From an uncultured Actinomycetes bacterium (GTDB lineage Bacteria > Actinomycetota > Actinomycetes > Streptosporangiales > Streptosporangiaceae): a DNA stretch of 64,000 nucleotides. The translations under genes and the position numbers were made by a program. The stretch's first letter is position 1, and each line of letters begins with the position of its first letter. Of this stretch, positions 1 to 64,000 are shown piece after piece. The notes beneath the pieces were generated by a model, which was given only the letters and a program-made list of their open reading frames with translations, had not been told where the DNA came from and made no database searches. The DNA is taken from positions 56,749 through 120,748 of the forward strand of contig CAWBDS010000005.1 in the NCBI GenBank assembly GCA_963787645.1, in the 5' to 3' direction.

Positions 1-1321
1 CTCGCCGTCGTCCGCCGAACTGACCGCCCCGCCGAACGCCGCGGCGGCCGCCCAGGCGATGCGCTCCGGCGCCGCCGAACGCCGCGGCGTCATCGCCCGC
101 GGCCTGGGCCGCAGCTATAACAACGCCGCGCAGTGCGCCGGCGGCGTGGTCATCTCCACCGCGCGGCTGGACCGGATCCTGGCGCTGGACGCCCGGACCG
201 GCCTGGTCATCTGCGAGGCGGGTGTCAGCCTGGAGCAGCTCATGGTGGCCGGGCTGCCCGCCGGGTGGTTCGTGCCGGTGTCCCCGGGCACCCGGCAGGT
301 GACCGTGGGCGGAGCGATCGCCGCCGACGTACACGGCAAGAATCATCACGCGGCGGGCAGCTTCGCCCGGCACGTGCGGTCGTTCGACCTGCTGCTGCCG
401 GACGGCGAGCCGCGCACGGTGACCGAACAGTCCGACCCGGCCCTGTTCTGGGCCACGGCGGGCGGCATGGGCCTGACCGGGCTCATCACCCGGGCCACCC
501 TCCAGCTCACGCCGGTGGCCACCTCGCGGCTGCGAGTCGATACGGTGCGCACCGCCGATATCGACCAGACCATGGCCGCGCTGGCCGAGCATGACCGCCG
601 CTTCGGCTACACCGTGGCCTGGTCGGACAGCCTGGCCCGCGGGGCGGGCCTGGGGCGTTCGGTGATCACCAGCGGCGACTTCGCCGAGCCGGCCGATCTG
701 TCCGCGCACGACGCCCGGGACCCGTTCGCGTTCCATCCCGGCGCCCGGCTGGGCGTGCCGTCCGGGTTCCCGCCCGGCCTGATCAACCGCCACACGGTGG
801 GCCTGGCCAACGACGTGTGGTACCGCAAGGCGCCCCGTACGCGCAGCGGCGAGATCCAGGCCATCGGCCCGTTCTTCCACCCGCTGGACGGGATCAGGAA
901 CTGGAACCGGGTCTACGGCCCGGGCGGATTCCGGCAGTACCAGTACGTCGTGCCGTTCGGCGCGGAGGACGCCGTGCGCCGTTCGTTCGAGCTGGTCAGC
1001 CAGGCGCGCGCGCCGTCCTTCGTGACGGTGCTCAAGCGCTTCGGCGCCGGGAACTCCGGGCTGCTCTCGTTCCCGATGCCGGGCTGGACGCTGGCCCTGG
1101 ATTTCCCGGCCCGTACCCCCGGGCTGGCCGGGCTGTTCGGCTCGCTGGACCGGCTGGTCGTCGAGGCCGGCGGCCGCGTCTACCTGGCCAAGGACTCCCG
1201 GGTGCCGCCCGCGGTGCTGGCCGAGATGTACCCGCGGCTGCCCGAGTTCCGCAAGCTGCGCGCCGAACTGGACCCGGCCGGCACCCTGGCCTCCGACCTC
1301 TCCCGCCGCCTGTCTCTCTAG
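1..1321 (+). CDS. dprE1: Decaprenylphosphoryl-beta-D-ribose oxidase DprE1 (FAD-dependent); 5' end outside window
   Basis: Frame is open to position 1. ORF 59..1321 matches mycobacterial DprE1 as I recall it along its whole length (ARGLGRSY, PGTRQVTVGGAIA.DVHGKNHH, FWAT.GG.GLTG, WYRK, LSFPMPGW, YLAKDSR). Confidence 0.9.
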   Translation, partial: SPSSAELTAPPNAAAAAQAMRSGAAERRGVIARGLGRSYNNAAQCAGGVVISTARLDRILALDARTGLVICEAGVSLEQLMVAGLPAGWFVPVSPGTRQVTVGGAIAADVHGKNHHAAGSFARHVRSFDLLLPDGEPRTVTEQSDPALFWATAGGMGLTGLITRATLQLTPVATSRLRVDTVRTADIDQTMAALAEHDRRFGYTVAWSDSLARGAGLGRSVITSGDFAEPADLSAHDARDPFAFHPGARLGVPSGFPPGLINRHTVGLANDVWYRKAPRTRSGEIQAIGPFFHPLDGIRNWNRVYGPGGFRQYQYVVPFGAEDAVRRSFELVSQARAPSFVTVLKRFGAGNSGLLSFPMPGWTLALDFPARTPGLAGLFGSLDRLVVEAGGRVYLAKDSRVPPAVLAEMYPRLPEFRKLRAELDPAGTLASDLSRRLSL

Positions 1322-1355
1322 CGCCCCGCCGGCCCCGCGCTGAACCTATGGTTCC

Positions 1356-1387
1356 GGCAACCTAACGGATCTAGCCATCAGGTTGCC
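1356..1387 (+). terminator. Hairpin downstream of dprE1 (GGCAACCT-N16-AGGTTGCC)
   Basis: Perfect 8-bp inverted repeat 35 nt after the dprE1 stop, at the start of a visibly lower-G+C stretch. The loop is long and there is no clear T-tract. Confidence 0.3.
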
Positions 1388-1810
1388 ACTTTCATCGGTT
1401 ATCCGCGCATGCTCCCCGGATTGCGCAAAACGGGCGAATGTCGCATATTGCTTCGATTTGAAATGCCGGGCGGCTGGGCGGCACGGTTTACCGCGCGCAT
1501 GTGCGCTAATACGGTCAAATTGCTATCGAATCGACCCGGCCTGGCGACTGTAACGGATGTTAAAGCCGGTACGCCCGATCTGTATCCAAAAATCACCGCA
1601 GGCCAGAATGGACTTTTACCACGAGCGTTTCGTGTGCACTGTAAAGTCGTGTTCGTCGCTTTGCTCTGCGGCGTGGCTCGCCATCACCTCGATTTGCGAG
1701 GCGACCCCGTAACCGGAAGGCCGCCCCGGTTCCGTGCCGACTGTGTGGGATCAGGCATCACGGAACCGGAAAGCGGACTTCTCTGTCCACCTCCCGGAAG
1801 GAGGCGCGTT

Positions 1811-2050
1811 ATGCAAGACACTACTGTCTCGCATAGGACTTGCGCGAGCGATTCCGGCGCAATTTCTCGACGCAATTTCCGCGGCAAACCGGTCGCCTGG
1901 GGCAACGAGGACGAATTGCTGGCCCGGGTGCTGATCACCAGCTGGACGCTGGCCACCGGGCGCACCTTGCCCGCGGGCGTCCCGCCGCATTCGCACAGCG
2001 CGGACGAGCTGATCAGTTTCTGGGCCGACGACCAGATCGCGATCCCGTGA
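1811..2050 (+). CDS. Hypothetical small protein (79 aa), translationally coupled to the next gene
   Basis: ATG at 1811 is preceded by GGAAGGAGG. Its stop overlaps the GTG of the next ORF (GTGA at 2047-2050). I recognise no family. Confidence 0.45.
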   Translation: MQDTTVSHRTCASDSGAISRRNFRGKPVAWGNEDELLARVLITSWTLATGRTLPAGVPPHSHSADELISFWADDQIAIP

Positions 2051-3168
2051 GCCAGGCCGCCGCGGGCACGCTGACCACTAGCGAGCGCGACTGGCTCACG
2101 GTCCGGTCCTACCTCGCCGAGCACCGGTACGACCTGGCCGTGACCGCCGCGGACGACTACCCGCCGGACCGCCGGATGGCCGGCACCCCGCTGCTGGCCG
2201 CGCCGGACTGGCGGCCGGCCGCCCCGATCCCGCTGCGGGACATCCGCCTGGAGCTGCGGGAGGACCGGCTGGCCGAGGCCGAGCTGCCCGCCGCGGTGCT
2301 GCCCCGGCGAGCCGACGGGACGCCCTACCGCCGCTACTCCGAGGCGATGGGCGAACTGGCCGCCCCGGCCGTGTTCGAGAACCGGGCCACCTACCGGCTG
2401 GCCGAAGCGGACCTGTGCGCCCGCCCGCCCCGGCTGGCCTTCTCCGACGGCCGGTACTTCGACGGCATCGACACCGGGGAAGCGGCCGCCCACGAGTACG
2501 CGGCGGCCCGGCTGGGCCTGGACCCCTTGGCCGTGTCCGGCCCAGGCATCCGCCTGGCCGATCCGTGCGATCTGCGGCGCCGCCCGGCCAACCTGGCCAT
2601 CAGCACGCTGACCTTGCGGCTGGACCGCCGCGCGGGCCGGGCGTCCTTCCTGCTGCACTGGCGCGACCCGGCCAAGGTTGGTCACGCGGGCGGCTTGTAC
2701 CAGGTCATCCCGGTGGGCGTGTTCCAGCCTTCCGGCGGGGCACCCTGGAATCGCCAGCATGACTTCTCGCTGTGGCGGTGCATGGTCCGCGAGTTCGCCG
2801 AGGAACTCGGCGGGCGCTCGGAGGACTACGCCAGCGACAGCGCACCGGTCGACTACGATTCCTGGCCGTTCGCTCGGCAGCTGACCGACGCCCTGGACCG
2901 CGGCCAGGTCCGCGTCTGGTGCCTGGGGCTCGGCACCGACCCGCTGACCTACGCCACCGACCTGCTCACCGTGGCCGTGATCGACAGCGACGTGTTCGAC
3001 GCCGTCTTCGGCGTGAACCTGCGGGGCAATGCCGAGGGGCAGATCCTGGCCGCGCGCGAGTTCGCCGCCCATGTCATCGACCGCACCGTCACCGGCGAGC
3101 CGGTGCAGGCGGCCGGGGCCGCCTTGCTCCGCCTCGCCTGGCGCCACCGCGAGACGTTCGGCGGCTAG
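2047..3168 (+). CDS. Hypothetical protein with a Nudix-box-like motif
   Basis: In frame with ORF 1840..3168; GTG 2047 overlaps the upstream stop. Contains LWRCMVREFAEELGG, resembling the Nudix signature REx2EExG. The rest is unrecognised. Confidence 0.6.
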   Translation: MSQAAAGTLTTSERDWLTVRSYLAEHRYDLAVTAADDYPPDRRMAGTPLLAAPDWRPAAPIPLRDIRLELREDRLAEAELPAAVLPRRADGTPYRRYSEAMGELAAPAVFENRATYRLAEADLCARPPRLAFSDGRYFDGIDTGEAAAHEYAAARLGLDPLAVSGPGIRLADPCDLRRRPANLAISTLTLRLDRRAGRASFLLHWRDPAKVGHAGGLYQVIPVGVFQPSGGAPWNRQHDFSLWRCMVREFAEELGGRSEDYASDSAPVDYDSWPFARQLTDALDRGQVRVWCLGLGTDPLTYATDLLTVAVIDSDVFDAVFGVNLRGNAEGQILAAREFAAHVIDRTVTGEPVQAAGAALLRLAWRHRETFGG

Positions 3169-3224
3169 CTGAGGCCAGCCGCTAAGCCAGGCCGCCCCAC
3201 GGCGGCAGCCGCCAAGCCCTAGAG

Positions 3225-4016
3225 CTAGCCGCCATTGAGCAGCGCCGCGCTCAGCGTGTCCCGGACCCAGGCCTCGAGCTGGTCGTAGCTGTAGCCCGCC
3301 TGGCGGACTAGCTGGTCGTGGGAGTCGGGGCTGGCGATGACCCAGGCCGTGTCGGCCGCCGCGGCGGGCGTCAGCCCGGGACGCAGCGCCGTCGCCGGGA
3401 TGTGCGCGATCATGGCGGTGATAGCCCGCCGGCGCAGCTCGTTGAGCTGCCGCCAGTCCGCGGCGATGTCCGGGTCGACGGCGGCCCCGTCCCGGTAGGT
3501 CTGCCAGCCGACCGCGGCCCGCTCGGCCAGTATCCGGTACTCGCGGCTGAGGTGGGCCAGCAACCGGGCAGGGTCGGCGGCGTCGGCCCGGTCCAAGATG
3601 GCCGCGAACACCGGTGGCGGCTCTCCCGCCACCAGCGGCCGGTCCTCGTCGCCGGTGACCGAGCTGACCATGATGCCGCGCAGCAGGTTCCGCTTGTTGC
3701 CCCAGTTGGAGTACAGGGTCTGCACTGACACGTCGGCCCGCTCGGCGATCCGGATCACCGTGGCCGCCGCGTAGCCCCGCTCGGCGAACTCGGCCCGGGC
3801 CGCGGCCAGTCTCTGAGTCAGTGAGGAGCCGACGATGAGCTCAGCGATCCACCTCCACGTCCGGTCCCGGGCCGCCGGCCCAGCGCCAGCGGGCCCCGGC
3901 TCGCGGCATGCAGGCCCCGGCCGGCGGCATACAGGCTCCGGCCCGCGGCAAGCAGGCTCCGGCCCCGGACCCGGCCGCCGCCTTGGTCCCGACGCCGCCC
4001 GGCCGGGTGTCGTCAC
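3225..4016 (-). CDS. TetR/AcrR family transcriptional regulator (start uncertain)
   Basis: TetR HTH region LTQRLAAARAEFAERGYAAATVIRIAERADVSVQTLYSNWGNKRNLL. No ATG/GTG/TTG lies just upstream of the HTH; the nearest in-frame starts are GTG 4016 and ATG 4058, both overlapping the divergent MFS gene. Confidence 0.75.
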   Translation of the reverse strand: MTTPGRAASGPRRRPGPGPEPACRGPEPVCRRPGPACREPGPAGAGPAARDRTWRWIAELIVGSSLTQRLAAARAEFAERGYAAATVIRIAERADVSVQTLYSNWGNKRNLLRGIMVSSVTGDEDRPLVAGEPPPVFAAILDRADAADPARLLAHLSREYRILAERAAVGWQTYRDGAAVDPDIAADWRQLNELRRRAITAMIAHIPATALRPGLTPAAAADTAWVIASPDSHDQLVRQAGYSYDQLEAWVRDTLSAALLNGG

Positions 4017-5454
4017 CGCGGTCGTCTGCCTGGCGCTGGCCGCCGTGGTGGCGGCCATGTCGTCCCTGAACGTGGCCCTGCCCGACATCGCCCGCTCGAC
4101 CCACGCCAGCCAGACCCAGCTGACCTGGGTCATCGACGCGTACTCGCTGGTCTTCGCCGCTCTGCTGCTGCCCGCCGGGGCCGTCGGCGACCGTTACGGC
4201 CGCCGCCGGGCGCTGATCGCCGGGCTGTCGGTGTTCGGGGCCGGGTCCGCGGTCGCCATGACCGCGCACTCAGCGGCCGAGCTGATCGGCCTGCGCGCGG
4301 TACTGGGCCTGGGCGCGGCGCTGGTCATGCCCGCCACGTTGTCCACCATCACCGGCACGTTCGCGCCCGAACGGCGCACCCGCGCGGTCAGCACCTGGGC
4401 CGCGGTGGCCGGCGGGGCCGCGGTGCTGGGCCTGCTCACCTCGGGTCTGGTCCTGCAGATGTGGTCGTGGCCAGCCGTGTTCGGGCTCAACGTGGTGCTG
4501 GCCGCCGCGGCCATCGCCGGCACCGTGCGCTTCGTGCCCGAGTCGGCCGAGCCCGGCGTGCCGCGGCTGGACGTCAGCGGCGCCGCGCTGGCCGTGCTCG
4601 GCCTGGTCGCGCTGGTCTACTCGATCATCGAGGCGCCCGAGGCGGGCTGGACCTCGGCCCGCACCCTGGCCGGCCTGGCGGGCGGCCTGTTCGTCCTGGC
4701 CGGCTTCGTGGCCTGGGAACTGCGCCGGCGTCACCCGATGCTCGACCCCCGGGTGTTCGGCCGCCGGGCGCTGGCCGCGGGCAGCGCGGCGGTGTTCGTC
4801 CAGTTCTTCGCGCTGTTCGGGTTCATCTTCCTGGTGCTGCAGTACCTGCAGCTGGTCCGGGGCGACTCGGGGCTGGTCTCGGCGCTGAGCATGCTGCCCA
4901 TGGCCGCGGCCATGCAGCCCGCCGCCCGGCTGGCGCCCGCGCTGGTGGCCCGGCTCGGGGCCCGGGTCACCGGCGCGGCCGGGCTGACCCTGATCGCCGC
5001 GGCCCTGGTCGTCCTGGCCCAGCTGACCGCGACCAGCGGCTACTGGCTGCTGGCCGCCGGGCTGGTCCCGCTCGGTGCCGGGCTGGGCCTGGCCATGCCT
5101 CCCGCCACCAGCGGCATCACCTCGGCCCTGCCCGCCGCCCAGCAGGGCGTGGGTTCGGCGCTGAACGACCTGTCCCGGGAGACCGGCGGCGCGGTCGGCA
5201 TCGCGGTCCTGGCCAGCGTGCTCACCGGGACCTACGCCAGCCACCTGCACCTGGGCGGCCTGCCCGCCGCGCAGGCCGCGGCGGCCCGGTCGTCGGTCGC
5301 GGTGGCGGCCCGGCTGGGCGGCCCGGCCGCGGTCCAGGCCCGGACCGCGTTCGCCGACGGCATGCACCTGGCCCTGCTGATCGCGGCCGCAATCGTGGTC
5401 GTGGCCGCGATCACCGTGACCGTCCTGCTGCGCGGCCACGACCGGGCCGCATAG
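3835..5454 (+). CDS. MFS drug-efflux transporter, DHA2 (EmrB/QacA, 14-TMS) type
   Basis: SSLNVALPDIARS...TWVIDAYSLVFAALLLPAGAVGDRYGRRR is a typical DHA2 TM1-TM2/motif A, and there are many hydrophobic segments. The first 60 aa are Gly/Pro/Arg-rich, so the true start is uncertain. Confidence 0.8.
   Translation: MSSAIHLHVRSRAAGPAPAGPGSRHAGPGRRHTGSGPRQAGSGPGPGRRLGPDAARPGVVTAVVCLALAAVVAAMSSLNVALPDIARSTHASQTQLTWVIDAYSLVFAALLLPAGAVGDRYGRRRALIAGLSVFGAGSAVAMTAHSAAELIGLRAVLGLGAALVMPATLSTITGTFAPERRTRAVSTWAAVAGGAAVLGLLTSGLVLQMWSWPAVFGLNVVLAAAAIAGTVRFVPESAEPGVPRLDVSGAALAVLGLVALVYSIIEAPEAGWTSARTLAGLAGGLFVLAGFVAWELRRRHPMLDPRVFGRRALAAGSAAVFVQFFALFGFIFLVLQYLQLVRGDSGLVSALSMLPMAAAMQPAARLAPALVARLGARVTGAAGLTLIAAALVVLAQLTATSGYWLLAAGLVPLGAGLGLAMPPATSGITSALPAAQQGVGSALNDLSRETGGAVGIAVLASVLTGTYASHLHLGGLPAAQAAAARSSVAVAARLGGPAAVQARTAFADGMHLALLIAAAIVVVAAITVTVLLRGHDRAA
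3903..3965. repeat. 3 x 21-bp imperfect tandem repeat (gcggcaWRcaggcYccggccN)
   Basis: Units start at 3903, 3924 and 3945. The repeat lies where the N-terminal extensions of the divergent TetR and MFS ORFs overlap. Confidence 0.7.
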
Positions 5455-5468
5455 CCGGGGCCGGGCCG

Positions 5469-7850
5469 TCAGTCCCACTCCTGGGGGAGCTCACCGCCGT
5501 CCACCGTGGCCCCGGCCGCCTTTTCCAGCCACTCGGTCTTGCCGCGCCGCCACAGCACGACCAGGATGCCGATCCCGATGGCCAGCCAGATCCCGTCGAT
5601 CAGCGGCGCGTAGTTGTACGGGAAGCTGGGGAACGGCTGGAACGACTTGATCGTGACGTAGACCAGGGCCGCGGTCGAGATCAACGGGAACCCGATGTGC
5701 AGCAGCCAGTTGAACTCATCGCGCCGGAACCGCAGGTAGTAGAAGGCCACCGCGAAGTTGGCCGACACGTAGATGTACAGCACGGCCAGCACCAGGATCA
5801 GGCCGTTGGTCAGCAGGTAGGACCGGCTCGCGTTCAGGCCGAAGCCGACGCCCAGGCCCACGCCCAGCGACAGGGCCAGGTTGGCCAGGATCGCGTTCTT
5901 CGGGGTCCGGTGCACGGGATGGACCTCGCTGAACCACCTGGGCAGCGTGCCGGTCTCGCCCATCTTGAACCAGATCCGGGTGGACACGTTGTTGCACGCC
6001 TGGCAGACCGCGAGGGTGGAGCTGAACATCGCGGCCAGCACCAGGACCCAGCCCGCGCCCCACAGCCGGTGCGCGATGGCCAGCCCGGGCAGGTCGGGCG
6101 AGTTCACCAGGGCGTTCGGGCTGCTGCCGGTGAGCACGCTGGTGCCCCAGCCGATGATCTGGCCCCAGTAGACGATGACCAGGAAGACGCCGAGCGCGAT
6201 GATCGCGGTCAAGGTGGCGCGCGGGATGTTCCGCCGCGGGTTGGCGGTCTCCTCGGCCAGTGGCGCGGCGGCCTCCCAGCCGGTCAGCCCCTGCAGCGAG
6301 AACACCACCGCGAGCGCGAAGCCCGCCCCGGACAGGCTGTGGCTGGGGATCCAGCTGTTGACGTTGTCCCCGCCGGGGCCGGGGGAGATGAATCCCGAGA
6401 TGGCCAGCGCGAACACGATGGCCATCTCGAGCAGGCCGAGTCCGACCAGCACCCGGACCGACACGGCCAGTCCGCGCCAGGCCAGGAAGGCCACGAACGG
6501 CGCGAACACGATCAGGGTCAGCCACCACAGGTAGGGCGCGTTGATCCCGTAGTGCGTCTTGAGCTCCTGGGAGAGCAGGTAGCCGAAGTAGGCGTAGATG
6601 GGCCCGGCGCATACCGGGTTGTAGAACACGTACATCCAGGCGGTCAGGAACCCGACCCGCGGGTTGATGGCCCGGCTGACGAACGTGTAGTAGCCGCCCG
6701 CCGAGCTCATGTGCTTGGACAGCTGGACCAGGGTGCTACCGAGCATCAGCACGATGAGCACACCGAGGACGTAGGCCAGCGGCGCGGTGACGCCGGTCAG
6801 CGACACCACGTACTGGGTGAAGAACAGGCCGGCGATCGCCGGGGCGATGGTCGCGACCGCCTGCATGGTGGCCCCGCCGAAGCCGATGGCGCCGGCCCGC
6901 AGCCTGGTCCCGGCCTGAGCTGAATGCTGGGGTACTACCTCTCCTGTGGCCATCTCGGGGTTCCTTTCATCCGGCCGAGCCGGCCCGCAAACGTATTGGT
7001 CGTAGGCGTCCTCGGGTTTCATCGACTCGTGCACCACGGCCCCGACCGCGCGGATCATCGCCTGCGGGGCGTCGCTCTGGAAGATGTTGCGGCCCATGTC
7101 CACGCCGGCCGCTCCGTTCTCGATCGCTTGGTGCGCCATGGTGAGCGCGTCACGTTCGGGCAGCTTGCGTCCGCCGGCCATGACCAGCGGCACCGGGCAG
7201 GCCGCCGCCACCGTGTCGAAGTCCGGCTCGCAGTAGTAGGTCTTGACCACGTGGGCGCCCAGTTCGGCGCAGATCCGGGTGGCCAGCCGCAGGTAGCGGG
7301 CGTCCCGGGTCAGCTCCCGGCCCACCGCGGTGACGGCCAGCACCGGGATGCCGCAGCGCTGGCCGGCGTCGACCAGCCGGGTCATGTTCCGCACCAACTG
7401 GGTCTCGTGCTCGCCGCCGATGAACACCTGGACGGCCACCGCGCAGGCGTTGATCCGCACCGCGTCGTCCATGCCGACCGCGATCTGCTCGTTGGAAAGC
7501 TCGCGCAGCACGCTCGGCCCGCCGCTGGCCCGCAGCACGATGGGCGGGGCCGCGGCGGGCGGGATGGTCGAGCGGACCATGCCGCGGGTGGTCATCAGCG
7601 CGTCGGCGTAGGGCAGCAGCGGCACGATGGACAGGTCGACCCGTTCCAGGCCGGTGGTCGGACCCTGGAAGTAGCCGTGGTCGATGGCCAGCATCACGGT
7701 CCGCCCGCTGGCGGCCCGGAAGATGCGCGCCAGCCTGCTCTGCATCCCCCAGTCCAGCGCGCCGCAGCCCTTGAGGCCGAACGCCTCGTGCCGGGCCGGG
7801 ACCGATGCGGCGAAGCGAGCGCCCTCGGTCAGGTCCTCGAGGTCGGGCAT
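5469..7850 (-). CDS. lsrF: Single 793-aa ORF joining an LsrF-type class I aldolase/thiolase (aa 1-~290) to an APC-family amino acid/polyamine permease (aa 300-793)
   Basis: The N-terminal part is near-colinear with E. coli LsrF ([21 protein letters not shown]...[16 protein letters not shown]...[11 protein letters not shown]). The rest is a 12-TMS APC-type permease with its own AAGGAA-N7-ATG at 6953. No in-frame stop separates them. Confidence 0.8.
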
Positions 7851-7860
7851 GGTTTGCCTC

Positions 7861-9420
7861 CTAAGCGCCTGCCGCCCGCCAGAGCGGGCGGAGCAGGCCG
7901 TCTTCGGTGATGTCGAGCATGCGCCGGTAGATCTCGCGCCAGGTCGCGTAGTGCTCGTCGTAGGCCGCCACCGCGGCCGGGTCGGGCTCGAAACTGGCCG
8001 CGCGCCGGCGCAGGGTCGCCCGCGGCTCGGTCAGGCCGGCATACACCCCCGCGCCGACGCCGGCGCAGATCGCCGCGCCCAGCGCGCTGCTTTCCGTCAC
8101 CACCGGGATGTGCACCGGCACGCCCAGCACGTCGGCCATGACCTGCGGCCACAGCCGTCCCTTGGCCGCGCCGCCGGTGAACACCACCTCGCCGAAATCC
8201 CGGCCGGTCAGGCCGGTGATGATGTCCCGGTGCCCGCGGGCCACGTAGGCCGCCGCCTCCTCGATGGCCCGCACGCACGCGCCCCGGCCGCTGGTACCCG
8301 GATCGTTCAGGTCAAATTGGAGGAACGAAGGGCTGGCGTGCACCCAGCGCCGGGCCTGCATGACGTTGGACATGATCGCGATCACGCCCCCGGCCGGGGC
8401 CGTGGCCGCGAGCCGTTCCATCAGCTCGTACGGGTCGGTGCGCCGGCTGCGGGCCAGCGCCACCTCGTCGGCGCAGAACGCGTCGCGGAACCACCGCATG
8501 CTCATCCCGCAGTAGAAGCCGATGCCCTCGAGCATCCACTCACCCGGGGTGACGTGGCACAGCGTGCGCAGCCGGGCCTCCGGGTCGATGAGCGGCTCGT
8601 CGAGCAGCACCGTGTTCTGCCAGAACGTACCGCCCATCACGGTGTACTCGTCCCGTTCCGCGCCCGCCCCGAGCAGGCCCAGCTGGGTGTCGGCGCCGCC
8701 CGCCACCACCGGGGTGCCCGCGCGCAGCCCGGTGGCCTCGGCGGCCGCCGCGCTGACCTCGCCCACCACCGTACCGGGGTCCACGACCGGCGGCAGCGCG
8801 GCGGCGGGCAGGCCGCACAGTGCGGTGATGGACGGCGACCAGCGGCGGTCGGCCAAGGTGAACATGCCCGAGCTCGACCCGCAGGACGGTTCGGTGACGT
8901 GCTGCCCGCACAGCCGGTAGACGATCCAGTCGCTGAGCATGCCCAGCCGGTCGGTCGCGGCCAGCAGGTCCGGACGGTGCCGGGCCAGCCAGCGCAGCCG
9001 GGCCGGGGCGGTGATCGACACCCAGTCGCCAGCCTCGGCGTAGATCTTCGCCGCGGCGCCTTCGCGGATCAGCTCCTCGGCCTCCGCGGCCGCCCGGCTG
9101 TCCACGTTCGGGCAGGCCCAGACCTCCCGGCCGGCCCGGTCGAACAAGACCATGCCCTCGCGCATGCTGGTCGCCGCGACCGCGGCGACGTCGGCTGCGC
9201 CTGCCCCGTGACCGGCTGCGCCCAGCGCGTCCCGGACGCACCCGGCCACCGCCCGCCAGCCCGCGGCCACGTCGAAGTCCTGGCCGCCGGGTACCCCGGG
9301 CGGCTCGTGGTGCACCCATTCGCGCTGGCCCACCGCGACCTGCTCGCCGGCCTGCGTGAACAGCACGGCCCGGCAGCTGCCGGTGCCGGCGTCGATGGCC
9401 AGCAGGTAGCGGCCGGTCAT
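7861..9420 (-). CDS. lsrK: Autoinducer-2 (DPD) kinase-like FGGY carbohydrate kinase LsrK
   Basis: Colinear with E. coli LsrK ([45 protein letters not shown]). GGAGG RBS of the next gene follows; ATGA overlap with the upstream gene. Confidence 0.9.
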
Positions 9421-10590
9421 CGCGCCGCCTCGCGGGGCGCACTGCGGGCCGCGCCCTGCTGCGCGGACAGCACCTGCGGGTTGACCACGTCGGCCGGCGC
9501 CCGTCCGGCCAGCACGTCGGTCACCGCGGCCACCGCCCGCCGCGCGCCCCGGTCCAGCGTCTCGGCCGTGGCCCCGCCGATGTGCGGGGTGACGAATACG
9601 TTCGGCAGGCTCAGCAGGGCGTGCCGCCCGCCGTCCGAGGTGCGTTCCAGCACGTCCAGGGCCGCGCCGCCCAGCTGGCCCGACTCCAGCGCCCGGCCCA
9701 GGGCCGCCTCGTCCACCAGCCCCTCCCGGGCGGTGTTGATGAAGTACGACCCGGGCCGCATCCGGGCGAACGCGTCCCGGGAGAACATGTGCTGGTTCTG
9801 CGGGGTCAGCCTGGCGTGCAGCGAGACCACGTCCGAGCGGCCCAGCAGGTCCTCTAGCCCGAACTGGTCCACGCCGGGCGGCACGGCCAGCGGCTGCGGG
9901 TCGTACCCGATCACGGTGAAGCCCAGGGCCCGGGCCCGCCAGGCCACCTCGCGGCCGACGTGGCCGAGCCCGACCAGGCCCATGGTCAAGCTGGGCGCCT
10001 CCCGGCCGAAGAACTCCCCGCCCTCGAACACCGACTCGGCGAATCCGCCGCCCTCGGCCAGGTGACGGGCGGCCCGCGGCACCGCCCGGATCAGCAGCAG
10101 GGCGAAGGCGATGGTCAGTTCGGCCACCGCCTCGGCGTTCTTGCCCGGCGTGTTCACCACCGGGATGCCCCGGTCGGTGGCCGCGGCCACGTCCACGTTG
10201 ACCGGGCCGCCGCGGGCGCAGCCCACCACGCGTATCGGCGCGGCGTCCAGCACCTCCGCGGTCACCGGCGCGCCGTGCACGATCAGCGCGTCGTGCCCGG
10301 CCACGGCCTGCGCGATCTGCGCCGGGTCGCCCACGTACTCCCGCAGCCGCCGCTCGGACTCAGTGCGGGGCGGCGGGCACCGAGACCGAGTCGATCTGCA
10401 GCGTGGACACCTCGATCCGGCCGTCCAGCCCGGCCCCGGAAAGGCCAGCGCCGGAAAGCCCAACGCCGGAAAGCCCAGCGCCGGAAAGCCCAGCGCCGGA
10501 AAGCCCAGCGCCGGAAAGCCCGGCCAGCGCCGTGGCGTATGCGGAGGCCGGCATGTAGGGGTCGCCGACGACCAGCAGGCGCAGGCTCAC
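9417..10590 (-). pseudogene. D-isomer-specific 2-hydroxyacid dehydrogenase, frame-broken as assembled; carries a (GLSGA)6 repeat near the N-terminus
   Basis: The N-terminus VSLRLLVVGDPYMPASAY starts at GTG 10590 (GTGA overlap with the VOC gene stop) and ends at a TGA at 10360. The catalytic body (GCARGGPVNVDV, GLVGLGHVG, FVTPHIGG) continues in another frame to 9417. Confidence 0.8.
10436..10525. repeat. 6 x 15-bp tandem repeat (ccggaaagcccagcg) encoding (GLSGA)n on the minus strand
   Basis: Six contiguous units read directly from the sequence; copies 3-5 are identical and copies 1, 2 and 6 have 1-3 substitutions. The unit length keeps the reading frame. Confidence 0.95.
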
Positions 10591-11105
10591 GGGTACACGT
10601 AGGTGGGCTCGAGGTCGATGGCGTGGCCGCTGCCCGACTCCAGCACGAATTTGATCAGCGGTCCGCTGTCGACGTAGTAGAACTCGATGGATTCGCCGAT
10701 CCGGCCGCCCATCAAGATCTCCGCGCCGCGCTCGCGCCAGTGCTTCTTCAGCGCCTCGCTGTCCTCGATGGAGTGCTTCATGCACGCGATGTGCTGGAGG
10801 CCCTCCCCGTGGGCGTCGAGGAACTCCTGGTAGATGCTCGGCCCGCTGACCGGCTGGATGAGCTCGAAGCCCAGCCCGTCGACCTTGGTCTCCGCGCCGA
10901 TCATGCGGAACTCGCACGGCTCGCCGCGCACCACGGTGTCGTGCAGCAGCGGCGGGGCGTACTCGAACACGCTCCACGGCCCCCAGCCGAGGTTCTCGGT
11001 GTAGGAGCGCAGCGCGGACTCCATGTCCGCGACGACGACGGCGATCTGCGTGATCGTCATGGGTACCGCGGGCGGTACGATCCGCCCGCCATTACCGCTT
11101 GTCAC
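10587..11105 (-). CDS. VOC (glyoxalase/bleomycin-resistance/dioxygenase) family protein
   Basis: IAVVVADMESALRSY...LGFELIQP...FLDAHGEGLQHIA is a typical VOC fold signature. Alternative start is ATG 11060. Confidence 0.75.
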   Translation of the reverse strand: MTSGNGGRIVPPAVPMTITQIAVVVADMESALRSYTENLGWGPWSVFEYAPPLLHDTVVRGEPCEFRMIGAETKVDGLGFELIQPVSGPSIYQEFLDAHGEGLQHIACMKHSIEDSEALKKHWRERGAEILMGGRIGESIEFYYVDSGPLIKFVLESGSGHAIDLEPTYVYP

Positions 11106-11619
11106 CGGGTACCTCCTTGAGTTGGCCGATCAGCAAATCCAGGTTCCGGGCCGGGTCGATCCGGTCGAAGACGGCGCTGCCGCTGACGATGACGTCAATG
11201 CCCCAGCTGGCCATCTCGGCCGCGTTGGCGATGGTCACCCCGCCGTCCACGCCGACCAGCACGTCCGCCCCGGCGCGCCGGGCCAGGTCGGTCATCTCGG
11301 TCATGGTCCGGTGCAGGTGCCGGGTGGCCTCGGCGTGCACGGTGATGACCGCGGCGCCCGCGGCCGCCACGTCGGCCAGCATCCGCCGCGGCTCCTCCAC
11401 CATCAGGTGGGCGTCCACCGCGATCCCGGTCGAGGCCACCGCGGCCACGAACGCCGGGCCCACGGTCAGCTGCGGGCAGAACGCTCCGTCCATCACGTCC
11501 ACGTGCGCCCAGGCCGCCCGGCCCCGCAGGTGCTCCAGCTCGGTCCCCAGCCGGGTCAGGTCGGCGGTGAGTACCCCGGCGCTCAGGGCCGGGGCCGTGT
11601 ACGCCGGCGCCACGGTCAT
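11092..11619 (-). CDS. Ribulose-phosphate 3-epimerase-like protein, shortened (175 aa)
   Basis: HVDVMDG.F.P..T.GP, VDAHLMVEEP, VHAEA..HLHRT and GVDGG..AGSA.F motifs are present, but about 45-55 aa between the HLHRT and VDGG blocks (the M.V.PGFGGQ region) are absent. ATG 11619 follows GGAG. Confidence 0.7.
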   Translation of the reverse strand: MTVAPAYTAPALSAGVLTADLTRLGTELEHLRGRAAWAHVDVMDGAFCPQLTVGPAFVAAVASTGIAVDAHLMVEEPRRMLADVAAAGAAVITVHAEATRHLHRTMTEMTDLARRAGADVLVGVDGGVTIANAAEMASWGIDVIVSGSAVFDRIDPARNLDLLIGQLKEVPGDKR

Positions 11620-11711
11620 GCATGCTCCTATCAGAGCATCCGCTCAGGTATTGCGCATCTGCTCGTATCTGAAGTATTGATCCGGAGGACCGGCGAGATC
11701 AAGACCCGATG
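11620..11711 (-). promoter_or_regulatory. Intergenic control region between the SorC regulator and the Rpe-like/LsrK/LsrF genes
   Basis: 92-bp lower-G+C gap. It contains TTGATC-N18-AATACT (minus strand) and a direct repeat AATACYTSAG x2. The promoter assignment is by eye only. Confidence 0.3.
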
Positions 11712-12677
11712 TCAACAACGCTCGAGCAGGTTCAGCGCCGTGAGCTCGTTGGTGACCAGCACGTCGAGGAACCCGCCGCGCAGCGCGCCGAGAATGGCAT
11801 CCACCTTGTGCAGGCCGCCGGCCACCCCGACCACCTTGGGGATCTGGGCCAGGTCGGTGAGCTCGATGCCGATCCGGCGGTCGTGGATGGGCAGCTTGAC
11901 CACCTGTCCGGCGGCGTCGAAGAACTGGCCGAGGATGTCTCCCGCCACCTGATGGTCGTGCAGGGTGCGCACGTCCTCGGCCTGCAGGTAGCCCATCTGC
12001 ACGATGGTCGCGTCGGCGGCCGGCGTGCCCACCCCGACGATGGCCTGGTCGACGTCGCAGGCCTGCTTGAGCACCTGCTGGATGGCGGGCTCGGCCTTCA
12101 GCGCGGCGGCCAGCTCGGGGGTGGAGGCGACGATGGGCGTGGGGATCACCGTGGCGGTGGTCATCTCGCCTTCCGCGGCCCCCTCGCCCTTGGAAGACAG
12201 GAAGGCCGGCAGGTACGCGTCCACTCCGCCGGTCAGCGAGACCATGTGGATCGGGCCCGCCGCGCCGAAGTTCGTCGACCCGATCACCCGGGACACGGTC
12301 TCGCCCCAGCCGACGCCGAGCGTCCCGCCCGGCCGCAGGTGCGTGCTCATGAACTGGGCGCCGCCCAGGCCCAGCCGGGCGTTCAGCCCGTGCTGGTCGC
12401 CGTCGGCGGCCTGGTGATCGGGAATGACCAGCGCCTCGGTCAGCGCGAAGGTCTCGCGCAGCTGCCTGCTGACCTCAAAGGCGCTCAGGTGGTCGGCGTT
12501 GAGGCTGATCGAGACCAGGCCCACCTTCCGGGCCCGGTCCAGCATCCGGCCCACCGACGCGCGGGACACCGACAGCCGCCGGGCGATCTCGTCCTGGGTC
12601 AGCTCGTCCTTGTAGTAGAACCAGGCCACTCGCAACAGCAGGTCGGTGGCCGCCTCGGGGCGGCTACTCGCGGTCAA
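11712..12677 (-). CDS. SorC/DeoR-type sugar-binding transcriptional regulator (LsrR-like)
   Basis: N-terminal HTH (LTQDEIARRLSVSRASVGRMLDRARKVGLV) and a C-terminal sugar-phosphate-binding domain (VGVAGG..K..AILGALRGG..DVLVT.E). Confidence 0.85.
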   Translation of the reverse strand: MTASSRPEAATDLLLRVAWFYYKDELTQDEIARRLSVSRASVGRMLDRARKVGLVSISLNADHLSAFEVSRQLRETFALTEALVIPDHQAADGDQHGLNARLGLGGAQFMSTHLRPGGTLGVGWGETVSRVIGSTNFGAAGPIHMVSLTGGVDAYLPAFLSSKGEGAAEGEMTTATVIPTPIVASTPELAAALKAEPAIQQVLKQACDVDQAIVGVGTPAADATIVQMGYLQAEDVRTLHDHQVAGDILGQFFDAAGQVVKLPIHDRRIGIELTDLAQIPKVVGVAGGLHKVDAILGALRGGFLDVLVTNELTALNLLERC

Positions 12678-13434
12678 TGACCTGGCCTCCGTCCAGCGGG
12701 ATGACGGCGCCGGTCATGAACGAGGCCATCGGGCTCAGCAGCAGCGTGATCCAGGTCGCGATCTCCTCCGGGGTGCCGATGCGCCCCAGCGGGACCTGGC
12801 CGCGCAGCCACCGGTAGGCCTCGTCCAGGTCGTCGGCCCAGGTCGCGTGGATGGGCGTGTCGACCGGCCCGGGGGCGATGCCGTTGACCCGTACGCCCAG
12901 CGGGGCCAGCTCCCCGGCCAGCGTCTGGGTCAGGTAGTCCAGCGCGGACTTGGTCATCCCGTACACCGACTGGCCGGCCCGGCGCAGGGTGCCCGAGGAG
13001 GAGCTGATGTTCACCACCGACCGGACCGGCGAGTCGCGCAATGCGGGCAGCGCGGCCTGGATCAGGAAGAACGGTGCGCGGACGTTGGTCGCGAGGTGCT
13101 CGTCGAAGCAGCCGGTGTCCCATTCGGCCAGCGGCATGTGCCGCACCACCGCCGCGTTGTTGACCAGCCCGTCGAGCCGGTTGTAGTGGTTCAGGCAGGC
13201 GTCCACGATCCGCCGCGGGCTGGCCGGGTCGGCTAGGTCGGCGGGCACGCTCAGCGCGTCACCGTCGGCCTCGGCGATCTGCGCCGCCACGTCCTTGAGC
13301 GGAGCCTCGCGCCTTCCGGCCAGCACCACCCGGGTCCCCACCGCGCCGAGCTGGCGGGCGGTGGCGGCCCCGATCCCGCTGCCCGCGCCGGTCACGACGA
13401 CCACCGCGCCGCGCAGGCCCACGTCGGTCAGCAC
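12664..13434 (-). CDS. SDR family oxidoreductase
   Basis: TGAGSGIGAA, NNAA, S...YxxxK (YGMTKSA) and PGPVDTP motifs. Start chosen at GTG 13434; the longer 622-aa ORF upstream is non-coding shadow. Overlaps the SorC gene start by 14 nt. Confidence 0.85.
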   Translation of the reverse strand: MLTDVGLRGAVVVVTGAGSGIGAATARQLGAVGTRVVLAGRREAPLKDVAAQIAEADGDALSVPADLADPASPRRIVDACLNHYNRLDGLVNNAAVVRHMPLAEWDTGCFDEHLATNVRAPFFLIQAALPALRDSPVRSVVNISSSSGTLRRAGQSVYGMTKSALDYLTQTLAGELAPLGVRVNGIAPGPVDTPIHATWADDLDEAYRWLRGQVPLGRIGTPEEIATWITLLLSPMASFMTGAVIPLDGGQVIDRE

Positions 13435-13470
13435 GGGCGGGCACCCGGACCCAGGCCGATCATTTGCTCG

Positions 13471-13499
13471 TTTACTGAGCGCATGTTCACGCGTATAGT
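13471..13499 (+). promoter_or_regulatory. Candidate sigma-70-type promoter (TTTACT-N17-TATAGT) upstream of the MEDS sensor gene
   Basis: Hexamers and 17-nt spacer read directly. Flanked by the inverted repeat GCGCAT...ATGCGC. No experimental support. Confidence 0.3.
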
Positions 13500-13611
13500 A
13501 TGCGCGCCGCCGCAAGCGCGGACAAGATCTGATCGCGTCGTGCATGTCATCGCGAATTCTGGGCAGATAGGCCGTCGGGTTGACGTGGTGAAGTACCGAT
13601 GGAGACAAACG

Positions 13612-14568
13612 GTGGTTGCGAGTACTGAGGGCCTGGACGGCGGTCACGTCGTCCAGTTCTACCGGCACGAGGAAGAACTGGCCAGTCAGGTGGCCGGCTA
13701 TCTCCTCAGCGCGCTGCAGGGAGAGGGCGTGGCGGTGGTCATCGCGACCGCGCCGCACCGCAGAGCGTTCGAAGGGCGGCTGACGCGGGCCGGCGTCGAT
13801 CTGGCCGCGGCCGCCCGAGACGGCCGCTACCGGGCCCTGGACGCCGCCGATACGGTAGGCACGCTGATGACCAGCGACGGGCAGCTCGACCGCGGCGCCT
13901 TCGACCGCGTGATCGGCGGCCTGATCGCCGACGCGGGCCAGGGCGGCCGCCCGGTCCGCGCCTACGGCGAGATGGTGGCGCTGCTGTGGGACGATGGCCT
14001 GGTCAACGCGGCCGTCCAGCTCGAGGAGATGTGGGTCTCGCTCGGCCTGGTTCATCCGTTCTCGCTGTTCTGCAGTTACCCGATCCAGTCGGTGACCGGC
14101 GACGGCCACCTGGAGGCGTTCGCCGAGGTGTGCCGGCTGCACGGCTCGGTGGTGGGCGACTGGCCGCTCCCGTCCCGCCCCGAGGCGCCCGGCCGCGACG
14201 CGCCCGCCAGCGATACCGCGAGCCGCGCGTTCGCCCTGTCCGGCGACGCGCCCGCGGCGGCCCGGCACTTCGCGGTCGACGCCGTGCGGCGCCTGGGTGC
14301 CGCCGACCTGGCCGACGACACCGCCCTGGTGGTGACCGAATTGGCCGCCAACGCCATCGTGCACGCCCAGACCGGGTTCACCGTGACCGTGGCGGCCGGG
14401 CCGGACGTGCTGCGCATCTCGGTACGCGACTCGAGCCCGCCGCCCGCCGCGGGCCTGCCTCCGCGCCCGCTGCACGGCCTGGGCGCGGTGGACGCGCTGG
14501 CCAGCCGCTGGGGCGTCGAGCCGTTCGGTCACTCCAGCAAGCTGGTATGGGTGGAACTGCGTCGCTGA
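13612..14568 (+). CDS. MEDS-domain sensor fused to an RsbW/SpoIIAB-like anti-sigma-factor kinase (HATPase) domain
   Basis: GHVVQFY....L......L...L..GE.VVVIA is MEDS-like; the C-terminus ALVVTELAANAIVHA...ISVRD is HATPase_c_2-like. GTG 13612 is preceded by GGAGA at 6 nt. Confidence 0.7.
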   Translation: MVASTEGLDGGHVVQFYRHEEELASQVAGYLLSALQGEGVAVVIATAPHRRAFEGRLTRAGVDLAAAARDGRYRALDAADTVGTLMTSDGQLDRGAFDRVIGGLIADAGQGGRPVRAYGEMVALLWDDGLVNAAVQLEEMWVSLGLVHPFSLFCSYPIQSVTGDGHLEAFAEVCRLHGSVVGDWPLPSRPEAPGRDAPASDTASRAFALSGDAPAAARHFAVDAVRRLGAADLADDTALVVTELAANAIVHAQTGFTVTVAAGPDVLRISVRDSSPPPAAGLPPRPLHGLGAVDALASRWGVEPFGHSSKLVWVELRR

Positions 14569-14582
14569 CCTAGGCTGGGTGA

Positions 14583-15053
14583 GTGCCGGAGATCCGCGTC
14601 CGCCGCGTCTACGACGCGCCCTCGCCGCAAGACGGGGCCCGCGTCCTGGTCGACCGGATCTGGCCCCGCGGCCTGCGCAAGGACGCGGCCCAGCTGGATG
14701 AGTGGGCCAAGGACGCCGCCCCGTCCACCGAGCTGCGCCAGTGGTACGGCCACGACCCGGCCCGGTTCGACGAGTTCCGCCACCGCTACCTGGACGAACT
14801 GTCCGGCCGGCCGCAACGGGCCGCGCTCGGCCAGCTCCGTGCCCTGGCCGCCGCCGGCCCGCTGACCCTGCTCACCGCCACCAAGGCCGTCGACATCAGC
14901 CAGGCCGCCGTCCTGGCCCGGGTGCTGCGTCAGCCCCTCGAGTCCGAACAGCCCGGGGACGCCGCCTGCTGGGCCAACCTGGTCTGCCCCCACTGCGGCG
15001 CCCTGGAATCCGAAGGCCACCGCCCAGGCTGCGCCGCGGCCCGGCTCCCCTGA
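14583..15053 (+). CDS. DUF488 family protein with a Cys/His-rich C-terminal tail
   Basis: RVYD.P...DG.RVLVDR.WPRG..K.......W.K..APS..LR.W..HDP..F..F...Y is the DUF488 signature. The tail is CWANLVCPHCG...H...C. Confidence 0.75.
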   Translation: MPEIRVRRVYDAPSPQDGARVLVDRIWPRGLRKDAAQLDEWAKDAAPSTELRQWYGHDPARFDEFRHRYLDELSGRPQRAALGQLRALAAAGPLTLLTATKAVDISQAAVLARVLRQPLESEQPGDAACWANLVCPHCGALESEGHRPGCAAARLP

Positions 15054-15057
15054 TCGC

Positions 15058-17100
15058 TCACACGAACGCGCTGGTCCCGGTGATCGCGCGGCCCACGATC
15101 AGCGTGTTGATCTCCCTGGTCCCCTCGTAGGAGTAGATCGCCTCGGAGTCGGCCACGAACCGGCCCACGTGGTTCTCCAGCAGGATGCCGTTCCCGCCTA
15201 GCAGCTCCCGGGCCCAGCCCACCGCCTCGCGCATCCGCACCGTGCAGAACGCCTTGGCCAGCGCCGAGTGATGGTCCTCGGCCAGGCCGTCCTGCTGCAG
15301 CGCGGACAGCCGGGCGCACAGGCAGGCCGAGGAGGTGATGTTGGCCAGCATCCGCACCAGCAGGTCCTGGACCAGCTGGAACCCGGCGATCGGCCGGCCG
15401 AACTGCTGGCGCTGCCGGGCGTAGGCCAGCGCGTGCTCGTACGCGCCGCGGGCGCAGCCGGTGGCCTGCCAGGCCACGCCGGCCCGGGTCAGCCGCAGCA
15501 CCTTGGCGGTGTCCTGGAAGCTGTTGGCCTCCTGCAGGCGGTGCGACTCGGGCACCCGGACCCCGTCCAGCGTGATGTGCGCGTTCTGCACCACCCGCAG
15601 CGCGATCTTGTCGGTCATCTTGGCCGGAGAAAAGCCCGGCGTGTCCTTCTCCACCACGAAGCCCTTGACCTGGCCGTCTTCCAGCGACCTGGCCCAGATG
15701 ATCACGTAGTCGGCGAACGTGGCGTTGCCGATCCACTTCTTCTGCCCGTCCAGCACCCACTCCTCGCCGTCACGCCGGGCCGTGGTGGTCAGCCCGCCCG
15801 CCGCGCCGGACCCGACATCGGGCTCGGTCAGGCCGAACGCCCCGATCTTGTCCATCCGCGCCATCTCGGGCAGCCAGCGCTGCTTCTGCTCTTCGGACCC
15901 GCACAGGAAGATGGAGCCCATGGCCAGGCCGCCGTGCACGCCGAAGAACGTCGCGATGGACGGGTCCACCCGGGCCAGTTCCATCGCGATCATGCCGTCC
16001 AGCAGGTAGCCGCCACCCGGGCAGCCGTAACCCTGGTACAGCTGCCCGACGATGCCGAGCCTGCGGAAGCCGTCCATCAGGTCGAACGGGAACTCCTCCC
16101 GGGTCCAGTAGTGGTTGATGACCGGCTGGACCGATTTCTCCATGAACTCCCGGACCCGGCGCAGCAGCTGGCGGCCCTCGTCGTCGAGCGTCTGCTCGAT
16201 CAGGTAGAAGTCGGCGTCGGTCACGGCAGTCCGTGTCACAGCAAACCTCCAAACAGATACGGGTAACGGCGCGGTCAGGAAGGCGTCCACCACCGGAGCC
16301 AGCGACGCTGCCTCGGTCACCAGGCCGAGGTGACCACCGTGGAAGACGTGCAGCTGCGAGCTGGGGATGAGCAGCTTCATCAGCCGGGCGTTGGCCAGCG
16401 GGATCAGCGGGTCGTCGTCGCCGGACACGATGAGCGTGCGCTGGCGCAGCAACGGCAGGAACGGCAGGCTGGTCCAGCCCGCGCCCGCGGCGAGCTGGTA
16501 CAGGTAGCCCCGGGACGGGCCGACCCGGTTGCCGTCGTGCATGACCGCCACGACCTGCTCAGGGTCCTCCCGCGCCGAGCCGCCGTACAGCCGCGGAGCC
16601 ATCTCCTCCAGGTAACCGCGGTCCCGGTAGCGCCGCGGCGTCACCATGTGCCTGAGCACCGACGGCCGGGCCGGCACCATCAGCGAGCCGGTCGCGGTGG
16701 AGACCAGCACCAGCCGCCGGCAGCGGGCGCGCTGGAACGCCGCGAAGTGCTGCGCCACCGCCCCGCCCCAGGAGATGCCGAGCACGTCAACCTGGTCGTA
16801 ACCAAGCGAGGTCAGCATGCTGGCGATCAGCGCGCACAGCCCGGTGAACCGGTACGGACCGGACGGTTCGGCCGAGCCGCCCACCCCGGGCGGGTCGAAG
16901 CGGATCACGTCAGCTGACGAGTCGACCTCGGCGACGAACGGCTCGAGCAGCTCCAGGCTGGCGCCGATCCCGTTGATCAGCAGCAGCGGCGTCCGTGGCA
17001 AGACGCCGGAGCCAGGCCCCGCGGAGGCACCCGGGCGCACCGCCACCCGCAGCAGCCGGCCGTCGACGGCCAGGCTGCGCACCTCAGCGGTCGTGGACAT
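15058..17100 (-). CDS. Single 680-aa ORF joining a PhaZ-type PHA depolymerase (alpha/beta hydrolase, aa 1-~285) to a glutaryl-CoA-dehydrogenase-like acyl-CoA dehydrogenase (aa 288-680)
   Basis: Lipase box GISWGG and Pseudomonas PhaZ-like layout at the N-terminus. The ACAD part has its own GGAGG-N7-GTG at 16239 and ends ...YEGT.EI..LI.GR.ITG. No in-frame stop lies between the two parts. Confidence 0.8.
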   Translation of the reverse strand: MSTTAEVRSLAVDGRLLRVAVRPGASAGPGSGVLPRTPLLLINGIGASLELLEPFVAEVDSSADVIRFDPPGVGGSAEPSGPYRFTGLCALIASMLTSLGYDQVDVLGISWGGAVAQHFAAFQRARCRRLVLVSTATGSLMVPARPSVLRHMVTPRRYRDRGYLEEMAPRLYGGSAREDPEQVVAVMHDGNRVGPSRGYLYQLAAGAGWTSLPFLPLLRQRTLIVSGDDDPLIPLANARLMKLLIPSSQLHVFHGGHLGLVTEAASLAPVVDAFLTAPLPVSVWRFAVTRTAVTDADFYLIEQTLDDEGRQLLRRVREFMEKSVQPVINHYWTREEFPFDLMDGFRRLGIVGQLYQGYGCPGGGYLLDGMIAMELARVDPSIATFFGVHGGLAMGSIFLCGSEEQKQRWLPEMARMDKIGAFGLTEPDVGSGAAGGLTTTARRDGEEWVLDGQKKWIGNATFADYVIIWARSLEDGQVKGFVVEKDTPGFSPAKMTDKIALRVVQNAHITLDGVRVPESHRLQEANSFQDTAKVLRLTRAGVAWQATGCARGAYEHALAYARQRQQFGRPIAGFQLVQDLLVRMLANITSSACLCARLSALQQDGLAEDHHSALAKAFCTVRMREAVGWARELLGGNGILLENHVGRFVADSEAIYSYEGTREINTLIVGRAITGTSAFV

Positions 17101-18810
17101 AGGTGCCAGGCGCCGCGGCGCGTACCGGGTAGGCCTTGCGGCCGAGCGTCCGCGGGGCCTTGCGCTGGCCGCCGCCCCGCCCGGCCAGCCAGCCCGCGTA
17201 GTCGGTCCACCAGCTGCCCGGCACCACCTGCGCGGTGGCCAGGAACTCGGCCGCGTCAGCCGGGTTGCCCCTGATAACCGTGCGGAACGCCGCCTTAGGG
17301 TTGGTCGGCGGGTTGACCATGGCCGCGATGTGCCCGCTGGTCGACAGCACGAACCTGACCGGCCCGCCGAGCAGCTGCGTGGTCCGGTAGCAGGACTCCC
17401 ACGGGCACAGGTGGTCGGTGATGCCCGCCACCAGGTAGGCGTCCACGTCCACCTGGCCCAGGTCGACCGGCGACCCGAGCATGGTCGCCGCGCCCGGTGT
17501 GACCAGCGCGTTGGCCTGGCCCAGCCGGATGAAATCGTGGTGCAGCGCGGCGGGCAGCCGGGTCACGTCGGCGTTCCAGGACAAGATGTCGAAGGCCGGC
17601 GGCGTCTTGCCCTGCAGGTAGTTGTTGACCCAGTAGTTCCAGATCAGGTCGTCGGGCCGCAGCCAGGCGAACACCTCGGCCAGGGCCCGTCCGTCCAGGT
17701 AGCCGCGCGCGCTGGACACCGCCATGGCCGCCGCGGCGGTCTTCTCGTCGATCATCGCCGCGGCGGTGCCCGCCGACGACTGGTCCAGCACGGCCACGCC
17801 CAGGCACAGGCTGGCCAGCTGGCCGAGCTGCCCGGTCACGGCCAGGTGCGCGGCCACCATCGAGGCCATGATGCCGCCCGAGCACAGCGCGCACACGTGG
17901 ACCTTGGCCGCCCCGGAGATGGCCCGCACCGCGGCCAGCGCGTCGGTCAGCGCCCCGCCGTAGGTGTCCAGCCCCCAGTCCCGGTGCCGGGCGTCCGGAT
18001 TGCGCCACGACATGACGAACACCGTGTGGCCCGCAGACACCAAGAACTCCACCATGCTGCGCCCGGGCGCCAGGTCGACGACGTAGTACTTGTTGATCAT
18101 CGGCGGCACGATCAGCAGCGGGTAGCGGTAAACCAACTCGGTCGACGGCTGGTACTGGATCAGCTCGAACTGGTCGGTGGCGTGCACCACCCCGCCCGGC
18201 GTGACGGCCAGATCGGTGCCGACGGTAAAAGAACCGGCGGGCACCATGGACGGCACCCGGGGCGAGGTGGACAGGTCCGAGGCCAGGTTGCGCAGCCCGC
18301 GGACCGCGTTCTCGCCGCCGGTGTCGATCAGTGCTTTCCATCCGGCCGGCGACAGCAGCGGGTTATTAGAGGGAGCCGCAGCGGCGACCAGGTTGGCGAG
18401 CAGGAACTTCAGCCGGGTGTCGTCCCGCCAGTCCAGCTCCGCCCCGTCCACCAGCTCTGACGCCGACGCCGCCGCGGCCAGGTAGGCCTGGACGCAGCGG
18501 CGCAGCACGGGGTTGTCCGTCCAGGCCGGGTCGGCGAACCGGCGGTCGCGCCGGTCCGGCGCTACCGCCGACCGTCCGGCCGCGATCCGGCCGAGCTCGC
18601 CCGCCAGCGCACCCGCGTGCCGCCCGACGAAGTCGGGCCGGCGCGCCAGCCGGCCGGCCAGCCGCAGCACCGAGCTGTCCGGCCGCAGCCGCTGCCACAC
18701 CCCCAGCGCCGCATCGGTCAGCAGCAGGTCCAGGCCGCCGGCCGCGTCGGCCGCATCCTCGGCCCATTCCTGGCCAGCGCCAGCCCCAACGCCGGCTCCA
18801 GTCCCAGCGG

Positions 18811-18814
<4 letters not shown>
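17084..18814 (-). CDS. phaC: Poly(R)-hydroxyalkanoate synthase PhaC (class II-like)
   Basis: FADPAW..NP, PLLIVPP.INKYY..DL, catalytic box ALCSGG, ILSWNAD.T..P. GTGA overlap with the upstream ligase gene. Confidence 0.9.
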
Positions 18815-20313
<1,499 letters not shown>

Positions 20314-20388
20314 GACGTCCTCCACTCGGCGCACGGACCGCAGCCGTAACGGCCTCCCCGCCAGCATGCCCCAGCTCCGCACCCCGCG

Positions 20389-21135
<747 letters not shown>

Positions 21136-21149
21136 GACCAGCTACCTTC

Positions 21150-21617
21150 TCACGGAACGACGGTGACCGGCCACTTCCCGGCCTTGACCAGCCGCACCGC
21201 CAGCGACCCGACCAGCCGGTGCCCGGCCTTGGTGGACGCGCCGACCACCACCGCGTCCGCGCGCACCTCGTCCGCCACCCGCCGCAGCTCGTGGTACGGA
21301 TCGCCGGCCGCGGTAACGAACCTGACCGGCACGCCCCGCTCGGCGGCGTACTCCTCGACCCGCCGCTTCAGGTCCGCCGCGGTCTCGGAGAACGCCCGCT
21401 CCTGCTCGGCCATGGCCGCCGCGCTCGCCCCCGCCGCCGCCCCGTACATCGCCGACGGCTGCTCCACGTACACCACGACCAGCCGCGCGCCCTGCCGCCG
21501 GGCCAGCCCGGCCGCGTAGGCCCCGGCCCGCAGCGAGGTGACCGAATCGTCGATCCCGACCAGGATGACCATCGGCCCGTCAGTGCCCAGCTCGAAGGAA
21601 GCAGCCTCCGCGTCCAC
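21150..21617 (-). CDS. Universal stress protein (UspA family)
   Basis: ILVGIDDS......A...A...A.......L.VVYV ... VVVGAS...GH..VGS.A..LV....PV.VV pattern. Confidence 0.8.
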   Translation of the reverse strand: MDAEAASFELGTDGPMVILVGIDDSVTSLRAGAYAAGLARRQGARLVVVYVEQPSAMYGAAAGASAAAMAEQERAFSETAADLKRRVEEYAAERGVPVRFVTAAGDPYHELRRVADEVRADAVVVGASTKAGHRLVGSLAVRLVKAGKWPVTVVP

Positions 21618-21648
21618 ACCCAGATCATTTCATCCGAACGGCCGTGGT

Positions 21649-22135
21649 TCACGCCCCAGGCCAACTCCAAGGCCAGCCCTGCGGGAGGGCGAGCATTCCG
21701 TCGGTGTTGCCGGCCGAGTCGGTGTAGGCCCCGACCACCTCGTCGCGGTCGTTCAGGCCGAACGCCTGGGTCATCGACGCCCCCGGCACGGCCAGCGTGA
21801 CGAACACCGGCCGCTGTGCAGGAGCAGGAACGCGTCGGTCACCGACGAGCTCTTGGCGTAGAACCCGGCCACGTCACCGGAGAGTTGTTGATCGCGGCGG
21901 CGGCCCGGCCCGGCCTCGCCGCCCTGCGCGTTGGTGTAGAAGCCGACCGCCACGTCGTGGTCGTCGGCCCCCAGCAGCTGGTCGACGCCCTTATTGGGGT
22001 GGCCCTTGGCGCCCGAGCCGAAGTAGCCCGCGATCACGCCCTCGTTGTTAATGCCGAGCAACTGGTTGAAGGTCATGTCCCGGTGGTCGTTCAGCGTGCG
22101 GAACTGGTAACCGCTCGAGCTCTGGGTGCTCGCAA
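21649..22135 (-). pseudogene. Remnant of an actinobacterial secreted repeat protein, 5'-truncated and frame-broken
   Basis: YQFRTLNDHRDMTFNQLLGINNEGVIAGYFGSGAKGHPNKG, then SGDVAGFY..., then (other frame) VFVTLAVPGASMTQAFGLNDRDEVVGAYTDSAGNT. No start or signal peptide; at least two frame changes. Confidence 0.55.
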
Positions 22136-22149
22136 AAGCCGGGGCGGCC

Positions 22150-22440
22150 AGCCGCGTTCTCGTCGGTAACCCGGAACGGCGGCCGGACCAGCTGGGCCCG
22201 CTGCTCGAACAGCTTGACCGCGTCCGATCCGGCCAGGCCGAAGCGGTCAGGTCCGAGCCGGGACCGGGCTTGGGCGGCGAGAGCGGCGGCACCTGCCAGC
22301 TCAGCTCGCCCTCCACGCCGAGCGCCTCGCGGCTGGTGGCCAGCACGGTCAGCGCCGGGCAGGCGGCCAGCAGGTTCTCGGTCAGGCTGGCCGTCGCCCC
22401 GGCCAGGTGCTCGTGAGCCGCACCGGGAGCTGCGCCGTGG
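22150..22440 (-). pseudogene. About 95-aa fragment of an NB-ARC/AAA ATPase-type (LuxR/SARP-associated) regulator
   Basis: LLAACPALTVLATSREALGVEGELSWQVPPLS and, in a second frame, SDAVKLFEQRAQLVRPPFRVTDENAA. Both are typical of the middle of about 1000-aa regulators; no N- or C-terminal parts are present. Confidence 0.5.
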
Positions 22441-22596
22441 TGAGCGACATGCTGCTTCCGCCCCGCTTCGATCCGGAAACGCCCCTTCATGAAGAAATTT
22501 AGCTCAGCGCAAGCAATTGCGCCGAGAGGCGACCGTGCCGGGTTAGCGGCGATTCGGCAGCATCCCGGCCACGGAAGGGCCGGTAACCTGGCCGGC

Positions 22597-22980
22597 ATGG
22601 ACGAGAACCGTGCCCGTCGGGTGACCGACGCGCTGCGCGACCGCGGAATTGCGGCGCACCTGAAGAAGTCCGGTATCGACGCCTATTCGGTGCAGGTGCC
22701 CGCCGGCCGCGGGCGCGAGGCCATCTGGGGGGCCGAGGGCACGACCGGGCTGGAGGCCGAGGTCCTGCAGGACGGGGACCTGGTCGGCTTCATCTCGCAG
22801 ATCCCGGGCTCGGAGGCTTTCGACGAGGCCCAGATCGTGGAGGCCATCGCCCGCGCCGACTACGACGAGCCGGAGGGCCACGAGCGCGCCGCAGCCCCGC
22901 CCGGCAAGCCGCCGCTGGCTCACGAGGGCGGCGTCTTCCGCCGCTTCCTCGACGGCTTCCGCTACGACTCCGAGGCCTAG
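22597..22980 (+). CDS. Hypothetical protein (127 aa)
   Basis: ORF with high third-position G+C starting at ATG 22597 (MDENRARRV...). No family recognised. Confidence 0.5.
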   Translation: MDENRARRVTDALRDRGIAAHLKKSGIDAYSVQVPAGRGREAIWGAEGTTGLEAEVLQDGDLVGFISQIPGSEAFDEAQIVEAIARADYDEPEGHERAAAPPGKPPLAHEGGVFRRFLDGFRYDSEA

Positions 22981-23033
22981 CGAGCGCCCCACCCCGGGTG
23001 GCACGACCGCGTCCGGGGTGACAGGCTAACGGG

Positions 23034-23855
23034 GTGCGGTTGGCGACGTGGAACGTGAACTCGGTCAAGGCGCGGCTGCCCCGGCTGCTGGAGTGGCTGG
23101 ACGAGGCCAAGCCGGACGTACTGGCCCTGCAGGAGGTCAAGACGACCAGCGCCTTGTTCCCCGCGGCCGAGGTCGAGGAGCTGGGCTACGAGGTGGCGGT
23201 GCACGGCGAGGGCCGGTGGAACGGCGTGGCCCTGCTGTCCAGCGTCGGCCTGGACGACGTGAGCCTGGGCTTCCCCGGCGCGCCGAGTTACGAGGGGGAG
23301 GAGGCGGCCGAGCCGACCCTGCTCGACGAGCCGGTGCTGCGCCAGCCCGAGGCGCGCGCGGTGGGCGCCACCTGCGGCGGGGTCCGGATCTGGTCGCTGT
23401 ACGCGCCCAACGGCCGCACGCCGGATTCGGCGCATTACCACTACAAGCTGGCCTGGTTCGCGGCGTTCCGGACCGCGCTCGAGGCGGAGCTGAAGCACCA
23501 GCCACAGCTGGTCGCGATGGGCGACTTCAACGTGGCGCCGACCGACGCCGACGTGTGGGATCCGGCGGTATTCGTCAATTCCACCCACGTCACCCCGCCG
23601 GAGCGGCAGGCTCTGGCCGACCTGCGGGCGATCGGGCTGACCGACATCGTGCCCAGGCCGATGAAGGGCCCGCACCCGTTCACCTACTGGGACTACCGGG
23701 CCGGCGCCTTCCCCAAGGACATGGGTATGCGCATCGACCTGATCTACGCCAGCCAGGCGGTGGCCGACCGGGTGGCCGGCGCCTACGTGGACCGCGAGGC
23801 CCGCAAGGGCCACGCCCCGTCCGACCACGCGCCGATCGTCGTGGACCTGGACTAG
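23034..23855 (+). CDS. xthA: Exodeoxyribonuclease III
   Basis: RLATWNVNS...PDVLALQE.K, GDFNVAP.D.DV, TYWDYR..AF....G.RID, SDHAP are ExoIII/APE1 family motifs. Confidence 0.9.
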   Translation: MRLATWNVNSVKARLPRLLEWLDEAKPDVLALQEVKTTSALFPAAEVEELGYEVAVHGEGRWNGVALLSSVGLDDVSLGFPGAPSYEGEEAAEPTLLDEPVLRQPEARAVGATCGGVRIWSLYAPNGRTPDSAHYHYKLAWFAAFRTALEAELKHQPQLVAMGDFNVAPTDADVWDPAVFVNSTHVTPPERQALADLRAIGLTDIVPRPMKGPHPFTYWDYRAGAFPKDMGMRIDLIYASQAVADRVAGAYVDREARKGHAPSDHAPIVVDLD

Positions 23856-23863
23856 AGACCGGG

Positions 23864-24706
23864 CTAGAGCCGCAGGATGCGCGCGGCGTTGTCGTACAGC
23901 ACCGCGCGCGCCACCTCGGCGGGCACGTCCAGCTCGTCGAACTCGGTCAGGCCGCGTTCCGGGGTGAGCAGCGGATAGTCGCTGCCCCACAGGAACTGCC
24001 CGCTCAGCCGGCCGCGCAGCTCGCGGATCACCTCGGGCGGGATGCGCCGCGGCGACCAGCCCGAGATGTCGATGTACACGTTGGTCTTGTGCAGCGCGAC
24101 CGCGATCAGGTCCATGTGCCAGGGCCAGCCGAAGTGCGCCGCCACCACGGTCAGGTCCGGGAACGCCGCGGCCACCGGGTCGAGCTTGAGCGGGTGGGCC
24201 AGGTCGATCCGGATGCCCTGGCCGCCGGGCTGGCGCGCGCCGATGCCGCTGGTGCCGGTGTGGAACAGGGCCAGCAGGCCGTGCTCCTGGCAGGCCGCGA
24301 AGATGGGCCAGTACGCCGGGTCATCGGGCGCGAAGGCCTGCAGCGACGGGTGGAACTTGACCCCGCGCAGCCCCAGCGCGGCGATCGACGCCACCTCGGC
24401 GACCGCCGAGCTCTTGTGCGGGTCGACCGAGCCCAGCCCGGTGAACACGTCCGGGTAGTCCCGGCACGCGGCGGCCACGGTCTCGTTCGGCACCCGGGGC
24501 CGCCCGGTGGCCGTCTCGGCGTCCCAGGCCAGCAGGACCGCCTTCAGCCCCAGCCCGCGGTACCGGGCGGCGAGCTCGTCCAGCGACTGCCGCTGGACCG
24601 GCGAGCGGAAGTACGCCTCGGCCGCCTCGACGTAGCCCGCCATGCTGCCGTCCAGCCAGTCCGGGGTGGGCAGGTGCACATGGAAGTCGATCGCGCGCAA
24701 CGGCAC
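23864..24706 (-). CDS. Amidohydrolase-2 (ACMSD-like, PF04909-type) metal-dependent hydrolase; last gene of the minus-strand biosynthetic operon
   Basis: IDFHVHLP, GVKFHP, LFHTG, AHFGWPW, GSDYP motifs. GTG 24706 lies 19 nt after the MFS stop. Confidence 0.8.
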   Translation of the reverse strand: MPLRAIDFHVHLPTPDWLDGSMAGYVEAAEAYFRSPVQRQSLDELAARYRGLGLKAVLLAWDAETATGRPRVPNETVAAACRDYPDVFTGLGSVDPHKSSAVAEVASIAALGLRGVKFHPSLQAFAPDDPAYWPIFAACQEHGLLALFHTGTSGIGARQPGGQGIRIDLAHPLKLDPVAAAFPDLTVVAAHFGWPWHMDLIAVALHKTNVYIDISGWSPRRIPPEVIRELRGRLSGQFLWGSDYPLLTPERGLTEFDELDVPAEVARAVLYDNAARILRL

Positions 24707-24725
24707 TGCCCCATGGTAGCGGGCC

Positions 24726-25973
24726 TCAGGTCTGCGCTCCCGCGGTGGCCAGCTCGGCGTTTTGCTCCCGCGCGGCCGGGCGCATGCCGTACCACGCGAG
24801 CGCCAGGCCGATGAACGACGCACCGGCGCACAGCCACCACACCTTGCTGCCGATCAGGTTCCAGCCCAGCACTCCCAAGGCCGGGCCGATGGCGAAGCCC
24901 AGCGTGAAGACCGCCTGCGAGGTGCCCACATACTGGCTCTTCAGCCGCGACGGGCCCGCGTTCGCCGGATACGCCAACATCACCGGGCCGGCCGTGATCT
25001 CGGCCAGCGTCCAGATCAGCGTGCCCCCGATGAAGATGACCAGCCCGGCTGGAACCGAGTACAGGGCCTGGCCGAAGCCGAGAAGGGCAAACCCGATCAA
25101 GGCCACCACCCGGGCCGGCCAGCGCTGGGTCAGCTTGGTCATCAGCAGCTCGCACGTGATCACGATCGCGGCGTTCATGGCGACCACGAAGGCGTACCAG
25201 GCGACGGCCAGATGGTCTGCGCGCATGGCCAGCGGCAGCACGCTGACGTACTGGATGTAGACCGTGGCGTTGATCAGCAGGGCGGACAGGAACAGCGCGT
25301 ATCGCCGGTCGGCGAAGACGGCGGCCAGCGCCCAACGTCTGGCCACCGAGACCGGGCCGGTTTCTTCTGCGTGCCGGACGGTCCGGGGCGGCAGCAGGAC
25401 GAGCGCGATCACCGCGTAGCCCATCGACGTCACCGCCTCGCCCCAGAACAGCAGGTTATAGGAGACCAGGATCAGCGTGGCGCCGAGCAGCGGCGCGGCC
25501 GTGGAGCCGATGTTCAGCGCAAGACGGTACAGCGCGAAGACCATGACCTGCCGGTTCTTTGGCGTGAGCTCGGACAGCAGGGCCGCCGAGGCCGGCCGGT
25601 ACACCAGCCCGATCATGCCGACGAGCGCCGCGAGGACCACCAGGGCGGGGTAGTTGCGGACGTACAGGATGCCGAGGATCAGCACCGACCGTCCGGCCAT
25701 GCTGAGCACGGTCCCCCAACGAGCGCCGAGCCAGTCGGCGAGCGCGGTGCCCACGACGACGCCGGCCGCCCCCCCGGCGCCGTAGGCGCTGAGCGCCGTG
25801 CCTGCCTGCACCGCGGTGAAACCGCGGTGCGTCATGAACAGCACCAGGAAGATGTTCAGGAACGTTCCGACCTGGTTCACCAGCACCCCGCCGAGCACCG
25901 CCTTGATCGCGGTCGGCGACTCGCGGAAGGTGACCAGGATGCGTGCGTCCTGTGCGGCTGGCCCGGCGGTCAT
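24726..25973 (-). CDS. MFS transporter (12-TMS), paralog of 31776..33167
   Basis: Hydrophobic 12-TMS pattern. The N-terminus FRESPTAIKAVLGGVLVNQVGTFLNIFLVLFMTHRGFTAVQAG parallels the second MFS. ATGA overlap with the upstream FAD oxidase stop. Confidence 0.85.
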   Translation of the reverse strand: MTAGPAAQDARILVTFRESPTAIKAVLGGVLVNQVGTFLNIFLVLFMTHRGFTAVQAGTALSAYGAGGAAGVVVGTALADWLGARWGTVLSMAGRSVLILGILYVRNYPALVVLAALVGMIGLVYRPASAALLSELTPKNRQVMVFALYRLALNIGSTAAPLLGATLILVSYNLLFWGEAVTSMGYAVIALVLLPPRTVRHAEETGPVSVARRWALAAVFADRRYALFLSALLINATVYIQYVSVLPLAMRADHLAVAWYAFVVAMNAAIVITCELLMTKLTQRWPARVVALIGFALLGFGQALYSVPAGLVIFIGGTLIWTLAEITAGPVMLAYPANAGPSRLKSQYVGTSQAVFTLGFAIGPALGVLGWNLIGSKVWWLCAGASFIGLALAWYGMRPAAREQNAELATAGAQT

Positions 25974-26974
25974 GTCAGTTCGGCCGCAGCACACTCGCTG
26001 GCGGCGAGCGCGGACTTGGCGCCACCGCCGGACCCGCCGGTGAAGGTGAACATGCCGGGTGCCACCTCGCGCAGGGCCAGCACCGGCGGCTCGCAGTAGC
26101 AGTCGGCCGCGCTGACCCGCTGCCGGGCGTGGCCGAGCTTCAGCAACGGGAAGCAGCCGACCGCCAGCTGCAGCGCCCGGTCATGCCAGGACCCGGTGAC
26201 CGGCGTGGCGCCCGGCGGCACGTCCCACTCGGTCGTCGGCACGCCGAGCAGCAGCCCCCCGTCCGCGGTGGGTCGGCCGTACAGGCCGGTCTGCTCGTCG
26301 GCGAACCCGGGCGGTCGCCAGGATCCCGCGTCGTAGACCGCGTACTGGATGGACCTGGTCCGGTACGCTCCGGTCGGCATCTCGAGGGCGCGTAGCAGCC
26401 GCGTGGTCCACGCCCCTGCGGCCAGCACCACCGCGTCATAGCCGCTCGCGGTCCGGGCGCTGTCCAGGGCTGCCTGGCGGACCCGGGCGCCCGGCCGCCC
26501 GGCGAGATCGGCGATCACGGCTTTACGCAGCGCGGCCGGGGAAATGTAGCCCGCCCGCCGTTCACGCACGACCACGCCCGGCCGCTCGCCGGTCCAGCCA
26601 GGGCGGCCGTCCTCGGTGGGGAACACCTCGGCCGGCGTGGTCAGCTCGGCGGATCCGGGCAGCTCCCGTTCGATCTCGGCAATCTCGCCGGCCAGGTCGG
26701 CACCCGCGCCGCGCAGGTAGGCGAACCCGGTCTCGCGATAGTCAGCCCACTGTCGCAGCAGCCGGCTCGCTAGCAGCTCGGCCAGGCTGGCGATAGCCAG
26801 TTCCCGCTGCCGGGGCAGGGGATCATAGGCGCGGACCGCGCCGCCGGACGCCGCGGTCGCGTCCGTCACCCCACCAGGTCCGGTCAGCAGGTCGACCTCG
26901 ATCCCGGGCCGCTGCGCGAGCCGCCAGGCCAGCAGCGAGCCGGCCAGCCCACACCCTGCCACACACACCCGCAC
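25970..26974 (-). CDS. FAD-dependent oxidoreductase, D-amino-acid/glycine-oxidase (DAO) type
   Basis: N-terminal dinucleotide fold VCVAGCGLAGSLLAWRLA, then DAVVLAAGAW; about 330 aa. Confidence 0.8.
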   Translation of the reverse strand: MRVCVAGCGLAGSLLAWRLAQRPGIEVDLLTGPGGVTDATAASGGAVRAYDPLPRQRELAIASLAELLASRLLRQWADYRETGFAYLRGAGADLAGEIAEIERELPGSAELTTPAEVFPTEDGRPGWTGERPGVVVRERRAGYISPAALRKAVIADLAGRPGARVRQAALDSARTASGYDAVVLAAGAWTTRLLRALEMPTGAYRTRSIQYAVYDAGSWRPPGFADEQTGLYGRPTADGGLLLGVPTTEWDVPPGATPVTGSWHDRALQLAVGCFPLLKLGHARQRVSAADCYCEPPVLALREVAPGMFTFTGGSGGGAKSALAASECAAAELT

Positions 26975-26983
26975 GGCCGCCGC

Positions 26984-27187
26984 CTAGCCGTCGCCGGCTA
27001 TTGGGGAGCCGTCGCCGACCGTCGGGAACCGGACGCCTGCTCGTGGAATCAGCAGGTGGCCCAGGCACCGCCGGTGCCGGGGCGGGGGGTCGATCTCCCG
27101 GCTGGCGACCTCGAACAGGTCGCCGGGTGCCGTCCCGGGCCCGGCCGCTTCCTTCAGGTACAGCCCGCTGCGCTCATTGTGCGGCAT
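26984..27187 (-). CDS. Hypothetical small protein (67 aa) filling the gap between ATP-grasp 1 and the FAD oxidase
   Basis: ATG 27187 overlaps the ATP-grasp stop by 14 nt and the ORF ends 10 nt before the oxidase start. About 85% of third codon positions are G/C by hand count. No family recognised. Confidence 0.4.
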   Translation of the reverse strand: MPHNERSGLYLKEAAGPGTAPGDLFEVASREIDPPPRHRRCLGHLLIPRAGVRFPTVGDGSPIAGDG

Positions 27188-28477
27188 GGGCGGGCCTCAG
27201 CCGCTCCCATGGGGTCTTGGTCGTCGTCGGCGCCTGGCCAGCCAGCTTGACCTCGATCATATCCGCGAAGTCCTCCAGCCTGCGCTGGGCGTCCTCGGCG
27301 GAGGTGCCGGTCACGATCAGGAATCCGAGCACGTTGTTCCCGTTCGGCGGCCGGCGGATGATGTCGCCCGGCCGCGCGGTGGCCGCGGCCATCAGGGTCT
27401 GCTCGGCGCCGGCGACCTCAGCGGGTATCCGGACGTATTCCAGCTGGCCTTCGTCGCCGATCAGGCACGTGCCCATCATGTGCACCCCGGTCGGCGCGTA
27501 GTGGTGCACCCGGGGCTGGACGCCGCGGGCCACGTCCATCACCGCCTCGATCGGGCTGTAGTCGGCGGTCACCCGCGCCACCAGGTCCAGGCCGCCGCCG
27601 CCCGGGCGGATGGCGATCTCGACGATGTACGGGTCGCCGCGGTGGTAGCGCACCTCGGCGTGCATCACGCTGCGCCGCAGTCCCTGGGCGTGCGCCGCGG
27701 CGGCGATGACCTGGTGTACCCGGGCCAGTTCCGCGTCGCTCAGCGCGGTCGGCGCCCGGTGCACGTCGTCCTCGAACGTGTCGCCCTCGGCCGTGACCCG
27801 GTCCACGATGGACCCGAGGTAGACCTCGTCGTCCCAGGCCAGTGCCTCGAACAGGTGCTCGTGGCCGTCGAGGAACGATTCCACCAGGACACGGTGCGGG
27901 CCGAGGTCGATGCCTTCGGCTTCGCGCAGATACGGGGGCATGTGCCGCATGCCCTCAGCCGTGATCCGGAAGCGCTGCTCCATCTCGGCGGGGTTATCGA
28001 CCCGGAACACGAAGTCGCTCGCGGCGCCCAGCGTCGGCTTGAGCACGACCGGGTACCCGAATTCCGCGGCGGCGGCCACCGCCTCGGCCGGGCTGCCCAC
28101 CCACCGGTACCGCGGATGCGGCACGCCGGCCCGCTCGTGCGCCTGGCGCATCAGCAGCTTGTTCCGGCTCTTGCGGGCCGCGTCCACACCGACGCCGGGC
28201 AGGCCGAGCGCCTCGGCGACCGCTGCGACCGCGATGACCGCGGACTCGGAGAACGTGAACACGCCGTCGAACGACTCGGCCTGGTGCCATTCCCTGGCCG
28301 CGGCGATGATCTCGCCGATCTGCTGTAGCCGGCGATCCGGTACCGGCCGTCGGCCCAGTAGCCTTCCTCACCGATGCCGTTGAGCACGAACAGGTCCGCG
28401 CCGAAGTCCCTGACCTGACGGTAGCGGCCGAGATGGTAGCTGGCGTGCTGGCGGGCCTCGATGGCGAGCAGCTTCAT
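27174..28477 (-). pseudogene. ATP-grasp ligase 1, one frame break as assembled
   Basis: MKLLAIEARQH...GRYRIAG (ATG 28477, ATGA overlap with the cupin stop) continues in another frame as LQQIGEIIAAAREWH...GYPVVLKP...EIAIRPGGGG. The break is near 28322-28340 and is repaired by adding 1 nt. Confidence 0.8.
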
Positions 28478-28863
28478 GGTGTCGGCGGGCCGTCGTGTCC
28501 GGCGGCGACGTGGCGGGCGGTGAACTTCTCCGACATCTCTGGGTCCCAAAACACGCTGTAGAACTGGAAGTCGGTGGTCCCGGCGTTAATGAGCTGATGG
28601 TTCGTGCCGGGCGGGAAGTGGACGATGTCGCCGGGCAGGAACGGGCTGCGCTCGCCCTCGGCCTCGAGCGCCCCTTCGCCGGAGATCGCGATGAAGATCT
28701 CGTACTCCTGGTGCGCGTGCGGGTCGGTGGCGCCGCCGGGCTCGATGACGCACCACGCGCCCTCGAACGGCGCGTTGAGGGCCGCCCACGGCACCAGGCG
28801 CTGGACGCGGACCCCGTATTCCTCCGGCATGCCGTCGCGGTCAAGCTTGCGGATCTCCATCAC
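28474..28863 (-). CDS. Stand-alone cupin (bicupin motifs 1 and 2 intact)
   Basis: GGATDPHAHQEYEIFIAISG fits G-x5-HxH-x3-E-x6-G and GDIVHFPPGTNHQLIN fits G-x5-PxG-x2-H-x3-N. GTGA/ATG overlap with the N-hydroxylase stop. Confidence 0.9.
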   Translation of the reverse strand: MMEIRKLDRDGMPEEYGVRVQRLVPWAALNAPFEGAWCVIEPGGATDPHAHQEYEIFIAISGEGALEAEGERSPFLPGDIVHFPPGTNHQLINAGTTDFQFYSVFWDPEMSEKFTARHVAAGHDGPPTP

Positions 28864-30191
28864 ACACTCCCGTGGTCAGGCCGCGCTGACGCCGGGTCGT
28901 CGGCGTCTGGTGAACCCCGGCCGGTCTGCTCGCGGTGCGCCAGCAGATCGGCGACGATCTCGCCGGCCCGCACGGCCAGCACACTGATCAGCGAGTCCGC
29001 TATGCCGTGCGTAGCCTCGTTGTTTCCCTGCAGATAACATCCCGCCGTGATGTCCGGCGGGGTGATCATCCGGTAGTGGCGGCTCACCCGGACGTCTCCG
29101 ATACCGCACGCGTCGGCCAGGTCACGGACCAGGCTGGGCGCTCTGGACTCGAAGCCGGTGCCGAGCAGCACCAGGTCGCAGCGCAGTTCGTCCCGGCAGG
29201 CCCGCATCCGGTCGTTGAGCGTGAGCACGATCTCCTCGCCCGCCATCTCGGCCGACTCGATGTCGACCATGGTGACCATGGACAGCCTCTGCTCGCCGGT
29301 CAGCCGCTCCAGGTAGATCTGCCGGAACAGGGTGTTGAGCATATCCGGCGTCACGCCCCCGTAGTTCGTCAGCCGTATGCCCGCCAGCACCTGCTCCCTG
29401 GTCTGCTCGGGGGCGGCGAAGAACTTGTCGGTATAGGAGGGGAAGTACAGCTCGTTGGTGAACTTGCTCGTCTGGTAGTAGTCGAGTCCGGCCGATCTCA
29501 TGATCATCGTGCACCGCGCGCCGGGCAAGCGCTGGTAGATGTCCCACAGCATCTCGGCCGCGCTCTCCGCGGCTCCCACCACCACCACACGGTCGAGTCG
29601 CTGCGGGTCGATCTCGCCGATCTGGCGCAGGTACTCGGTGCTGTGCAGGACGCGCTCCCTGGGCAGCCCGGCGAACGCCGCGGGCACATGCGCGTCGCGG
29701 CCGGCGCCGATCACCAGATTGCGCGCCGCGATCGTCGAGCCGTCCGCCATCCGGGCCAGCCAGCCGTCGGCCACGCCGTCAGCCTGGACGGGCTCGATGC
29801 TCGTGCAGTCCCTGCCGTACTCGACCCGGACCAGCTCCAGCGACTTGGCCGCCCACTGCAGGTAGTCGGAGATCTCCAGCCGGAACGGCAGGAAGCTGGC
29901 CATGTTGATGAAATCGTCCAGCCGGCCGCTGGAGTGCAGATAATTGACAAACGAAAACCGGCTGAGCGGATTGCGCAAGGTGACCAGGTTTTTAAGGAAG
30001 GAGACCTGGCTCTGTGTCCACGGCAGCATCATGCCGCGCTGCCAAACGATGCTCTCGTGCCGCTCGATAACGAGCGTGCTGGACGCTATTTCCGGCGGCG
30101 CCAGTTCCTCGACGGCAACCGCGAAAGCCAGGTTCGAAGGCCCGGCTCCAATGGCGAGAATCTCGACCTCTTGATGAGCCGTCGCCCTCAC
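28860..30191 (-). CDS. Lysine/ornithine N-hydroxylating flavin monooxygenase (SidA/IucD/PvdA family)
   Basis: ILAIGAGPSNLA (FAD site), VVVVGAAESAAE (NADPH site), TGF, and about 440 aa length typical of the family. Confidence 0.9.
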   Translation of the reverse strand: MRATAHQEVEILAIGAGPSNLAFAVAVEELAPPEIASSTLVIERHESIVWQRGMMLPWTQSQVSFLKNLVTLRNPLSRFSFVNYLHSSGRLDDFINMASFLPFRLEISDYLQWAAKSLELVRVEYGRDCTSIEPVQADGVADGWLARMADGSTIAARNLVIGAGRDAHVPAAFAGLPRERVLHSTEYLRQIGEIDPQRLDRVVVVGAAESAAEMLWDIYQRLPGARCTMIMRSAGLDYYQTSKFTNELYFPSYTDKFFAAPEQTREQVLAGIRLTNYGGVTPDMLNTLFRQIYLERLTGEQRLSMVTMVDIESAEMAGEEIVLTLNDRMRACRDELRCDLVLLGTGFESRAPSLVRDLADACGIGDVRVSRHYRMITPPDITAGCYLQGNNEATHGIADSLISVLAVRAGEIVADLLAHREQTGRGSPDADDPASARPDHGSV

Positions 30192-30356
30192 TGCCTTCCC
30201 GCCATAAAGCCGAGCGGGAAGCGCGCGGACGGCACAGAGCCGCCTTTGGCCCCGCTCGCACTAGATGAGAATCGCTCTTGATCGCCAACGACAATGCTCA
30301 CATAGGGGGTGATCCACGTCAAGGGTCCATCGTAACTCAAACACCTCCAAAAGGGA

Positions 30357-30377
30357 GTTGTTACCTTCAGTAACAAC
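30357..30377. promoter_or_regulatory. Perfect palindrome GTTGTTAC-N5-GTAACAAC, candidate operator upstream of the N-hydroxylase operon
   Basis: Read directly. It lies 166-186 nt upstream of GTG 30191 in a 282-bp lower-G+C intergenic region. Confidence 0.3.
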
Positions 30378-30473
30378 CGATGCCCTGGCGGCGGGTAAGG
30401 AGCGCGCCGTGAACTGGGGACGCGGTGGAATATCGCCAGAATAAGGGCAGGAATTTGCACAGGTCAGTTCGGC

Positions 30474-31753
30474 CTAGCCGAACGAAGGCCTGACCTTGAC
30501 GGAGATGAGATCCATCGCCGCCTGGGCGACGGCCAGCGCCTGGTCGGCGGTGGACCCCTCGGCCTCTACCGTTATAACGCGGTCGTGCGAGCTGCGCAGC
30601 GGCGGGGCCCGCTCGCCCACCTTGACCTGGATCGAGCAGCCGTGCACGCCGGGCAGGGCCAGCGCCTCCTCGCGGCCGTCGATGCTCGTCACCTCGCCTG
30701 GCGGCACGGCGCCCATCCATACCGCCGCGTAGCGGTCCGTGACCGGCGGCGCGGTCAGATCCCGGTCCAGCATCATGTCGAGGAAGGCGCCGTTGGCGTC
30801 GTAGCCCGAGGCGATGGAGATGAGCTCGATGATTCCGCCGCCCGCCATCCGGCCCGCGCACTCCATCAGGTAGGGCACGCCATCCTCGACCCGCCACTCG
30901 CAGTGCGTCCACCCGCTGTCCAGGCCCACGGCGTCGAGCACACGCACGGTGCCGGTCAGCAGCCGCTCGGTCAGGTCCGCGCTGATGTCGGCCGGATACA
31001 GGTGACCTTGCTCGACCGGACGCGGGCCGTCGAACAGCAGCGTCCTGGTCACGCCGCCGAACGCCATGTGGCCGGAGCGGAACATCATCTCCACGCTGAA
31101 CTCCTCGCCGCGGACGTACCGCTCGGCGAGCATCCGCAGCGGCAGCGGCCGGTCCGGCAGGAAGACGCCCTCTTCCTGGTGGGTGCACTCCAGCCAGGTC
31201 GCGTCGACCTCACCGGGCTCGGAGACGATCTTGGTCCCGATCGCCGCCTGCCGGTTGGCCGGCTTGAGCACGATCGGGCCGCCGATCTCGGCCATGAACG
31301 CCCTGACCTCGGCCGGCCCCTCACCGGTACCGACTCGGGGTTGGCGATGCCCGCGGACCGGGTTATCTGGCGCAGCAGGTGCTTGTCCCGCAGCGCGCGG
31401 GCGGCTCCGTACCCGGCGCCGCGCACGCCGTACCGTTCCGCCAGCCGCGCCGTGAACGGCACGCCGTAGTCGGATACCGGGAGGATGCCGGCCGGCAGGC
31501 GCTGCCGGTTGGCGTTGTAGAAGCGGTCGGCGGCGCCTTCGAGCTCGTACAGCTCCCACCCGATCAACTCCCGCAGCGTCGGGACGTCGGCGGATTCGGC
31601 CACCGCGTCCCGCTTGCGCAGCACGTCCGGTTCGTCGATGAAGACCGCGGAGCCGTCGGGCAGGTACTGGCCCAGGCCCCGCAGCCCGGCGAGCGTCAAG
31701 CCGATGAAGATGACCGACCCGTCGCTGTTCTCCGCAACGCCTACGTTGCCCAT
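30474..31753 (-). pseudogene. ATP-grasp ligase 2, one frame break as assembled
   Basis: MGNVGVAENSDGSVIFIG...RDKHLLRQITRSAGIANPESVPV continues in another frame as (T)GEGPAEVRAFMAEIGGPIVLKP...ECAGRMAGGG. The break is near 31318-31335 and is repaired by adding 1 nt. Confidence 0.8.
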
Positions 31754-31775
31754 CGCGCTTGGCGCTTCCCTTCGC

Positions 31776-33167
31776 TCAGTTTGGTGATTCGGCGCTGCCG
31801 GGAGCCGCCTGCGTCGCGCCGCCTTGTTCCACGCCGGGAAGGTCGCCGTCCGAAAGCGGCATGTCCGGAGGCGGCATTTCGGCCGGTTCCCTCTCGGCGG
31901 CCTCGGCGGCCTCGGCCGGCTGGACGGCCGGCTTGTCCTGCATCAACGACCAGATCCCGGGGAGGGTGATCACCGCGCCGAGGATGGCGCAGACCAGCCA
32001 GACGCCCTTGCCGATGTGGGTCCACAGCAGCACCCCGGCTACCGGGCCGATCGCGTAGCCGAGCAGGAACGCGCCGTTGGCCATGCCGATGTAACGCGCC
32101 TTGGCTCCCGGCGGGGCGATCCGGGCCGGATGGGCAAAGGCCGCCGGTCCGCCGATCAGCTGGCCCGCGCAGCCGATGAGCATGGCGACGAACAGGACGG
32201 CCAGGCCGCCGGGCAGCCCGAATGAGCTGCGGCCTATCCACAGCAGCACCCATCCGCTCATCACCGCCAGCCAGATCGGCCAGGTCTGCGTCCGCTTGGT
32301 GACGCCGAGTTGGAGGATGACTCCCAGCGTGGCGGAAACGGCGGTGAGCGATGCGTAGATCCAGGTCGGGTACTGCTCCGCCTTCAGCATCAGGGGCAGG
32401 ACCGCGAAGAACTGGATGTGCACCAGCCCGTTGCACAGCATCAGCAGCAGGTAGACCAGGTACCTGCGGTCCCGCAGGATGTCCAGGTAGCTGGTCCGGC
32501 CCTGCCGGGCCGAGGCGGGCAGCCCGGTAGCCTTCTCCGTGTCCCGGGCGAGCTGCGCCGAGCGCAGCGCGAAGGCGGCGATGCCGCAGTAGGCCAGGGA
32601 CGTCCCGGCGTCCGCCCAGAAGACCAGGTCCCAGGAGACCGTGCTCACCGCCGCGCCTACCAGCGGCGCCACCGCCAGACCGCCGTTGTTCACGGTCCGG
32701 TACATGGCCTGCATCATGACCTGGCGGTCCCTGGGCGCCAGGTCGAACAGCAGCGTGCTCGAGGCGGTCGCCGACGCCCGCGCCATGGCGCCCGACAGTG
32801 CCGCCGCCGCGTAGATGGCCGGCAGGTTGTGCAGCAGCGTCAGCGAGTAGGTGAACAGGCCGGCCGCGCCCATCGACGCCACGATCGTCGAGCGCCGCCC
32901 GAGCCAGTCCGCCAGCGCGCCGCCGCCGAGCGTGCCGACAATGGCACCGGCCGAATAGCAGCCGAGGGCGAGGCCGGCCTGCGCCACGGTGAAACCGCGC
33001 GAGATCAGGAAGAGCACGAGAAAGAGCTGGACAAATGCGCCGACCTGGTTGATGAAGACGCCGAGCAGCACCACCTGCGCGCTGATCGGCGTCTCCCGCA
33101 GCATCCGCAGGACGCCCGCGGGTGCGTCCGGCCCGGATTGAGACCGGCGCCATCTGGCCAGCACCAT
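31776..33167 (-). CDS. MFS transporter (12-TMS) with an Ala/Glu/Pro-rich C-terminal tail; paralog of 24726..25973
   Basis: LRETPISAQVVLLGVFINQVGAFVQLFLVLFLISRGFTVAQAG parallels the first MFS. Start ATG 33167 (alternative 33104). Confidence 0.8.
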   Translation of the reverse strand: MVLARWRRSQSGPDAPAGVLRMLRETPISAQVVLLGVFINQVGAFVQLFLVLFLISRGFTVAQAGLALGCYSAGAIVGTLGGGALADWLGRRSTIVASMGAAGLFTYSLTLLHNLPAIYAAAALSGAMARASATASSTLLFDLAPRDRQVMMQAMYRTVNNGGLAVAPLVGAAVSTVSWDLVFWADAGTSLAYCGIAAFALRSAQLARDTEKATGLPASARQGRTSYLDILRDRRYLVYLLLMLCNGLVHIQFFAVLPLMLKAEQYPTWIYASLTAVSATLGVILQLGVTKRTQTWPIWLAVMSGWVLLWIGRSSFGLPGGLAVLFVAMLIGCAGQLIGGPAAFAHPARIAPPGAKARYIGMANGAFLLGYAIGPVAGVLLWTHIGKGVWLVCAILGAVITLPGIWSLMQDKPAVQPAEAAEAAEREPAEMPPPDMPLSDGDLPGVEQGGATQAAPGSAESPN

Positions 33168-33302
33168 CCGCCTGTAGAGCCCCTTCCGTGGTGAGCGAAA
33201 CGGGACACATGGCGCGCCTCGAGGATGCTTAGGCTGCCTGCAGCGCGTTGCCGTCACGGTACCAAAACGCACTTAACGCGACAATGTCGCGAGGCCGCCG
33301 CG

Positions 33303-34337
33303 CTAGTGCAGGCGCACCGAGATGTGCTCTTCGGGGTACGTCGACAGGCCCGGGACCGAAGTCGGCGACGGGTTCTGGATCAGGACGCTGAAGCCGCATT
33401 CCCCGACCGCGTTGCCGCCGACCTTGTTCGGCCCTCCGTTGCTGTCGCCGTACTCCACCGCCGGGTTGTTGCCCGTGCAGACCATGTTGCCGTACACGAC
33501 GTTGTTAATGGCCTCGTTGGCATCGGGCGAGGCCGTGTTGCCGGAGTCGATAAGGCTGCCCCCCACGGTGTTGCGGACAATGCCGTACCAGTTGGTGACC
33601 ATCCCGGTCACGGACATGTTGCCGCCGACCCTGACGTTGGCGTAGTCGCTGTAGGCGGGCAGCGCGATCGGCGCGTCAAGCTGGCCCGGAGCAGCCGGGG
33701 GACCTCCCGGGATGTACTGCGCGAAGATACCGATCGGGACGAAGTTGAGGCCGTCAGGGCCGCCCCCGCCGACCTGGACCACGTTCCCGCGCACCGTCGT
33801 GTTGTGGACCACGGTGCCCGCCGGGTCGTAGGAGAGCAGGTTGCCGCCGATGGTCTCGGTCGCGGCCAGGGTGGCGCCGGTGGTGAAGGCGGTCGCGTCG
33901 TCATCACACGGGAAATCGGGAGTGGTGCCCAGCGCCGGGGGCGGGGCAAACCACAGGGTGACCAGCAGCGGATAGCAGCCGAACAGCACGCTCGCGTCCT
34001 TCTCGACCACCATGTTGCCGCCGACCGAGACGTTCGAGGTGCCCGAATCGGTCTGGTCGTTCATACCGAAATCCGCGACCAGTGACGCGTTCGGCGCGAC
34101 GGTTAGGTTGCCTGCAATGCGGACATTTCCCGCGTCTACCAGGCAGGTGCCGGCAATGGTCACGTTGGCGAAATCGCCGGCCAGCGTGCCGGGTGCAGCC
34201 GAGGTGCCGGTGCAAGTGTAATTGCCGCCGGACCCGATGGGCGCCGCGGCGGCTATCGCGGGAACCGCGGCCACGATGAGGCCGGCTATTCCGGCCGCGC
34301 TCAAAATGCGCGAGACCGATCTAGAGTTCAATCTCAT
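33303..34337 (-). CDS. Secreted protein with GGN-rich beta-helix-like repeats
   Basis: Signal peptide MRLNSRSVSRILSAAGIAGLIVAAVPAIAAAAP, followed by repeated G(G)N.xV/IxG segments and several Cys pairs. No family name recognised. Confidence 0.7.
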   Translation of the reverse strand: MRLNSRSVSRILSAAGIAGLIVAAVPAIAAAAPIGSGGNYTCTGTSAAPGTLAGDFANVTIAGTCLVDAGNVRIAGNLTVAPNASLVADFGMNDQTDSGTSNVSVGGNMVVEKDASVLFGCYPLLVTLWFAPPPALGTTPDFPCDDDATAFTTGATLAATETIGGNLLSYDPAGTVVHNTTVRGNVVQVGGGGPDGLNFVPIGIFAQYIPGGPPAAPGQLDAPIALPAYSDYANVRVGGNMSVTGMVTNWYGIVRNTVGGSLIDSGNTASPDANEAINNVVYGNMVCTGNNPAVEYGDSNGGPNKVGGNAVGECGFSVLIQNPSPTSVPGLSTYPEEHISVRLH

Positions 34338-34371
34338 GGGTCCTCTCTTACGTGCCAGATTTGATGGGGAT

Positions 34372-35640
34372 TTATCCGGTGCGGGAAACGGGGGCGGGCT
34401 GGATGATCAGGGCGGCCTGGGCGGCGTCCAGCGCGACCTCGCATTCCGGGGCGGTCGACGTCAGCACGGTGACGAATGCGACCCGGCCGGACATGGTGCC
34501 CTTGGGCGGCGGCGACATGACGTCGCCGGGTCCGGCCAGCGTCACGGCCTGATCGGTTTCCGGTGGCAGGGACGCCGCCTCGAACCGGATCGCCTCGATC
34601 GTGGTGTCGTCCTCGGCGGCGTAGCAGAACTGCACCCCGGCGGCGGCGGACCGGTCTGCTTTCAGCTCCGGGCGCTGCCCGCAGGCGACCGCGGCGGCGG
34701 CCAGGCCCGGGTCGATGCCGCTGGCGCGCATCCCCAGGTAGGGGATGAGATCGCCGCCCAGGCGCGCGTTGACCTCGATGACCTTCGGCCCGTCCGCGGT
34801 CAGCTTGTACTCGGCGTGGGTTATCCCGTCGGTGAAGCCCAGCGCCTCATGCGCGGCCCGCATGACCCGGATGAGCCCGGGATCGGCCAGCAGGGGATCG
34901 GCGGCGTCGACGACGTGGCCGACCTCCTCGAAGTAGGGCGGGTACCCGACCCGTTTGCGGGCCACGAACATCGGCATCAGCTCGCCGTGATAGACCGCCG
35001 AGTCCACGCTGATCTCGGGACCGGGCACGTACTGCTCGACCAGCACGCCCTCGTCGTAGCGCCATGAACCCGGCACCTCGCAGTCGCGCGCGAACTCGAA
35101 TGTCGGGGCCAGGTCGGCCGGGGCGTTGGCGAGCACCACGCCGAGGCTGCCGCCCATCGCCCGCGGCTTCAGCACGACCGGGTAACCCATCTGCCCGGCC
35201 GCGGCGGCCGCTTGGCTTACGCTGGCCACCAGGACCGACCGCGGCTGGGGAACGCCCCCCGCGTCCAGTGCCAGCCTGGTCAGGTGCTTGTCCCGGCAGC
35301 GCATCACCATGTCCGGATCGCCGCCCGGCAGGCCGAGTGCGGCGGCCACCGTGGCTGCCTGGAGGATCCGCGCCTCATCCCAGCTCAGCACGCCCTGGAC
35401 GGACTCGCGGGCGGCAAGTTCGCGGGCTGCCGCGCACATCGCCGTGGCGTCGATGGTGTCGTCCATGTCCAGCACGGTCCAGCCGGCCAGGTAGCCCTTC
35501 GCCCACCCGGGCTCGGCGCCGCAGAGCAGGTGGACGCGGTATCGGGAGGCGACCGAGGCGAGCAGGTACTCGCGGAAGGCCTGCTTGCCCGTCCCGATCA
35601 GCAGCAGTACCGGGCCGTCGGATCTCGTGGGCCCGGTCAC
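34372..35640 (-). CDS. ATP-grasp ligase 3
   Basis: RDKHLTR, GYPVVLKP, EQYV.G.E.SV, EVNARLGG motifs. GTG 35640 forms a GTGA overlap with the MetRS-paralog stop. Confidence 0.85.
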   Translation of the reverse strand: MTGPTRSDGPVLLLIGTGKQAFREYLLASVASRYRVHLLCGAEPGWAKGYLAGWTVLDMDDTIDATAMCAAARELAARESVQGVLSWDEARILQAATVAAALGLPGGDPDMVMRCRDKHLTRLALDAGGVPQPRSVLVASVSQAAAAAGQMGYPVVLKPRAMGGSLGVVLANAPADLAPTFEFARDCEVPGSWRYDEGVLVEQYVPGPEISVDSAVYHGELMPMFVARKRVGYPPYFEEVGHVVDAADPLLADPGLIRVMRAAHEALGFTDGITHAEYKLTADGPKVIEVNARLGGDLIPYLGMRASGIDPGLAAAAVACGQRPELKADRSAAAGVQFCYAAEDDTTIEAIRFEAASLPPETDQAVTLAGPGDVMSPPPKGTMSGRVAFVTVLTSTAPECEVALDAAQAALIIQPAPVSRTG

Positions 35641-37034
35641 GACCGCCCCGACAGCGCGGCCAGCGGCGCCGAGTCGGCCCCGGCCCCGGCGGTCAGCGCC
35701 AGCACCAGGCACCGGGTGGCCAGCGCGGAGTCGAACCCGCTCAGCTGCAGCGCCCGCGCTGCCCGCTCCAGCTCGGCCGCGGCCAGCTCGGCCGGCAGCA
35801 GGCCGGCCGACGGTGCCGCCCCGGCCAGCAGCGGCCGCACGTAGTCGCAGAATGCGCGGTAGGACTCCCGAGTGAAGTTGCTCTCGTACCGGTCCGGCCG
35901 GTCCCAGGACAGGTATAGCCGGACCAGCTCACGGTCCTCCTCGGCCAGGAACTCATCCGCCCACAGCGCGTGGTTGCGGCTGGTGGAGAACTTCAGCCCG
36001 TCCAGCAGGTAGAGCTCGTTCACGGTGGCGCCGCGCAGCAGCGGCCGCGTCACTCCCGCCGCGGCCAGGATCGCCGGGTAGAGGACTGCGAAGTAGAACG
36101 TGTTGTCGATGCCGTTGAAGTGCCAGACGCCGTCCACCTCGTGCCAGGCCTCGACCCGCCGGGCCAGGGTGTCCGCGCTGGGGTCCAGGGCCAGGGCCGG
36201 CCCGTAGAGATAGCTCAGGCCGAGCTCGGTGGGGAAATCGACCCGCAGCCCGGACAGCTCGCCGTCGCACTCGATGCCCCAGTTGGTCGGGTAGGCGACG
36301 GGATAGTCGGGGAGCGGCACCCGCAGGTAGTGCGCCAGTGCCGCCCGGACCCGCCCCGGCAGGTCGGCCTGCTGCCACTCCGCGACCAGCTGCGCTCGGT
36401 AGTCTTCCAGCGGCAGGACCGGCACCGTGACCTGCATCGGGCGCAGCGCGCCGCCGCACCGGGCGCAGCTGGCGTCGACGAGCAGCTCGGCGGAGGTGAA
36501 CCCGCCGCAGGGCTCGCAGGACAGCCCGTTCGCCCCGGCGCCGCAGATCGGGCACTTGCCGACCACGTAGGAGTGGTGCATGGTGCGACCGCAGTCCGCG
36601 CACGCGTGCAGCGTGACCTCGCGCATGCTGATGCTGCCCGCGGCGATGAGCTCGGTCAGCATGCCGGTGACGGCGCGCTGGAACGCGTCGTCTTCCGGGT
36701 CGAGGAACACGTCGTAACCGATGCCCGCCAGCTCGAATGCCGTGGTGATCTGGGTCCGGAACCCCCTGACCATCTCGTTGACGTCGACCCCGAGGTTCTC
36801 CGCCTTGGTCAGCACGTAGTTGGGGTGCACGTCGACGCCGGCCAGGGTAAGCACCCGGTCCCCCCGGGCTCGCGCCGCGCGCGAGGCAACGTCGGCGGCC
36901 AGGTACGGGCCGGACAGGTGCCCGATGTGCAGCGGGCCGTTGACCGTGGGCTGCGGAATGACAATAACGGTCACTCCAGGCTGCTTGGTCACCAATTTGT
37001 CCGCCGGTTCTGGGTAAGGCGAAACGTGCGACAC
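35637..37034 (-). CDS. Methionyl-tRNA-synthetase-like (class I aaRS catalytic core) paralog with a short C-terminus
   Basis: NGPLHIGHLSG (HIGH) and LKFSTSRN (KMSKS variant). Four Cys pairs (CADCG, CPICG, CEPCG, CARCG) match MetRS zinc knuckles. Only about 100 aa follow KFSTS. Start uncertain (GTG 37034, GTG 36992 or 37082). Confidence 0.85.
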   Translation of the reverse strand: MSHVSPYPEPADKLVTKQPGVTVIVIPQPTVNGPLHIGHLSGPYLAADVASRAARARGDRVLTLAGVDVHPNYVLTKAENLGVDVNEMVRGFRTQITTAFELAGIGYDVFLDPEDDAFQRAVTGMLTELIAAGSISMREVTLHACADCGRTMHHSYVVGKCPICGAGANGLSCEPCGGFTSAELLVDASCARCGGALRPMQVTVPVLPLEDYRAQLVAEWQQADLPGRVRAALAHYLRVPLPDYPVAYPTNWGIECDGELSGLRVDFPTELGLSYLYGPALALDPSADTLARRVEAWHEVDGVWHFNGIDNTFYFAVLYPAILAAAGVTRPLLRGATVNELYLLDGLKFSTSRNHALWADEFLAEEDRELVRLYLSWDRPDRYESNFTRESYRAFCDYVRPLLAGAAPSAGLLPAELAAAELERAARALQLSGFDSALATRCLVLALTAGAGADSAPLAALSGRS

Positions 37035-37431
37035 TGCATTCCCGCTCCTACTCCTTTCCCGTTGACCCAGGCAGAACGCCACGAAGGGCTCGGCGAACCG
37101 CTGGCCAATGGCAGGCTCCGACGGTGGTGAGGTGGGCGGCGCGAGGCGAGTATACGGCTGCCTACCCGAGCGGGCTAGACCCCCGCGGTTCGTTCAAGTC
37201 CGAGGAGTACCCGAGTAGATGTCACCTATCAGTCACTGACAGTAGTGAAAGTCGCCGGAGCAGCGGGAAATGGGTGGCGGCCGATCCACGCAACGGTCAC
37301 GGAGCCCGCGGTGCGCCTGCCGGGTGAGGAAATCGGGCATTGCGGCGCTGCCGGACGGAATATAGCCTTGGGCTCGTGGCCCGTCGCCGTATGCGGCGCC
37401 AGCCGACAGCGGGCGACGGCCGGAGGTCCCG
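37035..37431. promoter_or_regulatory. Divergent control region of the two biosynthetic operons
   Basis: About 400-bp lower-G+C non-coding gap between the minus-strand MetRS-paralog gene and the plus-strand methyltransferase gene. Contains the short palindrome CAGTCACTG. No promoter hexamers could be assigned confidently. Confidence 0.4.
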
Positions 37432-38163
37432 TTGAGCGAGGGTCATTCTTCCCGCGATGCCGCGGCCGTCTCGATGTGGGATGAGGCTTATGGCCCGGCG
37501 CACCTGAAAGACCAGCAGAACCTGTGGGGCGATCCGCCCGTGCCTTACGCCGCGCGGGCTGCTGCTGCCTTCGCGGCCAATTCTTCCCGGCTGGTAATTG
37601 ACCTGCCGTGCGGTGACGGGCGCAATCTCGCCCCCCTGACGGAGGGCACGTCCATCCTGCTCGGCGCCGATACCTCGGTGCAGGCGATGACGATCGCGGA
37701 AAGGGTGGCGGCCCGTGCGGGAATTGCCGCCATGACCGTCTTCCTGCGCATGGACGTCTTCGATACGGGCCTGCTCGACAACTCTGTCGACGGCATTTTC
37801 TGCTGGGATCTGCTCGGGCACCTGAGAAATGTCTCGGACGCGCTGCGGGAACTTTACCGGGTGATCAGGCCGGGTGGCATCATCGTCGCCAACATGTGGA
37901 CGATGAATGACTGCCAGACATCTGATCCGGACATCAGGCAGATCGGCCCGAAAGAATACATCGACCATTTCGATTTTTACTGCAGATTCTACGATCAGGA
38001 TGACCTCGGCACGCTGCTGAATGCTACCGGGATAAGCGCGGAATCGGTTGAGGTCAGTGCCTGGACCGAGCCCGCGCACGCCGACTACCGGACCTATGAG
38101 CATGACCATGAGAGCCTGGCCTTCACGATCAGGAAGGGCGTGGATGAGCACCAGGCTCGGTGA
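37432..38163 (+). CDS. Class I SAM-dependent methyltransferase
   Basis: VIDLPCGDGRN (motif I), DGIFCWDLLGH, LRPGG. TTG 37432 is preceded by GGAGG at 5 nt; the alternative start is ATG 37474. Confidence 0.8.
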   Translation: MSEGHSSRDAAAVSMWDEAYGPAHLKDQQNLWGDPPVPYAARAAAAFAANSSRLVIDLPCGDGRNLAPLTEGTSILLGADTSVQAMTIAERVAARAGIAAMTVFLRMDVFDTGLLDNSVDGIFCWDLLGHLRNVSDALRELYRVIRPGGIIVANMWTMNDCQTSDPDIRQIGPKEYIDHFDFYCRFYDQDDLGTLLNATGISAESVEVSAWTEPAHADYRTYEHDHESLAFTIRKGVDEHQAR

Positions 38164-39124
38164 GCCCAGGTCGGCCGAAGCCGAGTTGGCGGCGCCCGGA
38201 TTCAGCGCGGGCGTCGGCTCGGCGATCGCCCATCACGGCGAGTTGCTCCAGGGTGTGTTCGATGACGGCGCGGGTCGGCTGCGCCGCGCGCTGGTGACGA
38301 TGCCGCTGCCCGGCCGGGGCAGCCGGGCGGTGTTCTACCCGAGCCAGAGCCACTGGGGCGTGGTGGGGCCGGCCGGGCTGACCAAGGCCAGGCGCGCGGC
38401 CATCTACGCGCTGCGTGAGTTCTCCGGGCACCCGTCGCCGGCCAAGGGCGGCCGGGTGGAGATCACCAGCAGCGTCCCGCACGGTATCGGCATGGGCTCC
38501 TCGACCAGCGACGTCGCCGCGGTCATCCGGGCGGTGGCCGACTATCACGGCGTGACCCTGTCCCGGGAGGAGGTCGGCCGGCTCGCGGTGCTGGCCGAGG
38601 TAGCCGCGGACTCAGTGATGATCGACGACCGCGTGGTCCTGTTCGCCCACCGGGACGGGCTGGTGCTCGAGACGTTCGGGCACCAGCTGCCACCCATGGT
38701 CGTGGTCGGCTGTGACACGGCGCCCGGCCAGGTCGTCGAGACGCTGGGCCTGCCGCCCGCCGACTACAGCGACAAGGAGGCCGGGGAGTTCCAGGTGCTG
38801 CGCGGAGCGCTGCGCCGGGCCATCGCCACGGAGGACGTCGCCCTGCTCGGCAAGGTCGCGACGGCCAGCGCGCGGATCAACCAGCGCTACCTGCCCAAGC
38901 CGGGCCTGGAGGCGCTGATCGAGCTGTGCGTGCGGCATGGCGGCGCCGGCCTGCAGATCGCCCACAGCGGCACCGTGGCCGGGCTGATCTTCGACGCCCG
39001 GCACCCGCGCATGGGCATCGAGGGCTGCGTGCTGCGGATCAAGGAGCTCGGGTTCGAGGTGACCGATGTCATCGAGCCCGCGCACGCCCCGGCGCTGCGC
39101 GCGGCGCACCGCACGGCCTCATGA
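38144..39124 (+). CDS. GHMP-family kinase, PduX (L-threonine kinase)-like
   Basis: HHGELLQG, SSVPHGIGMGSSTSDVAA (GHMP motif II), LPKPGLEALIEL......GLQIAHSGTVAGLIFD; colinear with Salmonella PduX as I recall it. Confidence 0.8.
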   Translation: MSTRLGEPRSAEAELAAPGFSAGVGSAIAHHGELLQGVFDDGAGRLRRALVTMPLPGRGSRAVFYPSQSHWGVVGPAGLTKARRAAIYALREFSGHPSPAKGGRVEITSSVPHGIGMGSSTSDVAAVIRAVADYHGVTLSREEVGRLAVLAEVAADSVMIDDRVVLFAHRDGLVLETFGHQLPPMVVVGCDTAPGQVVETLGLPPADYSDKEAGEFQVLRGALRRAIATEDVALLGKVATASARINQRYLPKPGLEALIELCVRHGGAGLQIAHSGTVAGLIFDARHPRMGIEGCVLRIKELGFEVTDVIEPAHAPALRAAHRTAS

Positions 39125-40191
39125 GCGTCCGCGGCAGCTTTGCCGAGGCGACCGACGCCTATCAGCTGCCCAGGCTTATCCGGCTCGGCCCGAATCTGTA
39201 CGCGGCCTGCTTCACGCTGATGAAGATGGTTCCCGCCCGGTTCATCCTGCGCCGGGCCGCGGAGCGGGGAATGCTGGAGCCCGGGACCGTCATCGTCGAG
39301 ACGACCTCGGGCACCTTTGGCCTGGCGCTGGCCATGCAGGCCGTGCACATGGACCGCCAGCTGATCCTGGTCGGCGATCCCGTCATCGACGAGCGCCTGT
39401 ACCGCAGGCTGACCGACCTCGGCACCGTCGTCGAACGGGTCAGCGCGGAGGCGGGCCGGATACCCGGCGGGTACCAGGCCGCCCGGCTGCAGCGGCTCGA
39501 GGCCATCATGGCCGATCTCGACGCCGCCTTCTGCCCCTGGCAGTACTCGAACCCGGATAACCCGCGCGCCTATGCCACGGTGGCCGAATACTTCCTGGAG
39601 TGCCTCGGCCAGGTCGACTGCATCGTCGGGCCGGTGGGGTCGGGCGGCTCGATGTGCGGGACTGTCACCCACGTCCGGGCGCTGCTGCCCGAATGCCGCG
39701 CCGTCGGCGTCGACAGCCATTCCAGCGTGCTGTTCGGCCATCCCGATGGTCCCCGCGAGCTGCGCGGCATGGGCATGAGCCTGATGCCGGACAACCTGGA
39801 TCACCGGGTCTTCGACCAGGTGCACTGGACCGCTCCCGCGCCTGCCTACCAGGCGACCCGCCAGCTGCACCAGCGGCACGCCCTGTTCATGGGGCCGTCG
39901 AGCGGCGCGGCCTACCTGGCCGCGCGCTGGTGGGCCGGCGCGAATCCGGACGCCCTGACCGTCGTGATGATGCCGGACGAGGGATACCGCTACCAGGACA
40001 CCGTTTACGACGACGCCTGGCTGGCCGGCCGCGGCCACCTGGATGAGCCGCTGCCCGCCGAGCCCGTCATGGTCTCAGATCCGGCCCGGCCGGCCGGCTC
40101 CTGGATGGCGTTCGACTGGGCCAGGCGCTCTTACGCCGACGCCATGTCGCGGCCGCTATCGTCGGCGGCCGCCGACGGTGAGCCGTCGTGA
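39121..40191 (+). CDS. Fold-type II PLP-dependent enzyme (cysteine synthase/CBS/SbnA-like family)
   Basis: ETTSGTFGLALA, GPVGSGGSMCG (phosphate-binding loop), GPSSGAAY. ATGA overlap with the kinase stop. Confidence 0.8.
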   Translation: MSVRGSFAEATDAYQLPRLIRLGPNLYAACFTLMKMVPARFILRRAAERGMLEPGTVIVETTSGTFGLALAMQAVHMDRQLILVGDPVIDERLYRRLTDLGTVVERVSAEAGRIPGGYQAARLQRLEAIMADLDAAFCPWQYSNPDNPRAYATVAEYFLECLGQVDCIVGPVGSGGSMCGTVTHVRALLPECRAVGVDSHSSVLFGHPDGPRELRGMGMSLMPDNLDHRVFDQVHWTAPAPAYQATRQLHQRHALFMGPSSGAAYLAARWWAGANPDALTVVMMPDEGYRYQDTVYDDAWLAGRGHLDEPLPAEPVMVSDPARPAGSWMAFDWARRSYADAMSRPLSSAAADGEPS

Positions 40192-41639
40192 CCGGGACCG
40201 GCCGCCTGACCGGTGAACTCGGCCTGCGTACCCGCCGGGTGGTGTACGGCGAGCCGACCCAGGCCGAGCTGGCGGCCGAGCTCGCGCTGATGATCCGCGT
40301 CGACCAGGCCCACCTGGTCATGCTGGCCGAGCAGCAGCTGATCCAGCCAGCGTCCGCGGCCTGCCTGCTAGCCTGCATGGACGAGCTGGCCGCCGGGCAG
40401 TTCAGCGCGCTGCGATCACGGCCCGCGCCGCGCGGGCTCTACCTGTGCTACGAGGGCTACCTGATCGAGCGGCTGGGCCCGGACATCGGCGGGGTGCTGC
40501 ATTCCGGCCGGTCCCGCAACGACCTGAAGGCCACCATCACGGCGCTGCGGCTGCGCGACTGGCTGCTGGAATTCGCCGGTCAGGCGGTCCGGCTCGAGGC
40601 CATCTTGCTGTCCCGCGCGCGGGCCCACGCGGGCGTGGTCATGCCCGCCTACACCCACTTCCAGGCCGCGATGCCGATCAGCTACGGCTACTACCTGCTC
40701 GGCGTGGCCACCGCGGTGGGCCGCGAGATCGACGCGCTCGCCTCGGCCAGTTCCGGGCTGGCGCGGTGTCCGCTCGGCGCGGGCGCGGTGGCCGGCACCG
40801 ATCTGCCCATCAACCCGGAGCGAACCGCGCGGCTGCTCGGCTTCACCGCCGCTACCCGGCACGCGCTTGATGCCGTGGCCAGCCGGGACGTGCCGCTGCG
40901 GCTGCTGGCCTGCGCCGCCAGCCTGGCTGTCGTGCTGAGCAGGTTCGGCACCGACCTGCAGCTGTGGAGCACCGCCGAGTTCGGCTTCATCGACTTTCCC
41001 GACCGCCTGGTGGGCGGCAGCTCGGCCATGCCGCAGAAGCGCAACGCCTTCCTGCTCGAGCACGTCAAGGCGAAGGCAGGCCACGTCACCGGTGCCTGGG
41101 CGGCCGCGGCCGGCATGATGACGGCGGCGCCGTTCACCAACTCGATCGAGGTGGGCACCGAGGCCATGGCCGCCGTCTGGCCCGGGCTGGGCGCCGCCAT
41201 GGACTCCGTCCTGCTCACCCAGGTGCTGGTCAGCGGGGCGAGGCCGGTGCCCGACCGGATGCGGCAGCGGGCAGCCGAGGCGTTCACCGCAGCCACCTGG
41301 CTGGCCAACCGCCTGGTGCGGCAGGGTGTCCCGTTCCGCACCGCCCACCACATGGTGGGCGACGCGGTCCGCCAGGCGGTGGCGGCAGGCTCGACCCAGC
41401 TGGCCGACTTCGGCCCGCCGGGCTGGCTGGACGGGATCGACGAGGCGCGCCTCGACCTCGCGGACTTGGTGCGCGTGCACTCGGCCGGCGGCGGCCCCGG
41501 CGCGTTCACCGGGGCGTTCGCCGATAGCCAGTGCCGGTGGACGGCGCACCGGGACTGGGTCTCCGGCCAGCAGCAGGCCACGCGCGAAGCCGGCGCCGCG
41601 CTCGCCGCGGCGGCCGGACGGCTGAAGGACCGCGGATGA
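40188..41639 (+). CDS. Argininosuccinate-lyase-like enzyme (fumarase/aspartase superfamily)
   Basis: SGRSRNDL, THFQAAMP and the signature GSSAMPQKRN. GTGA overlap with the upstream stop. Confidence 0.85.
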   Translation: MTGTGRLTGELGLRTRRVVYGEPTQAELAAELALMIRVDQAHLVMLAEQQLIQPASAACLLACMDELAAGQFSALRSRPAPRGLYLCYEGYLIERLGPDIGGVLHSGRSRNDLKATITALRLRDWLLEFAGQAVRLEAILLSRARAHAGVVMPAYTHFQAAMPISYGYYLLGVATAVGREIDALASASSGLARCPLGAGAVAGTDLPINPERTARLLGFTAATRHALDAVASRDVPLRLLACAASLAVVLSRFGTDLQLWSTAEFGFIDFPDRLVGGSSAMPQKRNAFLLEHVKAKAGHVTGAWAAAAGMMTAAPFTNSIEVGTEAMAAVWPGLGAAMDSVLLTQVLVSGARPVPDRMRQRAAEAFTAATWLANRLVRQGVPFRTAHHMVGDAVRQAVAAGSTQLADFGPPGWLDGIDEARLDLADLVRVHSAGGGPGAFTGAFADSQCRWTAHRDWVSGQQQATREAGAALAAAAGRLKDRG

Positions 41640-42868
41640 GCGGTGCGTGGCTGGTGCTCGTGGAAAGCAACACCACCGGGTCCGGACGGCTGTTCTGCGA
41701 CTGCGCCCGGCGCCTCGGCCTGCGGCCGGTGCTGATCGCCCGTGACCCGGCGCGCTACCCCTACGTGGCGGCTGACCAGGTGGAGCACCGGGTAGCCGAC
41801 ACCGCCTCCGCGGCGGCCGTGCTGGCCGCCTGCCGCGGCCTGGGCGGCGTGGTCGCCGGTGTCACCAGCAGCTCGGAGTACTTCATCGCCACCGCCGCCG
41901 AAGTGGCCCGCTCCCTCGGACTGCCTCACCCGGCGCCGGATGCGGTCCGGGCCTGCCGCGACAAGCACGCCCAGCGCATCACCTTGAGCGCCGCGGGCGT
42001 ACCCTGCCCGCCGTTCGCGGCCGCCCGCTCACCGGAGGAGGCCGCGGCGGCGGCCGCGCGGGTCGGATACCCGGTCGTGGTCAAGCCGGCCTCCGGCACC
42101 GGGTCGATCGCGGTGCGCCTGTGCCACGACAGCGCCCAGGTCCGGGCCGCGGCCGCCCATGCCTTCGCGGCGCCGGATCCCGCGCTCCCGCGGCAGGAGA
42201 CCGTCTTGGTCGAGGGTTACCTGACCGGCACCGAGTACTCGACCGAGCTGATCGACGACCAGGTGGTCGGGGTCACCAGGAAGCTGCTCGGCCGCGAGCC
42301 GTACTTCGTCGAGACCGGCCACGACTTCCCCGCTCCGCTGCCCGGAGCCACGCGCGCGGCCCTGAGCCGGTTGGCGGTGGCCGCGGTACGCGCCCTCGGC
42401 CTGGGCTGGGGCGGCGCCCATGTCGAGCTCCGCTACTCCGCCGCCGGGGTCCCGTGCGTGGTCGAGGTCAACCCCAGGCTGGCCGGTGGCATGATCCCGC
42501 GCGCGGTCCAGGAGGCGACCGGCGTCGACATGATCTTCCACGTGGTGGCGGCCGCGGCGGCCCGGCCGGAACCGCTGCGGCCCCGGCCGGGCCGGGCCGC
42601 GTCGATCCGCTTCCTGGTGGCCGGCCAGGAGGGCACGCTGACCGGGATCCGCGGCACGGCCGAGGCCCGGCGGGTGCCGGGTGTCGTCGAGGTGGGCATC
42701 ACCGCCCAGGTCGGCCAGCACGTGGTGCCGCGCCACTCGTTCCGGGACAGGCTCGGTTACGTGATCGCGGCCACGGACGACGGCGAGCAGGCCGCGCGGT
42801 CGGCCGAGGCGGCCCTGGCCCTGCTGGCTGCCCAGATCACCCCGGTCACGGCGGGAATGCCGTCATGA
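41636..42868 (+). CDS. ATP-grasp ligase 4
   Basis: RDKHAQR, GYPVVVKP, EGYL.G.EYS.E, EVNPRLAGG. ATGA overlap with the lyase stop. Confidence 0.85.
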   Translation: MSGAWLVLVESNTTGSGRLFCDCARRLGLRPVLIARDPARYPYVAADQVEHRVADTASAAAVLAACRGLGGVVAGVTSSSEYFIATAAEVARSLGLPHPAPDAVRACRDKHAQRITLSAAGVPCPPFAAARSPEEAAAAAARVGYPVVVKPASGTGSIAVRLCHDSAQVRAAAAHAFAAPDPALPRQETVLVEGYLTGTEYSTELIDDQVVGVTRKLLGREPYFVETGHDFPAPLPGATRAALSRLAVAAVRALGLGWGGAHVELRYSAAGVPCVVEVNPRLAGGMIPRAVQEATGVDMIFHVVAAAAARPEPLRPRPGRAASIRFLVAGQEGTLTGIRGTAEARRVPGVVEVGITAQVGQHVVPRHSFRDRLGYVIAATDDGEQAARSAEAALALLAAQITPVTAGMPS

Positions 42869-44697
42869 CCAGATCGGTGGCGATCATCGGACTCGGCTCG
42901 CGCGGGCTCGGCGTGCTGGAGCGGATCGCAGCGCTGGCCGGCCCCGGCGAGGTCACGGTCAAGGTCATCGACCCGGCCTGCACGGGCGCGGGCGTGCACG
43001 ACACCGCCCAGCCCGACTATCTGTTGCTCAACACCACCTGCAGTCAGGTTTCGATGTTCCCCGACCGGCTCAGCGTGGGCTCGGGCCCCGCGGCCCGCGG
43101 CCCGAGCCTGCACGAGTGGGCGGCCTCCCGCGGCCTGCGCCTGGCGCCCGACGGATTCACCGTCGGCACGGAAGGCCGGGACCTGCGGCCCACCGACTTC
43201 CTGCCCCGGCGGCTGCTCGGCGAGTACCTGTCCTGGTGCTTCGGGCAGCTCCGCGGCACGCTGCCTGGCCGGCTGGTCACGCACCGGGCCGAGGCGGTCG
43301 ATATCTCCTCCGCTGACGGCGGCGGGCTGCGCATCGCTCTGGCCGACGGCACCAGCGTGGCCGCCGACTTCGCGTTCCTGACCACGGGCTACACCGGCAA
43401 CGCGAACCCGCAGGCCGACGGCCTCATCGGCGGGCCCTACCCGCTGCCGGGGCGGCTCGCGGCGATCGGGCCCGGGCAAACGGCGGCCATCGGCGGCTTT
43501 GGGCTGTCAGCGATGGACATCATCTCCTGTCTGACCGTGGGCCGTGGCGGCAGGTTCCGCCGGGACCAGGGCGACGTCGAGTACCTCCCGGGCGGCGGCG
43601 AGCCGACGGTCCTGCTGTACTCGAGGTCGGGTATCCCGTGCCGCGCCCGCCCGCTGGTCACCCGGCTCGAGATCAGCTATGACGCCCTGGTGTTCACCCC
43701 GGCCGCGGTCGACGAGCTGCGGGAGCAGCGTGGCGGCCCGCACTGCCCGCTCGACTTCGAGGCCGACGTCATGCCGCTGATCCTGATCGAGATGCGGATC
43801 GCCTACCGCCGCTGCCAGGCCCGGTGCACCGGCCCCGAGGCCGAGCAGGCCTTGGTAGCCGAGCTGCGGGGTGCGCCCGCGGCGGCCGTGGCCGCCCGGC
43901 TCGACGAGCTCGACGCGCGGGCTGGCCGGTTCGACGCTGCCGCGGCCTTCGCCGGCGCCGCCGGCCTCAGGCTGGACGACGGTGCTGCCTACCAGCGCTG
44001 GTTCGCCGATACGCTGCGCCGCGACCTCGGCGAGGGCGTGGTCGGTCTGGCCTGGAGCCCGGTCAAGGCCGCGCTGGACATCCTGCGGGAGGCGCGCGAC
44101 ACGGTCCGGTACGTCGCCGACTTCGGCGGGCTGACCGAATCCTCCGCGCACGACTTTTACCGGCGCATCGTGCCGCTGATGAACCGCGCCGTGGTGGGGC
44201 CGCAGTACGAGAGGCACGCCGAGTTGCTCGCGCTGATGGCTGCCGGGCTGGTCCAGGTCCCGTTCGGCCCCGCGCCCGCCATCGGCTGGAACGGCCGGTG
44301 CTGGACGCTCCGGTCCACCAGGCTCGGCCGACCCGAGCGACGCGAGGCCGACTGGCTGGTACCGGCGCAGGTCCCGCTGCCCGGCGTGGACTGCTCGGCC
44401 AGCCCGCTGCTGGCCACGCTGGCCCGCAAGGGATGGATCAGGCCGTCCCGGCCCGGCAGCCGCCTGGTCCCCGGCATCGACGTGGACCGCGACCAGCATC
44501 CGCTGGACGCGGCCGGCCGGCCGAATCGGCGGATCTGGGTCCTCGGCCCGCTGTGCGAGGGCGCGACGTTCTACAACAACCTGGTCCCCTCGCCCGGCGT
44601 GTACTCGCGCCCGGTCGCCGACGCGCACCGGTGCGCCGCCGCAATGCTCGCGGCCCACGTGCCCGCCGACAGCATCCCGGCCGGCTCTCAGGGCTGA
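42865..44697 (+). CDS. FAD/NAD(P)-binding protein (YdhS-like, PF13454-type oxidoreductase)
   Basis: N-terminal VAIIGLGSRGLGVLERI dinucleotide fold and a second GFGLSAMD site; about 610 aa. ATGA overlap with the ATP-grasp 4 stop. Confidence 0.75.
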   Translation: MTRSVAIIGLGSRGLGVLERIAALAGPGEVTVKVIDPACTGAGVHDTAQPDYLLLNTTCSQVSMFPDRLSVGSGPAARGPSLHEWAASRGLRLAPDGFTVGTEGRDLRPTDFLPRRLLGEYLSWCFGQLRGTLPGRLVTHRAEAVDISSADGGGLRIALADGTSVAADFAFLTTGYTGNANPQADGLIGGPYPLPGRLAAIGPGQTAAIGGFGLSAMDIISCLTVGRGGRFRRDQGDVEYLPGGGEPTVLLYSRSGIPCRARPLVTRLEISYDALVFTPAAVDELREQRGGPHCPLDFEADVMPLILIEMRIAYRRCQARCTGPEAEQALVAELRGAPAAAVAARLDELDARAGRFDAAAAFAGAAGLRLDDGAAYQRWFADTLRRDLGEGVVGLAWSPVKAALDILREARDTVRYVADFGGLTESSAHDFYRRIVPLMNRAVVGPQYERHAELLALMAAGLVQVPFGPAPAIGWNGRCWTLRSTRLGRPERREADWLVPAQVPLPGVDCSASPLLATLARKGWIRPSRPGSRLVPGIDVDRDQHPLDAAGRPNRRIWVLGPLCEGATFYNNLVPSPGVYSRPVADAHRCAAAMLAAHVPADSIPAGSQG

Positions 44698-44760
44698 TCG
44701 GGACCCTTGATGCCCTGGCTCTCCAGGTAGCGGGCCGCGATGGTCTTCGGCTCGCTGGCC
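44698..44760 (-). pseudogene. Internally deleted 3' remnant of a YjbR/MmcQ-family gene
   Basis: Minus-strand reading ASEPKTIAARYLESQGIKGPDQP* parallels the C-terminus VVPKTIAARYLESHGIDPG* of 46501..46860. A 43-nt stretch matches 46,51x-46,55x with 2 mismatches. Confidence 0.5.
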
Positions 44761-44775
44761 CCGAGCGACGGACCG

Positions 44776-46404
44776 TCAGCCCACGTCGGCGGTGGCCAGC
44801 GTGTCGGCCAGGTCGGCCAGGCCGATCGGGCCCAGGCTCAGCGCGGCGGTGTGCCAGCGCTTCAGGTCGAAGCCCGGACGCCGCATCGCCTCGGCCCGGG
44901 CCGCCAGCCAGCCGCGCTCGCCGAGCTTGTACGAGATGGCCTGGGCCGGCCAGCCGAAGTAGCGGACCACCTCGCCCTGGATCCGGCGCGGTTCGCTGGG
45001 GCGCGCCGTGCGGAGCACCTCACAGGCCCGCTCGAAGGTCCACCGGGAGCCGTCGGGCAGGGGCAGGTCCAGGTGAACGCCGATGTCGATGACCACCCGC
45101 GCGGCGCGGAACGCCGACGCGCCGAGCATGCCCAGCCGGGTGCCCGGCTCGGTGAACCAGCCCAGCTCGTCGGCGAGGCGCTCGGCGTACAGGCCCCAGC
45201 CTTCACAGTGCCCGCTGACGAAGCCGGACTTCGCGAACCGCGACAGCCCGTCCCCGGCGGTCTTGGCCGCGCCGATCTGCAGGTGGTGACCGGGCACCCC
45301 CTCGTGGAAGACCGTCGTCAGCGCGGCCCAGGTCGGGAACCGGCCCCGGGGGTCCCGGCCGCCCAGCGGCCACCAGGTGCGTCCGGGCCGGGTCAGGTCC
45401 TCGCTGGGCCCGGTGTAGTAGGCGGCGCCGGACGTCGAGCCGCGGGCCGGGACCACTTCGATCGTGCGCAGCGGGGCGGGGATGTCGAAGTGCACGCCGT
45501 CCAGCTGCTCGATGGCCTGGTCGTGCCGGTCCTGGAGCCAGGCCAGGTACACGTCCTCACCGGTCACATAGGCGGACTCGTCGAGGATGGCGGTCGCCTC
45601 GGCCACGCTCGCGCCCGACCTGATGCCGTCCGCTTCGGTCGCCATCTCGGCCTCGATCCGCCGCAGCTCGTGCCAGCCCCAGTCGTAGGCATCCTCGAAG
45701 TCGATGTCCGCGCCCAGGCTGAGCCGGGCCGCGACCGCGTAGCGCTCGGCGCCGACCGCGTCCACCTCGGTGGCCCGCGGCGCGTAGTCCTCACGCAGGT
45801 AGCGGGCCATCTCCGTGTACCCCCCGTAGGCCTTCGCGGCGGCCGTCGCGAGCTCGGCCGCCAGCGGGCCGTCGCCGTACGAGGCGACCAGGGCGTCGTG
45901 GCTTCCCACGCAGTGATCGGCGCCCACGGCGCCCTGTACCGCTTGCCGGCGCGCCGCGGCCAGGCCCCGGTCCAGCCCGGTGTCCAGGCTGGCCCGCCAG
46001 CTGGCGAACATGACGGGGATCGCGGCCAGGCGCGCCGCGATGTTCCGCCAGGCGTCGTCGCCGTCACGCGGCAGCAGGTCCACACTGCCCCTGACCAGGC
46101 TGATCAGGCCGAGCGGCGCCCGTACCAGCCGGAGCGGCTCGTCCAGCTGATGCCAGGCCAGCTGAGCCTCGAGCCGCTCCCGCAGGAACCCGGCGGCCAG
46201 CCGGTCGGCATCCGAGGTCGTGTCCATCGTCTCGAGCGCGGCCAGGGTGGCGGTGATGAGGTCGGCCCGTGCGGCGAAACCATCAGGGCTGTAGTCGGTG
46301 GCAACACCGAAGACGCCGGTGACGCCTTCCACATCTGCGGCGAGCGGATCCAGCGCCGCCCACCGCGTCACGTAGTCATCACAGAGCCCGAAAACTGGCG
46401 TCAT
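44776..46404 (-). CDS. DUF885 family (metallopeptidase-like) protein
   Basis: HEGVPGHHLQ, GW.LY.E.L, VRYF.WP.QA.SYK.G are typical of DUF885. Start at ATG 46404. Confidence 0.8.
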   Translation of the reverse strand: MTPVFGLCDDYVTRWAALDPLAADVEGVTGVFGVATDYSPDGFAARADLITATLAALETMDTTSDADRLAAGFLRERLEAQLAWHQLDEPLRLVRAPLGLISLVRGSVDLLPRDGDDAWRNIAARLAAIPVMFASWRASLDTGLDRGLAAARRQAVQGAVGADHCVGSHDALVASYGDGPLAAELATAAAKAYGGYTEMARYLREDYAPRATEVDAVGAERYAVAARLSLGADIDFEDAYDWGWHELRRIEAEMATEADGIRSGASVAEATAILDESAYVTGEDVYLAWLQDRHDQAIEQLDGVHFDIPAPLRTIEVVPARGSTSGAAYYTGPSEDLTRPGRTWWPLGGRDPRGRFPTWAALTTVFHEGVPGHHLQIGAAKTAGDGLSRFAKSGFVSGHCEGWGLYAERLADELGWFTEPGTRLGMLGASAFRAARVVIDIGVHLDLPLPDGSRWTFERACEVLRTARPSEPRRIQGEVVRYFGWPAQAISYKLGERGWLAARAEAMRRPGFDLKRWHTAALSLGPIGLADLADTLATADVG

Positions 46405-46500
46405 TCCGCCACGATACGGCACCGAAGGCGGGCCTTCCGCGGTCACACTCGGAATCGGGTGCCGGTGACATTTTCCGCGATACCGCCGGCGGCGGACCGC

Positions 46501-46860
46501 TCAGCCGGGATCGATGCCGTGGCTCTCCAGGTAGCGGGCCGCGATTGTCTTCGGCACCACCATGCACCAGGCGTCGATGAGCAGTTCGCGCAGCTCCTCG
46601 GGGTCCAGGGCCCGCAGCCGGGCCCGGACCCACTGATACCGCTCGTCGGCGCGCAGCGGCATCATGAACTTGGCCGGCTCGCTGGCCACCAGCGCGTCGC
46701 GCTCGTCCTTGGGGAAGCCGAACCCGAGCCGCTCCTCGTCCGCCGACACCGAGGCGTAGACCAGCCGGCCCACCCGGAACTTGGTGTTGTCGCCGATCAG
46801 GTGCTCGGTGGTGCGCGGCAGCGACATCGCTATCTGGCGCACGTCATCGAGGCTGGCCAT
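46501..46860 (-). CDS. MmcQ/YjbR family DNA-binding protein
   Basis: LPRTTEH......KFRVG.......S.......GF......R..L.......F........Y.WV...L pattern; 119 aa. Confidence 0.75.
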   Translation of the reverse strand: MASLDDVRQIAMSLPRTTEHLIGDNTKFRVGRLVYASVSADEERLGFGFPKDERDALVASEPAKFMMPLRADERYQWVRARLRALDPEELRELLIDAWCMVVPKTIAARYLESHGIDPG

Positions 46861-47050
46861 CTAACCGTCCAAGGACGCGTTCCGCGTTGGCGTGGAAGAC
46901 GAGGTCCATGACGGACTGATCGTAACCGAGTTCGTCCCACTCCCGCAGGATGCGCTCTTAGGGCAGGCTCGGGTGGTCGCTGCCGAACATGATCTTCTCG
47001 CGCAGCCGCCCCCGGATGTCGGTGCGCAGCGAGGGTGGGAAGTACTGCCG
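46861..47050 (-). pseudogene. C-terminal fragment of an amidohydrolase with an in-frame TAA
   Basis: ...REKIMFGSDHPSLP*ERILREWDELGYDQSVMDLVFHANAERVLGRL; the TAA is at 46948-46950. No N-terminal part is present. Confidence 0.55.
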
Positions 47051-48113
47051 AACCCGGACAGCGGCAGCGAATCCAGCACCTCGATCCGCTCCGGCAGCTT
47101 GAACCTGGCCATCTCGAACCCGGCCAGGAACGTCACCAGCTCGGCCAGCGACAAGGAAGACCCGGGGCGCAGCACCACGCAGGCGCACATCCGCTCCCCG
47201 AGCCGGATCCGGATACGGCACGCAGGCCACGTTGAGCACCGCTTCGTGGCCCAGGATGAGGTTCTCCGCCTCCTCGGGTCGGCCGCACGTCTCCCGGCGC
47301 ACCGCGGGCGGGTCGGACGAGCGCACGAACATGATCAGCCCCTCGGCCATGCCGAAGTTCTCCTGGATGAAGCAGCCGGGCAGGGCGCGCTCGGCGCGCA
47401 GCCGGACTTCGGGCTGCAGCCGCTGCCCGCCGCTCTGGATGACGCGCAGCGACGACAGGTCATAAGACGTGATCGACGGATCGTCGATCCAGCGGATCAG
47501 CAGCGCGGGCACCAGGTGGATGGGGGTGACCCGGTGCCGCTAGATGAGCTCGAACACGTCCCGCGGCCGGGTGCTGGTGCCGAGCACCACGGTCCCGCCG
47601 GACAGCAGGAAGCCCTGCAGGGCCGGGGCAGCCGAGCGGCAGGTTGTGCTCGATGACCAGCTCGTCCAGCGCCGCGCGGCTCGACCTGGGCGAGCGGGCG
47701 AGCAGGTCTTCCAGCCGCACGAAGCGCGGGTCGTTCGGCCGAAAATCAAGACCCTGGACCAGGCAGAGCCCGCAGGTCCGGGCGGTCGGTCAGGAGGTCG
47801 GCGGCCATGGCGGTGAAGTCGAAGCCGCGCGCGGCGGCCGGGACGGCCAGGCCACCGCGCCCGATATCGACGCGAACTGGCCGATCTCCCGCCCGCGGTG
47901 CCCGGGCAGGGCCAGCACCGGGCACGCCCCGATCCGCTGCAGCGCCAAGTACAGGTAGGCGAACCCGGCGGTGTTCGGCAGCTGGACGATGACCCGGTCC
48001 AGCGGGCGCAGGCCGAGATCCAGCAGCACCCGGGCCAGCCGCTCCGCGTGCTCGAAAAGCTCCCGGTAGCGCGCCGCGAACTCAGCCGGGACCGGCGTCA
48101 CTCCGTCAAGCAC
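47040..48113 (-). pseudogene. Decayed (2,3-dihydroxybenzoate)-AMP ligase (EntE/DhbE-like): several frame changes, stops and internal deletions
   Basis: Fragments in three frames: GVTPVPAEFAARYRE...DRVIVQLPN...ALQRIGACPVLALPGHR; FLLSGGT; LVPALLIRWIDDP..YDLSSLRVIQSGGQRL...FGMAEGL; CACVVLRPG..LSLAELVTFL...ARFKLPERIEVLDSLPL. Confidence 0.7.
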
Positions 48114-48219
48114 AGCGGACCCCGGGCGCCGACACGCGGCTAGCTTAACGCTCCGTTAATCTGCGCCCCGGGGCCAGGACTAGGCTGGAGACCGGCACTT
48201 CCGGGTAAAGGGGCTGTCG

Positions 48220-48474
48220 GTGGAGAAGGATGAGTCCTCGATCGGCTGCGTCGGCGTTCTCACTGTCGCCACCCGCGGCACCGTCGGCCCCGGCGAGGTG
48301 CACATCAAGATCCGCGGCGGCTCCGAGCTCTTCCTGGCCTGGTCGGACAAGCCGCTGCCTAAAGGTTCGACCGTTCTGGTCATCGACTCACGCGGAGCGC
48401 GGGCGGTCGATGTCATCGAGTGGGAGGACGCGCTCGGCGAGAGTCCGCGCCTTCCCGGCTTACGCTGTGCTTAG
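48220..48474 (+). CDS. NfeD-like C-terminal (OB-fold) domain protein
   Basis: G.V...GEV.I...G....AWSD..L..G..V.VID..GAR...V pattern. Sits directly upstream of a flotillin gene. Confidence 0.65.
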   Translation: MEKDESSIGCVGVLTVATRGTVGPGEVHIKIRGGSELFLAWSDKPLPKGSTVLVIDSRGARAVDVIEWEDALGESPRLPGLRCA

Positions 48475-48485
48475 GGAGATGAAGG

Positions 48486-49616
48486 ATGTTCGGTTACCGT
48501 GTTCCAGCGCCCGACGAGGCAATGCTGATTTCCGGCGGCAAGTACGGCATGAAGGGCTCGCCGTTCCGGGTGGTGATCGGCCACGGCGCGTTCGTCACCC
48601 CCGTTACCCGCAAGGTCCGCTATCTCACGCTGTCCATGCAGGAGGCCGAGGTCGCCGAGCAGTGCGTGACCAAGCAGGGCATCGCGCTGAACGTGCGCGC
48701 GGTGATCGCGTTCAAGGTCGGCAACGACGAGGAATCCATCGTCAACGCCGGCCAGCGCTTCCTGTCCGACCAGGACCAGATGTCGGTGCTGACCGGGCGG
48801 ATCTTCGCCGGCCACCTGCGCTCGATCATCGGCTCGATGACCGTCGAGGAGATCGTCACCGAGCGGCAGAAGCTGGCCAGCGAGGTGCTCGACGGGTCCA
48901 AGGCCGAGATGGGCACGATCGGGCTGATCGTGGACTCGCTGCAGATCCAGTCGATCGACGACCTGGGCGCCGGGTACATCGCCGCCATGGCCGCGCCGAA
49001 CAATGCCGCCATCCAGCGCCAGGCCAAGATCGCGCAGGCCCAGGCCGACCAGGCGGCGGCGGAGGCGCAGCAGGCGTCGGCGCGCAAGCAGGCCGAGTTC
49101 GCCAGGCAAACCTCCGTCGTGCAGGCCCAGTACAAGGGCGAGGTGGAACGGGCGCAGGCGGAGGCGGCCCAGGCGGGCCCGCTGGCCCAAGCGAACGCCC
49201 AGCTCGCGGTGATCAACGCCCAGGCCGAGCTGGCTCGCCAGCAGGCCGAGCTCCGGCAGCAGCAGCTGGTCTCCGAGGTGGTCAGGCCCGCCGAGGCCGA
49301 GGCCGAACGGGTCAGGATCCTGGCCAAGGCCGACGCCGAGCGGACCCGCATCCAGGCCGAGGCGGCCGCCTCGAACAACCGGGTGGCCCTGGACCAGCTG
49401 CTGATCAACCAGCTGCCGCTGATCGTCAAGGAGGCCGCGGCCGGCCTCGCGGGCGCCAACGTCAGCGTGCTGAACGGCGCGGACGGCCTGGGTGAGATCG
49501 TGGCCGGGCTGGTCAGCCAGGGGATGACCATCCTGGATTCGGTCCGCAAGGGCATGCCCGGCCAGGCCGAGGCCGACCGCCAGGCCCTCAATGGCCAGGC
49601 CGAGCCGCAGGCCTGA
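48486..49616 (+). CDS. SPFH/band-7 flotillin-like protein
   Basis: SPFH core (V.AV...KV.........A..RFL) followed by a long Ala/Gln/Glu coiled-coil (AQAQADQAAAEAQQA...). GGGAG RBS. Confidence 0.85.
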   Translation: MFGYRVPAPDEAMLISGGKYGMKGSPFRVVIGHGAFVTPVTRKVRYLTLSMQEAEVAEQCVTKQGIALNVRAVIAFKVGNDEESIVNAGQRFLSDQDQMSVLTGRIFAGHLRSIIGSMTVEEIVTERQKLASEVLDGSKAEMGTIGLIVDSLQIQSIDDLGAGYIAAMAAPNNAAIQRQAKIAQAQADQAAAEAQQASARKQAEFARQTSVVQAQYKGEVERAQAEAAQAGPLAQANAQLAVINAQAELARQQAELRQQQLVSEVVRPAEAEAERVRILAKADAERTRIQAEAAASNNRVALDQLLINQLPLIVKEAAAGLAGANVSVLNGADGLGEIVAGLVSQGMTILDSVRKGMPGQAEADRQALNGQAEPQA

Positions 49617-49663
49617 CGATTTGCTGACGCCTGGCCGGGTTTGTCATCCGGCCAGGCGCCGCC

Positions 49664-51553
49664 TTGCCTAGGCTCGCAGGCGTGACAGCTGCGCCCACGG
49701 TCCTGCCGGTCCGGGCGGACCCGCTGCAGCGGGCGCGCCCGCTCAGCGACCGCCGGACGGTGGCGCTCGCCGCCATGTACTACCTGCTGGCCGCGCTCGC
49801 GCTGACCCTGTGGCTGTGGCGGGACCCGGCCTCGCGGACGGTGGCGGGCAACCCCAACGACGCCGACCAGTTCGCCTGGTTCTTCCGCTACGACGCGGTG
49901 GCCGTCGCGCATTTCCACCTGCCCGCCCTGGTCACCACGGCGATGAACGCGCCGCAGGGCGTGAACGTCATGTGGAACACGTTCATGCTGCTGCCCGGGG
50001 TGCTGCTGGTGCCGTTGACGCTGGCGTTCGGTCCGCAGGTCAGCTTGGTTCTGTTGCTGACCATCGGCTTCGCCGGGTCGGCCACGGCCATGTTCGCGGT
50101 GCTGCGCCGCTGGCAGGTCAGCGTGGCCAGCGCGGCGCTCGGCGCGGCCGTCTACGGGTTCTCCCCGGCCCTGGTGCACTCGGCCATCGGCCACTACGAC
50201 CTGCAGTTCGCGGTGTTCCCGCCGCTGATCGTGGACGCCGTGCTCGGCCTGGCGGTAGGCCGGCTAAGCGTGCGCCGCGGCGGGTTGCGGCTCGGCGTGC
50301 TGGTCGCCACGCAGCTGTTCATCAGCGAGGAGCTGCTGTTCGGCGCCGGGCTGGCCGCGGCCCTGCTGCTGGCCGTGCTGGCTGTGAGCCGGCCGCGGGC
50401 CGCGGCAGGCCGGATCGGTGACCTGGCCCGCGGCCTGGGCCTGGCGGCCTGCGTGCTGGTCGTGCTGGCCGGGTATCCGCTGTGGGTCCAGTTCTTCGGC
50501 CCGCTGCGGCAGGCGGGCAGCCCGTTCACCCCCGACTTCTACAAGAACGACCTGTCCGGGTTCGTGGTCCCGTCCTCCTCCCTGCTGTTCCACACTGCGG
50601 GCAGCGCGGCCGAGGCGCTGCGCTACCAGGGCCAGCTGCCCGAGTACCTCGGCTACCTGGGCTGGCCGCTGATCGCGGTGCTGGCCGCCGGCGCGGTCCG
50701 GTTCTGGCGGCGGCTGCCGGTCCGGGCCTGCGCGGTGGCCTGCTTGGTCCTGATGGTGTTCTCCCTGGGCGGCACCCTGCTGGCCAGCGGGCACGAACAC
50801 GCCTGGCTCAAGCTGCCCTGGTACTGGCTGCAGAGCCTGCCCGTGCTCAGCGCCGCGCTGCCGGACCGGTTCTCGATCGTGGCCGACGGCGCGGCCGCCG
50901 CGCTGCTGGCCTGCTGCGTCGACGCGGCCGTCGCGGCGCTGCGGGCCTTCGCGGGCCGCCTGCCGCGGCTGGCCTCCGGGGCCTGGCCGGCTGTGGCGGT
51001 CCTGGGTGTCGCGGTGCTGGCCGTCCTGCCCATCGTGCCGCGGCCGCTGCCCGCGGTGGCCGCCACCCCGGTGCCGCCCGGCTGGTCGGCCACGCTGGCC
51101 ACGCTCGATCTGCCCGCCTCGGCCACCGTGCTCACCGTGCCGGTTCCGATGTCGACCTTCACCGAGCCGCTGCGCTGGCAGGCCGACACCGGCCAGCCGG
51201 GCACGCTGGTCGGTGGTTACTTCATGGGCCCGGCCGACAACGGGCGCGCCTACACCGACGGCAGCGGCCTGCCGCAGGCCGGCCGCTACCTCAACTTCTT
51301 GTGGGCCGAGTCCGGCGCCGGGCTGCCCGCCGCGCTGGCCAACGCCGTGCCGGCCAGCGCGGACCCGAGCTCGCCGGACTACGTGCGGATCGCGGCGGTC
51401 AGCCCGGGCGCGATGCGGGCCCAGATCGTCGCCTGGCACACCACCGCCGTGGTCGCGGTCACGCTGCGCGGCACGCCCTTGTACACCTACCTGGCCGCCC
51501 TGCTCGGGCCGCCCGCGGTGGTCATCGGCGACGTCATGGCCTGGCGCACCTGA
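49664..51553 (+). CDS. Polytopic membrane protein with a C-terminal extracytoplasmic domain (possible GT-C-type glycosyltransferase)
   Basis: About 12 hydrophobic segments, then a roughly 170-aa soluble tail. No family motif recognised with confidence. Start is TTG 49664 or GTG 49682. Confidence 0.55.
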   Translation: MPRLAGVTAAPTVLPVRADPLQRARPLSDRRTVALAAMYYLLAALALTLWLWRDPASRTVAGNPNDADQFAWFFRYDAVAVAHFHLPALVTTAMNAPQGVNVMWNTFMLLPGVLLVPLTLAFGPQVSLVLLLTIGFAGSATAMFAVLRRWQVSVASAALGAAVYGFSPALVHSAIGHYDLQFAVFPPLIVDAVLGLAVGRLSVRRGGLRLGVLVATQLFISEELLFGAGLAAALLLAVLAVSRPRAAAGRIGDLARGLGLAACVLVVLAGYPLWVQFFGPLRQAGSPFTPDFYKNDLSGFVVPSSSLLFHTAGSAAEALRYQGQLPEYLGYLGWPLIAVLAAGAVRFWRRLPVRACAVACLVLMVFSLGGTLLASGHEHAWLKLPWYWLQSLPVLSAALPDRFSIVADGAAAALLACCVDAAVAALRAFAGRLPRLASGAWPAVAVLGVAVLAVLPIVPRPLPAVAATPVPPGWSATLATLDLPASATVLTVPVPMSTFTEPLRWQADTGQPGTLVGGYFMGPADNGRAYTDGSGLPQAGRYLNFLWAESGAGLPAALANAVPASADPSSPDYVRIAAVSPGAMRAQIVAWHTTAVVAVTLRGTPLYTYLAALLGPPAVVIGDVMAWRT

Positions 51554-51725
51554 ATCCCGGGTGGAATGAATCCCCGGTCGCGCCTATTCCCCGGGCGCAC
51601 CCTTTCAGAGGCTGTTCTTAGGAAGAGCTGAGATTCATAGGGGTGGCAGAGGCGGGCCGGCAGGTCCTCATAGCCCGGTCGGGCACGGTAGAAGACGTAG
51701 CCAAGACCTACGTGAGGAGATAACG

Positions 51726-51905
51726 ATGACCTGGATGCTGCTGGACATACCGCTGATGGTCCTGTTCCTGGCCCTGATGACGGGCATCCCGCTATGGCTG
51801 GTGCTGCGTCACCCGGACCGCAAGCCGGCCGTGGCCGCCGCGCCCGCCATCACCCGCCTGCCCGAGCGCGAGCTGCAGGACGCCGGCTACCGCCGCGTCG
51901 CCTAA
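51726..51905 (+). CDS. Small single-pass membrane protein (59 aa; below the ORF-track cutoff)
   Basis: GAGGAGA-N5-ATG. Sequence MTWMLLDIPLMVLFLALMTGIPLWLVLRHPDRK...; high third-position G+C. Confidence 0.5.
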   Translation: MTWMLLDIPLMVLFLALMTGIPLWLVLRHPDRKPAVAAAPAITRLPERELQDAGYRRVA

Positions 51906-52040
51906 CCGCGTCATGCGGGCCGTACCGACGGCCCGGACGGCCAGCACCAGGCGGCCGCCCAGGCCGTCTTCGCGTTCGGGCTTCGTGTCCGGGTCAGGTC
52001 GCTCGCGCCGGCGCGGCCAGCGTTGTGAGAGGCTGCCCGG

Positions 52041-53291
52041 ATGCTGGCCTTCGGTGTCGTGTGCGTGGCGGCCGCGGTGGTCTGGGCCTACCTGGTCCTC
52101 GGGCACGGCGGCTACTGGCGGACCACCCAGTGGCTGCCGCCGGTCCCGGCCACTGCGGCGGGCGGCCCCGGCGCGGCGGCTGGCCCCGGCCGGTGGCCGG
52201 ACGTGGTGGCCGTCATCCCGGCCCGGAACGAGGCCGCCATGCTGCCGGTCGTGCTGCCCGCGCTGCTCGGCCAGGACTATCCCGGCGCGCTGACCGTCAT
52301 CGTGGTCGACGACTGCAGCACCGACGGCACATCCGAGGTCGCGGCCGCCTTCGGCCCCGAACCCGGCCACCCGCAGCGGGCGCTGAAGGTTGTGCCCGGC
52401 GCCCCGCTCCCGCCCGGCTGGGCGGGCAAGGTGTGGGCCATGGCCCAAGGCCTGGCCGCCGCCGGGGCCGAGGCCGGGGCCGGGGATCCGCAGTACGTGC
52501 TGTTCACCGACGCCGACATCGCCTGGGCGCGTCCCGGCGCGCTGCGGGACCTGGTCCGCGCGGCCGAGGCGGACAACCGGGACCTGACCTCGCAGATGGC
52601 GCTGCTGCGCACCGCGACCGGGTGGGAGCGGGTGGTGGTGCCCGCCTTCGTGTACTTCTTCGCTCAGCTCTACCCGTTCGCCCGGGTGAACTCGCCCCGG
52701 TCCCGGGTCGCGGCGGCGGCAGGCGGCTGCATGCTGGTCCGCCGCGCGGCCCTGGAGCGATCCGGCGGGCTGGCTCCGATCAGCGGCGCCCGCATCGACG
52801 ACGTGGCCCTCGGCCAGGTCATCAAGGGCCAGCGCGGCCGGTGCTGGCTGGGGCTGTCGACCGCGGTGGTCAGCGTGCGTCCCTACCCGCGGCTGGCCGG
52901 CCTGTGGCAGATGGTGGCCCGGTCGGCCTACATCCAGCTCCGCTACTCACCCGTGCTGCTGGCCGGGACCGTGGCCGGGCTGGCCTTCCTGTACCTGCTG
53001 CCGCCCGCCGGGGCCATTGCCGGGCTCGTGGCCCTGGCCGCCGGCGCCGGGGCCGGGAACGGCGCGGCGCTGACCGCGGCCGCGGGCCTGGCCGGCTGGG
53101 CCCTGATGTCGCTGACCTACCTGCCCATGCTGCGGCTGTACCGGCTGTCGCCGCTGCGCGCGCCGACCCTGCCGCTGATCGCCATGCTGTACGCCGCGAT
53201 GACCGTCGACTCGGCCCGGCGGCATTACGCCGGCCTGGGTGCGGAGTGGAAGGGCCGGACCGACCGCGCCCAGTTAGGCTGTGCTGCGTGA
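52041..53291 (+). CDS. Family 2 glycosyltransferase with flanking TM segments (HpnB-like)
   Basis: VIPARNEA..LP..L..LL.QDYPG...VIVVDD.STDGT, GWAGKVWA, TDADI. Confidence 0.8.
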   Translation: MLAFGVVCVAAAVVWAYLVLGHGGYWRTTQWLPPVPATAAGGPGAAAGPGRWPDVVAVIPARNEAAMLPVVLPALLGQDYPGALTVIVVDDCSTDGTSEVAAAFGPEPGHPQRALKVVPGAPLPPGWAGKVWAMAQGLAAAGAEAGAGDPQYVLFTDADIAWARPGALRDLVRAAEADNRDLTSQMALLRTATGWERVVVPAFVYFFAQLYPFARVNSPRSRVAAAAGGCMLVRRAALERSGGLAPISGARIDDVALGQVIKGQRGRCWLGLSTAVVSVRPYPRLAGLWQMVARSAYIQLRYSPVLLAGTVAGLAFLYLLPPAGAIAGLVALAAGAGAGNGAALTAAAGLAGWALMSLTYLPMLRLYRLSPLRAPTLPLIAMLYAAMTVDSARRHYAGLGAEWKGRTDRAQLGCAA

Positions 53292-54196
53292 CCCAGACCA
53301 ACGTGGCAGGAACCACTGTGAGCGGCACCAAGCTGTGGGCCGACGACCCGGAGGCGGCCTGGCGCCGGTACATCATCGCCGACGTGTTCACCGGCACCCC
53401 GCTCGAGGGCAACCCGCTCGCCGTCTTCCCGGACGGGCGCGGCCTGGGCGTCGACGTGATGCAGCGGATGGCCCGCGAGCTGAACCTGTCCGAGACGGTG
53501 TTTTTCCTGCCCGCGCAGGACGAAGGAGACGTCCAGGTGCGGATCTTCACCCCGGCGGACGAGCTGACCTTCGCCGGGCATCCGGTGCTGGGGTCGGCGT
53601 TCGTCCTGGGCGAGGCGCTGGGCACCGCGGCGCTGACCCTGGAAACCGGGGCCGGGCTGATCCCGGTAGCGCTGGAGCGCAAGCGCGGGCAGATCGTCTT
53701 CGGCCGGATGGAGCAGCCGGTCCCGGTGCCCGAGCCGTACGAAGAGGCCGGCGCGCTGCTGGCCGCGCTGGGCGTGCCGTCCTCCGGCCTGCCGGTCGAG
53801 GCGTACCGCAACGGGCCCCGGCACGTCTACGTCGAGCTGCCCAGCGAGGCCGAAGTAGCCGGCCTCTGGCCGGACCAGCGCGCGCTCGGCCACCTGCCCA
53901 TCGCGGTGAGCACCTTCGCCGGACAGGGCACGGCCTGGAAGACCCGGATGTTCTCGCCGTTCCACGGGGTGCCCGAAGACCCGGCCGCCGGCTCGGCGGC
54001 CGGACCGCTGGCCGTGCACCTGGCCCGGCACGGCCGGATCGGCTTCGGCCAGGAGATCGAGATCCGCCAGGGCGAGGAGACCGGCAGGCCCTCCCGGCTG
54101 TACGCGCGGGCCGAGGGTTCGGCCGACCAGGTGGAGCGGGTCCTGGTCGGCGGGTCCGCGGTCATCGTGGCCCGCGGCGAATACCGCCTCCGGTAG
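53288..54196 (+). CDS. PhzF-family isomerase-like protein
   Basis: DVFT...L.GNPLAVF, E.NLSETVF, RIFTP..E..FAGHP..G, RMF.P..GV.EDPA.GSAAGPL. GTG 53288 overlaps the GT2 stop. Confidence 0.8.
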   Translation: MTQTNVAGTTVSGTKLWADDPEAAWRRYIIADVFTGTPLEGNPLAVFPDGRGLGVDVMQRMARELNLSETVFFLPAQDEGDVQVRIFTPADELTFAGHPVLGSAFVLGEALGTAALTLETGAGLIPVALERKRGQIVFGRMEQPVPVPEPYEEAGALLAALGVPSSGLPVEAYRNGPRHVYVELPSEAEVAGLWPDQRALGHLPIAVSTFAGQGTAWKTRMFSPFHGVPEDPAAGSAAGPLAVHLARHGRIGFGQEIEIRQGEETGRPSRLYARAEGSADQVERVLVGGSAVIVARGEYRLR

Positions 54197-54282
54197 CCCG
54201 CGGCGAATACCGCCCTAACTAGCACAGCCGGCTTCGGATAAACCATGATGAGCGGTACCAGTCTCAGCAGAAAGGCAGTTAC

Positions 54283-55368
54283 GTGACGATCAGCGTTCAG
54301 GGCGTGGTGGCCCGCGGTAAGGGCGAGCCGGTGGAACTCACGACGGTTCTCGTGCCGGAGCCCGGGCCGGGCGAGGCGCTGGTCAACGTGCAGGCGTGCG
54401 GGGTGTGCCACACCGACCTGCACTACAAAGAGGGCGGCATCGGCGACGACTTCCCCTATCTGCTCGGGCACGAGGCAGCGGGCGTGGTCGAGGCGGTCGG
54501 CCCGGACGTAACCGACGTCGCGCCCGGCAACTTCGTCATCCTCAACTGGCGCGCGGTCTGCGGCCGCTGCCGGGCCTGCACCCGGGGCCGCCCGTGGTAC
54601 TGCTTCAGCACCCACAACGCCACCCAGAAGATGACTCTGGAGGACGGCACCGTGCTGTCCCCGGCCCTGGGCGTCGGCGCGTTCGCGGAAAAGACGCTGG
54701 TCGCCTCCGGCCAGTGCACCAAGGTCGACCCGGCCATCCCGGCCGCCACCGCGGGCCTGCTCGGCTGCGGCGTGATGGCGGGCATCGGCGCCGCGATCAA
54801 TACCGGCGGCGTGACCCGGGGCGACAGCGTGGCGGTGATCGGCTGCGGCGGCGTGGGCGACGGCGCGATCCTCGGCGCGGCGCTGGCCGGCGCCCGGACG
54901 ATCATCGCGGTCGACGTGGACGACCGGAAGCTGGAGTGGGCGCGGGAATTCGGCGCCACCGACGTGATCAACTCGCGCGAGACCGACCCGGTGGCCCGGA
55001 TCAGGGAGCTGACCGGCGGCAACGGCGCGGATGTGGTGGTCGAGGCCATCGGCCGGCCGCAGACCTACGAGCAGGCCTTCTACGCCCGCGACCTGGCCGG
55101 CACGGTGGTCCTGGTCGGCGTGCCGACCCCGGACATGCGGCTGGACCTGCCGCTGCTGGACGTGTTCGGCCGGGGCGGCGCGCTCAAGTCGTCCTGGTAC
55201 GGCGACTGCCTGCCCAGCCGCGACTTCCCGATGCTGGTCGACCTGCACCTGCAGGGCCGCCTGCCGCTGGACAAGTTCGTGTCCGAGACCATCGGGCTGG
55301 GCGACATCGAGGAGGCCTTCGCCAGGATGGGCCGCGGCGAGGTGCTGCGCAGCGTCGTGACCCTGTGA
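54283..55368 (+). CDS. mscR: S-(hydroxymethyl)mycothiol dehydrogenase (class III Zn-ADH)
   Basis: Near-colinear with M. tuberculosis Rv2259 as I recall it ([56 protein letters not shown]). Confidence 0.9.
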
Positions 55369-56108
55369 CCCCCGGGGAAGCCCGTATCGCGATGTGGTCG
55401 GGCCCGCGTACGGTGTCCACCGCACTGATGCGGGCCTGGGAGAACCGCCCCGACACCACGGTGACCGACGAACCCCTGTACGCCTTTTATTTGGACCGAA
55501 CGGACCTGCCTCACCCCGGCCGGGACCAGGTCATCGCCAGCCAGCCGACCGACTGGCGGGTGGTCCTGGCCCGGCTGACGGGTGACCCGCTGCCGCCCGG
55601 GGTGCGGATCAGCTACGCCAAGCACATGACGCACCACCTGCTGCCCGAAGTCGACCGGGCCGCCCTGGCCCCGTTGCGGCACGCTCACCTGATCCGGGAC
55701 CCGCGCGAGCTGCTCGCCTCCTACGCCCGGGTGCGCACCGAGCCGACCCTGGACGACCTGGGCCTGCGGCAGCAGGCCGAGATCTTCGATACGTTCGGCG
55801 GGCCGGTGGTGGATTCCCGCGACCTGCTCACCGACCCCTCGGGCATGCTGCGTGCCTTGTGCCGGGCCCTGGACGTGCCGTTCGACGACGCGATGCTGGC
55901 CTGGCCGCCCGGCCCGCGGGACAGCGACGGCGTGTGGGCGCCGTACTGGTACGACAGCGTGCACGCGTCCACCGGGTTCGCCGCCTACCGGCCGCCGGCT
56001 GCGCCGCTGCCCGCTCGCCTCGAACCACTGGCCGAACGATGCCGGCCCTACTACGAGCGCCTCTACCAGTACCGACTGTCCGGAGCGCATGATGCTGCAG
56101 AGTTATGA
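55365..56108 (+). CDS. Sulfotransferase-like (P-loop) protein of unknown function
   Basis: MWSGPR..STA.MR....R.DT.V.DEP.YA.YL, KHMTHH, LIRDP......Y, DG.WA.YWY..V..STGF. Start is GTG 55365 or ATG 55392. Confidence 0.6.
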
Positions 56109-56991
56109 CGAGCGCAACCGCGACCTGATCGTCAACGTGGGCGGAACGCTCAGCCACCGCGATCAGGCGGGCGTGAGCCCGTTCGATTCGGTCGTCCAGG
56201 GCGGCAACGCGGTCTGGGAGGGCCTGCGGCTGTACGCCGGGCGCATCTTCCGGCTCGACGAGCACCTGGCCCGGCTGCGCGACTCGGCCAAGGCGCTGGC
56301 GTTCACGTCGATTCCGTCCGCCGAGCTGATCACCGAGGAGATCAAGCGCACGCTGGCCGCCAACGGCATGCGGGACGGCGTGCACATCCGGCTCACCCTG
56401 ACCCGCGGGGTGAAGATCACCTCCGGCATGGATCCCCGGCTCAACCAGGCCGGACCGACCCTGATCGTGCTGGCCGAATACAAGGACCCGGTCTACGACG
56501 TCTCCGGCATCACGCTGGTCACCGCCAGCGTGCGCCGTCCCGCCCCGGACTGCCTGGACCCCAAGATCCACCACAACAACCTGCTGCCCTCGATCATGGC
56601 CAAGATCGAGGCCAACATGGCCGGCGCCGACGACGCGGTCGTGCTCGACCAGCGCGGCTTCATCGCCGAGACCAACGCCACCCACCTGTTCCTGGTCCGC
56701 GCCGGGACGCTGGCCACCCCGACCACGGTGTCCTGCCCCGAGGGCATCACCCGGGCCGCCGTCCTGGAACTGGCCGCGGCCGCCGGCCTACCCTGCGAGA
56801 CCGGCGACTACACCCTGCCCCAGCTCTACACCGCCGACGAAGCCTTCGTCACCGGCACCATGGGCGGCCTGGTCCCGGTGATCGCCGTCGACGGCCGCCC
56901 CATCGGCGACGGCCAGCCCGGCCCGGTCACCAAGCAGCTCACCACCGCGTTCGCCGACCTGACCGCCACCACCGGCACCCCCGTCACGTAG
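56089..56991 (+). CDS. Class IV (branched-chain/D-amino-acid) aminotransferase family protein
   Basis: EGLR.Y.GRIFRLDEHL.RL..SA, K..NNL...MAK.EA...GADDA..LD..G...E....N.F.V, EAF.TGT. Overlaps the upstream gene by 20 nt. Confidence 0.85.
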   Translation: MMLQSYDERNRDLIVNVGGTLSHRDQAGVSPFDSVVQGGNAVWEGLRLYAGRIFRLDEHLARLRDSAKALAFTSIPSAELITEEIKRTLAANGMRDGVHIRLTLTRGVKITSGMDPRLNQAGPTLIVLAEYKDPVYDVSGITLVTASVRRPAPDCLDPKIHHNNLLPSIMAKIEANMAGADDAVVLDQRGFIAETNATHLFLVRAGTLATPTTVSCPEGITRAAVLELAAAAGLPCETGDYTLPQLYTADEAFVTGTMGGLVPVIAVDGRPIGDGQPGPVTKQLTTAFADLTATTGTPVT

Positions 56992-57097
56992 CCCGCCGGC
57001 CACCCAGCCCCGGTCACCCCCGGACGCGTATCACCAACCGATGAGTGCGGCACTCTACCGTCAAGAGCCATCAGAGTAAGGAGAAGGGGAAGGGGCC

Positions 57098-57786
57098 CTA
57101 GTCGCGGGTCTTGATCTTGCCGTCCTCGAGTTCCAGGACCGCATCGGCCATGCTGATCAGGTTGGGGTCGTGGGTCGCGACCAGGGCGGTCACGCCTTCG
57201 GACTCGACCACGGCGTGCAGCAGGCGCATGATCTGCTTGCCCGTCTCGAGTCGAGCTGCCCGGTGGGCTCGTCGGCCAGCAGCAACTGGGGGCTGGCCGC
57301 CAGCGCCCGGGCGATCGCGACCCGCTGCTGCTGGCCGCCGGACAGCTCGCCCGGCCGCTGCTTGGTGTGCTCGCCCAGACCAACGATGTCCAGCATGAGC
57401 CGGACTCGCTCCTCCCGTTCCTTGGGCGCCATCCCGGAGATCCGCAGCGGCACCCCGACGTTCTCGGCGGCGGACAGGATCGGGATCAGGCCGAACGACT
57501 GGAAGATGAACGCCACCGACGTGCGGCGCAGCCGCATCCGCTCGTGCTCGGACATCGACGTGACGTCGCGGTCCCCGACCCGGACGCGGCCTTCGTCGGG
57601 CAGGTCGAGGCCGCCCACAATGTTCAGCAGGGTGGTCTTGCCCGACCCCGAGCGGCCCCGCAGGGCGACCAGCTGGCCGGCGGGCACGGTGAACGAGACC
57701 CCGCGCAGCGCCTGGGTCGCGGTGCGGCCGCTGCCGAAGATCCGGACCACCCCTTCGACGGACACCATGTCGGTCAGGACGGTCAC
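57098..57786 (-). pseudogene. ABC transporter ATP-binding protein (MacB/LolD-type), one frame break as assembled
   Basis: Walker A GRSGSGKTT, signature LSGGQQQR and Walker B LLLADEPTGQLDS are followed in another frame by ETGKQIMRLL...THDP. The sequence reads gactcgagacg where gactcgGagacg would restore the frame (57244-57256). Confidence 0.85.
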
Positions 57787-58739
57787 TGGGACTCCTCGGG
57801 GTTCTCGCGCCGCTGCGGCTGGTTGGCACTGTGCTGGCCGGGCCACACGCCGATGTGGTCGGGCTCGGCCTCCAGCCGGACCAGGCCGCGCATGCCGAGC
57901 GGTTCGGTCATCTCCCGCGGCAGCTGCAGGCGGCAGGCCCGGTCCAGCACCGCGTACTCGACCGCGTGCGGGACCACCTCGCCGTCCCCGGCCAAAGTGT
58001 CCCGCAGGGTCTCGGTGCTGGTCCGGCCGTCGCGGATGGCGACTACCCGGCGTACCACCGAGGAGACCGCGGGGTCGTGGGTGACGATCAGCACGGTCAC
58101 GCCGAGTTCCACGTTGGCCTTCTGCAGCGCGCTGAATACCTCGGCCGCGGTGGCCGAGTCCAGCTCGCCGGTGGGCTCGTCGGCCAGCAGCACCTTAGGC
58201 TCGTTGGTCAGCGCGACCGCGATGGCGGCCCGCTGGTTCTCGCCGCCGGACATCTGATCGGGCCTGCGGTGCAGGCAGTCGCCCAGGCCGAGCAGCTCGA
58301 GCAGCTCGACCGAACGCTCCCGGCGGGCCCGGGCCCGGACCCCGGACAGCCGCATCGGCAGCTCCACGTTCTGCTGCGCGGTCAGGTAGGGGAGCAGGTT
58401 GCGGGTGGTCTGCTGCCAGATGAAGCCGACCACCCGGCGCCGGTAGGCCAGCCGCTGCCGGGCGTTCATCGCGGCCAGGTCGTTGCCCGCCACCCGCACC
58501 GCGCCGGCCGTGGGCGTATCCAGCCCGGCCAGGATGTTCATCAGGGTGGATTTGCCGCTGCCCGACGCGCCGACCAGCGCGACGATCTCGCCCTCGTCGA
58601 CCAGCAGGTCCAGGCCCTGCAGGGCTTGGACCTCGATGCCGGCCGCGATGTAGATGCGCACCAGCCGGTCGCAGACGATCAGCGAGCCCGCGCCGAAGTC
58701 CCGGTGGTGCCGCGCCGATTCCGCGCCCAGGTCCGCCAC
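57783..58739 (-). CDS. ABC transporter ATP-binding protein with an approximately 95-aa C-terminal extension
   Basis: GASGSGKST, MSGGENQR, LLADEPTGELD, THDP. An extra C-terminal region follows the ABC domain. GTGA overlap with the downstream ATPase gene. Confidence 0.85.
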   Translation of the reverse strand: MADLGAESARHHRDFGAGSLIVCDRLVRIYIAAGIEVQALQGLDLLVDEGEIVALVGASGSGKSTLMNILAGLDTPTAGAVRVAGNDLAAMNARQRLAYRRRVVGFIWQQTTRNLLPYLTAQQNVELPMRLSGVRARARRERSVELLELLGLGDCLHRRPDQMSGGENQRAAIAVALTNEPKVLLADEPTGELDSATAAEVFSALQKANVELGVTVLIVTHDPAVSSVVRRVVAIRDGRTSTETLRDTLAGDGEVVPHAVEYAVLDRACRLQLPREMTEPLGMRGLVRLEAEPDHIGVWPGQHSANQPQRRENPEESQ

Positions 58740-58807
58740 GCTGATCTGGGGGGACGACCCCCTTGACCCCCCGGCGAAGGCATGCTCATGTTCGTCTCCT
58801 CTGCCTA

Positions 58808-61562
58808 CTAGTTTGCCCGCAAAATGCCGGCGATACCGCGGCGGTGCAACGTCCTGGCCTCGGCGACCAGAGCCGCCACGGCCAGGACCAGGACGCCCGC
58901 CACGGGCACGCCGAGCGCGCTCACGTCGGGCTGGAACAGCACGGGGGTACTGGCCCCGGTAAACGCGGACAGGTCGATCGACGAGCCGATCAGGTGCGGC
59001 AGGACCAGGGCGCAGACCAGGCCGGCCACCACCGCGGCCAGCACCGCGGGCATCGCCTCGGCCATGACCAGCCTGGTATCGCGTTCGTGGCCCATCACGG
59101 TGAGCCGGGCCAGGGTCAGTTCGCGCTCGGCCGACCCCAGGGCCAGCCCCAGGATGACGATCAGCAGGCCGAGCACCGCCGCTTCGGCCAGGGTGAACAC
59201 GACGATCAGCGCGGCGCCGTGCGGCAGCGGGGAGTTGGTCAAGGAGTTGAGCACGGCCGACCGGTAGACGATCGTGCTGTCCGGGATGATCCGGTTGATC
59301 AGGGCGGTCAGCGGCCCTCGTCGATCGCCGAGCCGCTGATCAGGAGCATGTTGGGGGCCGGCTGCCCGGCCGGGCCGGGCAGGGTCAGCTGGGGCATGAC
59401 CACGAACGTGCCGCCACCGGGCTGCGCCGGGGTGCTGGTCACGATGCCCGCCACCCGCACGGTGAACGGCCGGCCGGGGTCAGCGAGGCCAGCTGTACCG
59501 TGCCGTGGCCGAGCAGCGCGGCCGCGGCGGGCGAGGCCAGCACGGGTACGGCGCGGCCGGCGGCCAGGTCCTGCGCCGCTCCCGTCAGCTTGGCCAGGGC
59601 CGGGGCCGGGTACGGGGTGGTCGCGGTGACCGCCGCGTAGCTGGCCGGGTCGACCGCGGCCACCGTGACCGGCTGGCCGAACGACGTGACCCACGTCGTG
59701 TTCCACACCGCGGTGGCGTGGGTGACCCCGCGGACCGCCGCAACCGACTGGACCTCGCCGGGCGTGATCGGGCCGTCCCCGGAGGCGGGCTGGATCAGCA
59801 CGTCGGCGCCGGTCGAGTGCCAGGCCGCGGTGGTCTCGCCGCGGGCGATGGCGCCGCTGACCATCCCGGCGAAGGTGGCCAGGCTGAGCGAGAGCACCAG
59901 CGCGAACGCGGGCAGCACCCCGGTCAGCGAGGACCGGGCCGCGGCCGACAAGGCGACGAAGCCGGTCGCGCCGGTGCCGCGCGCCGACAGCCGGAGCAGG
60001 CTCCGCACGATCAGCGGGTACAGCCGCAGCGTGATCAGCACGATCGGGATGGCCACCAGCACCGGCGCCAGCATGAGCAGCAGGTTGACCTGGCCGCCGG
60101 CAGGCACACCCTGACCGTGCAGCACGACCAGGCCGGCCACGCAGGCCGCACACGCCGTGACCTCGGCTACCGGCCGCCGCCACCCGATCCGGCGCGGGCC
60201 GGTCTCGGCGGACAGGACCTGGGCCGGGTTGCTGGTCGGGGTCGCCTTGCGGTGCTCCCAGGCCGCGATCAGGGCCGGCCCGGATAGTGCGACCGCGAGC
60301 GTGATCGCGGCCAGCAGCCAGCCCAGCTGCGACGCGGCCACGTCGCCGGGGATGGCGGCCCAGGCGATGGCCACGCCGATCACCGCGGCGGGCACCGCCG
60401 CGACCAGCGCACCGCGGGCCATCAACGCCGTGACCTGGCCCAGTGACCCGCCGCGGGCACGTAGCATGGCCAGCTCCGCGGCCCGGCGGAGCACCAGCAT
60501 CCGCCCGGCGAGCAGGATCACGGCCGCGGCGATGACGACCAGGCTGGCCGACAGCAGCAGCAGCACGGTTTCGATGCCGGCCTGGGTGTTGAGGAACAGG
60601 GTCAGGTCCGGGATGAACGGCGAGGTGACGTTCAGGTTGTCCGCGGCCGGCTCGAGCGGCCCGGTCAGCCCGATGGTGACCGTGGTGGCCCGGTTGAGGG
60701 CGTTACCCAGCCCTTGGGCCTGGTCCGCGTTCAGGCCGCCGAGCGCGAGCGGGAACTCCCAGTACAGCTCCAGGCCCGGGCCGGTGAACGCGGTCTGCAT
60801 CGCGTTCAGCTGGCTGGGATCCACGAATACCCCGCCCGCCCAGTACGGTGATGAGGCTCCGGCCAGCGACGGCGCGCTGGCCAGCGGGTCCTGCGTCCAG
60901 AAGGTCGAGCCGGCCTGCTGCTGGCGGACGATCGCGGTGACGTCCAGCGTGATGTATCCGGTCGGGCTGATCAGCTTCAGGCGGCTGCCCGGGTGCACCC
61001 CGAACCGCGCCGCGGTCTGCGGGGTGACCGCCGCCGCCAGCGTCCCGGCGGGCTCCGGTCCGGCGGTCAGGCTCCCCGCCATGACCTGGGTATTGCCGGC
61101 CAGCGAGTTGCGGTAGAGCACCTCAATCTTGGGCGGCTTGCCGTTCAGCTGCGCGCTGGGGGCCGCGCCCGAGGCGACCTCGGCGGTGGTCGTGCCCAGC
61201 CCGTACCAGGCGCCGGACCCGAGCGGCAGCGGCAGGCCGGCCAGGCTGGTCTTGATCTCCTGGGTGGCCAGGGCCAGCCGGCCCAAGGTCAGGTTCAGGT
61301 TGGCCACCGGGACGTTCTGGTTGCCCCCGCTGAAGTTGACTAGCGAGTCGACGAAGTTGGTCCAGTTCGCGCTGATCTGCACGGTCTTGACCGTGGGCGC
61401 GAGCCTGTCCGTGGTCTGGTGCAGCGCCTCGGACCGGGCGTTCAGGCCCAGCGCGGGCCCGGCCATGGCGGCGAACACGCACCCGCAGACCAGCAGGCCC
61501 AGGGCCAGCGTGGCGGCCACCGCTCCGCCCACCGCCTTGGTCAGGCCGTACCGCAGCCTCAT
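58808..61562 (-). pseudogene. Large FtsX-family ABC permease (two FtsX modules, big extracytoplasmic loops), two frame breaks as assembled
   Basis: ORF 59439..61562 continues as GRPFTVRVAGIVTSTP... (break near 59468-59482 in a C4 run) and again as LTALINRIIPDSTIVYRSAVLNSL... (break near 59307-59320). Each break is repaired by adding 1 nt. Confidence 0.8.
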
Positions 61563-61596
61563 GCTGTGCTCCCCGCTCGCCTACGGGGCGCTTTAA

Positions 61597-61648
61597 GGTA
61601 CCGCCTTCCTTCGTCGCTCCTTCGTCGCTCCTCAGTCCAGGCGGTACC
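61597..61648. repeat. 9-bp perfect inverted repeat (GGTACCGCC...GGCGGTACC) enclosing a 2 x 11-bp tandem repeat (tccttcgtcgc)
   Basis: Read directly. Lies in the 103-bp gap between the two FtsX genes. Confidence 0.6.
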
Positions 61649-61665
61649 GCGCCCCTGCGGCTCGC

Positions 61666-64000
61666 TCATGCGGCTTCCGCGGCGCGCAGCGCGGCCGCGG
61701 CGTCTGGCCGCCGGGCGATGGTGAACGCTGCGGCCAGCACCGGCAGAACGGCCACCGCCAGGGCCAGCGGCAGCGTCTGCGCCCAGCCGAACTGGATCAG
61801 CACCGGCGGCACCGGCGTGGTCGCCGAGGAGGTCAGCGTGATCGCCGGGACCAGCAGCTCGGCCAGGACCACGCCCAGGATCAGCCCGGCCACCGCCGAG
61901 GGCAGGCTGAGCATGAGCTTCTCCAGGCACAGCTGGCCCGCCGCCGAGCGCGGCGGCACGCCCAGCGCGGCCAGCAGCGCGTTCTCCGCGCGCCGCTGCC
62001 GCACGCCGGCCGCGATGCTGACGCAGAAGCCGGTGATGGCCAGGACCGCGGCGGCGAGGGCCACCACCAGCAGGGCCTGCTGCGGCACGGTAGACAGCGG
62101 GTCGCTCAGCAGCCCGGCCGCGACCCCGGCCGCGCTGGTGATGTCCGATCCGGGCGGCAGGTCGCCGGCCAGCCCGGCCGGGACGGCGGCGGCGGACGGC
62201 CCGCTCGCGCCGCCCGAGGTGGCCAGCCACCACTGGTTCGGCTGGGCGGGGGGCAGTGCGCTGCTGGTCAGCGCGTCCTGCAGGCTGTTGAAGTCGACCA
62301 GCAGGCCGCCGCCGCTGCCGGTCACGGTCGGGAACGTGGTCACCTGGCCCACGATCCGCACGCTCAGCACCGCGCCGTTGACGTCGACCTGGACCAGGGA
62401 TCCGACGCTGGAGCTGGTCGCGGCCAGGAACCGCTGGGTGGCGATGGCGGGCAGCACCGCCACCGGGGGCGTCCCGGTCAGCATGAGCTCACCGCTGACC
62501 GGGCTCGGGGGCGCGCTGGTGCCGCTGGCCGCGAGCCCGAAGCCGGTGTCGAGCGTGACCGCCAGCACGCCGCCCGAGGCGCTCTTGATGACCTGACCGG
62601 GCGTGCCCGACGGGCAGGCCGTGCCGTTGGTCTGGCGGGCGCCGGCCAGCTCGACCGACGAGGCCGCGGCCGGCCAGCTCCCGAGCGCCGTGCCGGCCAC
62701 CGCGCTGGTGCCCGGCCCGGCCGAGAAGCTGTCCACGGTGAAGGTCGCGGCCCCGGCCGGCTTTCGGCCGGCAGCGTGTAGTCCAGGCTGACCGAGGTCA
62801 GGCGCAGCGGGTAGAGGGCCCCGCCCGCCGCCCCGCCGGCCTGGTTGGCCAGGTTGATGCGCAGCGTGTGGTCCCGGCCGTCGGCGGTCAGCTGCCCCGC
62901 GTCGAGCTGGTAGACGTTGCCCGCGGCGTCCTGCACCGACACGTTCACCGTGGCCGGCGCCAGCCCCAGCGAGGCCGGGCCGAGCCGCGCCGTGAGCTGC
63001 ACGTCGGCCGTGCGTCCGGGCAGGGCCACGCCCGACGGCGGCCCGGTGCGGGCGATCTTGCCGAACAGCGTGGCCGCGTTCTGCGCGGACTGGTCGGCGC
63101 GCATCAGCACCACCGAAGCGGCCTGGCTCGAGCCGACCGCCAGCAGCTCGCTGTTGTTGACCGTCTGCGGGTAGGTCGCCACCGGCATGGCGTGCTGCAC
63201 TCCGGGCAGCTGGGCCAGGCCGGCCGCCTGGGTCGCCGACAGCGGCTGGCTGGCGTCGACCTGCACGTCGGCGCCCGCGCTGAACGCGGCCTGATCGTGG
63301 TCCGACCGGGTCCAGCTCTGCCGCTGGGACAGGGCCAGCGTCCCGGTCGCCACGGCCAGCACGATCAGCAGCGCCGCGCCGCCCTGCCGGATCGGCTGCC
63401 GGCTGATCTGCCAGCTGGCCAGCGCGGCGGTCAGCCGCCGGCCGCGCGCGGCCAGCCGGTCGCCGGCCTTGCCGCCCGCGGGCAGCAGGCGCAGCGCCAG
63501 GACGGTGCCGCCCGCCAGGGCCAGCGCCGGCGCGATGACCACCACCGGGTCGATGCCGAAGTTGCCGTTGGCCCCCGCCGAGACCGCCGAGTAGTGCCGC
63601 AGCTGCCAGCCCGCGAGTACGGCCAGCACGATCAGGGCCAGGTCCGCGCCCGCCCGGCTGACCCCGGAAATCGCCGCCTGCCGCCCCCGCCGGGCCCGGG
63701 CCGCGCCCGGCGCCACCGTGCTCAGCGCCGGGAGCAGCATGATCACCGCCGCGACCACCGCGACCGCCAGGGCGGCCAGCCAGGCCCCGGTGGTCGGCCC
63801 GGTCCCCGAACCCGCCGAAGCCCCGGAGGTCAGCAGCCGGGCCAGCAGCACGCCGAGCACCCCGCCCGCGGCCGCGGACAGCACGCACAGCGGGATCGCC
63901 TCGGCCGCGGTCAGCCGGACCAGCTGCCACCGGGTCGCGCCGCGCGCGGTCAGCATCGCGGATTCACCCTCGCGCTGACCGGACAGCAGCCGGGCCGCGG
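61666..64000 (-). pseudogene. Second large FtsX-family ABC permease; 5' end outside the window; one frame break as assembled
   Basis: The frame of ORF 62478..63956 stays open to position 64000 (AARLLSGQREGESAMLTARGATRWQL is FtsX-like). It continues after about 62755-62775 in the frame of ORF 61666..63930 (...RKPAGAATFTVDSF... to ...RRAENALLAALG...). Repaired by adding 1 nt. Confidence 0.8.

Follow-up and report, generated by a model that had tools for sequence, protein, structure and literature searches.

The adjacent kinase and PLP-enzyme genes of this stretch of DNA (64,000 nucleotides, hereafter the window) probably encode the enzymes for steps one and two of a pathway of the DabABC type to a vicinal diamino acid, the likely conversion being threonine to 2,3-diaminobutyrate (Dab). 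In the known dabABC route, L-threonine is converted to O-phospho-threonine, a PLP enzyme exchanges the phosphate for L-aspartate by beta-replacement, and (2S,3R)-2,3-diaminobutyrate forms once fumarate is lost (Li et al. 2024, PMC10906522). That work demonstrated that the adduct is turned into (2S,3R)-Dab in a DabC-dependent manner, reported no in vitro assay of DabA and DabC, and assigned no role to the ATP-grasp domain of DabC. In the same study the aspartate adduct was seen as a trimethyl ester at m/z 277.14; the absorption of DabB shifts from 405 nm to 320 and about 445 nm with O-phospho substrate. We made the DabABC assignment through gene architecture and through intermediate homologs that are themselves uncharacterised. 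The gene pair itself is another case of the 2,3-diaminobutyrate route worked out in 2024, and the new part is its setting, a Dab cassette within an uncharacterised hydrazine-peptide gene cluster.

The first-pass annotation had described the kinase (38144..39124, plus strand) and the PLP enzyme (39121..40191, plus strand) as coupled, and we found both ORFs to be real, with the kinase stop codon (TGA, 39122-39124) overlapping the PLP-enzyme start codon (ATG, 39121-39123) as ATGA. The same annotation had treated the two as a stand-alone unit, which must be given up, as lyase and ATP-grasp genes are translationally coupled downstream. The genes for the kinase, PLP enzyme, lyase, ATP-grasp protein and a hydroxylase follow one another through successive 4-nt stop/start overlaps, which read GTGA between the PLP enzyme and the lyase and ATGA at both the lyase/ATP-grasp and the ATP-grasp/hydroxylase junctions. 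The first gene of this plus-strand operon encodes a predicted class I SAM-dependent methyltransferase (37432..38163; Methyltransf_11, _25 and _12), whose ORF the kinase start ATG at 38144 overlaps by 20 nt; translation could instead begin at an in-frame TTG (38186), which leaves a small uncertainty about where the kinase starts. Both members of the pair have coding-type GC3 values (0.94 for the kinase and 0.91 for the PLP enzyme), and scanning all 64,000 nucleotides against Rfam returned no match.

The kinase (326 aa) is a DabA-like member of the PduX family of GHMP kinases, predicted to act on L-threonine, and matches GHMP_kinases_N and GHMP_kinases_C in Pfam. Its colinearity with PduX, noted earlier from the letters alone, was borne out: none of the cited motifs is missing (GELLQG at residues 32-37, GMGSSTSDVAA at 116-126, LPKPG at 250-254 and AHSGTVAGL at 273-281), those typical of PduX-type L-threonine kinases (GELLQG, GMGSSTSD and KP...HSGT) are conserved, and alignment with the annotated Salmonella enterica PduX gives 29% identity over 270 residues (pairwise E 3e-16). 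An NCBIfam profile search produced no PduX-specific match; homologs carry the JGI label "uncharacterized protein involved in propanediol utilization", which we read as the PduX COG. A sequence search of the PDB found weak mevalonate-kinase matches only, the AF2 model was poor (pLDDT 66), and the Foldseek matches were limited to generic members of the GHMP superfamily (TM about 0.33), so that they say nothing about the substrate. Identity is higher, at 46-50%, to the kinases of kinase-PLP-ATP-grasp-lyase cassettes from Azospirillum, Paraburkholderia and Streptomyces plasmids. The family and motifs are shared with PduX of cobalamin synthesis, where it works with CobD, but the identity is low and the partner here is a fold-type-II beta-replacement enzyme rather than the CobD decarboxylase; a Pfam scan of the cluster found no CobD or other cobalamin genes, and we rejected this pairing. 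Threonine synthesis of the ThrB/ThrC type was also discarded, as the kinase reaches only 24 bits against the thrB model and the PLP enzyme belongs with the CysK/SbnA type rather than with ThrC.

The second gene encodes a predicted fold-type-II PLP beta-replacement enzyme of 356 aa, DabB-like and SbnA-like. This fold type, already claimed by the first-pass annotation, is upheld by a Pfam PALP match (1.7e-30) and by the GSGGSMCG loop at residues 173-180, and the AF2 model (pLDDT 89), whose top four PDB neighbours are all SbnA, confirmed the fold. In the alignment with SbnA, the Schiff-base Lys47 falls on K35 (codon 39223-39225), a residue shared by all of 41 homologs; the corresponding lysine of DabB is Lys40, near the N-terminus (PMC10906522). 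A comparison of the Schiff-base lysine and phosphate-binding residues with SbnA had been proposed, and its outcome was divided: K35, R122 (SbnA Arg132) and Y142 (SbnA Tyr152) match, whereas G173 stands in place of Ser185; in SbnA, Arg132, Tyr152 and Ser185 are the residues that recognise O-phosphoserine. Besides this glycine, the family-specific changes include an Asn-to-Thr replacement in the substrate loop (TSGT, against TSGN in SbnA) and a conserved C-terminal extension. The best NCBIfam model is the SbnA family (TIGR03945), with 200.5 bits against a cut-off of 349.95 that is not reached; the scores for cysK (124 bits, cut-off 351) and cysM (88 bits, cut-off 394) likewise fall short. Identity to SbnA is about 32% over the aligned region.

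Immediately downstream lies a lyase gene (40188..41639, plus strand; Lyase_1, ASL_C2) whose product would be the counterpart of the C-terminal domain of DabC. Its sequence places it in the argininosuccinate-lyase (ArgH) clade, as it scores 287 bits against TIGR00838 argH (cut-off 279.5) and matches ArgH structures in the PDB at 1e-58, with the next superfamily member at 3e-13; the GSSAMPQKRN and THFQ motifs are intact in it and in all hydrazine-type orthologs. The following gene encodes an ATP-grasp protein of the L-amino-acid-ligase type (41636..42868, plus strand; ATP-grasp_4, LAL_C2), the putative counterpart of the N-terminal domain of DabC. On the fusion model PRK02186 the ATP-grasp protein covers positions 5-396 (346 bits) and the lyase positions 411-882 (424 bits). 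The two also cover residues 1-407, at 38% identity for the ATP-grasp protein, and 443-848 of an 898-aa ATP-grasp-lyase fusion from Rhizobium gallicum, which is itself part of a kinase/PLP/fusion operon. Judged by these alignments, the pair is a split form of the DabC architecture described in PMC10906522.

The cassette thus combines a PduX-type kinase, a PLP enzyme with its Schiff-base lysine, and a lyase and an ATP-grasp protein in the same operon, as in DabABC of B. thailandensis E264 and the Dab operons of friulimicin, pacidamycin, napsamycin and mureidomycin (PMC10906522). Separate lyase and ATP-grasp proteins occur in other Dab operons as well (PMC10906522). Unlike in DabABC, the lyase gene precedes the ATP-grasp gene here, and the surrounding cluster is free of NRPS genes and encodes a methyltransferase, a hydrazine synthetase, a CreE-like hydroxylase and several ATP-grasp ligases.

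In about 27 related loci, counted without redundancy, the PLP gene is immediately preceded by the kinase gene, with an overlap of -1 or -4 nt in all but one, and the two proteins are 60-88% identical to their counterparts there; such conserved adjacency and overlap indicate that the pairing is more than chance. These relatives, mostly uncultured soil Actinomycetota, combine the cassette with the hydrazine-synthetase set and L-amino-acid ligases; candidate cultured carriers are Longispora sp. K20-0274 (locus L026) and Longispora sp. NPDC051575 (locus L032). In this hydrazine cluster type the methyltransferase gene is directly upstream of the kinase gene in every relative, and the cassette always sits between it and the CreE-like hydroxylase gene, opposite the hydrazine synthetase. 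Lyase and ATP-grasp genes accompany the PLP gene in all relatives, among them NRPS-linked loci and proteobacterial ones where hydrazine genes are lacking. The PLP-lyase-ATP-grasp trio was found in 11 actinomycete loci without hydrazine genes (59-63% identity), one of which also bears annotations for a kinase and an NRPS adenylation gene. Plasmids of Azospirillum and Streptomyces carry the trio too; identity to cassettes from proteobacteria reaches only 30-54%. When the Paraburkholderia phymatum PLP homolog was used as the query, the matches were rhizobial and Paraburkholderia PLP-GNAT fusions.

We propose that the kinase would transfer phosphate from ATP to the beta-hydroxyl group of L-threonine and so form O-phospho-L-threonine. 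The PLP enzyme, with K35 forming the internal aldimine, would bind this product and eliminate phosphate to give an aminocrotonate-PLP intermediate, to which the alpha-amino group of L-aspartate would add at C-beta, yielding N-(1-amino-1-carboxy-2-propyl)aspartate. The co-translated lyase would then remove fumarate from the adduct to release 2,3-diaminobutyrate. We infer the substrates (threonine and aspartate) and the product from homology to the Burkholderia pathway and from the need of the lyase for an N-substituted aspartate. An ArgH-clade lyase fits fumarate removal from such a compound, so that the nucleophile is likely to be L-aspartate and the product a vicinal diamino acid. Given the methyltransferase, hydroxylase and hydrazine-synthetase context, another nucleophile or another hydroxy-amino acid is possible.

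One alternative is that the cassette acts on serine, with O-phospho-L-serine, made by the kinase or drawn from the cell, leading to L-2,3-diaminopropionate (Dap) instead of diaminobutyrate. DabB does take O-phosphoserine, and DabB with DabC gives L-Dap when the kinase is left out (PMC10906522); in addition, some related loci (Nonomuraea, Amycolatopsis) have no kinase within the fetched flanks. Nevertheless, we consider this outcome unlikely for the present operon, as O-phosphoserine is already a primary metabolite and a dedicated, tightly coupled kinase would be needless for making Dap. Moreover, the kinase belongs to the PduX family of L-threonine kinases, and in the survey of PMC10906522 a dedicated threonine kinase was restricted to Dab producers and marks them off from Dap producers.

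The first-pass annotation had proposed that the pair carries out beta-replacement on a phosphorylated amino acid, conceivably with hydrazine or hydroxylamine from the divergent operon as the nucleophile. The chemistry survives, backed by the DabA/DabB precedent (PMC10906522) and by K35, R122 and Y142, but the proposed nucleophile finds no support. In favour of a beta-hydrazino or beta-aminooxy product, enzymes of the cysteine-synthase family are known to accept varied nucleophiles, and the cassette is linked to a complete hydrazine-synthetase set of N-monooxygenase, cupin, MetRS-like protein and DAO oxidoreductase in about 27 relatives. The coupled lyase and ATP-grasp genes, however, persist in loci without hydrazine genes, next to PLP genes of this very subfamily with its invariant active-site residues unchanged, which makes aspartate the most likely nucleophile instead of hydrazine. 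A hydrazine nucleophile would also leave without a role an ArgH-type lyase that is strictly conserved, co-translated and, by its motifs, catalytically intact, and DabB itself uses L-aspartate (PMC10906522). We therefore regard the hydrazine product as improbable and less economical than the aspartate route.

A third possibility concerns the last of the overlapping genes (42865..44697, plus strand; PF13454), which encodes a homolog of the CreE/FzmM family of flavin N-hydroxylases with an apparently altered substrate pocket. The protein matches the L-aspartate N-hydroxylase 8CP2 over its full length (E 3e-57) and shares its operon with a gene of the fumarate-lyase superfamily, so the two could provide nitrite through an aspartate-nitrosuccinate pathway of the CreD/CreE type, leaving the kinase/PLP pair to an unrelated step. 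We checked the L-aspartate-binding residues of the N-hydroxylase (Arg13, Arg276, Asn413, Arg416 and Arg577) and found an incomplete set: in all 24 orthologs the Asn413 position is Asp or Glu and the Arg577 position is Ser, Arg276 falls in an alignment gap, and R13 and R415 are kept. In the L-aspartate N-hydroxylase, N413E abolishes aspartate hydroxylation. Since the lyase also falls in the ArgH clade, with no nitrosuccinate-lyase structure among its PDB matches, and stays with the PLP and ATP-grasp genes in loci that lack the flavoprotein, a nitrite pathway is very improbable, and we rejected it.

The SbnA/SbnB (staphyloferrin B), CmnB/CmnK and VioB/VioK systems, which make L-Dap from O-phosphoserine and L-glutamate, resemble the cassette in the PLP fold, the Schiff-base lysine, the arginine and tyrosine noted above, and a phosphate-activated substrate (predicted here). 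For the PLP enzyme, SbnA ranks first both among NCBIfam models and among structural matches, but a route of this kind with NAD-dependent cleavage, or ordinary cysteine synthesis, is scarcely credible, as the SbnA, CysK and CysM cut-offs are missed by far, the Pfam scan of the cluster genes found neither an SbnB/ornithine-cyclodeaminase-type dehydrogenase nor an O-acetyltransferase, DabB-type enzymes reject glutamate (PMC10906522), and the kinase and lyase, which the cassette has in place of SbnB, would be left unexplained.

With threonine-derived Dab as the preferred product, the methyltransferase and the CreE-like hydroxylase would probably modify the diamino acid further; more speculatively, it would then go to the hydrazine synthetase of the divergent operon, to its ATP-grasp ligases, or to both. 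All members of that operon lie on the minus strand. The MetRS-like half of the hydrazine synthetase (35637..37082; tRNA-synt_1g 2.3e-47), whose family role is taken from PMC2922099 and PMC13149037, has orthologs adjoining the cassette in relatives (67-88% identical). Co-located with it, as judged by domain presence only, are a lysine/ornithine-type flavin N-monooxygenase (28860..30191; PF13434 at 3.4e-84), a cupin that would be the N-N bond-forming partner of the MetRS-like protein (28474..28860; Cupin_2 at 9e-17) and a DAO-family FAD oxidoreductase (25970..26983; PF01266 at 1.6e-23), a type that acts in the hydrazine-releasing step of known cassettes. Three predicted ATP-grasp ligases are also encoded there: one conserved in relatives (34372..35712; ATP-grasp_4) and two L-amino-acid ligases (27174..28367, ATP-grasp_4 and LAL_C2; 30474..31753, ATP-grasp_4 with LAL_C2 in the C-terminal part).

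The logic of the whole cluster matches that of fuscazine (Fuz) from Microbispora fusca (Millar et al. 2026, PMC13149037). Both contain a hydrazine cassette (lysine N-monooxygenase, cupin, flavin oxidoreductase and MetRS-like protein) and ATP-grasp ligases, along with an enzyme set for a non-canonical amino acid, and an AlaX-type tRNA deacylase is found in many relatives. In contrast to Fuz, where the non-canonical amino acid arm is an arginine hydroxylase, the arm here is the Dab cassette, and the deacylase gene is absent from the window. We found no paper on clusters that unite a Dab cassette, L-amino-acid ligases and a hydrazine-synthetase set, nor a product for them. Tentatively, the cassette may supply the amino acid in a large and undescribed family of soil actinomycetotal clusters that would make hydrazine or hydrazide peptides without NRPS. 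In these, Dab may be N-methylated and may be N-oxygenated by the co-translated CreE-like enzyme; it would then serve as partner of the cupin/MetRS-like hydrazine synthetase, and ATP-grasp ligases would build the resulting Dab-derived N-N compound into a small peptide. A likely building block, Dab, can be assigned to a conserved cluster type that spans dozens of mostly uncultured soil actinomycetes and holds N-N bond-forming enzymes, several L-amino-acid ligases and a re-tuned homolog of an aspartate hydroxylase. The Dab cassette is a mobile unit that is used outside NRPS pathways too, and a hypothesis on the substrate of the new CreE-like subfamily follows.

Among the relatives, the locus L005 offers a direct comparison for two genes of the divergent operon. 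Its DAO is 54% identical to the DAO-family oxidoreductase, and its intact 429-aa ligase matches the L-amino-acid ligase at 30474..31753 in two frames, in line with a single frameshift near 31316-31319.

The kinase gene (38144-39124, plus strand) encodes a 326-aa protein that matches both GHMP-kinase domains of Pfam (N- and C-terminal), and its stop overlaps, as ATGA, the start of a gene for a 356-aa PLP enzyme of the PALP family (Pfam; 39121-40191, plus strand). The window has a G+C content of ~72% and its reading frames are evident from third-position GC; the kinase start is either ATG 38144 or TTG 38186, a 14-codon uncertainty. As PduX reference we used plasmid-collection CDSs annotated 'pduX: L-threonine kinase PduX', to which a Salmonella PduX sequence was 95% identical. 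In pairwise alignment the window kinase matched the annotated protein with 29% identity over 270 residues (E 3e-16), with GELLQG, GMxSSTxD and KPG...AHSG in register, and its close homologs carry the JGI label 'uncharacterized protein involved in propanediol utilization', taken here to mean the PduX COG. The first-pass annotation had described a PduX-like kinase coupled through ATGA to a fold-type-II PLP enzyme; all motifs it named are present in the kinase, and the description holds in all details.

The restriction of the module to two genes is probably wrong, as the genes downstream of the PLP gene are all joined by 4-nt stop/start overlaps: an argininosuccinate-lyase homolog (40188-41639; Lyase_1 and ASL_C2, with an argH score that exceeds the cut-off), an ATP-grasp protein with a C-terminal L-amino-acid-ligase domain (41636-42868) and a 610-aa FAD/NAD(P)-binding flavoprotein (42865-44697), all on the plus strand. 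A SAM methyltransferase gene (37432-38163, plus strand) precedes the kinase. The NCBIfam model PRK02186, an 890-aa fusion protein, matched the window lyase with its C-terminal half (424 bits) and the window ATP-grasp protein with its N-terminal half (346 bits). PDB matches of the lyase were ArgH/delta-crystallin (1e-58 to 1e-42), with the next superfamily member at 3e-13 and no nitrosuccinate lyase among them; the enzyme falls squarely within the ArgH clade. Every lyase ortholog from clusters with hydrazine-synthetase genes retains an intact GSSAMPQKRN loop and THxQ motif.

The same composition (kinase, PLP enzyme, ATP-grasp, lyase) is found in dabABC, described by Li et al. 2024 (PMC10906522). 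There, DabA is a PduX-like L-threonine kinase, and DabB is a cysteine-synthase-family PLP enzyme that converts O-phospho-threonine or O-phospho-serine to an aminoacrylate-type intermediate and adds L-aspartate, not L-glutamate, as nucleophile (PMC10906522). DabC, in which an ATP-grasp and an argininosuccinate-lyase domain are fused, turns the adduct into (2S,3R)-2,3-diaminobutyrate (Dab) and fumarate; in the friulimicin, pacidamycin and napsamycin Dab operons its domains are separate proteins or differently fused (PMC10906522). The threonine kinase is present in Dab producers and absent from producers of L-2,3-diaminopropionate, and DabA and DabC were characterised in vivo only (PMC10906522). 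Judged by architecture, motifs and uncharacterised homologs, the window pair is a member of a DabABC-type cassette.

The top curated model for the PLP enzyme was the SbnA family, at 200.5 bits far under the cut-off of 349.95, and the enzyme was also well under the cut-offs of the CysK, CysM and CBS models. SbnA was the top PDB sequence match (1.3e-33) and took structural ranks 1-4 (TM 0.76-0.86) for a confident AlphaFold model (pLDDT 89). A comparison with SbnA or CysM had been proposed earlier for the Schiff-base lysine and the phosphate-binding residues; the lysine is present, K35 aligning with Lys47 of SbnA. Of the reported O-phosphoserine-binding determinants Arg132, Tyr152 and Ser185 (PMC12414870), the first two correspond to R122 and Y142, but G173 stands in place of the serine. 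The substrate loop reads ETTSGTFG versus ESTSGNLG, and five residues are absent directly in front of the lysine, where the signature is FTLMK. We aligned SbnA with 41 homologs, drawn from two proteobacterial plasmids and from actinomycete loci that either carry or lack hydrazine genes; K35, the TSGTF loop, R122, Q141-Y142 and GPVGSGGS were invariant across the homologs. The subfamily also conserves a C-terminal extension without SbnA counterpart (residues ~303-356, window 40027-40191), in which W328, W333, R335 and R336, and likewise P315 and P321, are invariant, and which is predicted with high confidence to about residue 340.

By analogy with DabB, the PLP enzyme would add aspartate at the beta position and supply the lyase with an N-substituted aspartate. 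We favor aspartate because an ArgH-clade lyase needs such a substrate, and the only obvious source would be beta-addition by the PLP enzyme. A Dab-type mechanism is thus the likely one on sequence grounds, with threonine a better candidate substrate than serine, since O-phosphoserine requires no dedicated kinase. The beta-replacement chemistry on an O-phospho-amino acid that was first suggested is supported, but the hydrazine or hydroxylamine nucleophile attached to it is probably wrong. Hydrazine in particular seems quite improbable, as it would leave the co-translated lyase without a substrate and would be expected to bring active-site differences from the NRPS-linked homologs, none of which appeared at conserved positions in the 41-homolog alignment. 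That the lyase and flavoprotein form a nitrite-generating CreD/CreE pair, a reading prompted by the full-length match of the flavoprotein to the Streptomyces sp. V2 L-aspartate N-hydroxylase 8CP2 (CreE/FzmM family, E 3e-57), is unlikely, as the lyase occurs with PLP and ATP-grasp genes in loci without the flavoprotein, whose aspartate-binding residues are only partly conserved. Among the residues named for the hydroxylase, in which N413E abolishes aspartate hydroxylation (PMC10404684), R13 and R415 are kept, Arg276 falls in an alignment gap, and the Asn413 and Arg577 positions are Asp/Glu and Ser, respectively, in 24/24 orthologs. The flavoprotein is probably not an aspartate hydroxylase, and its acidic pocket residue suggests, speculatively, that the substrate is basic and bears an additional amino group, as Dab does.

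We compared the window proteins with 36 loci from a PLP-enzyme search of public genomes and a further five from homolog look-ups. In ~27 non-redundant loci the genes follow the order methyltransferase-kinase-PLP-lyase-ATP-grasp-(tRNA-deacylase-like gene)-flavoprotein; two of these loci are from cultured Longispora strains, the rest mainly from metagenome-assembled Actinomycetota (Streptosporangiaceae, Jatrophihabitans, Pseudonocardiales, Frankiaceae and others), and the kinase/PLP overlap is -1 or -4 nt with one exception. Eleven further loci (Streptomyces, Nonomuraea, Amycolatopsis, Micromonospora) hold a PLP-lyase-ATP-grasp trio (59-71%, 59-67% and 48-67% identity, respectively), with no methyltransferase, flavoprotein or hydrazine genes; in the annotated example, on a Streptomyces plasmid, an NRPS adenylation gene and a kinase gene come after the trio. 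The order is kinase-PLP-ATP-grasp-transporter-lyase on an Azospirillum plasmid and kinase-PLP-ATP-grasp-lyase on a second Streptomyces plasmid. Rhizobium gallicum has a kinase-like ORF ('hypothetical protein'), a PLP enzyme and an 898-aa fused 'lyase family protein', whose residues 1-407 align with the window ATP-grasp protein (38%, 2e-70) and 443-848 with the window lyase (41%, 7e-88). Because the cassette or trio recurs in hydrazine-free loci and on plasmids, the predicted Dab functions of kinase, PLP enzyme, lyase and ATP-grasp are, by gene content, a mobile unit independent of hydrazine genes. The PLP homolog of Paraburkholderia, Cupriavidus and Mesorhizobium, in many cases encoded on symbiosis plasmids (locus L044, 7983-9608; homologous proteins P0121-P0198), carries a fused GNAT acetyltransferase domain and adjoins a PduX-like kinase, with no annotated lyase nearby at L044, the single locus inspected; the kinase-PLP module seems to take another form here, one that is apparently undescribed.

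The divergent genes, on the minus strand, encode a MetRS-like protein (35637-37082), three ATP-grasp ligases (34372-35712; 30474-31753, an L-amino-acid ligase; 27174-28367), a lysine/ornithine-type N-monooxygenase (28860-30191), a cupin (28474-28860), a DAO-type flavoprotein (25970-26983) and two MFS transporters. N-monooxygenase, cupin, MetRS-like protein and DAO form a known hydrazine-forming cassette (PMC2922099, PMC13149037). The nearest described whole-cluster analogue is the fuscazine cluster, where this cassette works on a non-canonical amino acid that the cluster itself makes, two ATP-grasp ligases assemble a hydrazide tripeptide, and an AlaX-type tRNA deacylase protects the host (PMC13149037). 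Literature text searches found no paper in which a hydrazine synthetase and a 2,3-diaminobutyrate cassette are combined. What lends the pair moderate interest is the widespread, uncharacterised family of hydrazine-peptide clusters in which it lies.

A putative AlaX/tRNA_SAD-type deacylase gene lies between the ATP-grasp and flavoprotein genes in the related loci L003 (13817-14557) and L005 (13757-14500) and in ~10 others; it is absent from the window cluster, where that junction is a direct ATGA (42865-42868). We infer that its presence in relatives would fit a cluster making a translatable amino-acid analogue, Dab being a threonine analogue. The L-amino-acid ligase gene at 30474-31753 carries one frameshift (break near 31316-31319), so that it is a true pseudogene or else the assembly is in error here; its intact 429-aa ortholog in L005 (17652-18941) matches residues 4-142 and 142-422 in two frames. 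N-monooxygenases of L001 (4566-5852) and L005 (3326-4609) are only 24-27% identical to that of the window, whereas the other proteins are at 60-75% and the clusters otherwise syntenic; in a second group of relatives the enzyme is 61-82% identical. This looks, from sequence comparison, like non-orthologous replacement of the hydroxylase, accompanied by changes in the position of the cupin and the arrangement of the DAO. A 451-aa conserved protein without Pfam match (L001, 15721-17076) has homologs in ~12 relatives and none in the window. Inside the cluster, a 344-aa protein (33303-34337, minus strand) that lacks a Pfam match and whose N-terminus resembles a signal peptide is conserved (45-69% identity) in six relatives only, among them the closest ones, L006, L007 and L039. 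Just beyond the cluster, the short ORFs 46958-47539 and 47790-48155 (both minus strand) look by eye like fragments of an AMP-binding, DhbE-like adenylate-forming enzyme, and may be a gene remnant, because the intervening sequence is degraded or not in frame.
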